The notes beneath the pieces are model-generated. The model was given only the letters and a program-made list of their open reading frames with translations. It was not told the origin of the DNA and did no database searches. The position numbers and the translations under genes are program-made. Below, one piece after another: positions 1-64,000 of a stretch of DNA of 64,000 nt; within the stretch, counting starts at the first letter, position 1; each line of letters starts with the position of its first letter. The stretch spans positions 868,001-932,000 of the forward strand of contig BCGN01000006.1 in the NCBI GenBank assembly GCA_001599295.1, in the 5' to 3' direction. This stretch comes from Sporopachydermia quercuum. Lineage: Eukaryota.

Positions 1-3000
1 GCATTGCCTGAAAACATCCGTGAGGAAATATTAGCTCAGCAAGACATGGAAGTTATTAGTGATGAAGAGGGAGAAGATATTGACGATGAGGACATTGAAT
101 CCGGAGACGATATAGACGAAGAGGACATTGATATTGGAGATGATGCACCAGGATCATTAAGAAGACAAAGCGGGGAAGATAACATCTCCGGATCAGCTTC
201 GACTTCCAATTTAGGGTCTAAATCTGATAAGATATCCAACTCAACTAAACAAAAACGGAAATCATTTACATCCTTCTTAGATCGTCCTGGCATCGCATCC
301 CTCATGAGATTGTTATTTATCCCTCAGGATAACCATAAAAGAGAAACATTATTGCAAATTGTTGACATTGTAGCATCAAATCGTCAATCCCGAATCGATA
401 CGTTGACTTTATTATTGACAATACTCCAGGATGGCATTACTGACNCCAAGTCATTAGAAAAATGCTTCTCGCAGGTAACTATACGTAGCAATAGTGTTCC
501 TATTGGTATGATAGGATCAACGGGAGTTAATACATCGGTGACAGCAGCTGGAGGTCCACAAGGAACATCTGCTGGACCTTCTGGAGCTTCNGGATATTCG
601 GGACCAGCAGCCAAATTAGGGACGCCGAGAAAATATGCTACCCCACAGAAAACATTCACCAAAGCTGAACTCTCAGGACTGTTCCCGAAAGACTGTACAC
701 CTGTAGTTGTTTTAAATCAAGCAATTCATTTGCTGGATGCTATTTTGGAACAGAAAGTTGAATCACGGGCATTTTTCCTAACCGAACACGAAAATATCGT
801 TAGCCGGAAGAAAGCAAGTGCAAGGAAAGGCAAAGAAAGAGACAATAGGGATAGAGATGTTTATAATAAGAGTCAACGGTATCCTATAAATGTTCTGCTT
901 GGATTATTAGATAAGCCAACAACCAAGAAAGGCACTGTATGGATTGAGGTAATCACCTGTGCATTAAGCCATGCAACTAAGCCTTTATTAAGCCTTTTAA
1001 AAGCGAAAGAAGATGGTAATAAGAAAGAGGGTGATAATGCAGAGGAAGTGGAAGAAAGAACTTCGGATAAGATGTCGGATGTTATTCCGGAGACTATATC
1101 GGAGGCACAAACAGTAGAATCCTCGGCAGTAAAATCAGAACCAGTCTCGGGATCAACTGAGGCAACGGAACGTTCTAAGGGTAAAAAATCGAGCCAAATA
1201 ACACCAGAGCCTCCAGTTATACCAAAACATAACCTGGAACTTCTCGTATCGGTATTCACCGAAAGAGAATGCTCATCAAGAACGTTCCGGAACACATTAG
1301 CTATTATGCAACATATCTCGGCTATTCCTTCCGCTCGGAAGACGTTTGCTGCCGACTTGTCGGAAAACGCTTCCCGATTAGGTAAATTACTAGTCACCGA
1401 CTTAGAACATCTACTCTCCGAACTGAAAACTACTGAACCGGGCAAAGATGTACCCGGAGCAACCCTTTCTCGGTTCTCTTCATCCGGTTCTCTTCAGAGT
1501 AAATTGCTCCGAGTTCTAACGGCATTGGACTATCTATTTGCCAAACCTTCGGACAAATCTTCCGATAAAAATACCGGATTATTAGAACCCGAATTGGCTT
1601 CCCTCACCTCTTTATATGAAAAATTGGCCCTGGGAAAACTATGGAACGCTTTATCGCAATGTCTACTTATTATGCAACAAAGAGCTGATTTATCTCACGT
1701 TGTAACGGTGCTTTTACCCCTAATGGAATCTTTAATGGTTGTATGTAAACACAGCAAAGTGAAAGAACTACCACTGAAAGAAGTAATGAAATACGAAGCA
1801 AGAATAACTGATTTATCTACTGAACCTATTGAAAACCTGTTCTTCTCATTCACAGACGAACATAAAAAGATCCTCAACCAAATGGTTAGAAATAGTCCTA
1901 AATTAATGAGTGGACCTTTCGCTATGCTGGTTAAGAATCCGAAGGTATTGGAGTTTGATAATAAAAGAAACTACTTCAANAGGAAAATTCACCCTCCAAA
2001 GGATAAAACATACACATTAACAATAAACGTACGAAGGGAAAACGTGTTTTTAGACTCCTATAGAACATTGTTCTATAAAACCAGTGAAGAGATCAAAAAT
2101 GCCAAATTGGACGTTGTCTTCCGTGGAGAAGCAGGAGTTGATGCTGGCGGANTAAGCCGTGAATGGTATCAAGTGTTATCAAGACAGATGTTTAATCCTG
2201 ATTATGCATTATTTACTCCAGTTTCATCAGACCGAACCACATTCCATCCCAATAGAACTTCTTGGGTCAATCCAGAACATCTCAGTTTCTTCAAATTCAT
2301 TGGAAGAATCATTGCTAAGGCGATCTACGATCAAAGGTTTCTTGATTGCCATTTCAGCCGAGCAGTTTATAAACGAATTCTAGGCAAATCTGTTTCGTTA
2401 AAAGACATGGAAACATTGGATTTGGATTACTATAAATCAATGGTTTGGATGTTAGAGAACGATATTACAGATATAATCGTTGAAACGTTTAGTATTGAAG
2501 CTGATGATTATGGAGAGTTGAAAATAATTGATTTGATACCAGATGGAAGAAATATAGCTGTAACTGAAGGCAATAAACAAGAATATGTTCGACTGATGAT
2601 CGAATATAAATTACAAACAAGCATTCAGGAGCAAATGGATGCGTTTTTAACTGGATTCCATGAGATTATCCCTAAGGAACTAATATCTATTTTCGATGAA
2701 CAGGAATTAGAATTGCTTATATCTGGTTTGCCAGATATTGATGTTGATGATTGGAGAAACAATACTTCTTATGTTAATTATACACCTTCATCACCTCAGA
2801 TCCAATGGTTCTGGAGAGCTGTCCGGTCGTTTGACGTTGAAGAACGGGCAAAACTGTTACAGTTTGCAACTGGCACATCAAAAGTTCCATTATACGGGTT
2901 TAAAGAGCTTGGTGGTGTCAATGGGGTGTCTAAATTCAGTATTCATAGGGATTATGGTAGTAAAGACCGATTGCCTCAATCTCATACTTGTTTTAATCAA

Positions 3001-3093
3001 ATTGATTTACCGGAGTATGATTCATATGAAACTTTAAGAGGTTCATTATTATTAGCTGTTACTGAAGGACATGAAGGTTTTGGAATCGCATGA
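1..3093 (+). CDS. TOM1: HECT E3 ubiquitin ligase Tom1/HUWE1, C-terminal ~1030 aa (5' end lies outside the window)
   Basis: ORF is open from the window edge. It carries the LPENIREEILAQQ UBM-like motif, LEFDNKRNYF, and a full HECT domain ending LPQSHTCFNQIDLPEY...EGFGIA with the catalytic Cys. Confidence 0.95.
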   Translation, partial: ALPENIREEILAQQDMEVISDEEGEDIDDEDIESGDDIDEEDIDIGDDAPGSLRRQSGEDNISGSASTSNLGSKSDKISNSTKQKRKSFTSFLDRPGIASLMRLLFIPQDNHKRETLLQIVDIVASNRQSRIDTLTLLLTILQDGITDXKSLEKCFSQVTIRSNSVPIGMIGSTGVNTSVTAAGGPQGTSAGPSGAXGYSGPAAKLGTPRKYATPQKTFTKAELSGLFPKDCTPVVVLNQAIHLLDAILEQKVESRAFFLTEHENIVSRKKASARKGKERDNRDRDVYNKSQRYPINVLLGLLDKPTTKKGTVWIEVITCALSHATKPLLSLLKAKEDGNKKEGDNAEEVEERTSDKMSDVIPETISEAQTVESSAVKSEPVSGSTEATERSKGKKSSQITPEPPVIPKHNLELLVSVFTERECSSRTFRNTLAIMQHISAIPSARKTFAADLSENASRLGKLLVTDLEHLLSELKTTEPGKDVPGATLSRFSSSGSLQSKLLRVLTALDYLFAKPSDKSSDKNTGLLEPELASLTSLYEKLALGKLWNALSQCLLIMQQRADLSHVVTVLLPLMESLMVVCKHSKVKELPLKEVMKYEARITDLSTEPIENLFFSFTDEHKKILNQMVRNSPKLMSGPFAMLVKNPKVLEFDNKRNYFXRKIHPPKDKTYTLTINVRRENVFLDSYRTLFYKTSEEIKNAKLDVVFRGEAGVDAGGXSREWYQVLSRQMFNPDYALFTPVSSDRTTFHPNRTSWVNPEHLSFFKFIGRIIAKAIYDQRFLDCHFSRAVYKRILGKSVSLKDMETLDLDYYKSMVWMLENDITDIIVETFSIEADDYGELKIIDLIPDGRNIAVTEGNKQEYVRLMIEYKLQTSIQEQMDAFLTGFHEIIPKELISIFDEQELELLISGLPDIDVDDWRNNTSYVNYTPSSPQIQWFWRAVRSFDVEERAKLLQFATGTSKVPLYGFKELGGVNGVSKFSIHRDYGSKDRLPQSHTCFNQIDLPEYDSYETLRGSLLLAVTEGHEGFGIA

Positions 3094-4511
3094 TCTATGA
3101 TGCTCTGAATTGAATGCTACTAGCAAAAAAGGCCAGAAGTGCAATAAAACTGTTTCTATTGGTTTGGTTTCTTTATCTATTTACTACATTATTTGTTCAC
3201 TAATTTATTTATGGTTATTATTACATAATTAAAAACGCTGAATGCACATTAATGATTAATTATTATTATATATAATCTGGTTGTCACTCATTGTAATTGC
3301 TCTCAGTATTAATGAACGACAGAACAATAAAACAACATAATGACATTGTAACTGTTTCATCATTTTATGCTATACTATTAATTTATTTCTTTATTTCTAA
3401 CTACAATTATTTAATGATTCAATAGAATAAATAGTTAAGTTAGTAAACAGTAGTTTGTCAGTAATTTTTCTACACAGAAGAAGTTAAGGAGGTTTAATGT
3501 AGGTATTTAAGTTTGCTAGATTTCAGTTATCAGTGAACTTTATGTTCAGCTAGCTACTGAGGAAAAAGCACTTGATAATTATTTGAGTATGTTAATATAC
3601 TTTGAAAAACACTAAAAAGGAAGATTGATGAAGATATATAGAATTATACTCATCGAGGAGAGTGTTATCAAACAATAAGCATGTTTTTTGATATATCATT
3701 TTAATGGACTATTTGTTACTTCATTAACTACCATGATAACATATATGTATTAAGCGAACGGATGCCTACACATTGGGGTACTAATAAACTATAGTTCCGT
3801 AACAGGAAGGTGAAACAAATATCGTACCGAACTTAATTAGACAGTCGAGATATTCGTTAAAGTAAAATTAACACTTATTCTCACGGAGATGACACTAGCG
3901 CTGTAAACCCATGATTTATTGCTTTATTGATTTAACTTTTGTTGTTACGTTCTTATGAATCATCAATGAGCTTTTAGCTGAAGTTAGGTATTGCTAGCGC
4001 TTCTTCCTGCAATTGTGAATGTGCTTCAGGCGCAATTCATTGACTGTTAACACTTCTTTCTTCAATATCAAAGGACCAAAATTGCTACTGATTTATCCAT
4101 AGATTGATAACATAATTTTACTTCAATGCATCATTGATATTCATGATACTAAAGCTCCCTCCGCCTATTTCTCTCTACTGCTTCTTTTCTACCTCGTTAT
4201 GATACTTGACGTCTCATCTCATTTATTNAACATAACATTACGTAATCATTAACTTCTCTTCTCAAAATCTATCTTTCCACTATTATCTCCGTAATGTCTC
4301 CTACCATTTCCACTTCGCACTCAAAAACTTCTGTGAGCTTCTCATTCTTTTACCTTATAGATTCATATATTTACCTGCGTTATTATCTATTTGATTACTA
4401 TATATTTTCCCTCCTGATTAACTGAAAAAAAGCGATTATTCAAACTTCTTACCGCCTTCATTTACGAAATCAAATTTCATTGAGCATTAGGGTATTTATA
4501 ATGTGCTGAAA

Positions 4512-6368
4512 ATGTCATCCAATAATAAGAAACGTCAATTAGATCAACCATCATCAATACCACCAGACAAGAAACAGAAAACGGCCGAAAGATCAGGTAT
4601 AAACGTTGATGATATTCTGGCAAAGGCAAAGTCTCGTGCTTTAGAAATTGCAAATGCCCAAAAGACGAAAGTTGGGAACTCTGCGAGCAATGAGAACACT
4701 AGTGACAATAGAAGTACTACGACTAGCACATCATCTACAAATACCAAAGCTCCAGGAAATGACCTCAATTCTAGAATTGCTGCCGCCAAAGCACGTTTAC
4801 TTGAAAAGCAACAGCTGAAAGAAAAACAGCAACAAGCCCAACAAAATCAGCAGCCACACCTGCTCAAATCTCAATCAATATATAATGAAGCGCCTAACAA
4901 GAAAACACCTGCTCAATTACTAGCAGAGGCATTATCGAACAATCAAACACCAAATGACATTTTGGAACAAGAATTATTATCTAAACCGAATAAAAACGCA
5001 AGAGAAAAAGCTGATGACGATTCAACAACTTCTAAAGATGAAAACGGAACCCCCAATCCTTATTTTGAACCGATTATTAGTAATAAGCATCAATCAANAA
5101 GGAAAGCATTTCATTTTAATCCTAAGGGGAAATTCATTGCTGAAGCTGAAGAATTACGTAGAAAACAAACAATTGAGGCAGAAATCAAACAACAGGAGCA
5201 ACAATATGAACCTGATGTTAGTATTGGCGAAAACGCTTACAGAATATCCAGACCTCCAAATATTGAATGGTGGGATGCCGATTTCTTAGCACTGATTAAC
5301 AAGCATTCATACAAGAATCTTACAATTGACGATCTTGAAGGAATAATAATAAAGGATCAATCTGATCCGGCTGGTGCTAAAAATGAAATTGCTCATGATC
5401 CTCTAATTACTTCCTATATTCAACATCCAGTGCCTATCAACGCTCCATGGGAAAAGCTACAACCAGCAGAGAAACCACTGTTCCTAACGAAAAAAGAACT
5501 AAAGCGAATACGACGAAATGAAAGAGCTGAAAGACAGAAGGAAAAGCAAGATAGAATACGGCTTGGTTTAGATCCAGCACCACCACCAAAAGTTAAACTC
5601 AGTAATCTAATGAATGTACTAACGAATGAAGCTATTAAGGATCCAACAAAAGTTGAAGCAAGAGTTAGAAAAGAAGTTGAAGAGAGAAGAAAAATTCACG
5701 AAGAAACAAACGAAAAGAATAAATTAACACCAGAGGAAAAACATGAGAAGTTTATGCGGAAGCTGAATAAGGATTTGCAGAAAGGTGTTTATTGTTGTGT
5801 TTTCAGAATTGAAAGGCTAGTAAATTCTAAGCATGAATTCAAGATTGATGTTAATGCTAAAGAGTTGTTATTAACTGGAATCACTTTAGTAAGTTATGAT
5901 GAAAATAGTCCTGATGAGACTTGTGATAATGATAAGATTAACAATGTCTGTAAATTTAGTGCTGTTATTGTTGAAGGGGGCCAAAAGGCCTTGAAAGCAT
6001 ATAAAAATCTAATGCTTAGAAGGATTAATTGGACAGAAAATGAAAAACCAAAGCGAAGAGTGAAACATGAAGAAGAAGCGGAGAGAGAAATCAAACAAGA
6101 AGAAGAGAAAGAAGAAGAAAAAGACATCAAGCAAGAGAATCAAGAAGTTAAATCGGAAAACGAAGAAGATTCAAAAGATTTCGATCTTCCTTTGGAGGAT
6201 TTAAGTGATAATAAGTGTACATTAGTATGGGAAGGTCAATTGGCACAGCCACTGTTCAAAAAATGGACAATTAGAAGGTTTCAGTCTGATGAGGAAGCAA
6301 TCGATATATTAATTAGAAATAAAGCTGATCATTATTGGAGAGAAATTAAGCATTTGCCAAGGGAATAG
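4512..6368 (+). CDS. PRP3: U4/U6 snRNP protein Prp3
   Basis: Motifs PPNIEWWD, YIQHPVPI, LTKKELKRIRR, RLGLDPAPPPKVKLSNLMNVL, FKIDVNAKEL and NKCTLVWEG. First ATG is at 4512. Confidence 0.95.
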   Translation: MSSNNKKRQLDQPSSIPPDKKQKTAERSGINVDDILAKAKSRALEIANAQKTKVGNSASNENTSDNRSTTTSTSSTNTKAPGNDLNSRIAAAKARLLEKQQLKEKQQQAQQNQQPHLLKSQSIYNEAPNKKTPAQLLAEALSNNQTPNDILEQELLSKPNKNAREKADDDSTTSKDENGTPNPYFEPIISNKHQSXRKAFHFNPKGKFIAEAEELRRKQTIEAEIKQQEQQYEPDVSIGENAYRISRPPNIEWWDADFLALINKHSYKNLTIDDLEGIIIKDQSDPAGAKNEIAHDPLITSYIQHPVPINAPWEKLQPAEKPLFLTKKELKRIRRNERAERQKEKQDRIRLGLDPAPPPKVKLSNLMNVLTNEAIKDPTKVEARVRKEVEERRKIHEETNEKNKLTPEEKHEKFMRKLNKDLQKGVYCCVFRIERLVNSKHEFKIDVNAKELLLTGITLVSYDENSPDETCDNDKINNVCKFSAVIVEGGQKALKAYKNLMLRRINWTENEKPKRRVKHEEEAEREIKQEEEKEEEKDIKQENQEVKSENEEDSKDFDLPLEDLSDNKCTLVWEGQLAQPLFKKWTIRRFQSDEEAIDILIRNKADHYWREIKHLPRE

Positions 6369-6942
6369 CCTTTGAATGATATCGAATTTTTACTATAATG
6401 AATTGTCACGCTATATAAAAATAATAGACGGTAATCATCAATCGTTTAGTAGTAGATGCTATAGTTCATACTTGTATGGCAGAGGTAGCATTAATACTAC
6501 TATACATCTATTACATAAGTCAGGAATGCATGAAAAATGAATCATACATTCAAAACGGAAGGAAATAAATACCACATTTTCATTAATAGAAAATTATAAT
6601 AATATTCTGTAACATTTGTCTATTAACCATAGTGATTAAAATCGTGGAAGACATCTCTTTTTCTTACAGGGAGCTTCTTCCACGTCAAATAAATATTCAT
6701 AAGCATTGACATTTAAATATCAATTGTTTTCGTTTATTATCAACTATTTACAGAAATATACTTTGAGCTATTCACATAGGTTTTCGATCAAAAAGATTGA
6801 CTCTAACATATCTAATCAATTGAATGTATCATGTAAAAAGCATTCGACAAGAAAAACAATTAACATAGTAGATACAAGTATCAACTGTTATTGAAATAGT
6901 AATTCTTTGCCTTAAATATCCAGAAACCAATACTCAATTGAT

Positions 6943-8129
6943 TTAGTCCTTGTTGATCTTAGCCAAAATTTCACTGTCACGGAATAAAAGGAATTCCTAG
7001 TTAATTGTTAGTATTCTATTGTCATAACAAACATCAAACCTTCAAATAACAACTAAACTTACTTCAGAAGCAACTTTGACAGAACTTCCACCAAAAGCGG
7101 GGATCAAAACACTGTCACCAGCAGCAACTGATGGCTTGACAAGGTTACCATTGCTATCATGGAAACCTGGACCAACGGCTAAAACAGTAGCAACATTTGG
7201 CTTTTCGGTGTTCTTTTCAGGAATGTAAATACCACTGGCGGTTTTAACTTCAGGCTTTAATCTTTGAACCAAAACTCTATCAAGTAGAGGAACAATTGAC
7301 TTAGCTGATTTGATAATGGAAGACTGACCAACGGTTAGTATGATATATTGAAAATGAAAAGTTAAGGGTGAGATGATGGCTAATCACAGGGAGCAGATTA
7401 GATAGGGCCAGTGATGAAAAACGAGATAGATGAGCCTCAAGATAAAAGGATGCTATGTTGAACATAAAAGAGAGGTTGATACTGGATCATTATAAACGCC
7501 TTTAAACCAGTATTTAGTTTTGGACACACATCCATTGTCTACATGGTTCTCAGTTTGATATAGAGCCAATCGAAACTGATGGATTGATGAATAGCAGAAA
7601 GTGTCAAGTAAACGCAGTGAGAAAACTCTGTTTATTCTCTGAAAGATCTTCTGTTTGATTTTCGAGAAAACTAAGCTATGCTGATACAAGTCTCATACTC
7701 AAGCATCAAGGATTGAAATCAACAAATCAACAGATCAACAAATCAATAAGTAGTTCACTCATTCACTTAACAATCACTGTTCGTTAACAATAGATTTCAA
7801 CAATCTACTTTCACCAGCAACTATAAATGTTGATTCCATTTTCCTCCCTTCCAGTGATTATAAAGCATTTGATCTCCGGTAACAATCATCATCATTACTT
7901 TCCTTGCACGCCTTTTGCTTCACGTGGTTTCCAATACTATCTTCAATGCTACTTCTAATGCTTTCTTCACATTCTGTTCCTTCACAATTGAAATATCATA
8001 TCAGGGAAATTCAAACATTCCACTTCTTTCTCCCGTTCTTCCTCGTTCATGTGACAACTTCCTATTATCTATAGCTCTCTTTTGCCTATCATGCCGTTTA
8101 GACTAATCACATAATAATCAACTTACCAT
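6943..8129 (-). CDS. HSP10: Mitochondrial co-chaperonin Hsp10; exons 8129-8127 (ATG only), 7323-7063, 6996-6943
   Basis: Spliced product M-SSIIKSAKSIVPLLDRVLVQR...TASGIYIPEK...VLAVGPG...GGSSVKVASE-EFLLFRDSEILAKINKD*. Both introns have GTAAGT donors and TACTAAC 10 nt before CAG or TAG. The position of the ATG exon is inferred from ATG|GTAAGT at 8129-8121. Confidence 0.92.
7453..7710 (-). ncRNA. Candidate intronic box H/ACA snoRNA (snR37-like) in HSP10 intron 1
   Basis: On the minus strand, a stem ATACTGG...CCAGTAT is flanked by AAAAC and ACCT, complementary to the LSU rRNA context AGGU-UA-GUUUU. ACA lies at 7458-7456. A 5' hairpin ATGCT...AGCAT lies near 7706-7678. Boundaries are approximate. 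Confidence 0.45.
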
Positions 8130-9536
8130 CTTGATCTAATAAATAGTATATCTAGTATATTTAGAGATCTTTCTTTCTCAAACTTGCAGAACCGTTAGCA
8201 ATCGAAATCGTTTATCAACGGAATATTCCTTCAAAAATATAACCCGATAAATGATAACTGAATAATGTATTATCTATGAACGATTGTTGGTCAAATAATT
8301 AATAATCAATTTTCATTGAAGATATAATTCTTATTTTATATCTCAAAGGTAAGGAATTTGGAGGAGCAGAGAATGGCAAACTTTGTACTGAACTTTTCAC
8401 TCTGGGGAACAAGGGTCTAGAATGAAAATGTTAAAGAGTCTAAGTGAAAATGTAAGGGGGTAGTACAGGAGACTGAGGAAATTGTGTGATGATGGTAGAG
8501 TTTCACTTCACTGAATTTGTTTGATTGAGTTTGTATTTATGGACTAACGGAATGTCTACGGATAAATTGAGATTATTTATATTAGTTATTGTTTGTATTT
8601 GAGAAAATTCTTTTTTAACGCTAGTATTGTTTGCTCTCAAGGGGGTAGGTGCGAATTGATTAGGATATTGTATGGTAATTGGAGTATTTGTTTAGACCCT
8701 TTCAAGTATAAAGTTGAAAACTACTATATGCACTAACAGAATGCTGTAGAATTTTCGAGATAAAAATGTGGATTGAGAATGAAACCGTTCAGACTCTTTC
8801 CATGTTTTAGGTGAAAAATACGTTGCCGCCTGATATTGGACTCTGATTTTAGCGGAGACTCGAAGTAGTAAATTGAATAGATCAATAAAAGCATATTAAC
8901 CGTTGTTTAATGTTGAAAGACTATTAGTATTTGGTAAATCAGCTTTGGAAAAAGGGTATATGAAGTCCAGACAAAAGGAGTCTTTACCAGATTCACCAAA
9001 CTTATTTTGCCTCAAGCAATATGTCTCTTTTCTCTCGAAACTAATGGTTCTATAGATACTGGTTCTATTTCAATATTCACGTTGAACCAAGCCAAACAAT
9101 ACTAGCAACTCTCTCAGATAGTAATCAAGTAAATCAAATAATATATAGGTTACGTCCCTTATTATTCTATCAATAATTTCTCTTGCAACTAATCTATATA
9201 TTCATCACTCCGTTCTCTTCTACATCAATCACGTGTGTCCATTGTTTTATACGCTGTCCGTACACCATTTACCTTCTGGACACTAATTCACAAGTTTATC
9301 TCAGTGCAGATTATATCGTACGGACAAAATAGTCTCCAGAACCTTCCCCATAAGGATCTTACATTGGCATCACCATCGATTAGCCATCTACTATGAGGCT
9401 ACCCCTTTTCATATAATGGTTACATATATTGTTCTCTGGAAATTGATGTATGATTCCATTGTTGTCACATTAATCTGTTTATTATTTAACCAATTGAGTT
9501 GCTAAAGGACTCTTGAAGTGTTAAAAGATCTGAAAA

Positions 9537-10153
9537 ATGGGTGCAAATTACGTTATTTTTGGCAAGCAGGTTCATCCTTCAGCGGTAAGTGACACGATCA
9601 TTGCGTTGAGAGATTGTACATAACGGACGATAGAGATAATGGGTCAATCATTAGGGCTTCTTTGCTACGGTTGGCAAAATATTGTACATTTATGTTGATT
9701 GGCATGATTTACTGGTTTCTGATGTGGTAATTACCTGAAAGCCGAGCTGCTATTCATCAATTAGTAGATAAAATAGATATTGATAAATAAAGCGATATGA
9801 ACTGATAGAAGGGAATCATATGACTGATCAGTGTCAGCATCAGAATGACTATATGAAGTAGATAAGTTGGATCAAGTTTGAATAGATTCATTATGTGGAA
9901 CCCAATAACAAATACTGACTGATGCTATTAGCTTGCAATTATTACTCTGTCTTCTGTCGCAGCACTTGCCTTGTGGCCTAGAACTCCTGCTCCTGCTGGA
10001 ACTCCTGCTGCTACTCCTGCACCAGCTGTTGCCAAGGAAGATGATTTTGATTTAGAAAAATTCATTGCGTAAGTTACCTTTCTTCCAGAACATGTTTCTG
10101 TGCAACGGCCTGTTCTAACACATGATAGTGATATAACCAAGGAAGATTCCTAA
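9537..10153 (+). CDS. ATP19: Mitochondrial ATP synthase subunit k; exons 9537-9584, 9932-10068, 10129-10153
   Basis: Spliced product MGANYVIFGKQVHPSA-LAIITLSSVAALALWPRTPAPAG...KEDDFDLEKFIA-DITKEDS*. Two GTAAGT introns with TACTGAC and TTCTAAC branch points. The N-terminus and the DFDLEKF tail match Atp19. Confidence 0.88.
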
Positions 10154-10553
10154 TAAGAGTGATTAATGAAGCATTTAGTATGACTGATCATCAAATATGA
10201 TGGAAAATTAGGAAAATAGGTTCATATTTTTGGCATTAAAATGGGAATATTTGATTTCGAATACATAAGGATTTGTGTTTGATATCGTTGTTTATATTTA
10301 AAATAAACCATTGATTCATTGACTTTGCAGAACTGTCATTGTAGATGGTGTCTCTATATGATTACCAATAAGAAAGGCCGTAACATACGTTTTTTCCGCC
10401 CGATGTCTTTATCAGTTGACGAAACGAACAATTGCTGAAATGAATCAAGATATTTATTATCATTCGGTTTATATCTTCCTCAATGAAGTAGCTGATTACA
10501 ATCATTACTTTATACCTGTTCCTAAACATACTAGCCCATTCCCCAGCTTATGA

Positions 10554-10626
10554 AAGTTTCTGTTCTAGATCACGTGCATGGTACGTTAGGATATCTATAT
10601 TGTCACGTGCTCTAGAACAGAAACTT
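10554..10626. promoter_or_regulatory. ~25-bp inverted repeat with a CACGTG E-box (Cbf1-type) in each arm, upstream of SFM1
   Basis: AAGTTTCTGTTCTAGATCACGTGCA ... TGTCACGTGCTCTAGAACAGAAACTT; TCACGTG at 10570-10576 and 10603-10609. Confidence 0.6.
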
Positions 10627-10808
10627 CTAGTCTCTCCTCATCAGTCCTTTTGAACCACCATAATAATATTCATGACTTTCATTCATGCAGCTAAATTCTC
10701 AACTCTTTGTAACATCATTATATAAATCATTCCTGTAACTATTTCCTTGCTTCTTTCTTTTTCTTTCAGTTTCTAAAAGAGTTCAAGTAATAATAAATTC
10801 CGTTGAAC

Positions 10809-11432
10809 ATGAAATACGTTATAGAGCATATGGAATCAGGATTCTCTGACTGGGTGATTCTAGAATACGCAAGCATCATTCAACAAGTAGGCAAAGAGAA
10901 TCTGATTTTAACATCTCTGCCAAAGGGAACAACAGAAGAAGAGTTACCCTCTCAACTGGTAAAACTAGGCTTACAATGGACTACTGATGAAGTCATCAAC
11001 CTTATGAACGAAGATGGTGCTTCTCTAGATAAGTCAAGAGTATGTTTATTGGACCCATCAGCTAAAGATGACCTAGAACCGGAAGACAAAGAGAAATACG
11101 ACTATTTTGTGTTTGGGGGTATTCTAGGTGATCATCCACCAAGAGACAGAACTGGTGAACTTAGAAAGCATGGATTTGTTGGGAAAAGACTAGGAGAAGT
11201 TCAACTTACTACTGATACAGCTGTTAGATTTACCCAAATAATAATTGACAAGAAGACAAAGCTACAGGATATCCCAGTTGTTGATTTCCCCGAATTGAAA
11301 TTCTCCAAACATGAATCAACAGAAATGCCTTTTAGATACGTTAAAGATAGCAAAGGGAAACCAATATTACCTGAAGGAATGTTCGAGCTTATCAAAAAGG
11401 ATTCAGAGAAATCATTAGATGGTCTTCTGTAA
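10809..11432 (+). CDS. SFM1: SPOUT-family protein arginine methyltransferase Sfm1
   Basis: MKYVIEHME...WVILEY, RVCLLDP, FVFGGILGDHPPRDRTGELR, QLTTDTAV and STEMPFRYV. Confidence 0.93.
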   Translation: MKYVIEHMESGFSDWVILEYASIIQQVGKENLILTSLPKGTTEEELPSQLVKLGLQWTTDEVINLMNEDGASLDKSRVCLLDPSAKDDLEPEDKEKYDYFVFGGILGDHPPRDRTGELRKHGFVGKRLGEVQLTTDTAVRFTQIIIDKKTKLQDIPVVDFPELKFSKHESTEMPFRYVKDSKGKPILPEGMFELIKKDSEKSLDGLL

Positions 11433-11626
11433 AATGCATATCAAGCAGAAGAGTTTCAACTTAATATACAACAAACAATTATGAAGTTTTCTAGAATTTT
11501 TTCCGGTCTACGATCATCAACAAATAACTAATAATTGAGAATAAAACCTCTGGTTATATCCATATAATTTAAACAATCTGAAAGGAATGAATACCGACTA
11601 TACGTTCATTATATATACAAATAGAA

Positions 11627-13933
11627 TCAAGCCTCGAATCCTTTTTCCATCAATTGTTTCTTTACTTTTTTCAAATCCCGTTCATTAAAAAGCTCTTTCA
11701 AAAGAAAACTTGCAAAATCTTCCGAATCCCAGTATGAAATATGAGAACTTATTGTTGAGATGAGAGATAAATCGAAATATCCTTCTTTCAACGAATAATC
11801 TATACGGCCATTCTTATTCAACGTCAATAATGTATCAATTAATTCCTCTGATGCTTGGAACTTCTTTGCTTTTTCATTTTTAACTCTACCATCATCAACA
11901 GCTCGTTTTTTCTCATCCTTTTGTAATGCTTCTGACAGTTTTATATAATTAGTTAACTGTCTATTCAACCCTTTTGGCATCGTTGTACTTTTCTTACTGA
12001 TATTATCTAGCAGTAAATTCCAAGTGTCAGCAGCTGTTTCAGCAAGCTTATTTCCCATTGTTTCTATTTCTGATAATTGCATATTAAAGGCATTTGAATA
12101 ACCAATTTCAACAGGATCAAGCAAACTCAACATTTTGTTAATCAATGGTTCAACCCTATAACCAACAGGATCACAAGGATGGAATATATTATAGTAGTTA
12201 CTAGTTTTCGGGGCCATTAAAGGGGCATGTAGAAATTCTGCTAATGATGGGTTTTCATACTTTACTGGTTCTTTCTGCTCAATCAACGCCCTTGAAGTTA
12301 TTCTTTGATCCGAAATCAATTTAAAGACACCCACTGGCGATCCAATACTAAAAAAGTTTTCAACATCAAATGATAATTGTTTATCCGAAGAAATATCAGA
12401 TTCCGCCGGTACTTTTTTTGGTTGAAGAGACAGCATGTCGAATGTTATCGCTGAACCCAGAGAATGACCTATAATTGATACTTTTCCATTAAAATCTGGA
12501 TTGTGCTTTTTAAACAAATTGTATATTCGATTGCATTCGGATGTTACAATTGATATAATCTCACTTCTATGGTGTTTTTCATAATAGAGAATGATATCTA
12601 AAACAACATCACCTAGTATACCTCTTACAGATCTTATGCCATTAACACTTATATCTGATAAGTTAGGGGGTTCGGAAGCATTGAATTCCGTTTCAATGGT
12701 TTTGAAAGAAGTTTTGTTTCTCCAAGAAACAGGTAATACTTGTACCTTACAGTTCTTCAATGCGTGATCATCAGTTTCACTATCAGAATCTTTCATAGCT
12801 TTAACAGCGTCTTCTCCGCAGACAAGTGACTGTAGGTTTGATGATGAAGTAAAAGTGGTCTTAAGGGCTTTTCTGAGATCATTCACAGTATGTGGAAATG
12901 AGATTGATTCAACTTTGAAATCCAACGCTTGACCAATACCGTGAACACATAAAATCAAATGATCTATTTCACGATGACCTTGGCTATCAGAATCTTCTCC
13001 TGCTGTGTTGAAGCTTCCACCTAATTGAGCTTCGAATGATGAATCTTCCTCTTGGGTTTCATTACTAGCCATTTTCTTCTCATTGGCTGACTTACTTGAT
13101 ACTTCGATTGTTCTATCAATAGTGTTAGAAGCCATCGCTTTGGCCTTCGTTGTTGCACCTGCGCCTTTGCCAATAAAAGATTTAACGGATTCAGGCAATT
13201 GATTCAACCATTGGCCTGCACTTTTATCTGCTTTAGCTGTAGATTTAGCTACTATTGTTGCCAAGTCATCTTGCCAACCTCTTACTAGTTTGATTGATCC
13301 TGGCACTAAGGCAGGATGAACCTTCTCTGCCATCAAAGCTAATTCAGTGTCAACAACATAAGCAGTTTTCAAATCATCATCAAAAAGTATCACTTTATCT
13401 CTTTTATCTTTCAGTTTATCTTCTCCTAATGGAAATTTTATTAATAAACTTTCATCGCTTTCAGAATCTTTATTACCATCTCTATCTTTTGTAAGGTGAA
13501 CAAATTGATACTTCTTCTCGACCAGGTCAGTTAACTCTTTAGACAAAGGAATTTGATCACCGCTTTGATTGATAAACCAAACACCACGTCTAACCGTGTA
13601 ACCTGGTCCCTCCCAGTATATAGGTGAAACAATAAACTTTTTCAAATCAACTTCCATCAAATGATCATCTAAAACAGAAATAAAACGTGATTCGGTTTTC
13701 CCCGCCTGGAAAGCTTTAAAGGCAGTTTCAAGTCGTATAGAATCTCTTGATGGAAATAATTTATATTTTTTAGCAGGTGTGGGTGCATAATGGAATCTTT
13801 CAGGTTTGGTCTCCGGAGTATCAGTGGCATATAACCATTTCCATGATGCTGGTGGAAGTGTTTGAACTGACCTAATTGGCCTTTCAATAGTTGAAATTGT
13901 CATCAGTGTTGCTTTCGGCTTAAGGGCAAACAT
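11627..13933 (-). CDS. DDL1: DDHD-domain phospholipase A1 (Ddl1/YOR022C-like)
   Basis: DHLILCVHGIGQ, lipase motif IGHSLGS, YNIFHPCDPVGYRVEPL, GRIDYSL and SHISYW. Confidence 0.88.
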   Translation of the reverse strand: MFALKPKATLMTISTIERPIRSVQTLPPASWKWLYATDTPETKPERFHYAPTPAKKYKLFPSRDSIRLETAFKAFQAGKTESRFISVLDDHLMEVDLKKFIVSPIYWEGPGYTVRRGVWFINQSGDQIPLSKELTDLVEKKYQFVHLTKDRDGNKDSESDESLLIKFPLGEDKLKDKRDKVILFDDDLKTAYVVDTELALMAEKVHPALVPGSIKLVRGWQDDLATIVAKSTAKADKSAGQWLNQLPESVKSFIGKGAGATTKAKAMASNTIDRTIEVSSKSANEKKMASNETQEEDSSFEAQLGGSFNTAGEDSDSQGHREIDHLILCVHGIGQALDFKVESISFPHTVNDLRKALKTTFTSSSNLQSLVCGEDAVKAMKDSDSETDDHALKNCKVQVLPVSWRNKTSFKTIETEFNASEPPNLSDISVNGIRSVRGILGDVVLDIILYYEKHHRSEIISIVTSECNRIYNLFKKHNPDFNGKVSIIGHSLGSAITFDMLSLQPKKVPAESDISSDKQLSFDVENFFSIGSPVGVFKLISDQRITSRALIEQKEPVKYENPSLAEFLHAPLMAPKTSNYYNIFHPCDPVGYRVEPLINKMLSLLDPVEIGYSNAFNMQLSEIETMGNKLAETAADTWNLLLDNISKKSTTMPKGLNRQLTNYIKLSEALQKDEKKRAVDDGRVKNEKAKKFQASEELIDTLLTLNKNGRIDYSLKEGYFDLSLISTISSHISYWDSEDFASFLLKELFNERDLKKVKKQLMEKGFEA

Positions 13934-14609
13934 TATTTAGTTCTTAAAAATTTTTGTTGCCTTGAACCAAATTCAAAGACAGGCGGTTATAATTATTTCT
14001 TAATTATATCTATCAATTATAAGCCTTGAGTATATGGAGGCAATGAGTATGCCTGCGAATTGAATGTGTCAGTTAGTGTCCAAAACAAGTAGATTAGGAT
14101 TGTCGATAATAGAAGCTTCTCGTTGCAATTCATTCAAATGCTAATCAATTGTTTTCAGTAACGGTTTTCTCCTCAGTTGTGCATATTAGATTTACTCTCA
14201 AAGACAAAGAAGTAGTAATTCATCCGCTGATATCTTGATTAGGTATGAGTCCAGTAAGCCCATTCTTACCTTTAGAACAAACACCACCGAATTAATGTAT
14301 TTTCCGATAAGGTGATGAGATGTCAAGTGCATAAAAGATAACGAAAAAGATGTTCTCTTGATAAAAGGATGAGTCAAGAAGGATAAATTAGCTATGAAAT
14401 ATGCATTTGCATCTATACATGGAACAATGTAACCTTTTTCAATTCATTCGTTCAATGAATCTACGGAATAGGCGCAATAATCTACGTAGTCTAACTATAA
14501 CAATGGGGGAGTGATTTCTCCTACAAAGATAAGAATCTAGAGAATTGTAATTCATTTTTGTTTTTCATTTTCATTTGTTAAAAGGTAATATATAATACAA
14601 ATTTAATGT

Positions 14610-16478
14610 CTAGTTTTTACCTTCAACACTGATTTCATAAACAACTCTTTTATCCCATTTCAAAGAGAAGTCAATTTCAGGGGTCATGGTTTTAACTGTG
14701 TCAATTTCGGATGAAGATCTAACGCTGGAATCAAGAACACTATTCCTCATATCAGGTAAAGTGCCAGGAAGGGTTTTGCCTGCAACAGATCTGGGAACAG
14801 TCTTATCAGTGGAACGATTCATGGTAGTATCAGCAGTTTCGGATTTGACATTAGGAGTTGTGCTGTTGATGATTGTGGCCGTACTGTTTTCTGTACTATA
14901 GTCATCGCTACTTCTGGATTCGTCATTATTCTCCTCATTGATTTTCTTTGCATTAGAATTCAATTTGCTCACTTTAATTGCCGGGCCATTATGATGCGAA
15001 CTGCTCCCCTTCCTTCGTTTGCGCTTTTTACTCAATTCTTGAGTGGAAGCTTGAACTTTACTAATTTCACCCAATGACAAACCCCCATAGTATTTCTCTA
15101 AGATCTCATCAACATCCAATGATAGTTTCCTAGCTTCTGCCAGAGTCCTAGCAAACGATGGATTTTTATTTATTAGTACAGATTGAACAGACTCTTCGTC
15201 ATCAAGTGAATTGTTCTCTTCAGTTTTAGCTTCAGTTTCTTGTGACACTTTTTCGCGAACCATCTCAAACAAACTTTCAAAATCGTTTATGTCTCTAGTT
15301 TCTGGTATAATTGATTGAGACACGGAATCAGAAGTGAGTATTTCAGATGTAGTTTTAGATGAAGGGGTTTGGGCGGATGTTTCATTAGAAGTCTTAAGAG
15401 GTGTGGACACAAGTGAGTCTACTTTCTGTGCCGGTGCTGGGGAAGATGCAGCTACAACTGAGTTCTCCTCCATTATCGGCACACCACATTCCCGTGCCGC
15501 AGCAGTGTGTGACATGATTTCCTTACCATGTGCGATACGGCAATGATTGATAAATCCTTGAGGAGAAGAAAAGTTCGATCGTTGACAGTTGGGATCTGGA
15601 CAAATGAGTTTAACTAAAGTACCATCAGAGCGACGAACAAGACACTGTGCACCTGAACCTGGCATTGAATATGCTCTTGGGGATGGTTTCAAACAACAGG
15701 TTTGAGAGCGAGTGCGCATCAATGCATAATGAGAATGAGAATATGGGTCAAGAGAAGTTTGAGAACCAGCTGAAGCAGGAAATTTATAAAGATGAGCAGA
15801 TGAGGAGTTTGTTGAAGGTGACAAAGAGCTAGATGCAGATGATGTAGATGATGCAGATGATAATGATGGGTTGCTGGAAGAACTGGAAGGTACGGAACTT
15901 GGGATTGAACAACGTGAATAAGGATTCAATACTTGAAGTTGTGAAGATATGTACGCTGGAGATAGTAGAAAAGCGTACTTGACAGCAAACTCAGAAGGCT
16001 CTTGTGATGGTGGATCAATATCCTGAATTAAACTTGTTGGTGATGGGGATCGATTTGATTCAGAAACCCCTTCGGATTCTATTGAGTTAAGTTTGCTTCT
16101 CTCATCTGAATTGCTTTTTAATAATGATTTGACTGTATACCACTGCCTTATCTTAACCATCATGATTTCAACTTTTGCTATTTGTTGCTCAATTGATTGG
16201 ACTTCACGATGTTTGAGAAGAATTTCCAAATCAAATTGTTCCTTTATGATTTTTGCTACACGTTTCTTCTTCTCGGGACTCAAATCAGTTGATTTTTTCT
16301 CTAATTCTAAACTTCTTGATCTTTCTTCAAAATCACTGGCTGTTGGTGAATCAATTGATTTAGGTGTAGTTGTTGCAATTGGAAGCAACAAACCTATATC
16401 TTCATGATTTACTGTTACATCCTGCCCCTTAAAGCCATAATCTTCGCCTGGTGATGAAACTGGCGAGACTTGATTCAT
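14610..16478 (-). CDS. AHC1: ADA histone acetyltransferase complex component Ahc1-like
   Basis: IKEQFDLEILLKHRE coiled coil and a C2H2-like segment RRSDGTLVKLICPDPNCQRSNFSSPQGFINHCRIAH. First ATG is at 16478. Confidence 0.8.
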   Translation of the reverse strand: MNQVSPVSSPGEDYGFKGQDVTVNHEDIGLLLPIATTTPKSIDSPTASDFEERSRSLELEKKSTDLSPEKKKRVAKIIKEQFDLEILLKHREVQSIEQQIAKVEIMMVKIRQWYTVKSLLKSNSDERSKLNSIESEGVSESNRSPSPTSLIQDIDPPSQEPSEFAVKYAFLLSPAYISSQLQVLNPYSRCSIPSSVPSSSSSNPSLSSASSTSSASSSLSPSTNSSSAHLYKFPASAGSQTSLDPYSHSHYALMRTRSQTCCLKPSPRAYSMPGSGAQCLVRRSDGTLVKLICPDPNCQRSNFSSPQGFINHCRIAHGKEIMSHTAAARECGVPIMEENSVVAASSPAPAQKVDSLVSTPLKTSNETSAQTPSSKTTSEILTSDSVSQSIIPETRDINDFESLFEMVREKVSQETEAKTEENNSLDDEESVQSVLINKNPSFARTLAEARKLSLDVDEILEKYYGGLSLGEISKVQASTQELSKKRKRRKGSSSHHNGPAIKVSKLNSNAKKINEENNDESRSSDDYSTENSTATIINSTTPNVKSETADTTMNRSTDKTVPRSVAGKTLPGTLPDMRNSVLDSSVRSSSEIDTVKTMTPEIDFSLKWDKRVVYEISVEGKN

Positions 16479-19400
16479 TTTCCTTTTATCCAAGATAAAC
16501 CCGTGAAACAATCTATACAAAAAATATATAGATGTAATGATGTGGATTGAAGTTTCTCTTAACTTCCAATTGACTCCTGGATCTTAATCCCAAGCCAATA
16601 TAATATCAAATAAATGATACAGTCAAATAAATTAATTCCGTAGCAACTATTCAATCCTACTTGCGTTGGTTTGATATCGACTTCTCCTTAATCAAACTTA
16701 GCAGTTCTCAGAATGCATCAATAGATCCGAACCCTCAGTCATGGATTTAAACAACACAATAAAGTGCAGCAAATAACCAGAATCAAATTTGATGATACGT
16801 TAATATATAACTATTATATTTATTATCTCTTTAATAAATACAATTGAACATTAATTGTAGATATAAATAACAAATACAAATAAAAACAGATTCCCTTTTT
16901 CTACCTTTCTTTTTCTTTGCCTTCAGGTTTTGATACAAGTGAAAATACCCTATCTGCGGCTATCGATTTGAATCGGCACAAATGGCAATTTGAACGGAGT
17001 GATGGTAAACTTAAGTAAGCGCCAACACTAGAGATGTATGTGATTTACCTAATTGTCTGTTTCAATTTAGAATAAAAAGTAAACCTTTGATACAAATCGA
17101 AAAAAAAAAATAAACAATGTAAGGAGGCTAAAAATCAAAATGAAGAATAATATATCGATTGATGCTCTTAATATTATAAGAAAGAAAAGGGTGACGTGCG
17201 GATTCTTATGAGGAATTGAATTTTGATTCTATGGAAAATTTCACTGTCTAGCTAAGTGCTCGAAATAAGGTTTGCCAGCTGAGCTTAAACCTTATTTCTT
17301 AACACTTGTTTTGGAATAATTACAAGTTGCAAGTGCATCAGATCCCTCGTTGGAGTAACCAAACACTAGGGGGGATCTTCGCAAAGAGTCAATTGTACTG
17401 TAGATAAGATAACAATTTGGTAGATTTAAATACAAGAAACTGTTGTCTTAATTAGTAGAATGAGAATATTTTCATTATAATAGTTAGAATAAATCAATTG
17501 ATAGATTTTCTTTTGAAAACCTGTAGGGAAAATCGAAAATACAGGANATCTAATTTCGGAGTACACTGCATTGAAACGAAATGTATGTGTATGTGTAATG
17601 ATGTGAAAAATAAACTCACCAGATGATGCATTGGTGGGTTTTACTGTTTAAAGACGAATTAGGGAGAGAACCGTGAAGAAGAATTATAACCTCAAGCGAT
17701 TGTGCAGAGCATCTACAACGTGAATGGAATGAAAAATTATATCATAGACTAATAGGGGAATTAGATGTAGTAATAAAATTAAGCAGATAAAAGATAAAAC
17801 GAAATGAAATGAAATAATTAATTTTCATGGCGATGTTAAAAGGTTGAAATGAGAAGGTTATTGTTACTTTGATTTGTCAACACTTCACACTGAAAATTGG
17901 GGTAAAGGACAGGCAGTGTTGAGATGTTGTTCGAAGAATTTGCAGGCAATAGAGGTAAACAGAGAATAAAGGTTAAGCTCCTACTGTATGGNTTTTTCTC
18001 TTTCTTAATTTATTCATCACATTTTCATTCTTTTTCCTATATACTGATTTATTAATTGATGAATCTACTGCTAGAAGATCGTACAACTATGAATTGATAT
18101 ATCGCTCATTTCCACTTCCAACCATACATCGTAGCATGACAAATTCTAAACTGTTGATATAATTGCCAAAATATGTGCTTTGTAACCTTGATCCATACAG
18201 CATTTAATCTAAATATAAACTTCTAATTTTAAGATAATCTCGATCACCTAGAACAACTCAGAATTAGCTGTCACCAACTTCATTGCCAAACCTATTTTTG
18301 ACATCTCATTCAACGATCCCCTACAGCGAGGGCTCGCCTTGGTCACAGCTCTCCATTTCCACTGTCTAACTTTGGACGCCATACCATACCATACATAATA
18401 CCTACGTTTCCACATTCTTGGTCGCCCTATTTCTTCCTAATTCCAGTTTTACTTTATTCAGTTCGATTCAACTGTTTTTTTACCTTCTCACATACGGCTT
18501 CCGAATCTTTCTTTTCGAACAAACTTTAAATCCAAGATAGGCTGAAAGCTGATTTCGACAGCCCTTCAGATGAGGTTGATAGCAGTGTTACTTAGAGGCT
18601 TGGCATGACAAAAATATAATTAATGTCACATCTATGTTAGTATTAACACTATACCTGACTTTCGAATAAAAGCAAGAAAAGCAGGAACCTCAATTTGACA
18701 GGCATGGGTGATATTTGAAAAGGATTGGAAGTGAGTAGACGAANTTTAATCTACACAAAGAATAGATTTTTATTGTTATAAATGAGAAGTCGTAGTTCGC
18801 AGTTTATTTACGAAATGTGATTTTAATAAATGAAAAAATTCAGTAAAAGGCATATAGGTAGGTTGCACCTATATTAATAACTGTAGGAAACAATATCATT
18901 CTATTCTGTAGCAAACTAGCAATTGAAGCAGCAATTGAGGTAGGGTATATGGTATTGATCAATTAAAATATAAGAGGATCACATAATCTATAGATTTCTG
19001 ACCAAAAAATATGCATAGAATTATGGCAAACGTTAATTTAACCGTTTTGACAAATGGAATCTCAACACGAAAGAATTAAATAACTGAAACGGAATGGAAT
19101 GGACTTGAAATATGGATGTTGAAGACAGATTGATTGATCAACACGTGAAAATAAGAAAATGGAAATGTGAAGTGCGACTGAATCACTGAGGACGGAAGGT
19201 GCGAGAAGTTAAGACTACAAACCGATTGAATAATAAGATGTGAGATCGAATTTCTGGAGTGATAATACAAATGTAGAAGTCTGCAGAATTGTGAAGTGCA
19301 TTTGTTAGGCGAGTTCTTTAGTTCCTTGATGCAAAGTTATGCGAAACTATTAATCTTTGTCTGTTCTATAATTACTGAGAAAAGTCTTACTCCTTCTTAT

Positions 19401-19613
19401 ACATTTTAAATCAAGAACGGCCTCCGTAGGTTGCGAAATGACAGTAATGCTGTTGTTCATTGAACTTTACGATTGGATTCATGATTGTTTGATTTAATAT
19501 ACTAAATAATAGTAAAAAGTGCAATATGTTATTGAGCAAACGTGTTCCGTCTAGGTAGCTATGAATTTATCTGTGCGCATCTGAATGAACTTCTAACATT
19601 TGTTCGCCGTGAA

Positions 19614-20044
19614 CTAGGTACTGTATGATGTTTTCATCCGTTTTATTTGTTCTAACAGTACTCTACATTGACATTTTGATACCCAAGCACCATCTACTTC
19701 GCCTTCTCCATGTCTGAGCAACCAAACTAATCCATAGCCATCCGTTTTGATAATCTCTGTATCATCATCTAAGTTGCTTATCTCCATATCACTCAACTCG
19801 ATACTGATAGATTTCTCTTCCGTTCCATTCTTTACTGGTTCCTCTTTCACCGTTGGTTTTTCATAGTCCTTCTTGCCTACCTTACATCTACGCTTGTATC
19901 TTACAGTTTCTGAAGCTCAGATCTTGGTTAGTAAATTGCTTAGAAATGAAATTCTAGAACATCTAAGGTCTCTTTACTAGTCTCACTCTTCTGCTTGTCT
20001 CGCTGTACATTCGGAAACTCACAAGTGTACTCCGTAAGATACAT
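19614..20044 (-). CDS. Hypothetical small spliced gene (~107 aa); tentative exons 20044-20023 and 19915-19614
   Basis: GTGAGT donor at 20022, TACTAAC at 19933-19927 and a 300-nt open frame downstream. An in-frame junction needs a rare GAG acceptor. No family recognised. Confidence 0.3.
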
Positions 20045-20580
20045 TGTTGAAACGAGTAATGGAATCCCAGAAGGTCTTAATTTTATCTCCCAGTCTTCAG
20101 ATTTCTGTTCTAAAAGCGATCAGTTATTTGCCAAATGTGATCTTATTATACTAATTCTCCTAGGATCAGGCATTCTCTATCAAGCATGTTGTAACTGGGA
20201 AAAGTAGCAGCACAATTTAAATACTCTCTTACATTTTATGTCCCATTACAGAGTGTGATTATGAGATAGAGATTTGTCTCATAACAGGTGATTTTCTTCT
20301 TGTTCATGCACCATTTGATTTGATTTTCTCTCGAAGGAGGAGATAACTGAAGGTCTCTGTTCAAATGTTGTTGAATGATGAGAATATACTTGAACATTGG
20401 TTACTAATTAAGAGATAGAAACAAGGCATATAGTTGAATCTGTTACTAGGGAAGCTGTTGATTGAATTTGGGTTTGGGGATAGTTTAAGAAAACGTTGGC
20501 TTACACAATATTCAAGCTCCTTCGATAGGTAGAAACTCAACAAAGAGTAGATTGTACACGGTGTGAAACGGTTGATATAA

Positions 20581-21225
20581 ATGAAGAAAATGACATCAAA
20601 TATATCGGTGGTTACACCTTCACAAGTGCAACCTACTCTTCCGCCTACACCGAGAAGATCCCTAATATATGAAAGAAATCTGTCCAGGAAATCTGCTGAT
20701 GTTTCCTTATCGTCATTCAGCCTTCTATTCTCAGAAATGGTATCGTGGCAACAGAGCCAGTCAAGCAATATTTCGGATTTAGAAACACGGTTATCAAAAC
20801 TTGGATACAGGATTGGTGTGAAATTATTAGAACTTATTTCAGTCAGATTGAGCAAAACATCTAAGCGAGAGTTGAAAATTGTAGATCTGCTTTTATCTAT
20901 ACATTCAAACTTTTGGAAGCTACTTTTTGATAAACCAGCAGATGCCGTAGAGAAATCACAATCATCCGAAGATGAATACATGCTTATTGATAACGCACCT
21001 TTGCTTACAAAATTTATTGCTACTCCGAAAGAACTGGGTCAATTGAATTGCAATGCATTCATGGCTGGAGTTATTGAAGGGGCCCTAGATGCCTCATACT
21101 TCCCTGCTGAGGTTACAGCTCATACTGATCCAATTGAAGGATTCCCTACTAGAACCGTTTTTTTCATAAAGTTTAAGAAGGGCGTCATAGACAGAGAAAA
21201 AGTACGGTTTCTGAAGAAGTTCTAA
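20581..21225 (+). CDS. TRS31: TRAPP complex subunit Trs31/TRAPPC5
   Basis: IYERNL, VSLSSFSLLFSEMV, RLSKLGYRIGVKLLE, WKLLFDKPAD, LNCNAFMAGVIEG and VTAH. Confidence 0.95.
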   Translation: MKKMTSNISVVTPSQVQPTLPPTPRRSLIYERNLSRKSADVSLSSFSLLFSEMVSWQQSQSSNISDLETRLSKLGYRIGVKLLELISVRLSKTSKRELKIVDLLLSIHSNFWKLLFDKPADAVEKSQSSEDEYMLIDNAPLLTKFIATPKELGQLNCNAFMAGVIEGALDASYFPAEVTAHTDPIEGFPTRTVFFIKFKKGVIDREKVRFLKKF

Positions 21226-21613
21226 TTAGTTGCATTGAATACTCGTTCATTTGTGTCATATCCTTCCTCCAAGTTCATTCTTGTTCATTTCCACCTTTTA
21301 TTTATTATGTAATCATTTAATATCTATATTCTCCTACCAAAATAGTTCAATTGTTATCATGTGATCTATCAAAAACATTTTATGTTTTTACCCGGACAAG
21401 CTGCTCGAAGTTTTCACCAGCTTTCAATAGAAGTTATCAAGATATCTTCACAATCGAAAACAATGAATAAAGGATCCAATAGAGGATTTGAAAAGGATTG
21501 CATGAATAGTTTATGTTGTATTAGTGTTAGCCATTGGATATGGATTACTCGGGTATCCTTTGATTAGAAACATTTCAATCTGTGTGTATACAGTATTTTT
21601 CGGACTTATCAAG

Positions 21614-22419
21614 ATGGGAATTACAATCAGGAAGGCTACTGTGGCTGATCTACAGGCAATGCAGAACGCCAACCTACATAACTTGCCGGAAAACTACTCG
21701 CTAAAATACTATTTATATCATGCATTGAGTTGGCCTGAAGCTTCATATGTTGCTGTTACAGACCGTGAATTAACTTATGATGGTAAAATCGCTAGTGACG
21801 AACAGGACTTAGAGTCATCAGTGCTTGAAGCCATTGTATCATCAGATCCTCTACTTACACCTAGAGTTAACATAATTGACTATCCACCAGATGAACATAA
21901 AGCTGATACGATATATATCTCGCCAAAGGAAAAATTAGTAGGATATGTTTTAGCAAAGATGGAAGATGACCCAAGTGCCGACCAAACACCACATGGCCAT
22001 GTGACTAGTTTGAGTGTTATGCGAACGTATAGAAGAATGGGTATAGCTGAAAAGCTAATGCGACAAGCTTGTAAGTTGATTTCCTCTGCATGCAAATTAA
22101 TTGGTATTGAGTTTTTCTGTTTGAATATTAACAACTTTGTATAGTATATGCTCTGACTGAGAATTATAATGCCAAATACGTCAGCCTTCATGTTCGTCAA
22201 TCCAATCGTGCAGCTCTCCATTTATACAAAGATACGTTACAATTCACTGTTATTACAATTGAAAAGTCATACTACCAAGATGGAGAAGATGCATATTCAA
22301 TGAAAAAAGATTTAGTTTTGGATGAGCTTGTACCTTCCAAGTTTCAAAAAGCTGTGGTAGAAGATGATTTATCACAACCATTCTTATCGTTAGGTGATAA
22401 TGGAGAGATTATAGTATAA
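21614..22419 (+). CDS. ARD1: NatA catalytic N-terminal acetyltransferase Ard1/Naa10; exons 21614-22070 and 22145-22419
   Basis: [22 protein letters not shown] and [22 protein letters not shown]. After the GTAAGT...TAG intron (22071-22144) the frame continues [21 protein letters not shown]...[11 protein letters not shown]. Confidence 0.95.
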
Positions 22420-23205
22420 ACTAATTTAATGAAATAAAATGACCAGAAAATGAAAATTCAAGAAAGAGAAAATTGTAAATAAGGCTTTTGAGATAATAAA
22501 AAAATAGTATGTCTCGACATTGAAACGCTGTTTAAGAAAAGCCTATGAACCACACATTCTTGCAACTATACCGAGGAGTAGTTACTGCAAATGTTAGATT
22601 ACTTCCACTAATGATCTGATATTTGCTGAGTTGATTAGAGACCCCAGGTTATTTGGAAGTTCAATAACCAACTAATTTTCATTTCTATGAATAGCTAAGA
22701 ACATTTTTAAGCGAACTCATAACTAAGAGCATCGAGGTGTCCTCATTTTCTGCGGATCAACTTATTGCGGACACTCAATTGCAAAACCTTAATTAAAACC
22801 AATCTTCTAATTGCGTATTATATATTATGTATTATGCCTAGCTATTTTAAACTAAATCATCAATTCCTGGTTCGTATCGTATACATTACTCCCCGCTATA
22901 TATATGACGTTCAATTATACTACTACAAATCACTCACCAATCGGACATCTACAACGACATTCACCATGAACAGAACGTGCACAATGAAGCATAACAAAGC
23001 ATAACATCTGGCCTGAAGGTAGCTGAGTTCAATCATTTTATTCAATAGTTCATCAATTATATATTACCAGTCTCAAAATATAATAATTGGTTTCTTACCT
23101 TTGATATCTTCTTGGTTCAGTTAGCTAAGAGCAAAATTTCGGATATGGCTTATCTTTTCCGGTTTACTTCCAGATCGACATCATCTCCGAAATGATCCAT
23201 AGCTT

Positions 23206-23314
23206 TTGTTTACATCTCGTTTATTCTCGTATAATTAAGTAGATTCATCAAGGACTTTTCTATCCACTAATTGATTGATTTATAAATGCGTGTTAAATGT
23301 TATTAATAACGCGT
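23206..23314. promoter_or_regulatory. Forkhead-like (TTGTTTAC) and MCB (ACGCGT) motifs upstream of ASK1
   Basis: TTGTTTAC at 23206-23213 and ACGCGT at 23309-23314, upstream of a kinetochore gene. These short motifs could occur by chance. Confidence 0.4.
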
Positions 23315-23456
23315 TTCTACTTAACCCTATTACAAATAACATAATTACTACATTCTCGGGTGTCTGAGGTTTACATGACTTTTTATATCATCAGAAGAAC
23401 AACAACAACAACCGCAAACTACTTAACATCATAACCACTAAGAAACAATACATACT

Positions 23457-25826
23457 ATGTCATATCAGCCAAGGTTATCAATGGCACCTTGTAAGTCAGG
23501 AGAGCCAAGATCTCGACAGTCATTACATCCACGAAATCTCAAACGAAATGAGTCTTNAAATCCAAGACGAACCTCTTTATATCCTGTCAAAAGTACAGGA
23601 CTCGGCTCTAGTGGATTAGGAAATCAGGAGGATATAGTACAGCAGTTAGAGGATGAACTGGATCATATAGAACAGCAAATAACACTGACATTACAGGATA
23701 TTGATAGAAATTTCGCTAAAGCGCATCAGACTGTTACTGAATCGATTTTCCCTGTTGTCAAAAGGTACGCTCAGGAGTCAAAGAAAGTAGGGCAAGGGGT
23801 ATCATTCTGGAAGACATTTATGGAGAACAGCGCGGGCATACAACTATCATCGTATGAAGAAAATTTAGGTCAATTCGAGAATCTGCTTACAAATGTTGAT
23901 GTCAATGAGCTTATTAAAGGACTATCAGAAGAAGAAATTGAATCATTAAGGAATGAAGTCCAACCAACGGGGTATTCTGATGACAGTGGGAGACCAATTT
24001 ATGTTAACGCCTTGAATGAGTATTTCTATTTAGATTCTTCCACTGGTACACCTTTATTATACGCAATTGAGCTTGTTAATGATGAAGAAGATAATGAAGA
24101 TGCAAATGTTCCGGAAAACAAAAGAAGTAATAATGGCAGTAATCATTACAATAATCATAATAATAATAACAATGAGAATACTGTTAATGATAATGATAAT
24201 GGAAACGAAGAAAACACTACTATCAAACCAGAAAGCCAACAAGTACCTATTCATGAGGTATCTTCACTTGTTTTAAATCAAGATATGTCAAGTCTTCAAA
24301 TAAATGAAGATCAACTTCCAGGACCTTTGAATAATGCAGAATTTAATGCTATGGTATCAGACACCAGGACGGATGATATAACTAGACGTGGTTCAATAGG
24401 AGTGAATTCAAATACCGGAAACAAGCGTGACGATGGTATTAGCAAGAACAATCATAAGAGTTCTGTTACTCCAAAGTCTCTGTCCACAAGCAATAAACGA
24501 AAATCGATGTTCCCTCAATACTACGACGATTCAAATGATGATTTACAGCCACCCACTTTATCACATCTCAGCCATTTAGAAGAAACGACTGATAACCAAA
24601 CGAATATCGAGTCCTTTGGTAATAGAAACCTTAGAATGTTTTCATCTACTAATAGAGATAAAGAATTAGCTGCTAACAATACTTCAATAGCCATATCTAC
24701 ACCCTTGAAGTCACCATCAGCAATGAGATCTGTTAAATCTATTTTTATGCATCAAATGGGAGATAAAACTTTGAATCTGGTAGCAACCCCTAAGAAACAA
24801 CCAGCTTTGTCAAACAAATTTCTAACTTCTTCTCCTAGAAGGCTTCCTAAATACGGAGACTTGATGAAAACTCCAAAGAACTATAGAGATAACATGAGGC
24901 AGACGATATTCCAGAAATATGACTCTTCACCTACTGAAATGTTATCACCACCTAAATTGAGTGTAGATCTTGATAGTCAAACCGATAAAGTCTTCGGTAG
25001 AAGAACTCAAGGTATTGTTGACACCGATACCGATATTATTACTAATAGTAATACTGATACTAATATTAAGTATGCTAATGATTATACTACACCTCAAGCT
25101 CAAAAGCTCGGAAATCCTCATATTGACGAAGATATAGATATGTCAATGGATTCTATATCAAAATCTAATACACCATATGGAAGACTTGGTGTAGAAGACT
25201 CAGAAAGCATTGAAATGCCTAAAGGAATGTCACCACCAGTGACATTGAATTTCCCTTTATCCCAGAGGAAACTTCTAAGGACACCTGCAAGACAAACTGC
25301 ACGTTTAATGACTGAGGATTTGTTGCAAACTATAGGTACTGGTGATAAATACAATTCACTAGACGAAATACACACTGACCCCAGTAAAAATGTTGATATT
25401 GGTCATGAATATGCGATTGGTACTCCTAGTGGTACTAGCACAGGAACTGGTAATGAATCGTCGGGATTCATTGTATCAGTGAAACGATCTCAAGAAGTTT
25501 CCGGAGCTACTGACGGGTATGTTAAGAATATTGTGAGGGCTATCGATGATCCATTTCAGAATGGCAATAGCAATACCCTTAACAAAAGTGGCAACAGAAG
25601 TAGCAACAGCAATAACAATAGCAGTAATGATAACAAAATTTCAGTAGCAACTAAGGGTCCAACATCAATATTTGATCAAGATGGTGATAGTGAAATGTAT
25701 TGTAGCCCTATTGCTAAAATTGGACAAGTGAATCAAATGCCTGAATCTAGTAGACTTGAGTTTAGTATTGATTCCAGTACCGTAAAGGTAGGTGATGATG
25801 ATATTCCTTGGAGTGATGATGATTGA
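23457..25826 (+). CDS. ASK1: DASH/Dam1 kinetochore complex subunit Ask1
   Basis: ELDHIEQQITLTLQDIDRNFAKAHQTVTESIFPVVKRY...FWKTFMENSA at the N-terminus and GMSPPVTLNF...LLRTPARQTAR near the C-terminus. Confidence 0.9.
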   Translation: MSYQPRLSMAPCKSGEPRSRQSLHPRNLKRNESXNPRRTSLYPVKSTGLGSSGLGNQEDIVQQLEDELDHIEQQITLTLQDIDRNFAKAHQTVTESIFPVVKRYAQESKKVGQGVSFWKTFMENSAGIQLSSYEENLGQFENLLTNVDVNELIKGLSEEEIESLRNEVQPTGYSDDSGRPIYVNALNEYFYLDSSTGTPLLYAIELVNDEEDNEDANVPENKRSNNGSNHYNNHNNNNNENTVNDNDNGNEENTTIKPESQQVPIHEVSSLVLNQDMSSLQINEDQLPGPLNNAEFNAMVSDTRTDDITRRGSIGVNSNTGNKRDDGISKNNHKSSVTPKSLSTSNKRKSMFPQYYDDSNDDLQPPTLSHLSHLEETTDNQTNIESFGNRNLRMFSSTNRDKELAANNTSIAISTPLKSPSAMRSVKSIFMHQMGDKTLNLVATPKKQPALSNKFLTSSPRRLPKYGDLMKTPKNYRDNMRQTIFQKYDSSPTEMLSPPKLSVDLDSQTDKVFGRRTQGIVDTDTDIITNSNTDTNIKYANDYTTPQAQKLGNPHIDEDIDMSMDSISKSNTPYGRLGVEDSESIEMPKGMSPPVTLNFPLSQRKLLRTPARQTARLMTEDLLQTIGTGDKYNSLDEIHTDPSKNVDIGHEYAIGTPSGTSTGTGNESSGFIVSVKRSQEVSGATDGYVKNIVRAIDDPFQNGNSNTLNKSGNRSSNSNNNSSNDNKISVATKGPTSIFDQDGDSEMYCSPIAKIGQVNQMPESSRLEFSIDSSTVKVGDDDIPWSDDD

Positions 25827-25869
25827 GTGGTCTTGATATAAGTGAACTGATACGAAGAGTGTGTACTAT

Positions 25870-25897
25870 TAGAGAGAGAGNGTGTGTGTGTGTGTGT
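25870..25897. repeat. Compound (AG)n/(TG)n microsatellite downstream of ASK1
   Basis: agagagagag n gtgtgtgtgtgtgtgt read directly. Confidence 0.85.
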
Positions 25898-26329
25898 CTA
25901 TGTATGTAATATAATTAATAGTCGTTAATGGATAAATTATTGTACGAGTATACATATGTTGTGATGTGTATGCATAGCTGAAATAATGAAGTGAACCACC
26001 ATTTGATATGAGTGTGGATGATAGATAGTGTGTGTCATGTCATGTTAAAGGAATAAATAATAAATTCCCAATAATCTTTCCCTTGTAATAAACAAGACCG
26101 ATTAAACAGAAATTCCTGGATCATCTACAAGTGAGTTGAACAAGACATTACCGTCATTTCAAACTTTCACAATAAATATACTAATAATAAATTATTGATG
26201 TTTTAAATATTAACAAGTCTAAGCAGCTTATAAGCCTTATATTTACATATGATGATTCTAGTGTACAATAATGAAAAGAAGAGAACAAACAAATAGAATA
26301 GAAGAAGTTGGACCAAAAGACCTCATGGT

Positions 26330-28219
26330 CTAATTTCCATATTGTGCATATTTATATTCCCAATCCAATAGCTGTTTTGTAAGGTTTGCCATCATATCAA
26401 CACTATTATTGTAATTTTCAAACAAAGAATCATAAGTAGGTCCTATCCCGTTGATATTGGATGAAGAGGCTGATATTTTATCCATCATTTCCTTTTTCTC
26501 TAGTCTTTCTTGGGACATTTCTGATTGGGTTCTACCTATAAATTCAAGGATAGCAGAAACTCTCTTATGCATTTCAGAAATGGTAGATTTGCTTTGAGGA
26601 ATTCGAGGCTTACATGGTTTATCAACAGAAGGAATAGAGGAACTGCTACCATTGCCTCCATTTGGTTTACTAGAACTTGCACGATTGCCAGTTTCATTGC
26701 CAGTAATTGGTTTCGAACGTTTCATTCGTTTCACTCTACCATTATTAGTATTTCTACCACGGGATTTCGATGACGACAAGACTTCGGAATTTGAGCCCGT
26801 GTCATTTTCATTCTCAGTGGTAGTAGCAGAGGTGTAACCATACCTCCTATTAGCTCTCATCAATTGGTTGTTTGTCGGTTCAGCTTCTGATTGGCTAGGA
26901 GTATTGTTTCTCGATCGTGTGCCCATGATACTACGGTTACTTCTTTTAGTGGTCTCCTGAGTTTCTGTTTCGTTCACATTGGGTTTAGATGCATTGGTAA
27001 CATCCGAGCGCGATGATGATGAGGTTGATGGTTCATCAACTTCCTTATCTGACCTGGAATTATCAGCTTGATCTGTAGATATTGATTCAACTTCATGTTC
27101 ATCTTCAGGTTCTTGTGTAGAAGCTGTTCGCTTTCTACTGCTTTTCTTTCCTTCTTGTTTGACTTGCTGTGCAGGGTTACGTTTTCGAGATCCGCCCGAA
27201 GAATACTCATCAACTCCCGACTCGTTTTCAGAAGCAGTAGTAGTAGCACCAGCTCTTCGACTTCTTGGACTTCTCCGTATATTGGATTCAATGTCTGTAT
27301 TGATTTCATTTTTCATTTGTTCAACAATCGCATTCACCGCTTCTGATTTGATGCTAGTCAAATCGTTCTGTTTTGAAGTTGATCTAGTTAAAAGCGTTGT
27401 ATGTGTTTCTTCAGCATCAGAATTCTGTTGAGAGTTTGCAGCAGCTGCAGCTGCTGCTTCCATTTCTGATTCTTTGATAGCTCGTTCTAACATTTCTTCA
27501 TATGTATCACCTCTGGAATTGAGTGTTGAACGCTTCCTTCCATTGACATCTTTTTTTGAATGCTTATCCAAAAGTTCTTCTTTCTTTGATCCGGACTTGT
27601 TCCTAGGTCTTGATCTGCTTGATGGTGAATCAGATACTCTTCCTCTGGTTTTACTTCTAGTAGCAGCAGCTAAGCCGGAATCATCATTCTCTTGCTCTGT
27701 TTCAGCTTCAGTCTCTTCAACTGCCTTATCACTTTCATTACGTTCTTCTATCACAGGAATATACTGTGAGGTTTTTCCACTCGGCCTTACTACTATGGTA
27801 TGTAAATCAGGTCTACATCTTTCGCACCAGTATAGCTCAGGTACGTCTGTTGTTATACCAACACAATAACCATGCTGCCAAGCTTGGCATTTGTCGCATT
27901 GAATAAACAATCCAGCATCCACATCTTTCATGGATGGGGTTACTTGTAGTTCTTGATGACCGCAGATACATCTGGTTATCTCTTCCTTTGCTTCACCATC
28001 ATCTTGGTTTGCCGATTGGATAGAGAAATCACCATCGTCACCTTGAGCTTTAGTATCGACATCAGGCTCTTCAGCTTCTTCCTCTTCTTGTTCTTCTACC
28101 AAAGTAGGAATCTTCGTACTTGCAGTACTATTCGCAGATGCAGAATCTTTAGATTCATCTTCTGAAGACCCTGAAGCCGATTTGCTTCTTCTGGAAGAAC
28201 TTCTTCGACTACTTGCCAT
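26330..28219 (-). CDS. CTI6: PHD-finger Rpd3L component Cti6
   Basis: PHD finger TRCICG...FIQCDKCQAWQHGYCVG...YWCERC, RSTLNSR...YEEMLERAIKES, and C-terminal EMHKRVSAILEFIGRTQ...LTKQLLDWE. Confidence 0.9.
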   Translation of the reverse strand: MASSRRSSSRRSKSASGSSEDESKDSASANSTASTKIPTLVEEQEEEEAEEPDVDTKAQGDDGDFSIQSANQDDGEAKEEITRCICGHQELQVTPSMKDVDAGLFIQCDKCQAWQHGYCVGITTDVPELYWCERCRPDLHTIVVRPSGKTSQYIPVIEERNESDKAVEETEAETEQENDDSGLAAATRSKTRGRVSDSPSSRSRPRNKSGSKKEELLDKHSKKDVNGRKRSTLNSRGDTYEEMLERAIKESEMEAAAAAAANSQQNSDAEETHTTLLTRSTSKQNDLTSIKSEAVNAIVEQMKNEINTDIESNIRRSPRSRRAGATTTASENESGVDEYSSGGSRKRNPAQQVKQEGKKSSRKRTASTQEPEDEHEVESISTDQADNSRSDKEVDEPSTSSSSRSDVTNASKPNVNETETQETTKRSNRSIMGTRSRNNTPSQSEAEPTNNQLMRANRRYGYTSATTTENENDTGSNSEVLSSSKSRGRNTNNGRVKRMKRSKPITGNETGNRASSSKPNGGNGSSSSIPSVDKPCKPRIPQSKSTISEMHKRVSAILEFIGRTQSEMSQERLEKKEMMDKISASSSNINGIGPTYDSLFENYNNSVDMMANLTKQLLDWEYKYAQYGN

Positions 28220-29218
28220 ACTATTATAATGATTCTTTGCAGATCCGATGAGATAGAACCAATTTCCAATACCTTTCCAAGTAGAAAACAGCTAACTTCA
28301 CTAGAAGATACTTCAAAATGTAAGCAATGATAAGAACTATATATGATATATCGATATATGTAATCGCAATCAGAGCAAAACAACCTATGAATAAGCAGCT
28401 TGTGTGAAATAAACAGGTCTGTAAAGTGTTATAGATAACTTCTGGTATCATAGAACATACCCTTATGATAACTATGACTTCAATAATAACCCTATGTAGA
28501 TAATCAAATCAAAGAAAACGAATGATGAACTATGTCTTACAGTAAAGAGAAAGACGGCAAGGGAAAATTGAAGTAATTGGGTGGTATTGCTGGTGGAACA
28601 GAGTTGAATTCCTGTGTTCTAAAAGGGTTTTTAATTTGTTTCTTTTTGTTATCTAACCACAATGAGATCATTTAGGTTAACGGGACAATTTGGACAATCA
28701 CCGGACATTTATTCTAAAGCGGAAAATATTGTATTAGGAAGAAAAGTTATAATTCCATAATTTGGTTGAGGAGACTCTAACGAGCTCTTCACTGCAATAT
28801 TGCATTCCATTGCATAAGTATTGCATGTTGGAAGAGTCAGTTGAACATGATGGTACAATAAAAGGAACTTTGTGCTTATTGATTTATTAGCAGATCAAGA
28901 ATAGAAATCTATCCATATGCCATGTTTAGCTGGTTCTTCTATAATTTGCATTATTTATTATTATCTTTTATTAGTATTATTCATCAGTATTACTCATTAG
29001 TATTATTTATTCTAATTCTATGCCGTCATATTACTTATTAATCCTCAATCGTTCTTGATCTATTCCCATTTCGTTTCATTGATCTCCACCATTAATTCAA
29101 CTGAAAGCCTCTCCGTTAATCGAATATCGATTTCATCGCAATAAACCTATTTCGTTTCATCATTGTTTTCTCTTTTTATTGTTTTCCTTAACTTCCTTTT
29201 CCTTTCTTTCTTTCTTCT

Positions 29219-31096
29219 TTAACTTGTGTATTTTGACCTTTCTCTCAAAAATTTGCCATACTTAAACACCATAACGAATAAAACTAAAGATAGAAGAATC
29301 GAGATTCCGCCTAGTAATGAGCAACCAACATCAACTCCGAGTTTCTCAAACATTGAATGACCAAACAATGGGAATGCTAAACCCATTGAAGCCCTCACTA
29401 CTGAATTAGTTGAATAAACAGAGGCAGTATATTTAGGGTAGATCAATGGCAAATAGACGAAGAAGCATTGAAATAAAATCAATAAACATCCTGCGTAAGC
29501 ACCCATAGCAATAACTGGAACAATCCATGAAATGTGTGGTTTCGCCGTCCATCCGAAAACAAATAATGATGCTGAAAGAATAATACTGAATACAATTGCT
29601 GGCTTAAGACGATATTCAGGTGAAAATGGAATGTTGTTTCTTATCTTTGGCTTCAATGCTTTGAATAGAAAGATTAGATAAAAACCTGTACATACATAAC
29701 AACCAACAGTTGTTGATAAGTATGTCATACCTTGTTGAGATAATGAGAAATTATAAGCATCTTCGAAAGCAATTGGTACTGCTTCGAACCATAGATAAAA
29801 TAAACCATACACAAGGCCAAGATATAAGTTAGAGAATAACAAAATAGGTTCAAAGAATAAAATGATTGGTCTCAAAATTGAATTAGAACCCGCAAGTTTC
29901 TTATATTTATTACCATCATCGCTGACATCATTAACTTCATCTTTCATTTCAGCGTTAATAAATTCTTCTGCAAGTACAGTTTCTGAACAACTTGTAATTG
30001 CAGTTATATCAATGTGGTCTTCTAGAACATAGATGTTATCGCGGTCTAATAGAACCTTCAATCTATCAACTCTTCTTTTAAGAATGTTTGGATGGTACGT
30101 TTCATTACCAAGAATAAGAAAAGCAATGAAGGCAAAACCCATAGAAATAAGAACTTGTCTCATTGTCCATCTCCAAGAAGAATATTGAGCAGCGAATCCA
30201 CCCACTAAAGGTCCAATAGCAGGACCGATAACTGTAACTAAATCCCATGACAATAATGCGTATGTCATATATTCATCATTGAACATCTCAATAACTGATG
30301 ATGCAGTAATTGTAATTGATGTTGCAAGAAAACCAGTGAAAAATCTCATCACCATAAGAGTAGGATAATTAGGCGCCCAAGTTGCAAACCCTTGACAAAC
30401 CAAAAACAAGAAATGAGTAAGAACATACATTGCATTTCTACCATATCTGGGATTCTCGCTAATTGGAGCTATAATCATTGGACCTATTCCGTAGCCCAAA
30501 ACGTATAAACTCAGACCAAGGATTGCTTGAGTGAACGAAACTCCAAATTCTTCCTGAACTCCTGTAACTGCTGGTGTATACCAAGATGCCGCAGCGTATG
30601 CAACAATGGTCAACGAGTCAAGTGCAAACATATTCAGAAGCTTCTTGGTTTTTGTCCAGTTCAAAGGATAATCTGGATCATCGTCGCCATACCACGTAAT
30701 GTACAGATTTTTCTTTTCGTCTAGCATAAGCTGAATGTCTTGAATAACTGATTGCTTATCTGGCAATTCAATTGTCTCACGAAATGACTTGATATTTTCT
30801 TCTTTTTCTTTTTCTAGAATACCGATATCACCTCCTTTCTGTTTAGATCTTATTTCTTTTTCATTTGACTTAGCGATTGATTTGCTCGTTGAATTTTCGT
30901 CACGTTCAATGTCGACATTCTTCTCAATTGCTTCTCCATTTGTATTGATAAAGACATATGATTTATAAAGCATTTCAACCAGGTCAAAATCTTCTTTCTC
31001 CTCTGCCCATTGGAACATTTTACCTTTAGAGGTCCAGTAAATGAAAGATCCTAAAGGAGTGTCTTTGAGGACATCACCAGCAGTATTATGAGTCAT
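29219..31096 (-). CDS. MFS drug:H+ antiporter, DHA1 family (Flr1/Mdr1-like)
   Basis: ITWYGDDDPDYPLNW, LSLYVLGYGIGPMIIAPISE..YGR, GPAIGPLVGGF, WRW, YLWFEAVPIAF and PEYRL, with about 12 hydrophobic segments. Confidence 0.9.
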   Translation of the reverse strand: MTHNTAGDVLKDTPLGSFIYWTSKGKMFQWAEEKEDFDLVEMLYKSYVFINTNGEAIEKNVDIERDENSTSKSIAKSNEKEIRSKQKGGDIGILEKEKEENIKSFRETIELPDKQSVIQDIQLMLDEKKNLYITWYGDDDPDYPLNWTKTKKLLNMFALDSLTIVAYAAASWYTPAVTGVQEEFGVSFTQAILGLSLYVLGYGIGPMIIAPISENPRYGRNAMYVLTHFLFLVCQGFATWAPNYPTLMVMRFFTGFLATSITITASSVIEMFNDEYMTYALLSWDLVTVIGPAIGPLVGGFAAQYSSWRWTMRQVLISMGFAFIAFLILGNETYHPNILKRRVDRLKVLLDRDNIYVLEDHIDITAITSCSETVLAEEFINAEMKDEVNDVSDDGNKYKKLAGSNSILRPIILFFEPILLFSNLYLGLVYGLFYLWFEAVPIAFEDAYNFSLSQQGMTYLSTTVGCYVCTGFYLIFLFKALKPKIRNNIPFSPEYRLKPAIVFSIILSASLFVFGWTAKPHISWIVPVIAMGAYAGCLLILFQCFFVYLPLIYPKYTASVYSTNSVVRASMGLAFPLFGHSMFEKLGVDVGCSLLGGISILLSLVLFVMVFKYGKFLRERSKYTS

Positions 31097-31655
31097 TTTG
31101 TTAGGATTTGGGGTTTGCTTTCTTATCTTGGCTCTCTATCTACTAACGCAGTTTAAAAACACTTATCGACGACATAAATGATATAAGTCTATGATAAGTA
31201 AGCAACTTTTCAGCTACTGTTCAGCTTCAATTCAACTAGTCAATCAGTAGGTCTATCCCAATTCAAAGTAATGAACTATTGGTACCGAATGATAAATAAT
31301 AGTCCCCTTCATCTCTTGATACGAGTAAATAATTTTTAAACAGCAAAAGGTATCCATTTTATGTCAGCTCTTTTTCTTAAACAAAAAAAGAAAAATATTA
31401 ATATTTAAAGTTATTACTCTGATTTTCTCTCTACTACTCTGTTTCCTACGAAGAAGTTAAGTTAAGAGCTGAGTTTAGAGTTTATTTTTAAGTTTATTCC
31501 AAAACTTTATTCGTTTAACTTGCCTTATGCAATGGAAAAGAGGAGAATATATCCCGAGCATCAGTCTCCATATTATTTAGTGCTAGTAATAAAAAATGAA
31601 CTATATGATGAGTGGTATATAATATATTCTATTAAAAGCTCAAACGTGGTTAGTA

Positions 31656-31669
31656 TGAGTAATGAGTCA
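31656..31669. promoter_or_regulatory. Adjacent AP-1-type sites (TGAGTAA Yap1-like, TGAGTCA Gcn4/AP-1) upstream of the DHA1 gene
   Basis: TGAGTAA at 31656-31662 is immediately followed by TGAGTCA at 31663-31669, about 560 bp upstream of the ATG. Confidence 0.45.
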
Positions 31670-34600
31670 CGGTTGGTGTCGGTTACTGGTAGAAAGTCTA
31701 GAGCTGAAGCCCATGAGAACCAGAAGGGTTCAATGGGGAATATAGTTGCCTAATAAAGAAAAAGAAAAAAAATCCAAGGCCTCAGATGGGCAATTTCTAG
31801 GAAAGAAAACAAGTCATAAAAAAGAATGGAATAAGAAGCAAAATGGAGAAAAGTGAAACCAAAAACAACGACAGTAGAGGTGTCTGACAATTGGGATGTT
31901 ATAATATAAGAAGGACTTTGAAGTATTTGCCATGTTCATTAGTTCTCATTTACTGAGTTTTCAATTCATCGTACCCCTTTGTGATAAGGGTCGTCAAAAA
32001 TATATCATCTAACTTCTATGTTTCCAAGATTGGAAAGTGTCGATTACGACCCCAATTACCTTCAAGTCGTCATCATTCAAAGGGTTGTTTGTATGTTTCC
32101 TCTCTCCCCCTAACCTGCCCTGCCAATTGAGTAGTTTGACTGTGGCTAGGTCTTACTTGCTGCAGTATATTTTGAGAGAGGGATGAGGAATATACTGCTG
32201 TAAATGGAAATTCAATCCTTTATACATTGAACTCTATGTAAGTATTTTGAACTTGCGGTAAGTTTCTCAGGAATTTTCGTGCAGGTATCGCTTAAACTAT
32301 AACGTTAAATACTACAACATTCATTGACTTAATAATCAAATTCTATTAGGAGATTTGGAAACTAGAAAGAAAGAAAAAAATGTTGAATCGCAAGAGTAAA
32401 TCCAATTCTTTTGAATGGATGGTTAAAGCACTTCTATAAGCCCAAATGTACAAGTGCATTTGCTGAGGATGAAGTAATTCTGTTTCCCTATGTATTTTGG
32501 TTATTGAGTTGGATTATTGTTTAGCTTGAATTATATAAGGTTGAAACTTCAATTTCAATTTGTGACAAGACCATAGGAAATATGATGAGGACATCAGAAT
32601 AAAAGTAAAGTTTTAACTGAAGTGACGCACACTTGCAACGACTTCCTTCTTCCTATTTTCTCCATGTGCTCTCTCATAAAAACCGTTTAAATTGTAAATC
32701 AAACTGTAGCTTTTTAGTTGGCGTTAATTTTAAGTTTACTTACCCTATATGGTAATTGCGGTTAAAGATGTTTTTTATTTTCCATTTTGGGAGCGAATCC
32801 TGTCGGCAATTACCACTAGTGAAATAAGAATTTTTGACTGGGAAACGATGAGATGAGATGAGTCAAGCTAGATATTTATCGTCAGAGACTTGCATTATAG
32901 CAATTTTGTTCTCCTGGAACAAAAGTCGAATACATTAAGTACAGATCAGGTGATAGTATGGCTTTGACAATTGAAATTTGAGGCGGCAATTTGAGATTGA
33001 AAACTGTGAATGATGGCGACAGCATTTGTTTGATCTTTGAAGATCTTTCAGTGAAGATCTTCAGTGTTGGACCGATTCATATTGAACCAATTCATATAAT
33101 TACCATGTTTCAATAATCTGACCGACAGAGCATTTAAATTATTTTAAAGCGCTGAATNGAATCAAGGCAGTCATGATCTGATCTCCATATATATGCTCAA
33201 AAGACCGGTTTTCAAATCCAACTATACGTGTTCCGTCTTAACAATTTTCTGATCCCTATTCAACATCAGAGATTTGAGATTCGATTTAGGAATATATGAT
33301 TGAAGAATGAGAGTTCAACTTATTCTCGTACTCGGGTTTCAATATCTAAAGAATATTGTTGTAGACCATTGAGTGGAATTGGAACTATGATGAAGCTTTT
33401 CGAACTTGGAAGGTCTGGGATCATCAAAGCCCAAACTTTTGTTCGATATGATTGCGATTCACAGCGTTCTGATAATACATCTTCTATAAACAACTTTGGA
33501 AGAAATTACTAGTACTATATAATATGGCTCCAAAATAATAAAATGGGTACAATTTTCACCACTCAATAATACAATTAAATATGGATGACTCTTAGCTCTC
33601 TTTCTCACGCTCTCTCTAATTGAAACCATCCATGAGCCTCCTGGTCTCCAGACAGGACTGATTCTTCTCTTGAGAAAGCAATACATACTAGATCTACACT
33701 CGATTCTGATTCACTCTTTCAAATATTTCAATTTGCTTCATAGATCATTAAAGCATTTAAAGTTTACAAATTTCTCCCTAAAGTTCAACACTATTTGTAA
33801 AGTTGCAACATCTTGAAAAATCTTCTCCCTCAGCTTTTTACCGAAAATTATTTAAAACCGTTCTAACTTACAGGGCTAGAAGATCCTGATTAGGAGATAT
33901 TTGGTGAACTTTCTTCAATAAGCCGCNCTAATTCAAACCTCNTACCGGAGAATAACTCCCACTCACTTCGTGTAGACAGTTTTTACTTAGCTCGCAAGTA
34001 TATTTTACACATCTGTTGTAAACAGTTAGATAACGCTTTATTAATTACGTTCATATATATTGTTGTATCTATTATATTATAAATTTCTTCCGTTCATATT
34101 ATCATATTTTATGTTTCAAGCTCCAAGACAACTCGAAGTCTCTTCCTGATCATTTAGCCTATGTTTTTCTATGAAGAGGACACTGATGGGTTATGAAAGA
34201 TTACGTTGTTTCCTGTCAGTAAATGAGAACTACTCTATGCTAATGGAGAACATATAATATATATCAGTATACTATGTTGAATATGCTTAGATTATTGGAT
34301 TAATACTCCATAAATTTTATTATCATTTAAGTGTTGCTGCCTCTGATATTGTTGATGACATTTTCATACGCATATGCAAGCCGTTCCTAACTTGAACATG
34401 ATTTGGAATGATATCAAACTAATGAGCTCTTCATCAACCGTATCTCCTTCTATTTGAATATATAGACGATCTAGAATGAGCTGTTAACAAGCTATTATTG
34501 AAATCGATTATTGAAAAACTTTAGTTCTGATTGTTCTTCTGATGGAGATCAAATCGCTATTACTCTCTTCTCATATGGTAAGAAGATATGCTTCATAGTT

Positions 34601-34907
34601 TAGGAGTTATATGTTGTAATATGAGGGATCAGCAAAGAACACTTAATAGAAGGAAGAAAAATGAAGAAGCGGATGATAAGTATTATTTTCATCTCATTTC
34701 GACAGTTATTTAGAGAGTAGGCACATTATCTACTTGCTAAATGGCTGATCAATCCATTAACTTTCAGATCGAGTTGCTCATCAAAGCAGTTCGATATAGC
34801 AGGGTTCATTTTGGCCAGTGAACCATCTAAAAATTATTTAATGGAAAAGCTCGCTGAAGTCATAACCTGAGTCAAGGCACATTGCCATTGATGTCTATAT
34901 ATAGCAA

Positions 34908-34971
34908 GAGACTATCCCATCATATTTTCTTTAACATTATGGGATAGTCTCATAGTGTTAAAGTAAATATG
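34908..34971. repeat. Two interlocked inverted repeats
   Basis: 34908-34920 is the exact reverse complement of 34939-34951. 34921-34941 pairs with 34951-34971 at 19/21 positions. Confidence 0.85.
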
Positions 34972-35210
34972 GTACAGATTAAGAAGGAAGAGAAACGACT
35001 ACAACTCATTATCAAAAACAAGAGACAGAAAACTACAACATATGAAAATAATTAAGAGGAAAGGTATAAGAATACGTATTATATATTATATGGATGAGAT
35101 GGACAAAATTTATATACATATAGTACCAAGTAAAATTAGCAAGTCAAAGTGAAGAAAGATTGTTGTAGCTTTGAGGATTTGAATGCATCAGTATCAGTCA
35201 TTCAACCTTT

Positions 35211-36338
35211 TTATTCTTCCTTTGTATCAGGTTCGGTAGGAGCTTGTTCGATGGGAGCTTCTTCGGTAAGACCTTCTTCTGCAGGAGCTTGTTCAGCAGG
35301 AGCTTGTTCAGCAGGAGCTTCTTCTGCAGTACTAAGGTCAGCATTGGGTTGTTCTTCACCTTCAGGAGATGGTGTAGCATCATCGCCAGTTTTGATGTTG
35401 GAATCAATAGCAACAGTGATATTTAGAGGGCGTCCAGATAATGAACGACCTGTGAAATCAGCAATTGCTTTTTTTTGTAATTCTTCTGAGGCAAATCGAA
35501 CAAAACCAAACCCTCTGCCTTTAACAGGAGTTTGCTTCTCTTGTAAATACTTTAATAGTCTCTTATTGACATGTTTCTTTGGAACATATGCCCAAACAGG
35601 CTCGTAATCAGCGAAAACTTGTAATAATTCACCTTCAGTAATCTTGAAATCTAGATTGGTAATATACACAGTATCTTTAGATTCAGTACCAGTTTTAGGA
35701 TCCTTCTTCTTGGGTTTCGATTTAGCCTTACTGCTTTTTTCACTGGTCTTGGAATCGGAACCTTCTTTACCTTCTGCTAGATTCTCATCAGTTGTAGGCG
35801 AAACAGACTTAGGAGATTCATCACCATTAATACTATCACTAGTTGCAGCCTTCTTTTTCTTCTTCAGTTTCTCTTTTTTAGCTTGAAGAGCAGCCTTAGC
35901 AGCTTCTTTCTTGGCTTTTGCAGCTTCAGCATCGTAAGGTCTGGCAATTTCAGTACGAACAGCTCTAGATTTTAATTCCTTACCGTTTAACTCATTCAAA
36001 GCTCTTTGTGCTTCATCCTTGGTCTTGAAGTCAACGAATGCAATACCAATTGTTCTCTTTATTAGATGACTACCATGCTTGGTGACCTTCAAGGGAATTA
36101 TTATATTTTCGTACTCGTATCCTTCTAAGAAAGATGCAAAATCAGCTTTACGTACTCGGAAATCCACAGATCCAAAATAGACCCGACGTTCTTCTGTTAC
36201 GGCAGCAGGAACTTCGGCGCTTGATAGCTCTGAGTTCTGTTCATCAACTTCAGCTTCAACTTCAGTAGTGTTTGGTACTTCAGCTTCAGTAGCTGGGACA
36301 GCTTCAGGAACTTCCTTGACTTCTTCAGTGGCAGACAT
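35211..36338 (-). CDS. Two-RRM RNA-binding protein, Sbp1/Rrt5-like
   Basis: RRM1 RVYFGSV...GIAFVDF and RRM2 SKDTVYITNLDF...RGFGFVRF, with a Lys-rich linker and acidic termini containing APAEQ repeats. Confidence 0.8.
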   Translation of the reverse strand: MSATEEVKEVPEAVPATEAEVPNTTEVEAEVDEQNSELSSAEVPAAVTEERRVYFGSVDFRVRKADFASFLEGYEYENIIIPLKVTKHGSHLIKRTIGIAFVDFKTKDEAQRALNELNGKELKSRAVRTEIARPYDAEAAKAKKEAAKAALQAKKEKLKKKKKAATSDSINGDESPKSVSPTTDENLAEGKEGSDSKTSEKSSKAKSKPKKKDPKTGTESKDTVYITNLDFKITEGELLQVFADYEPVWAYVPKKHVNKRLLKYLQEKQTPVKGRGFGFVRFASEELQKKAIADFTGRSLSGRPLNITVAIDSNIKTGDDATPSPEGEEQPNADLSTAEEAPAEQAPAEQAPAEEGLTEEAPIEQAPTEPDTKEE

Positions 36339-38468
36339 TGTTGTTTACTTCCTTATCGGTTCTTGATTCTCAAAATCTACAATTCTGATATTATTATCTA
36401 TTGGTANTTGCAACGGCAGTAAAAAGNCTTGTTTCTGTAGTAATTACTTCAATTATTTCTTTCGCTTAAGCTTTTTATCGATATCTGTTAATGAAAACTC
36501 AAGTAAACTATTCAATCGTTGTAATTCTGTTCGTCTTTGTCTTTCCACTCTTTCCAACTAGTACCAGTAGTATATTAAACAAAAAACTCAAATAATAATA
36601 CACTTTCAATTTGAAATACNATATAAATATNTTATCTTTTAATATATTATCTCACTAAAATAAATTATAGCTATTCGATGTTAAATTGCAAATAAATCAA
36701 CATCGCTTTTAATTANAGGAGAAGAAAACAACCCAACTGTGGAAATTGTTCAACTTTGGTTTTTTGTTTGCCATTGATTTCCTTATACATTCCATTTTTG
36801 GTGACACTTTCACCATCAATGTTGGTTCTACATAATGTAATGAATGAAAGAAACGACAGTGAATTGAATTAATAAATATATATTTAAGCAACGGATTACT
36901 TGATGAAATATATAAAACAAACATTTTCAAGAATAAAGAGGATTGTTATCATTATTGTGTTGATAGTACGGTTTTTCACAGAGGTACAACCTTCAATTGT
37001 ATCATTTGGTGTCCCTGTTAATATAATGAAGTGTCACTCATCGTAGTTGGGCATCTAAAATAAAGTTTGGGTATTTTTGTTTAGATTAATTTTTGAGAGA
37101 ATCCCCTAATGTCACAGCTAAATGGGAAGTAGTTGGTCTAGTTGAATAGAATCAAACGATCAGTATTAGAAACATACAATGAAATATGTTATAGTTGTGT
37201 GGTTTATCGTATATTGAAGATCTTGTGATGCTCTTCATTGATGTATACTGTACGAACAAGAAGGCAACAATGTGATGAAAGACAATCGAGAGAACATTCC
37301 ACAAAAGTTGATTCTAGGCAAACCTAAAACTTTAATATGACATTATTGAAAGTTAGACTTTCAATGCGTAGACTGCATTGAGATGCATGAGGATTGAGTG
37401 TTTGCTGTCTTTGACATTTACTAGATTAAAAAGAAGACAGATTGACATTGGCAATATTTCTATTTTTTCGTTTCATATAATTGTTGGATTGTTGTAAAGA
37501 AATGGGATAGCTTTAGTGGTGTTACAGTTCGAGAAGAGGAAAGACGAAGAGAACTTATTATGCACAAGTTATGCACAATTGACGCATAAAGTCTACAAAC
37601 ACTATTTCGACCTCAGTACCTTAGTAGATCACACTCGCCTATTACCAAGCATAGATAGCTTTCAGAATAATTGATTCGTCAATTGCAATTCGAAAGCCTG
37701 AGAAAAGACATCAGAATGACTATCTAGAATTAAATATTTAAATGTTTAGATGTCCACTCATTGCCGTTGTTTTGCTGCCATACTCTATCCCAGGTCACAT
37801 GCTCTGAAATTGATCATTTTCTTCTAAGTCTGAAATGTACGCTATGGCTTTCTCCACAGTAAAACTCATACTTAAATTAAGTACATTTTATGATTATGTA
37901 AACACGAATTATCCAAGGTGTTTTCAAACCTAGAACGTCCAAATCACACACCGCGTCTTATTTCGTTGTTTATTATCATTCAAGACGATAGATATATATA
38001 GCTGGAACCCTCAATAATACAGGCAACTTGATGGAATTAAAGGTGATCTGACACAATAAACTTCAGAACTAGTGGGGAAAGATTCTTGTGTGAAGATCGC
38101 GTGAATTGTCGTTGTAATTGGTGTGATTTCCATCTGATCCGGAAGTGACGGGAATCAAATGAATCAGAGTATTGTGCCGTTTGATCGATAGACAGCATAG
38201 CCAGAAGGTAAAATAAACTATTACTATTTGCTGAAAATCAGGTGGTAAGCAAGAAGTGAACGCAATAAACTGCATTGAAATATATACTAAGTATTGGATG
38301 CTATTGAAGGTGTAGTAGATATAGATTGGAAGATCAATAGGAAATAGACTACTAGAACCAAGAGCGCTGTTGTTATTACGATTAGTACCTAGCTCAGATA
38401 AAGAAATATTTACACGAGCGAAGAATCACGGGTTTCTTTTTTCTCTTTATATATATATATTATGCAAG

Positions 38469-40271
38469 ATGGAGCCAAGAGATATTATCAACCAGCTGGA
38501 TTCATTCAACTCAACATTGTATAACATTAAATCCAAAGTATTCACTCTACCAGGAACAGCAATCATTTGGAGATATATTCAATCGTCATACCAGAATGAT
38601 CCAGTGCGCTCAGTGTTCGAACTATGCTTGGTTGTATTTGCTGTGAGATACTTTTTAGCTTCTAAATATTCATACAACAAACAACAATCCAATTTCATAA
38701 AGCTAAGTCCCTCAGAAATCGATGAACTAGTAGCTGAATGGGAACCAGAACCAATTGTCAAACCTCTAACTACAATCGAAGCCAACAAACTTGACTCAAT
38801 TCCTGTAATTAAAGGTCCAATTGGTCCCAAAGTCACGTTGGAATTGTCTGAGAAGAAAGCACAACTACTAGGTAACAAAGACAAATTGTTGACCGATGTA
38901 TTGAATTTTACGTCTGTTGATCAATTGAACTTCAGTAGACATCCCGAAATAACGTCCGTTTCTGTGAAGACTATTCGTGAGTATGGTGTTGGAGCATGCG
39001 GTCCACCAGGTTTTTATGGTTATCAAGAACCTCATCAGGAGATTGAACAAAAAATTTCCGAGTTTCTTGGTACTGAAGATGCTATTATATACGGTCAACA
39101 CTTCTGTACGCTTCCCTCTGTAATTCCTGCTTTTTTGAAAAGAGGAGACATTGCTGTAGTTGATTCGGGTTGCAATTTAGCCATTCAACAAGGATTGAAA
39201 CTTTCAAGATGTACAGTCAAATGGTATAAACACAATGATGTAGAAGATTTGAAAGCTAAAGTTGAATCTTGTCGAAATGTCTTTGAAGAAAAACCAGAAA
39301 CAAGAAGATACATCATAACTGAAGGCTTGTTTGAAAACTCTGGTGATTCTCCTGATTTGAAAGCTATGCTTGAACTCAAGTATAAATATAGGATTCGTAT
39401 TCTTCTGGATGAATCACTATCAATTGGCCTTTTGGGAGCTTCAGGCCGTGGTTTGGTTGAAGAAGCTGGGGTATCTCGTTCTGAAATAGACTTGACTGTA
39501 GGTTCCTTGGCAGGTGTTTTCTCCGGTTGCGGTGGATTCTGTGCTTCATTTGCTCCTATTGTTGAGCATCAACGTATCGGCGCAAACTCCTACGTGTTTT
39601 CTGCCTCTCCACCTAGTTATTCTATGAGATGTGCCNAAAAGGCAATGGAACTGATTGACGATAACCATGAAAAATTCCAAGAAAAAGGAAATGATTTCTT
39701 TTCAGTATTAAAACAACATGCTGCTTTTGTTTCGGAAAAAGTTGGAAAGACTGCTTTGTCGAAATATTTCGAAATTATCTCTAGACAGGATTCACCTATT
39801 CTTATGCTAAAGCTCAATTCGCAAATCAGACAAAAACTAGGGTTTCCCGACTCATACTCCGGCTCCGAAAACCGTAAGAACGAATCAAACAACAAGTTCA
39901 AGCCAAGTATAGAGATCCCTAGTTTCTATGAAGATATCTATGATGAGGAACATGATATCAACCTTTTTAATACTTTTGCCGGTTTGACAGAAATTGAATT
40001 CCAGTATTTGCTAGAATCCAAACTACTTCAAAAGATCATTAATAAGTTGGTTTATGAGCATAGCATTCTCGTTACTAAAGGCGAGAGAACTCTTCGACAC
40101 GAATCAGTAGATGTGATTGGAATTCCGTTAAAGGTCTATTTAGGTGTTGCTCAATCAGACGAAGATCTCAAGCGTTTAGTTGATAAACTTTTGGAAGTAT
40201 CGGAAGAAGTTTTGCAGGATGTTAGTGATATCGGCAAATCAGTGGAGAGAAGTTCCAAGCGATCTTCTTGA
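38469..40271 (+). CDS. LCB1: Serine palmitoyltransferase subunit Lcb1
   Basis: YIQSSYQNDPVRS, IDELVAEWEPEP, YGVGACGPPGFYG, SVIPAFLKRGD, LDESLSIGLLGASGRG and YVFSASPP. ATG is at 38469. Confidence 0.95.
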   Translation: MEPRDIINQLDSFNSTLYNIKSKVFTLPGTAIIWRYIQSSYQNDPVRSVFELCLVVFAVRYFLASKYSYNKQQSNFIKLSPSEIDELVAEWEPEPIVKPLTTIEANKLDSIPVIKGPIGPKVTLELSEKKAQLLGNKDKLLTDVLNFTSVDQLNFSRHPEITSVSVKTIREYGVGACGPPGFYGYQEPHQEIEQKISEFLGTEDAIIYGQHFCTLPSVIPAFLKRGDIAVVDSGCNLAIQQGLKLSRCTVKWYKHNDVEDLKAKVESCRNVFEEKPETRRYIITEGLFENSGDSPDLKAMLELKYKYRIRILLDESLSIGLLGASGRGLVEEAGVSRSEIDLTVGSLAGVFSGCGGFCASFAPIVEHQRIGANSYVFSASPPSYSMRCAXKAMELIDDNHEKFQEKGNDFFSVLKQHAAFVSEKVGKTALSKYFEIISRQDSPILMLKLNSQIRQKLGFPDSYSGSENRKNESNNKFKPSIEIPSFYEDIYDEEHDINLFNTFAGLTEIEFQYLLESKLLQKIINKLVYEHSILVTKGERTLRHESVDVIGIPLKVYLGVAQSDEDLKRLVDKLLEVSEEVLQDVSDIGKSVERSSKRSS

Positions 40272-40457
40272 AGTGTTCAATATGATATCGAATCTAATAG
40301 ATCAGAAAAAAATACCAATAGAAAATCAACAGACAGGAATATACCGCATCGATTGAACTAATAACAGTAACTTAATAATAACACTACTAATAATAATATA
40401 ACGTAATATAATAATTTTAATTGTTTTCATACTTTATTTATTGTAAATATTCCGTTT

Positions 40458-41147
40458 CTAGTGTTTGTAGTGTTTGTCCAGCAAAACTTGAATTGGTTCT
40501 GAAGACTTGACGTTAAGTTAGTAATTTATTCTTTATTCAACCATATCTACGATTGACGATGTCCCCAAATAGAGCTACCTAATCATAACAATTATCAAAC
40601 ATACCTTAATGAAATTAACAAATAATGAGTCCAAACTTTCCAACTCAACCTTCTTTGTTTTGTTTTCATCTAGTAATTGTAAACGCACGTTTTGAAGCTC
40701 CCGTCTTTGTAAGTACAGTTTCAGTCTCATTTGCTTTTCTTCCTCTAACCGCCTCAGATTATCTTCATGGTTTACTACTGGTCCAGCTGCTACTTTGGTA
40801 TCTATAAGTTCTTCCAAAGGCCTATACTTTTTGCAATTATCGATTTCTTGAGTCAAATGACGATTTCTGTATCTGATGTTTTGCTCTGTTAGTAGAAGTA
40901 AATCTACTTTCTCTTTTTCTTTCGCACTGTTCTCTTTAGCGGCATTAACTTGCTCTTGTATCTGTCTATTGTATAGCCTTAATATAGACAGTACACTATT
41001 AATATCTGCTTGCAGTTGAAGTTTTTCAGGAGAACTAGAAGTTGACCTGTTATTCAGTTCTTTATGTTGGTCCATAAGAGTTTTCAGCAGTTCAGTAGCT
41101 TGTCGAGCTTTGTCCACAATTATCTGTAGATTGTGATTCTTTGTCAT
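40458..41147 (-). CDS. Short THO complex subunit THOC5/FMIP-like protein; exons 41147-40605 and 40505-40458
   Basis: LRLYNR...KEKVDLLLLTEQNIRYRNRHLTQEIDNCKKY and LRRLEEEKQMR resemble the Thoc5 N-terminal coiled coil. The intron GTATGT...TACTAAC-11nt-AAG gives a C-terminus FIK-SSEPIQVLLDKHYKH*. Confidence 0.7.
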
Positions 41148-41771
41148 CGTGGAATGATGTAATGATATAAATTGTGAATTGTGGATTGTGCTTTGAGTCC
41201 TAAATCATTGTTACAACTACAATTTCTTTTTTGTGTTTGAAATTCAAATCAAACATTTTTGTGTCAACAAAATAAAAACTCTTTGAATACTTTTTGAAGA
41301 ATATCAAGATACAATGAGTAGGGAGACTTGATATTACCATATTATCTCCGAAATTTGCTCGTCCTTTACTTATTTATCCTCATCAACTCCAGCTGCTACC
41401 ATAAAGCACTTTTATGGCTAACAAAGAAAAATAGATTTATAGATTAACTATCTAAGCGTTTAATAACTAATGAATCCTCAAATATCCTTTAGGTAATCTT
41501 TGAAAATAGTTCAGAGATCATTTCTTAATATTATCCACCTTTTACAACCATATATCATCGTCTCCGTTTTATCTCCCAATCTCCGTTATTCCTAAGATAC
41601 AAAACCAAGTATTACACAGAAATAAATTCACACAAACATCCCACTTTACCTATGTCCCATCTACAAACACATCAAATAGCCGTCTACTTCTTTTCCTTGT
41701 CGCCTATCAAGACTTTAGTNCAGTACTTCAACACTGGTTCATCTCATGAAATACCATAAAACTGCATCTCA

Positions 41772-44256
41772 ATGTTAGAATCGTCTCCAGAATTATTCCA
41801 TATTCCAACTATAAGAGCTGAGTTGAGAAGTTCGGCTCAAACGCTTACTCAATTGTGTTTATATCAGGGCGCCAAATGGTAAGTATGATCTTCTATTGAA
41901 CGAGAATAATAACAACAATGATAGTAGTAGAATTAATAATAGTATGAGCAAACGTGAAGTCATTAAAAACGATTATATTATAGTCTTGTTGTTTTCTTCA
42001 TTGGGATCAAACTATGATACATTACTTATCTGATCTATGCTTATACAACATTGTGGACTTCGTTCATGTTGATACTAGCTATTGAATATAACCATTACTA
42101 ACTTCCATTACCTAATAGGTCCGCAGAAGCTTTGAATGGTCTAGAGACAATCTCGTCAGAAAATAGTACCAATTTTAGTCTGAAAACCAATCTCTCTGAT
42201 ATTCCTAGTGACCAAAAGCATATCTATAATGAAGAATTCACATTACGGTACTTTCAAAAGGAGACTGAATACAATGAAGCTGACAAAATACTACTAGCAA
42301 AGACATATTTCGACTGTAAGGAGTTCAAAAGAACTCAGCATTTACTACAGAAAGTCAAATCTCCTCGTGGAGTATTCTTACGCTTATATTCCCAATATCT
42401 TGCTGGAGAAAAGAAACGCGAAGAAGACAGTGAAGGTGTATTAGGACTTATGGACAATGTGACAATGAACTCTGAGTTAGGAAAGATTATGGAAAGCATT
42501 GATGATTTCACAGGTGATAAGCCATTGATTGATCCTTTTATTAATTATCTGTAAGTATTTGTTTCACTATTCATGCGCATCATTGATAGAATATGTTGGG
42601 TGTAAGTTTTATGAAGACTATGTTATATTAACCATATGGTGATAATTGTATTTTTGTTGATAATTATGATGAACAGAAAAGGTGTGATTCTGTTAAAGCA
42701 AAAAAATGAAAAAGCAGCTATTCAATGCTTGTTGATATCTGTAAAACAATTCCCATGTAATTGGAGTGCTTGGCAAGAGCTTTTAACATGTGTCGATGAT
42801 TTAGATATGGTGAGTATTTCTGTTGGTGGAGCATGTGAACACTAAAGAAAGGCAAGGAAAGGCAAGGAAAGGAACTGTGTGAGAGCTTCCGGTAGAAGCA
42901 CTAGTTTCATATTGTTATGTGCGTATCTGATGGGACAGTATGGGTACTATACTAAGATATTCTTTGCAAACTATACAAAAATAAGGCATGCTATAATATA
43001 CGGCGCAATTGTTTGTGATACTGTATGATAGTATAATCTGGTGTGCTTATGCTCTCATATCAATCTTCATTGGCTGCTGTATTTCACTCTCATTCTCATC
43101 ACAGTTCTTATTCTCACCCCTATTCCTATACCACACTACGAAGATACTAACTTAACAGATAATTGAACTAAGCAATAAACTACCAAAACATTTCATGTCA
43201 ATCATGTTCGAACTAGTTGCTTATCAAGAAGCATTCTCAAAATCAGATACAATGTTTCGACACTTAACTATGCTTGAATCAACTTTCCCTTCATTCCAAT
43301 TCTTAACTCTCCAAAAGGCTCTTCTAAGCTACCATAATTTAGATTACCCTGAATCAGAGCTTTTCTTCAATGAAATACTATCAAATGATCCTTACCGGTT
43401 AGATGAAATGGACGTCTATTCAAATATTCTCTATGTGATGGAGAAACAATCAAAACTGAGCTATTTAGCTCAAATTGCTTCCAGCACAGATAAATTCCGG
43501 GCAGAGACTTGTTGCATTATTGCCAATTATTATAGTTTGCGTTCCGAGCATGAGAAAGCTATTATGTACTATAGACGAGCTTTAACTATCAACAGAACAT
43601 GTTTAAGCGCCTGGACACTTATGGGACATGAGTTCGTTGAATTGAAAAACTCACATGCTGCTATTGAATCATATAGAAGAGCCGTTGATGCCAACAAGAA
43701 GGATTTCCGAGCATGGTACGGTTTAGGACAAGCTTATGAAGTATTAGATATGCATTATTATTCATTATATTATTATCAACGAGCAGCAGCATTGAAACCA
43801 CTAGATATGAGGATGTGGCAAGCAGTGGCAAATTGTTATGAGAACCTCCAACGTTATGATGAAGCTATCAAAGCTTGTTTAAGAGCTTTACAAGTATCAG
43901 ATTCTGACCCTGTAATGCTACATAAGTTAGGTCTATTATATGATAAACAGGGCTCTAAGAAAGATGCATATAAATATATGAAGAGCTGTTTAGACCAAGA
44001 GGAAGCTGAAGGAGTTACTGATGAGACAGTCAAAGCAAGACTATGGCTTGCTAAATACGAAGCTAAACAACAAAATTGGGAAGCTGTTTTTAATTATGCA
44101 AGTGATTTAGTTCATGGTACTCCAGTATGTATTTATGGTTGTTTATGCTTCAAACTTGTTTAGAACAATAGCAACTAACTGATTGAATAGAATGAACTAG
44201 AAGAAGCTAGAGCGTTATCAAGACAAGCAAGGAGCTCTTTGAATCATTTTAACTAA
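41772..44256 (+). CDS. CDC23: APC/C TPR subunit Cdc23/Apc8; exons 41772-41878, 42119-42550, 42677-42809, 43159-44124, 44191-44256
   Basis: LYQGAKW-SAEALNGL, LLAKTYFDCKEF, FPCNWSAWQEL, DPYRLDEMDVYSNILYV and AWTLMGHEFVELKNSHAAIESYRRAV. All four introns are GT-AG and preserve the frame. Confidence 0.93.
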
Positions 44257-45272
44257 TTAGAACCTCCTTGATAAAATAATGTCCTAAATTAGTGTAGGAG
44301 AAAGTCATAGAAAGAAAAGAACAGAGAAAGAAACAAGCATCTATCTTTCAAATGTTGAAATGTTCGGGTCATCCTTATAAGTGGTAGAGCAAACAAGAAA
44401 TGCTTTAGTTTAAACTACCATCAACACAATCGATAGTACTAAAGCCAAAAATCAATAAGATCTGTTTACAGGGTAGAAGCAATACCAATTATATGATAAA
44501 AGGTGTACATTAGGTGTCCTTTTTGTTGATGATATAGACCGACAGTCAAAATTCAATCCTGAAATGAATCGATAGATTCATTAAATTGAGGCTCGGTAAA
44601 ACCGGTACCGAAATCAGGAACAAAGCTTATTTTTTTCACTTAGGACTGAACCAAATAAAGACAAGTGTTATCTAGTGAGTTAATAGCGAAAAGCTAAGAA
44701 GAACTAGATATACTCAACTCCAGCGATAACATTTCTAATTCTAACCAAGTCATTAGTATACATATATTAACTTGTATCGAATGATCATATTCATGTGTCC
44801 CTTATTCCCTTATTTCGGACATATTCTTTATCATCTCCGGTAATGACTCCACATCTCATCCTGAAAATCCTCAAAACTCGTAATGGTGATGTTCTTCAAT
44901 GCCTCAAATTACTTCTAAGGCGTAAGATGCATACCGCCAATTTTCCATAATAAAAAAATAAATTACTTCCGTGCTCTTACAACTATTCTAATGAGCAGGC
45001 AATTAGCTATTGTAAGTGTAGTTTCGGAAGCCACAAAACATCCATCCGAAGTATCAGTATTTAATTCGGAACCCACAAACGTCAAGGTTTATTCTGAACC
45101 AGGAAATTTCCCGGATTCATGGGATTTGAGTACCCAACTAATGTGATCAAGAATCAAATTCAGTTCCGATTGTTTACTATACTCATTTCCTATTTAGTCC
45201 CGTTTTTTACCCGATTCAGTTAACTTTTGGAATCAAATTCAGTAATCACTCAGTAATATAGTGTTTTGTGTA

Positions 45273-48200
45273 ATGCCGAAAAACCCCCCACCTCCACCGC
45301 CTCCAGGGCGGTCCAATAAATCTGTGCCGCCCCCACCAGGTTCAAATCGGCTTGGTGCTCGACCCCCACCACCTCCCGGCGCTAGATCTTTCCCAGCTGG
45401 TGGCCCACCTCCAGTTAAGCCACCAGGACCTTCAAAAGGTCCAAAAGAAGCTCCAGAGGTACGCAAACGGAAACTAGCCGAGAAGAAACGCAAATGGCTC
45501 CTTCATCAGAAATCCCGGTTCGGAACCACAAAAAAGGTCAATCCATCCCGAATTCACCCCCAGAAAGCCGATATGCCACCCGAACACCTCCGGAAAATCA
45601 TCCGAGATCACGCCGACATGTCGGCTCGGAAATTTGCTGCCGATAAGCGCTCATATCTCGGAGCCCTGAAATACATGCCCCACGCAGTACTAAAATTACT
45701 AGAAAATATGCCCCAACCGTGGGAAAGTATGCGGGAAGTTAGAGTTTTGTACCATATTTCGGGAGCCATTACGTTTGTAAATGAAATTCCCCGAGTAATT
45801 CCTCCCGTTTATACCGCCCAATGGGCTACAATATGGTTAGCAATGCGGCGAGAGAAGCGGGACCGTCGGCATTTCAAACGGATGAGGTTCCCNCCGTTTG
45901 ATGATGAGGAACCTCCAATTTTGTGGTCGGATAANATTCAGGATGTGGAATTACCGGAAGCGGTAGAGTTAGAGCTCAACGAGGAAGAAGACTTGTCTAT
46001 TTTGGACTGGTTTTATGATCATCAGCCGCTTAGAGATGATCCCACGCACATTTTAGGCAGTAGTTACCGGAAATGGAAGCTGGAGTTGCCAGAAATGGCG
46101 AATCTGTACCGATTGGCTACTCCGCTTTTAACCGAGGGCAATAATCCCAACGCGGGGTATTTATTTGACAAAAAGGCCTTTTTCACGGCTAAGGCACTCA
46201 ATTTGGCAATCCCAGGCGGACCGAAATTCGAACCCTTGTACAAAGACGTCAATTCCGAAGACGAGGATTTTACTGAGTTCAATTCAATCGATCGGATCAT
46301 CTTCCGAATCCCCATGCGGACCGAGTACAGGGTCGCTTTCCCCTTTCTGTACAATTCATTGGCTCGATCAGTAGAAATTGCTGCTTACCATCATCCGGAT
46401 AACCTATTTATCCGAACAGACGACCCGGATCTCCCTGCTTTCCATTTCGACCCGCAGTTTAACCCGATTTCAGGTCGGAAAGTGCTCACTTCGGGCCCAG
46501 AAGCCGAGCTGACGGAAACAGCTGAGGAATTCACTCTTCCTGACGGATTCACCCCACTTTTATCCGACCAAAATTTAACTCCCGAGCATACAAATTCAGC
46601 CATTTCCTTGCTGCATGCCCCACATCCGTTTAACCGAAGAACGGGCAACACATGCCGAGCTCAAGACGTACCCCTCATTAAGAACTTCTATCTTGAGCCT
46701 TGCCCGGGCGGAAACCCCGCCAAAGTCCGCGTTTCATACCAAAAACTCCTCAAAACGTACGTTTTAACTGCCCTTCATAGTCAGGATCCCGCCAACTACC
46801 CCGCCTCCAAAACAAACCTTATTCGGTCCCTTCGGCAAACAAAGTTCTTCCAGCAAACATCGATTGACTGGCTAGAAGCCGGCTTACAAATATGCCGCCA
46901 AGGGTTCAACATGTTGAACTTGCTAATTCACCGAAAAGGGTTAGTTTATCTCCATTTGGACTTCAACTTTAATCTTAAACCGACTAAAACCTTAACTACA
47001 AAAGAGCGGAAACGATCCCGTTTCGGAAACGCATTTCATCTTATGCGGGAGATTCTCAAGACTATTAAGCTTTTAGTAGACGCGCAAGTTCAATACCGAT
47101 TAGGAAATATAGACGCGTTCCAACTGGCAGACGGAATTTACTATATTTTTAACCACTTAGGACAATTGACTGGCATTTACCGGTACAAATATAAAGTTAT
47201 GCATCAAATCCGAGCCTGTAAAGATCTGAAACATGTGATTTATTACAAATTCAACCGAGGCATCGGCAAAGGTCCGGGCTGCGGCTTTTGGCAACCGGCT
47301 TGGCGCATTTGGATCTTTTTTCTCCGGGGTATTCTTCCCCTTTTGGAAAGATGGCTCGGCAACTTATTGGCCCGGCAATTCGAAGGCCGCCATTCAAATA
47401 CCGTGGCGAAAACTATCACAAAACAAAGAGTCGACTCCTATTACGATTTAGAGCTAAGAGCCGCGGTTCTTAACGACATCTTAGACTCAATACCCGAGGG
47501 TATTCGTCAGAATAAGGCTAAAACGATTCTCCAGCATTTATCCGAAGCTTGGCGGTGTTGGAAAGCCAATATTCCTTGGAAAGTTCCGGGATTACCCGCN
47601 GCTATAGAGAAAATCATCCTTCGGTACGTTAAGGCTAAAGCCGACGGGTGGATTTCTGTGGCGCATTATAACCGAGATCGGATTAAGCGCGGAGCCACAG
47701 TGGACAAAACCGTGGCTAAGAAGAATTTGGGCCGGTTGACGCGGCTGTGGCTGAAAGCGGAACAAGAGCGCCAGCAAGGTTTCCTTAAAGATGGGCCATT
47801 TGTGACTTCGGAAGAGGCCGTGGGCATTTATTCCCAAATGGTGCAATGGCTTGAATCTCGGAACTTTAATCCTATCCCGTTCCCTCCTCTTAGTTACAAG
47901 CACGACACGAAATTACTTGTTTTGGCCTTGGAGGCGCTTAAAGAGTCGTACTCGGCAAAAGCTCGGCTTAATTCCTCGGAACGGGAAGAATTAGCGCTTA
48001 TCGAAGCCGCCTACGACAACCCGCATGAATGTTTAGCGCGGGTGAAACGGTTTTTGCTCACCCAGCGGGTATTCAAAGAGGTTTCTGTGGATATGATGGA
48101 CCATTATTCGCATATTAACCCGGTTTATTCTGTTGATCCGTTAGAAAAGATCACAGACGCGTATTTAGATCAGTATTTGTGGTATGAAGGGGAGAAGCGG

Positions 48201-51200
48201 AGTTTATTTCCCAATTGGGTCAAGCCTTCCGATGGCGAAATTGCCCCACTTTTGGTGTACAAATGGTGCCAGAGCATTAACGGGCTGAATAACGTTTGGA
48301 GCAATGAAGGAGGGGCATGTGGGGTAATGGTACAAACCGAATTAAGCAAATTAACCGAGAAAATCGACTTTACTCTCCTAAATAGGCTTTTGCGGCTAAT
48401 CATGGACCCTAATTTAGCAGATTACATTACTGCTAAAAACAATATTGCCCTCTCGTACAAGGACATGAACCATATTAACCAATACGGATTGATCCGAGGT
48501 TTACAGTTTGCCGGATTTGTATGGCAATTTTACGGTTTATCCGTCGATTTGATGCTTTTGGGACCTATCCGAGCCGCAGAAATAGCCGGGTTACCGGATG
48601 ATCCTAATGGATTTGCCGAGTTTAAATCCCTGGAAACCGAAACTGGACATCCAATTCGGTTATATACCCGGTATTTGGATAAAATTCACTTGTTTTTAAA
48701 GTTCGATTCGGAAGAAGAATGCCGAGAGCTTATTCAACGGTACCTTGCCGAAAATCCCGACCCGAACGGGTCCAATATCCTTGGCTATAACAACAAGAAG
48801 TGCTGGCCTCGGGATTCGCGGATGCGGCTTATCCGAAATGACGTGAATCTCGGAAGAGCCGTGTTTTGGCAGCTGAAAAACCGGTTGCCGAGGTCGGTTA
48901 CCTCACTGGAATGGGAAGATTCGCTCGTTTCTGTGTATTCAGCCGAAAATCCTAACTTAATTTTCTCCATGCTCGGTTTCGAAGTCCGGATTTTGCCCAG
49001 AAGCCGAGAATTANCCGCTTCCTCGGCTAAAGAAGGCGTTTGGGACTTAATACACCCAGAAACTAAAGCTAAAACAGCATCGGCTTATCTTAAAGTGTCA
49101 CAAACAGAAATCGATCAATTCAGCAACCGCATCCGGCAAATCTTAATGTCGTCCGGGTCCACCACGTTTACAAAAATCGCTAATAAGTGGAATACGGCAC
49201 TTATTGCTCTGCTTACGTATTACCGAGAAGCCGCTATTTCGACCGAAACCTTATTGGACGCGCTTGTTAAAGCCGAAACCAAAATTCAAACCCGAGTGAA
49301 AATGGGTCTGAATTCTAAAATGCCATCCCGGTTTCCCCCGGCCGTGTTCTACACGCCTAAAGAACTCGGAGGCCTTGGCATGCTTTCCGCGTCTCATGTG
49401 CTAATTCCGGCTTCTGATCTCCGATGGTCCAAGCAAACCGACACCGGAATCACCCATTTCCGATCGGGAATGTCTCATGAGGATGATAAAGTTATCCCCA
49501 CTTTGTTCCGGTACATCCCGAGCTGGGAATCTGAATTCCGAGACTCCCAGAGAGTTTGGGCCGAATATGCCATAAAAAGGGCCGAAGCGGCCCAGGAAAA
49601 CCGAAGATTGGCTTTAGAGGATCTTGAAGATTCCTGGGACCGAGGAATTCCTCGGATTAATACTTTATTCCAGAAAGATCGCCATACCCTCGCTTATGAT
49701 AAAGGCCACCGGATCCGAACCGTGCTGAAACAGTATACATTGCCGCGGGTAAATCCGTTCTGGTGGACCTCGGCTCGGCATGATGGAAAACTGTGGAACC
49801 TTAATTCATACCGAACGGACATTATTCAAGCTTTAGGCGGAATTGAAACCATTTTAGAACACACTTTATTTAAAGGTACCGGATTCGGGTCATGGGAAGG
49901 CCTATTTTGGGAAAAAGCTTCCGGGTTTGAGGACAGTTTACAGTTTAAAAAGCTTACAAACGCTCAACGATCGGGACTGTCCCAAATCCCAAATAGAAGA
50001 TTCACCCTGTGGTGGTCTCCTACAATTAACCGAGCTAACGTTTATATCGGCTTTTTGGTCCAATTGGACCTAACGGGTATTTTCCTGCACGGAAAGATTC
50101 CTACGCTCAAAATCTCCCTAATTCAGATATTCCGGGCCCATTTATGGCAAAAGATCCATGAAAACGTGGTTTACGATTTGTGTCAAGTGCTGGATGGGGA
50201 AATTGAAGCGCTAGAAGTGGAAAGCGTAGAGAAAGCAGCAATTCATCCGAGAAAGTCGTATAAAATGAATTCTTCCTGTGCCGATATAGTGATTTTGCCA
50301 CGGTTCCGCTGGCCCGTGAACGGCAAACCTAGTTTATTGTATGACGAGGAAACCGGAAACGATGGGTCCGTGGCGATTTCGGAAAAGATGTGGATAGACG
50401 TTCAGCTAAGGTACGGAGATTATGACTCCCACGACATTTCTCGGTACATCCGAGCCAAATTCCTCGACTATACATCTGACCCAAGCTCAATATATCCGAG
50501 CGGAACCGGAGTTATGGTTGGAATAGATTTAGCGTATAACATCCATGATGCATTCGGTAATTGGATCCCCGGTTTAAAACCGTTGATGAGAGAGGCAATG
50601 AAAAGTATAATGCGGAACAATCCGTCTTTGTACGTTCTTCGGGAGCGGATCCGCAAAGGACTTCAATTGTATCAATCTCAACCCCAGGAGGCGTTCCTAA
50701 ATGCCCAAAACTATCAGGAATTGTTCAATTCGGACATTCAACTGTTCATTGATGACACAAATGTTTACCGAGTTACAGTACACAAAACTTATGAAGGAAA
50801 TTTGACCACAAAACCTATAAACGGAGCCATATTCATATTTAATCCCAAATCGGGTCAATTGTTCCTCAAAATAGTCCACAGTTCCGTCTGGGCGGGCCAA
50901 AAACGGCTGGGCCAGCTGGCAAAATGGAAAACCGCGGAAGAAGTTGCCGCATTAGTCCGGTCTCTGCCTAAAGAGGAACAACCTAAACAGCTGATTGTTA
51001 CCCGAAAGGGAATGCTAGACCCTCTCGAAGTTCACATGCTTGACTTCCCCAATATAAGCATCAGACCCTCAGAATTACAGTTGCCGTTTCAAGCGGCAAT
51101 GAAACTGGAAAAGATCCAGGAGCTAATTTTAACCGCCACGGAACCTAAAATGGTGCTCTTGAACCTGTTCGACGACTGGCTAAATACAGTTTCTGCTTAT

Positions 51201-52469
51201 ACTGCATTTTCCCGGCTTCTATTGATCCTCCGGGCGCTGCATGTGAATGCGGAGAAGGCTAAGTTGATCCTTCGGCCCGAGAAGTCGGTAATCACAGAAG
51301 AAAATCACATGTGGCCGTCATTCTCGGATGAGGAATGGATGCGGGTGGAAGTTTCCCTTCGGGACATGATTTTATACGATTACGGCAAGAAAAACAATGT
51401 GAATGTGGCGTCATTAACCCAGAATGAGATCCGGGATTTGATTTTAGGCCAGGAGATCCGAGCTCCATCAGCTAAACGGCAGGAACTAGCCGAGGAAGCT
51501 GGAAACGGCACCGGAAACGGCACCGGAAACGGAAATATATCTGACGTGGGACAAATCTCGGCTATTAAGACTAAAGGAGTCAACGTACACGGAGAAGAAG
51601 TGATTACGTATACAACATCTAACTATGGACAGCAAACATTTGCATCTAAAAACGAATGGAGAAACCGAGCGATCTCGGCAACAAGTTTACATCTAAGGGC
51701 TAAGAATATATTTGTTCCGAAAGATTCCGAAATTGACCCGGAGACNTTTACGTACATCTTGCCTAAAAACATCCTTAAGCGGTTTATACAGATTGGAGAC
51801 CTTCGGGTCCAAATAGCCGCGTTTATATTTGGGGTTTCCGTTAAAGAGAATCCTCGGATTAAGGAGATCCGAGCCGCGGTCTTAGTACCTCAATTGGGAA
51901 ATAACGTTTCGGTAAAATTCCCTAATTTAACCCCCGAAGATGACTCATTACTTGCCGGATTAGAACCATTAGGCTTGATGCACACGGATGGGGTAGAAAA
52001 TGGGGAAATATTGCCTAATGAGGTAATCATGATGGGTAAACTGAATTCCCAAAACGACAAAGTATACACAAATAACTCGCTTGTATTACCCGTTGCTTTC
52101 ACCCCCGGTTCCATTACCATTTCAGGCTATTCAGTTACGGAATCTGGACTAGAATGGGGCAAAAACAACCAAAATACCCCACTTATCAATCCTGAAACAG
52201 GAACTATTCCCGGTTTTGATCCCGAATTCGGTAAACCCTGCCAAATCTTATTATCCGATAGAATTAAAGGCTTTTTCTTAGTCCCCAAAACCGGTATTTG
52301 GAACTACTCATTTTTAGCCGCGGCTTGGACACCCAATATAGAATACAGTCTGAAATTAGACACTCCATTGCCTTTCTATCACCAATTGCATAGACCTACG
52401 CATTTTATTGCGTTTAATAACTTGGAAGATAATGAAGCTGAAGTTGAAAAGGAGAATTATTTCGCTTGA
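45273..52469 (+). CDS. PRP8: Spliceosome core protein Prp8 (no intron, no intein)
   Basis: ~2400 aa with a Pro-rich N-terminus, [53 protein letters not shown], RNase H-like DDTNVYRVT and a C-terminal MPN-like domain. Confidence 0.98.
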
Positions 52470-54314
52470 TTCAGCGAATAAGAGAGGTTATTTTTAGTTA
52501 TGCGGTAGATGTACAGGGAACCTCGGAATAGAAAATACGGGATTGAAAAGAATGTCGTAAAAGAACGGAATGGAGCGGAACTTAACAGTCAGATCTGAGA
52601 TTGTATACAGATTGGTACTTCGGGTTATTTTGATACAGCACAGAAAGTATCGGGATTGTGGGATCATTTAGAAACTTAATATAGTAAATGGAATAATCTA
52701 AGATTTGTAATTGCCTTCGTATCATAGTTTTATTGTAATATTTGCGTGAACTAGCATAACGTATGCAACTTGGTGAATGCTAGTATTGAAATTTGGGACA
52801 TGGTAGGAGTATATGCATGAATAATGCATTGAGATGTATTATTTGGAAGTTGTGCATACTATTGATTAGGACTGCATATAGACTACATTTGCAACTCGGC
52901 ATATAACCACATGACCCATGTTTGTTGTTAATGAAAGCAACCAGTTTTTAAATGTTTTCACAGTTTTGAATAAAAATCTGAACTCAATAGCGGAGTTTTC
53001 ACCCCAGTTTTATAGTGAAAATAACAAGTATTCTACTTCTACTAATCACCGATAGTTGCACCCATAAAAATCATTAAAGTTTGAACACCTTGCATAATTA
53101 TACAGTAAAATCTCAACTTTATTCATGCTCCTTTCAAATGTCATGTGCTGTGTTCTTTATACATACTATATTGTATGATAGAAGTAAAAACTTAACTACG
53201 GTGAAAAGGTGTGTTTTAAGAAGGGATAATGATCTTGCTTTTTATTTATGTCCTTTCTTGTTAATAAAACAGTGTAACATACAACGAACTTCGATGACGT
53301 GCTGAATAAAGTTTGATGATTCAATGCAATAAATATGCAGATCAAACCTTTTTCAAACCTTTTAGAATTGCCGGTTCTAAAATGTTAAGTATGCTAATTC
53401 ATTGAAATGACAGCCTGAACAGATTGTTATCGTATAATAATTCTGTTTGTTCTTAGTGAGGTTTTGATTACTGTTAACATTGAAATGAACGATGAAGTAA
53501 CTGCTAAAATCTACTTATACGAATAACATAAACAGTGTACGTATATTTCTTTCCAGACATTCCTATTTAAAGTTACAGATTTTTGCGTAGATCTGTCCTG
53601 AGATGCATAGTTTTATATCACTTAACTGATTATTTACTATGTACTGGTACTTGCTCAAATAACTCATTGAATGACGAGAAATCAGTCGACTGTTTAGTAG
53701 TAGAAGTAACTATACTGTACACATAATTTGTATTATTTTTTAGTTATTTCAACCTTTATTTAATGATTTTTAAGGCTCACTATTTAATTTTCATTTCCTG
53801 CACATTTTCTGCACTGACTCCAACTTAAATATTTATTTACATGTATAGCTCATACGGCTTTTTACCATTTTTTTCTTACTTTTTTTTGTACTTTTCTTGT
53901 CCTATTCAATTTCTTTTAATCCCGTAAAAAGAGAAACAGCAGAAGTAAATGGAAAATAATAACCGAGATTTATTCAACCCGGGGAAGAACACCGGTTCTT
54001 GTAGTGTTCATCACTTGACTCGACTATCCGTTTTGGTAGAATATTAGCATGGATGATTCCACTGAACTACGTTCTGTAGTATCAGCATCAACAGACTTCA
54101 TTGCAAGCGGAACATCCGCTTCGGCTTCCGAGATGGTTCCAGAAACAATCTCGGAAACATCTTTGGCTATTCCCAGCTCCACTATTGGTTCAAGCAACTC
54201 CGAACTGCCTAAAAGTACCGAAAATTCTCCTTTATGTATGTCCTTTCTTTTCAGTCTCAACAGTTTCACCACCTATCCTCACGGTGTGTATTGCCATTTG
54301 CCATTATTAGCATT

Positions 54315-57300
54315 ATGTCTACTGCTATTTTACTAACAAAAGAACCGACAGGCAATGAATTATTTGATGCCATAAAAGATATAAGACGCCTGGGGCTCAG
54401 CTTTTATGATATAATCAAAGGATCGCAAGTGAATGGTGAGTTTCTACGCAAATGTTATCTGATGTTGGATTTGGCAGTGCCCATAGATATCGGAAACAAT
54501 AACGGAAGCAATATCGGCGATAATAGTAGAAATAATATCGGAGCGGAAGATCCATCAGCCTTAAGAACTCCCGATGTGGCCGCAGCCCAGAGAATTGATA
54601 AAATGTATGCTAGTAACTACTCAACGCCGGTTCCTCCCAATGGTAATTTTACGCCACAGCTGACAACTTCCGACTTTAAACTCCTAGCCATGGTTTCCCC
54701 TTCCGCTCCAATCTCAATAACAACCTCAACCACAAATTTAGCCGCAACCGCGGACCAAAATCCTCGGAAACGGAATAAATTCGGCTCCAATAACAATTGG
54801 CTCAAAGACTTAATTATTCCTATCAATGATGACGAATTTAACGACGATATCAACATTGATTCTTCTATCAGTAGCTCAATCAAACATGTAACCTCCATTA
54901 CAACTGTTTCAGCTCCTTCAACTGCTTCATCAACAACTTCATCAGCACCGTCTAAAGTCATACCTAATAAACGTTCATACACAGATGGCGCTACTTATAG
55001 TAATACCGGAACGCCAAGTATTAGTATTAACGGCTCATCTACGAACTTATCAAGGCAATCATTGCGCCAAAAGGAAGAGGAAATTAAAAGGATGAGCGAA
55101 CGGATTGCCGCGCTGCTGGCCAATAAGAAACGGCTGCAGGAAGCGATCAAGGAGAAGCGGAACGGGAGGAACAGCGGGGGGAATGGTGGGGAAGAGTTTA
55201 CTGAGGAAGAGGGGGAAAGTGGGGACAGCGGGGAGAACACGGGGAAGATGTCGGTTGAACCCGAGAATAAAACTGGAGAAGATAATGAGGCAGAAGAGGA
55301 TAACNGAAATGTTAATGATGATTTCAATAGCGCTAGTAGTATTAGCAGTAGTAGTAGCAATAACGGGAATAATACTAAAGAATCAACTCCAGTTTCAAAT
55401 ACCAACCCCATCATTGCAGCACACTCTCCCCCTAGTTCTTCAAACCCTAATTTACGGCTTTACCGCTCTAAGTTATCAAAACTTCAAAACCAGCAGTCTT
55501 CATTACGGAAACTATTCACAGCAAGCAACGACAATATTACCGGGACCAAACGGAAAATATTGGAAGCGAAATCAATACTGGAAATGATAGAAACAAATAT
55601 TAACAAACAGGAGACTATACTACAAGAGCTTAATGAGAAAAGACGGAAAACTTTACAAGAGTTGAAAGTGTATAATGACACGTTGAACGTTCAAGAGGAG
55701 TTTTTAATGAGCAAAGCAGAATTTANTCAGGATATTGAAAGAGAAATAGATGATCTTCGGAAGGAAATTCTGGTGTTGGAGGAGAAAGAGGAGAATGTGG
55801 GAAAGATGAAAATAGAAGAAGACATAACAGAAATTGAAAGTAGAGTTGGAGGGCAAACGACCAGAGATATTACGGAGANGGTACCCCAGAGTACGGGAAC
55901 TATATTAAGTGAGGATGGTATGTAATGGGTTTGTAATTTGATTCGGTGAACATGAAATTCAGGAACTGAAATGAATATTTAGCAATTGGTCTAAATTAAC
56001 GGAAGAAATAATGGAAGAAATAGNGAAAACGATAGCGGAANCGGAATCGGATATGCAATGTATTTTCAGAGTACAATGAATGTCTTACATATTATAACAA
56101 TAGTAACTGCCTGCATATTAAATCATTCATTCATCATTTGTCTGCTTTAATGGAAGATTATGTGATTTTGCTGCTTAGATGCATAGAAGGTGGGAGGTAA
56201 AGTGTTGAGGATGTCAAGAAAGAGCCAAGAATCAGAGCACAAGACAAAGATAAAGACAAAAACGTATGAATTGCAGCTACAAGTTGTTGTTTATGCTGTT
56301 TGCTTTATGATTTGTCTCCCACAGCTGTTGATTTCCTTTTCCTTTAGCACAAACTGTACATTTTTAGCTTGATAACGGCGTACTTCATGCTATCCGCAGT
56401 GTTTAGAATTTAATCTAAGATGCTAGAGCAAGCATAGAAGTTTTGGTGAAACTGAAAGAATAAGAAAACGCGTGTGTAACAATTCTGAAACTGCAGGATA
56501 GTTTATGCTATGATTTTCTTGTTTCTGCTGTATTTTTCGTTGCTATTTTCATTTTTTCCGGGATTGTTCTCGCTGCTTCCGTTGATGTTGACTACGGAAG
56601 TTTTACTCATAAACTTGATGGTTTACTAACTGAAAATATGCAATAGTTAATGAAAATATTAAAAACGATTCAATTGAATTTAATACTGTGAAAAGTGATG
56701 AGATAGTGGATGATAGTTCGATTCCAGCAACAACGGCGAGAGAGCAGCGAACTGTTCGTTATTTTAATGGGGAGAGCAATGATAATAGCAGTACTAATAA
56801 AAGCAAGGTCACCAATAGTAATAATGAAAATGCGAATAATATTAATGNAAAGAATAAGAGCAATATTGCCATGAGAAACGTTGTTACTAATGAAATGTCT
56901 CAAGAGGAACTAACTGATGAAGACGAGAATGAAGTTGACTCAACTGATTTAATTAAAACTGATAATAGTAATAGTGCTAATGATAAGAGTATTAGTATTG
57001 TTGGCAATAATGATAGTAGTAGCAATATTTTAAAAGATGGTGTTAACGCTGATGACAATAAATTCAATTCAGTTGAGAAGGTAAGTGAATAATTTCTTGT
57101 ATTTTGAGGGACTATGGAAAGCAGATAAAATAAGGATGATATTCCGGAAACGATACCGAATACTGGAACTAGTAGCAGGATATCTAGGAATAATGAAGCA
57201 AACACTAGAGATAATGCAGTAACTACTGGAAATAGTATATCGGAAACTACGAGAAACAATGTCCTACAGTTGTTTATATTTATACACTTGAAACAAACTT

Positions 57301-57960
57301 CAAAATGATAGTTTCAACTGCTCTTATAAAGTACTTGCAAATAGTGCAAATGTTTAGTTGGTATGGTGGTAAGACTACATTAAGCGGGCTTCAAATACAA
57401 GAATGATGCAATATGATAGGCAGGCACCCACAGTTATTCAGCTTATCCACAATTCCTTTATCATTTTTTCTTATATTGTTCTTTATTTTCCACTAACAAA
57501 TCTAAAGCCACAAGTTTCTCTTTTCACTCCTTATATTTCTCCATTGAAATGCTTTAAATCCTTCAGATTCAGCCCATTTTTTGGTTACGTCAGTAAATCA
57601 GGACTCAGATCATCAACTTGGAGCAATACTATCAACCCTGATGGTATTGTATGCAGTGACGAACTATTTGATGGAAAATGCCAAAACACTTCTTGTATTT
57701 ATCAGCATTTGTCCGACTGTATAATGGATGGAACTGAGATACTAGTAGATTTAGCTAAGTGTACGGTTGGAAAGGATAGTAATGAATATAAATCAAATCT
57801 GAGTAAAGAATTGGAGCAAGCAGGTGCTGAGTGTGATGATTTTGATTTACTAAGTCGAATAATATTGGATTTTCGCAGAAAGCATATTGAAGATAATCAG
57901 TACTTAGACTGGAAAAAGTTTGGGTCTTTATGGAAGAAAGAAAAGAAGTTTGAGAGATAA
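54315..57960 (+). CDS. Red1/ZFC3H1-like zf-C3H1 protein (MTREC/PAXT-type exosome adaptor); exons 54315-55917, 56647-57080, 57508-57960
   Basis: The last exon encodes FTPYISPLKCFKSFRFSP...SSTWSNTINPDGIVCSDELFDGKCQNTSCIYQH, a zf-C3H1 signature. Introns GTATGT...TACTAAC..TAG (55918-56646) and GTAAGT...CACTAAC..AAG (57081-57507) join three ORFs in frame. Confidence 0.75.
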
Positions 57961-59827
57961 TTAAGCTTAAAACGTAAAGATACATAGTGAGTAGTGTTCC
58001 ATATGGCTAAATTTGTACTAAATCGGATTTATCGATCATTATAAATGGAAAAGCGCAGTAATTAGTAAAATGTTTTGGNTAGGTCTAATGGTAATAAGGT
58101 TCTTTATACCTGTGTAAAGTTTGTTCACTTGCATACCACTCTTCACATATAGAATTTTTGCCTGCCTAATTAGGATTTATGGCATTAACTTTAAAATTCA
58201 ACATTCCACTTAAGTTTCACTAGTGGTAACTTTAATGTTTCTTCACACTCGCTCTTGCTTTTCATACTTATTATGAACCATATAAAGGTTAACCATTAGT
58301 TTACTATTAATGAGATGACAGTTCACTGCTTATAATCATCTTTCTTGACCTTTTATCGGTAATCCTTCTACCAATTGCAGTCACCATAGTTGGCTGACCT
58401 TTGATGTGACTAATATTGCCAATCGTAACACGTTACAACAAATAAGCTTAACTTAAGCTGTATATATTTGATTGGCTCATTTTTCTGGCTGTTACTATTA
58501 AAATACCAATTAATATTACCAATATTGTTCATCTCGATTATTTTCAAACTTGCCGTTCATTCAAATTCAACTACTAATCCATTTATTATTGCCAATGCCC
58601 ATATTCCCATTTTCCTTATTCCTCGTTTGCTTCCAGACAGAAGAAAAATAAGTCAGGCCCTTTGTTATTCAGTTTTATTTCTTCATAATTGAGAATTTCT
58701 CTTGATAACCAAATAGTAAATCAACCAGTGAAACTATTGATCTATTTATCTAAACAATAACCTTCTATCTTTCTAATTGCTGGAAATGATAGAAGAAACT
58801 TACTGTAACACTAAAAGGAGTAAATTTTCTGCCCGCAAACTTAACGACTATAGTCAACTCAATATTCATATGCTGGGGAATCATTCCATATTACTTACTG
58901 ATTATCACACCAGCTGAGATATCTTATATCGTTTTATAGAAGAAACATGAGACCGTTAATGCCGTAGACTAATCGACAAAGAAAGAACTAGATTACAATT
59001 TATACTCTACACTCAACCGGTATATATATCATTAGATCATTTCTTTTCTATTTATTCATACATTAAATAAAAACAAATAGTTGATAGATTATCTACTCTT
59101 AACAATCTGTGACAATCATTTCCTAAATAATATATGCTGTAGCAAGTCAAGCATATTAGCTGTTGCGATCAAAAAACAACACTGTACAAAATATGTCACA
59201 TAAACATTAATATCATAAATATAGTTTATATACAATGAAGAGTAATTTTTTTCTGTAGATTAGAGATTTCATTCTGATTCTCATAGAAAGCAACCTTCAG
59301 TTGACGTAATTGATATACACATTAACACATCAAATACTGAATTCAATTCGCATAGCATAACATGATATAGAACTGTCACTAATATATTTGCTCACATGAG
59401 GTAGTGCAATACTAGTTGAATAGTCCAAAATGCTCTATACCAACATTCATTTCACCTAAATTTATCTCATCAGTAACTTGATTGGTCATACTTCATCGTG
59501 ATCATAATTTGACAAAGTAGTTTTACTCTTCTTTCNCGTATACTTATCCTTTTTCTCTCTTCTTTCGTTTCTATTGTCAAAAGCCCCGATTCTACAAAAG
59601 TCGTCGTAGTAGCAATGCCAGCTTTGCCTAACTCTTAAATTCTCTATAATNAAAATACTAACTGATTTACAATAAAGATTACTGATAATCTGCTGTTGAG
59701 TTATCTCAGTAGAAATGCGAATTAATGCTTTGAAAGGACCTGCAGATGATGTTGACTAGTCAACCGATCATCCAGGCAGCTTTCTTTTTCATCCTGTTCA
59801 TTTTGTTCACATTGTTCAATCTTATTA

Positions 59828-61792
59828 TTAAGAGTATTTTCTCTGTGAATGAAAAGACTGCTGAGAAACAGAAAAGTCACTATCAGTATTCTCCTTTTTA
59901 ATAATCTTACCCTTACTACTATCCCCATTTGCAAATCCTTTAACCACATTCTCTCGTTCATTTCCAAATACCCCATGTTCAGTATCATTTTCATCCGCAT
60001 TCTCTTCATTCTCTTCGTCATCTGAGAATATGCCTTCAGTATCCAAATCATAATTGAAAGCATCATAATCAACTGTAGAGGCATCGTCAATTCTTTGCGT
60101 GACGGGAGCAAATTTACTGCTGTCGTAACTCATTTCACCAAACACAACATCCATATCTTCTAATTCAACTCCCATGGTCTCCGGGAAATAGAAATAAACC
60201 GTTATGGCAGAAATTAAACAAAAAGTAGCAAATATCAAGTACATTCGCCAGCTAATGGTTTGTTGTAACACAGGTGTTGTTTCTCCTACTATATAATTGA
60301 AAATCCAGTTTGAAGCTGTTGATAATGAAGCACCTTTTGATCTAACCGCTAACGGGAGAATCTCAGGAGGATATAACCATGGAACAGGACCCCAAGAATA
60401 ACCAAAGAATGCATTATAGATAATAACAAGTAGTACAACAGCAATAGGGGTGAAAGAAGGTATATCCAACCACATCACATAGGATATACTATAAAGAGAG
60501 ACCGACATAACTATAGCACCAGAAATAAGAATTTTCCTCCTNCCCCAAATATCAACTAAATACCACGGGGGAATAGTCGATAATGTATAGATAATACCAT
60601 TAATGCCTGTCATTAGAATAGCATTACGGCCTTTCCAACCTGCCTCTTCAAATACCAAAGGAGCATAATATGAAATGACATTTATACCATTCAATTGAGC
60701 AAACATCTGAGAAGAAATGGCTATCAAAACTCTCTGTTTATACCGTTTAAACATATATTTATATGATGATGGTGAGATTATCTTTTTATTAGGAAATGCT
60801 ATTGATATCCTATCACTTTCTTCCTTAGCCGATTGCAATTCATCAAGAATATTGTTCTTAATACCTTCGTATTCCATCTTAGCTATTGATTCATCACCAT
60901 GAAGTCTTATCAGCACAATTAATGCTTCTCTTTCGTAGAATTTCTTTGAGGAAAAGTTCACTGCGTTGTCAGCATGGTGACTACTGTTGATAGGATTTAT
61001 ACTATCAGTTGATGGTAAACTGGTGCATTTCGATAGTAGCCACCGGGGAGACTCCAGGATTCTAAAAGAGCCGAAAAACAGAATTGAGCCAATTATACAC
61101 TGAATTAATAAAGGAATTCTCCAACTAAGATTACTTTCAATGAATGAGCAGAAATAATCAACCCATACAGAAGACGAGTAGCCAATAATATTACCAGTAA
61201 ACTCAATGCATGCCAAACGTCCTCTATTATGAGATGGTGATATCTCTGACTGAAATATGGGTACCATAGTGCTCAAAATACCAACCCCAACACCACTGAT
61301 GACTCTTCCTATTATTAGTATAAACATAGCAGAAGCTGTGAATGTTTGAACTCCGCCGCCGATAATGAATATAAACGCGCCAATTTGAATTGACCGCTTC
61401 CTACCAATGATATCACCAATCTTACCAATAGCCAGTGATGATACCAAAGCACCAAGCTCTAATATAGCAACCATAGTGCCAATTTCTGCTCTTGAAGGAT
61501 GATTAAAATATATATCAAACTGTTCTCCTGCAATAATACCCGACATCACACCTTGATCATAGCCAAACAGAAACACTCCAAGCGATACAAATACTGTAGT
61601 GAAATACAGTAGCAATGTACCACCCCTCTTTGAATTGTGATGCAATAGATGATGAGGAAGATTGTTAGGATTCAAAGGTAATTCATGCTGATTAGAGTGT
61701 CTAGAACTAGGGGATGCTATATTGAGAGATTCTAATTCCAGCTCATCATTGCTATCGAACGAGTTGGCCTTCTGGAAAACTTGAGGTGCCAT
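59828..61792 (-). CDS. MFS sugar porter family transporter (YDL199C-like)
   Basis: FLFGYDQGVMSG, GDIIGRKRS, GRVISGVGVG, ESPRWL, QLNGINVISYY, WGPVPWLYPPEI and PETMG. Confidence 0.92.
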   Translation of the reverse strand: MAPQVFQKANSFDSNDELELESLNIASPSSRHSNQHELPLNPNNLPHHLLHHNSKRGGTLLLYFTTVFVSLGVFLFGYDQGVMSGIIAGEQFDIYFNHPSRAEIGTMVAILELGALVSSLAIGKIGDIIGRKRSIQIGAFIFIIGGGVQTFTASAMFILIIGRVISGVGVGILSTMVPIFQSEISPSHNRGRLACIEFTGNIIGYSSSVWVDYFCSFIESNLSWRIPLLIQCIIGSILFFGSFRILESPRWLLSKCTSLPSTDSINPINSSHHADNAVNFSSKKFYEREALIVLIRLHGDESIAKMEYEGIKNNILDELQSAKEESDRISIAFPNKKIISPSSYKYMFKRYKQRVLIAISSQMFAQLNGINVISYYAPLVFEEAGWKGRNAILMTGINGIIYTLSTIPPWYLVDIWXRRKILISGAIVMSVSLYSISYVMWLDIPSFTPIAVVLLVIIYNAFFGYSWGPVPWLYPPEILPLAVRSKGASLSTASNWIFNYIVGETTPVLQQTISWRMYLIFATFCLISAITVYFYFPETMGVELEDMDVVFGEMSYDSSKFAPVTQRIDDASTVDYDAFNYDLDTEGIFSDDEENEENADENDTEHGVFGNERENVVKGFANGDSSKGKIIKKENTDSDFSVSQQSFHSQRKYS

Positions 61793-63018
61793 TTTCCATA
61801 ATAATCTTTATAGCGCGAAAAGAATAAAGGCAGATTCAAGGTTTTTTCTTTTTTTTGAAAGGATACTGCCGTAAATCTGTTATTTGATCCTTCAAACTGT
61901 TAATAGAAACAGTATTTATGTTTGATTCTGTACACTGCAATGATTATGGTTGTGATATGATATGATGAGTGTAACTCCAAGAGGAATTGAGTAGATAAAG
62001 ATACTGCCAATGATTTCATAAACAACAGATAATCCTTGCCATCAGTTGTAGTGGGCTATGTANTATTTAGTTGTCATCTGGGCCCTTCTTAACTTATAGA
62101 ACAATGTATAATTTTCTTTATTGTTGATTGTCACACTGTATGTTTGACTACAAAATGCAGTGGCTTGCGGTATAGTCACAGCGAAAACTCTACAGCAGTC
62201 TTCTTTTTTACCGCGATTAATGCATTCAACCAAACAGCAACTGATAGATACAAATAATGATTTGCAGTTAAAACGCGTTTCGTTACTAAGATAAACATAA
62301 CATACCTAGCTGAACGTCCAATGATCAGACACGTAGAAAAAACACGGTAATAACTGTAACGAGAAGAAACCGNTTGGAGATAATAAAATAAGGTTTTGGG
62401 AGGGTAGCAGGGAAATGTGTAATGATGTAATGAGACATATTTATTGTTATGCATGGACTTTAAACATTGAATGGTACCTGATACGTGAGATGTGCTGCTG
62501 GCATTACTAAGTAACTGCTTGCATGCAGCCCGTGTAAGAAAGTTAGGGAGCTCGGAGAGTCAAGATTATTGTGATGAATGATGATTTTTTGGAACTCAAT
62601 CGTATAGGATTGTGGTTGGGCGGCATGACAGGTTGCAAACAGGCCAAGAAATGCTGTGCTAGGAGAATATCACGGCAGGACATGACCATCAGAGTTACCC
62701 AGATAAAACGATGGAATAACTCGTTTATTAATTGAATCCGAAATAGATTGTCTGAGTAAACAGCGTTCAAACAAAGACTATTGTTTGGCTGTTAAAATAA
62801 CTACTTCAGATTGTTTCCTGTTCCTGGTCACTAATTCAGCAACATATAGAATATCCAAGTTAAGTTTTTCTGAGAAACACAAAAGCGAGGTAGCAACGTT
62901 TTCTTATTAAGAACAAGAAAGGTAATTGACCTATTCAACCTGCATATCACAATGCAATGAATAAAAAAAGATAAATACAGCATCAGGATCATTAATCAAT
63001 TGCAAGACACAAAAAGAC

Positions 63019-63089
63019 TGCGTCAGCCCGGAGTCGAACCGGGGGCTCTTCGATGGCAACGAAGAATTTTACCGCTAAACCACTAACGC
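63019..63089 (-). tRNA. tRNA-Gly(GCC), intronless
   Basis: GCGTTAGTGGTTTAGCGGTAAAATTCTTCGTTGCCATCGAAGAGCCCCCGGTTCGACTCCGGGCTGACGCA folds as a cloverleaf with a GCC anticodon and GGTTCGA T-loop. A T5 Pol III terminator follows at 63015-63011. Confidence 0.97.
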
Positions 63090-63539
63090 CTCTTTGTGCT
63101 ATGTTATTGCCTGATCATATATCATTCAGTAGAATATTTTGAATCTTAAGAAAAATTGAAGAATTGTATTAGGATTCTTACTCTTTTTCCTTCTTCTCCT
63201 TCTTACTATTATTAATTAGAAAGAAAAGAATGAGAGTAAATAATCTGTGAGGTGAATAGTATATAAAAGGTACAAATAGGAATATTAAATAGATGAAAGT
63301 TAAAAGTTAATATGGTACGTAAAATATCACGTGGCTTGAGTTATAGCAGCAAGTATTTAATCGGTTATTTATTGAGAATATTATCAATTATTTATTAAAC
63401 TATTAGATGATGTGAAAATGTATTTATATAGGATACTATGTTTATGGTGTATACTAAGTAGATCACAATTACTTCTATGATAGTCATGACACATTTATAT
63501 AGCCTCAATGGGTTGATGCTGAAGGAAGCAATGTTTCAA

Positions 63540-64000
63540 TTAATTGGTTTTAATTGCTTTCTTGTTAGCAGAAGCTTTTTGGTTTCTTTTAACATAAGAA
63601 TCAATCCAAAAGGAAACAAAGAGCCAAGTCAATGGTGCTAAGTAGATAACGTTGAATGCAACAGCAAATGTTTGACCGAAATCACCAATACAAGAGCAAT
63701 AGTTCTTAGTACCAGGATCAAAATAAGAAATGAAGATATGCAAAACAGCTCCCGAACCACCGAAAATGAACTGGCAAATTTGAGCCGTGGTTAATGTTCT
63801 CTTGACAAAGAGTGGCACTCTAATCTTCAATGCTGTTAAGGTGTAATAAAAATACATAATGGAGTGGATCAAAGAATTGAAAACAACAAAGATCCAAATA
63901 GGAGGTGAAGCAAATCTAATTCCAGCCCACATCGATAACATAGCACCAGAGTGATGATAAGTTTGCAATAATGAAGATTGCTTACCTTTGATTAAAATGA
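63540..64000 (-). CDS. GNS1/SUR4 (ELO) family fatty-acid elongase, 3' part (5' end lies outside the window)
   Basis: KGKQSSLLQTYHH, NSLIHSIMYFYY, LTTAQICQF and a C-terminal Lys-rich ER-retrieval-like tail KKAIKTN. Confidence 0.85.
   Translation of the reverse strand, partial: ILIKGKQSSLLQTYHHSGAMLSMWAGIRFASPPIWIFVVFNSLIHSIMYFYYTLTALKIRVPLFVKRTLTTAQICQFIFGGSGAVLHIFISYFDPGTKNYCSCIGDFGQTFAVAFNVIYLAPLTWLFVSFWIDSYVKRNQKASANKKAIKTN

Follow-up and report, generated by a model that had tools for sequence, protein, structure and literature searches.

Zn2Cys6 zinc-cluster domains are the archetypal CGG-reading proteins of fungi, and factors carrying them bind CGG half-sites that occur in promoters as pairs with fixed spacing. 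At the PRP8 locus described here, CGG is likewise found on either strand, the TCGG/CGGA flanks are similar and clusters lie in two promoters, but the triplets number in the hundreds, have no preferred spacing and run through an open reading frame (ORF). Vertebrate CpG islands are kilobase stretches, partly over promoters, in which CpG is undepleted within a CpG-depleted genome, and some CXXC-domain readers are said to prefer CpGG. The present locus shares the kilobase scale, the undepleted CpG and the partial promoter coverage, and differs in that GC is only 0.46, a whole 7.2-kb ORF is covered, and only CCG/CGG-type CpGs are involved. In Escherichia coli, T-to-C changes made by very-short-patch repair raise the repair system's own motif and mimic selection, a genome-wide skew tied to Dcm methylation of CCWGG; a short-context repair raising its own motif would mimic selection here as well, whereas the present skew is local, eukaryotic and concerns CCG/CGG.

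Among yeasts, the left arm of chromosome C of Lachancea kluyveri is reportedly GC-rich as a whole segment, its non-coding DNA included. In the passages that deal with it, this arm is read as introgression (PMC4271529, 10.1101/539148, PMC3590768), and as described there it resembles the present locus as a compositionally deviant segment, richer in GC and distinct in codon usage, in an otherwise uniform yeast genome, but it spans ~1 Mb, compared with 0.6–8 kb here, where neither trees nor synteny hint at a foreign origin. Budding-yeast genes have also been divided into two codon-usage classes separated by a GC3 gap of >0.1 (Cope & Shah 2022, PMC9246145), which the relevant sections of that study present as physically clustered, independent of expression and due to a non-adaptive nucleotide bias. 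Two codon-usage classes within one genome are seen here too, but the regions in those sections comprise tens to hundreds of genes, whereas the unit here is a single gene or a 600-nt stretch, the borders falling at the coding sequence (CDS), K/E/Q codons are unshifted, and a trinucleotide (CCG/CGG) rule, a junction effect and a non-coding component are present that those sections do not describe.

All counts were made within the window, the whole 64-kb stretch of DNA analysed, out of a genome of roughly 17 Mb. In this AT-rich yeast genome, PRP8 (45273..52469, plus strand, 2398 aa, no intron, all seven Prp8 Pfam domains found), the short flanks on either side and two patches nearby far exceed the CCG/CGG content expected from codon choice or base composition, confirming the observation made in the initial annotation, and more strongly than first described. 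Measured in 1-kb windows, GC was 0.446–0.474 in the seven covering PRP8 (45001-52000) and 0.29–0.42 elsewhere, and the ratio of observed CGG plus CCG to that expected from base composition was 1.83–2.27 over PRP8 against a background of 0.21–1.27. CpG observed/expected went from about 0.65 in the background to 1.0–1.24 over PRP8 (1.11 for the CDS), with GpC showing no rise (0.77–1.24), so that local GC content does not fully explain the CCG/CGG counts. CpGs in CCG/CGG context made up 306 of 423 in PRP8 and 343 of 969 in the background; per 500 nt, they increased from ~3 to ~21 in PRP8, and plain CpGs stayed at ~3–13. The consensus of the enriched triplet was YCGG, often with A next: the base at position -1 was a pyrimidine at 65–91% of island sites and 49% of background sites, CCGA/TCGG, CGGA/TCCG and CCGAG/CTCGG were the most enriched 4- and 5-mers in each of the four island parts, and 54 of the 88 copies of CCGAG/CTCGG in the window fell in PRP8. 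Synonymous shuffling of 10 pooled background genes gave a result opposite to that for PRP8 (CG 387 vs 451 expected, z -5.5), with CCGAG at 6 vs 5.7 and TG over-represented (z +6.6). The initially annotated extent of 44800-52660 did not hold as the limits of the signal, as CCG/CGG recurs at 53854-56150 and ~851-1800.

Two layers were distinguished in the PRP8 CDS, a general rise in GC3 and dense CCG/CGG triplets. GC3 was 0.482, compared with 0.25–0.40 in 15 other ORFs, four-fold sites approached about 25% of each base, C-ending codons were up in nearly all Y-ending families, GTG rose, and GGT, CCA and AGA dropped; G-ending K/E/Q codons were unshifted (126/393 vs 383/1351 elsewhere), and the TTA/TTG balance was the same as elsewhere. 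TG was under-represented (352 vs 393.8 after shuffling, z -5.2). The window reads with the standard genetic code, and the 149 Arg codons of PRP8 (CGG 68, CGA 39, AGA 19, CGC 13, AGG 7, CGT 3) reproduced the annotated preference for CGG/CGA/CGC, as did the AGA preference of PRP3 (21/36) and LCB1 (13/25), the hand-counted lines (47701-47760, 34/60 G+C; 5641-5700, 20/60) and the string CGG CGA GAG AAG CGG GAC CGT CGG, which begins at 45846, in frame with PRP8. The idea of one GC-richer domain over PRP8 and its flanks was not borne out, the general rise in GC and GC3 being a property of the coding sequence only: in a 250-nt profile, GC stepped from 0.36 to 0.55 at the PRP8 ATG and was 0.36 again by 52250. 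The CGG/CCG layer alone extends into non-coding DNA, the general GC rise stopping at the CDS borders.

Synonymous shuffling of PRP8 left 235.5±7.0 CpGs within CCG/CGG, compared with 306 observed. Against 300 shuffles in which protein sequence and codon counts were kept unchanged, CCG numbered 181 vs 132.8 (z 7.2), CGG 173 vs 144.7 (z 4.8) and CCGAG 34 vs 9.1 (z 9.2). Third-position C was used at 70–75% of sites where it completes CGG or CCG and at 45% otherwise: C/(C+T) was 51/73 before a GGN codon (other genes 0.23) and 62/83 in xCY|G (0.16), compared with 61/136 where a plain CpG is made (0.19) and 414/903 away from CpG (0.26–0.31), a junction effect with a Fisher p of 2.7e-6 in PRP8 and 0.88 in other genes. 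One triplet per CpG suffices in PRP8: CGR codons were CGG in 49 of 54 cases after non-C and in 19 of 53 after C (p 1.9e-9), 34 of the 39 CGA codons were preceded by C, and Pro CCG was no commoner with G next (12/22 vs 26/50). The signal was equal on both strands and showed neither 3-nt periodicity nor preferred spacing. Since the preference spans codon junctions, all three frames, both strands and the non-coding flanks, tRNA-level codon selection cannot produce the CCG/CGG rule, and the initial annotation was right to place a DNA-level signal on top of the gene.

Half of the one-triplet contingency is not peculiar to this locus, a point against selection on triplets: the deficit of CGG after C is also found in PRP8 of several other eukaryotes, for example at locus L015 (1/16 after C vs 9/28).

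Each non-coding flank was set against the full set of size-matched background non-coding windows, and all three flanks topped every one. The upstream flank (44540..45272, promoter/5' leader) carries CGG/CCG on both strands; in its 473 nt from 44800 to 45272, 11 of 14 CpGs were in CCG/CGG, against a null mean of 2.98 and a maximum of 8 (869 windows). The crowding annotated at 44800-45230 was recovered as 5 CGG and 8 CCG among 14 CpGs, and the flank also contains a direct repeat, TTCGGAANCCACAAA, at 45023 and 45065 (2 matches vs 0.03 expected). In the downstream flank (52470..52700, plus strand, 231 nt, probable 3' UTR/terminator), 7 of 9 CpGs were in CGG context (null mean 1.46, maximum 5, 992 windows), all on the plus strand, in agreement with the annotated near-exclusive CGG at 52500-52660 (7 CGG, 0 CCG, 8 CpGs). 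The flanks are slightly raised in GC, by about the amount that the CGG/CCG triplets themselves contribute, and are otherwise AT-rich.

Beyond a background-like spacer (53001..53850, GC 0.30, 3 and 5 CCG/CGG-type CpGs per 500 nt), the third flank, a 380-nt cluster 5' of the next ORF (53854..54233), holds 13 CCG/CGG-type and 2 plain CpGs (null mean 2.40, maximum 6, 915 windows). The ORF that follows (54234..55925, plus strand, 563 aa, Ser/Asn-rich and coiled-coil-like, no Pfam family found) forms a second, weaker island, with GC3 of 0.40, CpG observed/expected of 0.90, CGG at 11 of 27 Arg codons and 41 of 64 CpGs in CCG/CGG. It follows the triplet rule of PRP8: third-position C was used at 12/21 and 8/12 sites where CGG or CCG results vs 9/38 for plain CpG, and all 11 CGR codons were CGG, with none after C. 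A further patch of 600 nt (1051..1650, plus strand) lies within the 3' portion of TOM1, with 28 CCG/CGG-type and 7 plain CpGs, or 46.7 CCG/CGG-type per kb compared with 14.3 and 8.3 in the remaining ORF, and without a clear GC3 rise (0.34–0.40). The TOM1 ORF (1-3093) runs off the window edge, was identified by its match to residues 2659-3287 of Tom1 (E 1.9e-258), and has C ahead of 6 of its 9 CGA codons. The suggestion that very long genes are marked is consistent with the patch in TOM1, itself very long, but not with the marking of the 563-aa ORF while 768- and 789-aa ORFs are unmarked.

Our best guess, to which we assign a probability of about 0.33, is an in-situ, selection-like pressure for dense CGG triplets on duplex DNA. 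Two separable layers would have been imposed on PRP8 in place: one confined to the CDS, in which synonymous sites are shifted to C, and to G where CpG results, and a second in which free positions able to complete CCG/CGG usually do so irrespective of frame, strand or coding status, reaching ~500–700 nt upstream and ~200 nt downstream of PRP8 and extending over the next ORF together with its promoter and over the 600-nt TOM1 patch. Such a pressure would favour CGG triplets that are densely packed without overlapping, most likely because these units are marked by a putative DNA-binding protein that reads CGG or by some structural feature of CGG steps; speculatively, in a very long gene the mark might affect chromatin or transcription. 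The anatomy and its statistics, vertical descent, synteny and the lack of the pattern in other PRP8 genes are shown, whereas we infer both that selection and not repair bias is at work and what the reader might be. CCG/CGG are among the most mutable contexts in Schizosaccharomyces pombe, and in Saccharomyces cerevisiae as cited in the same part of that report (PMC4704713), so that neutral mutation should erode these triplets, not build them. Against selection on triplets, dimeric zinc-cluster factors predict a spacing and orientation of CGG pairs, and none is preferred here; ~300 weakly selected sites in one gene require a large effective population size; and the pressure leaves unaccounted for both the first layer (the general third-position C rise and the GTG rise) and the marking of a 563-aa ORF and 600 nt of TOM1 with PRP3 and other genes unmarked.

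A local, non-adaptive fixation bias is possible, though we hold it to be rather unlikely. The islands would then be units hot for recombination or heteroduplex repair, in which mismatch correction favours G/C and CpG in CCG/CGG context, especially, is restored or created, as by a eukaryotic counterpart of very-short-patch repair or by T:G glycosylase-driven conversion, and they would take the higher-GC3 gene class of budding yeasts to an extreme at the scale of single genes. The two clustered GC3 classes of Saccharomycotina, attributed in the relevant sections of PMC9246145 to non-adaptive bias or biased gene conversion, fit this reading, as do the reversed CpG/TpG balance, with TG low in PRP8 and high in background genes, and the reach of the signal into non-coding flanks and non-synonymous sites. 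Prp8 residue changes show a net gain of G/A/R/P (+36/-20), so the pressure also touches non-synonymous sites, and mutational or conversion bias would lead one to expect this no less than selection would; with the data at hand the two cannot formally be told apart. Plain GC-biased conversion, one of the regimes named in the initial annotation, is nevertheless a poor fit: the unshifted K/E/Q codons and the AT-rich flanks, at background GC without their triplets, argue against it, and the unchanged TTA/TTG balance likewise indicates no general W-to-S change. The spacer remains at background, the signal is level over 7.2 kb with no decay from promoters, and after C, CGA (34) exceeds CGG (19) even though a step from CGA to CGG would be W-to-S. 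We know of no enzyme that prefers CCG/CGG flanks.

Foreign origin appears doubtful. The islands would be donor tracts of 0.6–11 kb from an unsampled, fairly close relative that is GC-richer and CCG/CGG-rich, acquired by introgression or by homeologous gene conversion after hybridisation. Two sharply distinct compositional classes in one genome, non-coding flanks included, the tract-like sizes, with one patch having both borders inside TOM1, and the GC-type amino acids of Prp8 (GARP share 0.248, the highest of 23 orthologues compared) beside the AT-type LCB1 (0.190) are in keeping with this, and the GC-rich 1-Mb arm of L. kluyveri, as treated in part of PMC9246145, is a precedent. The initial annotation had ranked introgression lowest and proposed a Prp8 tree to detect transfer, and the trees and the conserved PRP8 neighbourhood agree with that ranking. 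In the Prp8 tree (35 rows), the window diverged later than Lipomyces and Dipodascales and was basal to the other yeasts, with 98% SH-aLRT, and its placement in the LCB1 tree (32 rows) was identical, also at 98% SH-aLRT. The TPR-LCB1-PRP8 linkage is common to yeast locus L002, and a homologue of the ORF at 57403-57960 lies downstream of PRP8 in locus L001. Neither flanking repeats nor mobile-element scars were found around the islands, single Ns (possible heterozygous sites) were no denser there (8 in 11.6 kb vs 30 in the remaining 52.4 kb), and no donor-like signature was found in 78 other loci, whose whole-locus CCG/CGG context ratio was 0.60–1.12. Homologous replacement would presumably need recombination in poorly matching DNA, with codon usage differing so much, and transfer would merely shift the unexplained CGG rule to another genome. 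Together, the concordant trees, synteny, assemblies from two studies and the standard genetic code make distant transfer, as well as an assembly artefact, unlikely; PRP8 is the lineage's own gene, inherited vertically and still in its ancestral chromosomal surroundings.

Selection acting on translation or on the mRNA is quite improbable. Rare, slow codons (CGG, CGA, CCG, GCG, TCG) together with accurate C-ending codons would pace or proof-read synthesis of the 2398-aa protein, or GC enrichment would guard the 7.2-kb mRNA against premature termination or decay. The confinement of the first layer to the CDS, the C-ending rise across nearly all Y-ending families and the sense-strand-only CGG of the 3' flank (7 vs 0) speak for it, as does avoidance of A-runs (AAAAAA 1 vs 11.7 after shuffling), but such avoidance is common to all genes (background genes z -4.1). 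The CCG/CGG rule also spans codon borders and holds on both strands of the upstream flank, CCG and CGG are about equally enriched on the sense strand, K/E/Q codons are static, and GGT, CCA and AGA, which are optimal codons in S. cerevisiae and expected to be favoured, drop. Local RNA folding of PRP8 was not unusual (mean z -0.26 over 94 windows vs -0.19 to +0.48 in five other ORFs), and the pattern was absent from all 52 other eukaryotic intronless PRP8 ORFs (context ratio 0.66–1.28 vs 1.77 here). The enrichment of PRP8 is lineage-specific.

An assembly chimera or contaminant DNA fused to a yeast contig, suggested by the sharp compositional borders, is almost certainly wrong, given borders that match gene units, yeast-like synteny, the grouping of Prp8 with budding yeasts, and contigs from two studies (2016 and 2023; 64 and 75 kb) that each cover 45936-56023 unbroken with no base differences and one 12-nt gap in one, although either may be the window's own source.

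The CCG/CGG excess in PRP8 and its flanks suggests that the DNA itself carries a signal, as yet unexplained.

The PRP8 open reading frame (45273-52469, + strand), encoding 2398 amino acids with all seven Prp8 Pfam domains, lies in AT-rich yeast DNA, the GC content of the window being ~0.35. GC content was 0.446-0.474 in the seven 1-kb windows from 45001 to 52000, as against 0.29-0.42 elsewhere in the window, and a 250-nt profile showed a step at the coding borders, from 0.36 before the start codon to 0.55 after it, and 0.36 again from 52250. GC3 was 0.482 and CpG observed/expected (o/e) 1.11 in PRP8, compared with 0.247-0.399 and 0.36-0.90 in the other ORFs of at least 200 amino acids (n = 15). 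The 149 Arg codons were divided among CGG (68), CGA (39), AGA (19), CGC (13), AGG (7), and CGT (3), and every hand count made for this region in the initial annotation was reproduced by recount. Four-fold sites were A.23, C.26, G.26, and T.24 in PRP8 and about.36,.12,.10, and.42 in other genes, and the C share of pyrimidine-ending two-fold codons was 49% versus 23-39%. This general synonymous shift was non-uniform: Lys, Glu, and Gln codons ended in G in 126/393 cases in PRP8 versus 383/1351 elsewhere, and the TTA/TTG balance, GTC, and AGC were nearly unmoved relative to other genes. Both GC3 and the scarce AGR codons were distributed evenly along the gene, which ruled out a mosaic structure within it. 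GC content was 0.34-0.36 in the 250-nt windows adjoining the coding sequence and 0.37 and 0.41 in the PRP8 flanks, a small excess of about the size contributed by CGG/CCG triplets themselves, and the shift is therefore coding-only. The GC-richer regional domain proposed initially was an error, since the rise ends at the coding borders, with flanks at ~0.34-0.41 and the spacer beyond at 0.30.

A second layer concerned the context of CpGs, which were counted as CCG/CGG-type when preceded by C or followed by G, and as plain otherwise. CCG/CGG-type CpGs were 306 of 423 in PRP8 versus 343 of 969 in the background, base composition predicting a fraction of 0.41. Per 500 nt, their number rose from about 1-5 to 15-30 in PRP8 and that of plain CpGs remained at 3-13, and CpG o/e was 0.97-1.24 across the gene versus about 0.65 in the background, with no rise in GpC. 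For control, synonymous codons were permuted among positions, so that neither the encoded protein nor the codon counts of the gene changed. Against 300 such shuffles PRP8 contained 181 CCG (132.8 shuffled, z 7.2), 173 CGG (144.7, z 4.8), and 34 CCGAG (9.1, z 9.2), and in 500 shuffles the CCG/CGG-type CpGs fell from 306 to 235.5±7.0. Ten background genes pooled (18 kb) behaved oppositely, with 387 CG versus 451 shuffled (z -5.5), TG over-represented (z +6.6), and CCGAG at 6 versus 5.7. CCGAG/CTCGG words numbered 88 in the window, 54 of them in PRP8, and whole-window shuffles gave 39.5±5.9. Separately, sense-strand AAAAAA was far scarcer than in synonymous shuffles, both in PRP8 (1 versus 11.7) and in a set of ten other genes (16 versus 45.6), AAA being the main Lys codon in the window ORFs despite this avoidance.

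At C/T-synonymous third positions in PRP8, C was used in 51/73 cases before GGN, where it creates CGG, and in 62/83 xCY codons before G, where it creates CCG, versus 61/136 at positions where C yields just a plain CpG and 414/903 away from CpG. The same four classes in other genes gave 0.23, 0.16, 0.19, and 0.26-0.31, and Fisher p for the triplet contrast was 2.7e-6 in PRP8 and 0.88 in other genes. C preceded 34 of the 39 CGA codons, a preference whose extremity is unique to this PRP8 among the eukaryotic PRP8 genes compared. CGR codons were CGG in 49/54 cases after non-C and in only 19/53 after C (p 1.9e-9), and Pro CCG was not increased with G following (12/22 versus 26/50 otherwise), so that a single strong flank per CpG is the tendency, with no further gain from a second. 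The CGG deficit after C was also present in PRP8 of several other eukaryotes (1/16 versus 9/28 at comparison locus L015, for example). Triplets within PRP8 showed no 3-nt periodicity, helical phasing, preferred spacing, or spectral peak, their distance histogram being flat, and no spacing dominated in the flanks; an apparent run of ~21-nt steps upstream of the gene was lost in the pooled distance histogram. A pyrimidine occupied position -1 in 65-91% of island sites versus 49% in the background, A was common after CGG, and the top enriched words in the islands were CCGA/TCGG, CGGA/TCCG, CCGG, and CCGAG/CTCGG. The CCG/CGG observation in PRP8 is real and robust. GpC and the other CpG contexts did not rise equally with it, as the initial annotation had allowed they might (GpC was flat, and plain CpGs stayed at 3-13 per 500 nt), and its view that a signal at the level of DNA overlies the gene holds for the CCG/CGG layer, which is seen at codon junctions, in non-coding flanks, and in excess of the shuffles.

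The signal extended into non-coding DNA on both sides of PRP8. The upstream flank (44800-45272) had 11 of 14 CpGs in CCG/CGG context, where 869 equal-size background non-coding windows gave a mean of 2.98 and a maximum of 8 CCG/CGG-type CpGs, and the downstream flank (52470-52700) had 7 of 9, all of them CGG on the + strand, where 992 such windows gave a mean of 1.46 and a maximum of 5. After a spacer at background-like CCG/CGG level (53001-53850) came a second island, comprising a 563-aa ORF (54234-55925; 41/64 CpGs in CCG/CGG context, GC3 0.40, the same junction rule as PRP8) and a cluster of 13 CCG/CGG-type CpGs in the 380 nt before 54234 (null maximum 6 in 915 windows). This ORF matched no Pfam family, and its best match in the Atlas was 0.83, with none of at least 0.9. 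A third patch, at 1051-1650 in the 3' part of TOM1 (identified by its match to Tom1 residues 2659-3287 at E 1.9e-258), had 28 CCG/CGG-type versus 7 plain CpGs at a GC3 of only 0.34-0.40. The islands (PRP8 with flanks, 44540-52700; the 563-aa ORF with its promoter from 53854; the TOM1 patch) jointly occupy 17% of the window and account for 52% of all CCG/CGG-type CpGs in it.

Several other words were recorded in the non-coding DNA. Upstream of PRP8, an exact direct repeat, TTCGGAANCCACAAA, is located at 45023-45037 and 45065-45079, 42 nt apart (2 matches versus 0.03 expected), and a TTACCCG word, which we take to be Reb1-like, lies ~60 nt before the PRP8 start codon. Tight palindromic CGG/CCG groups are present in both upstream regions, at 44594-44609 and 54108-54131 (CGGTAAAACCGGTACCG; GCGGAACATCCGCTTCGGCTTCCG), and resemble zinc-cluster-type binding sites. 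TGCAT/ATGCA and GCATA words cluster at 52760-52900, 300-430 nt past the PRP8 stop codon, and ATGCA/TGCAT occurred 18 times in island non-coding DNA versus 7.2 expected from background frequency.

Contigs from runs of a 2016 and a 2023 study, which carry the same organism label, each span 45936-56023 unbroken with zero base differences; either set may be the window's own source. The contig of one run (X1) is without 12 nt at 51501, in PRP8, an in-frame length difference between data sets, and two runs of other organisms (X4, X5) gave only short pieces less than 90% alike to the window. Isolated single Ns stand at 38 positions (e.g. 445, 45893, 45935, 47600, 49014, 51746, 55305), about 0.6 per kb, with equal densities in the islands (8 in 11.6 kb) and in the rest of the window (30 in 52.4 kb), and may represent heterozygous positions of a diploid that were masked as ambiguous. 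Codon reassignment was rejected, conserved columns pairing CGG with R in 47/50, CGA with R in 26/26, and CTG with L in 19/22 cases. The PRP8 island is no code change, and an assembly artefact or a distant transfer is unlikely.

The best Prp8 matches were 71-72% identical (Lipomyces, Geotrichum, Pachysolen, and Blastobotrys among the matches listed) and the LCB1 matches, again among those listed, 41-54%, identities so low that the database contains no close relative of the organism. In quick LG+G4 trees of Prp8 (35 rows, with 34 of 120 listed matches) and LCB1, the neighbour gene (32 rows, with 31 of 120), the two proteins of the window branched alike, later than Lipomyces and Dipodascales-type yeasts and earlier than the other clades, each placement having 98% SH-aLRT. 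The tree of Prp8, which had been called for as a test of transfer, thus gave no discordance with the LCB1 tree, with no close relatives sampled, and a same-order donor would still be compatible with it. A TPR gene (58% identity; presumably SGT2-like) and LCB1 also stand beside PRP8 in yeast locus L002, the linkage occupying 38469-52469 in the window and 2820-17023 in L002, and a homologue of the small ORF at 57403-57960 lies downstream of PRP8 in yeast locus L001 (19824-20036). The arrangement is an old micro-synteny that spans deep yeast lineages. A search for flanking repeats or mobile-element ends around the PRP8 island returned only short chance matches. The sole tRNA gene of the window is tRNA-Gly(GCC) (63019-63089, - strand).

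PRP8 was compared with 78 loci on metagenome contigs at 60-72% identity, a small sample with few yeasts, of which 52 carried PRP8 as an intronless ORF, 33 of them with neighbouring ORFs. PRP8 GC3 was at least 0.10 above all neighbours in 4/33 loci (L006, L017, L051, L077), so a GC3 excess alone is not unheard of; these four had no CCG/CGG context signal. The AT-rich, AGA-using loci L002, L047, and L057 had no PRP8 GC3 excess, and with 4/33 overall such an excess was largely rejected as a general property of PRP8. The CCG/CGG context ratio was 1.77 here versus 0.66-1.28 (median 0.83) in the 52 PRP8 ORFs and 0.60-1.12 in the 78 loci, with no match to a known donor. CGG+CCG o/e reached 1.6 in 11/2019 1-kb windows of the comparison loci, none of them a gene-long run, and in the nearest yeast loci (L001, L003, L010, L065) plain CpGs outnumbered the CCG/CGG-type throughout. 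PRP8 of L017 (10001-17159), from a very AT-rich eukaryote, had GC3 0.38 versus 0.18-0.26 in its neighbours, CpG o/e 1.66, and Arg codons that were nearly all CGT (72) and CGA (69), with 1 AGA, and no CCG/CGG context bias, and is a different kind of compositional excess from that of the window's PRP8. The sole other multi-kb CCG/CGG signal in the 1.07 Mb of comparison DNA lies outside PRP8, in fungus-like DNA of GC 0.32-0.37 (L014, 20001-25000; L015, 20001-21000), where CpGs are concentrated in CCG/CGG at a context ratio of 1.5-2.1.

Over its rivals we favour, at a probability of about one in three, a selection-like pressure that would act in situ on duplex DNA towards non-overlapping CGG triplets, to be read by a putative CGG-binding factor. 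Less assured is its fullest form, an undescribed DNA-level marking in a budding-yeast lineage; here hundreds of evenly scattered YCGG triplets would coat selected transcription units (the whole 7.2-kb PRP8), placed in synonymous sites, codon junctions, and flanks and, in the face of mutation pressure, retained for a chromatin or repair factor that reads CGG, as a gene-scale code independent of the genetic code. The G+A+R+P share of this Prp8 (0.248) was the highest among 23 orthologues, and lineage-specific replacements at conserved columns gained these residues 36 times and lost them 20 times, the amino-acid make-up of LCB1 being AT-type. The pressure thus extends to the Prp8 protein as well, a pattern compatible with any long-standing DNA-level pressure, among them residence in a genome richer in GC.

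A repair or conversion bias favouring CCG/CGG ranks next in probability, and one that specifically creates these triplets would be formally equivalent to selection. Plain GC-biased conversion is the usual explanation of higher-GC3 gene classes in budding yeasts, according to PMC9246145; it predicts a Lys/Glu/Gln shift, GC-richer flanks, and CGG over CGA after C, none of which was seen. The shift from W to S did not run through all free-site classes, four-fold and pyrimidine-ending codons shifting but Lys/Glu/Gln and TTA/TTG not, and the regional non-coding DNA lacked the GC enrichment expected of a conversion tract or higher-GC3 class.

Introgression from an unsampled close relative is distinctly improbable, given conserved synteny, the concordant Prp8 and LCB1 trees, the difficulty of homologous exchange between genes so differently coded, and the lack of this CCG/CGG signature in any sampled genome; the locus showed neither a new insertion site nor mobile-element scars (neighbours are shared with L002 and L001, and there are no flanking repeats), and the triplet rule would stay unexplained. 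Selection at the level of mRNA or translation is more doubtful still, as selection on translation cannot operate across codon junctions or in flanks, and codon identity alone fails for PRP8, where shuffling takes 306 to 235.5±7, junction classes differ, and flanks carry the signal. RNA folding of PRP8 was ordinary (mean z -0.26 over 94 windows versus -0.19 to +0.48 in five other ORFs), and secondary structure from complementary CCG/CGG or CCGAG/CTCGG words was rejected, folding being no lower against codon-shuffled controls beyond that of other genes. Neutral mutation is unlikely as the source of the PRP8 triplets, because CCG/CGG is among the most mutable contexts in the two yeasts measured, as reported in PMC4704713.

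The selection-like reading was also set beside known systems. Classical CpG islands are defined by length >200 bp, GC >0.5, and CpG o/e >0.6; PRP8 exceeds the last of these and the genome level (0.97-1.24 versus about 0.65), but not GC >0.5 (0.446-0.474 per kb). An array of Zn2Cys6 binding sites shares the CGG unit on either strand (CCG z 7.2, CGG z 4.8; pyrimidine at -1, often A after), but it has pairs at fixed spacing and orientation, which are absent here (flat histogram, no dominant flank spacing). Among the papers listed, titles and abstracts contained no description of gene-scale CCG/CGG enrichment in a yeast, titles or abstract openings gave nothing relevant on PRP8 codon usage or GC content in yeast, and a trinucleotide logic appeared in no title, abstract, or paper section examined on PRP8 codon usage, CGG/CCG yeast words, or higher-GC3 classes.

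Heterogeneous codon usage within a genome is known from yeasts, and PRP8 presents an unusual variant of it. Current models treat such heterogeneity as varying GC bias; at the PRP8 locus the variable is a specific trinucleotide, whose action crosses codon borders, extends to non-coding DNA, and is confined to the scale of single genes. If selection is responsible, the locus would reveal a reader of CGG arrays that is new to science, together with a new constraint on synonymous positions in an essential gene; if the cause is a bias of repair or conversion, the locus would represent the eukaryotic equivalent of motif-driving short-patch repair. In both cases it offers a concrete testable target, in a recodable yeast with a small genome (about 17 Mb) and clear in-window controls.
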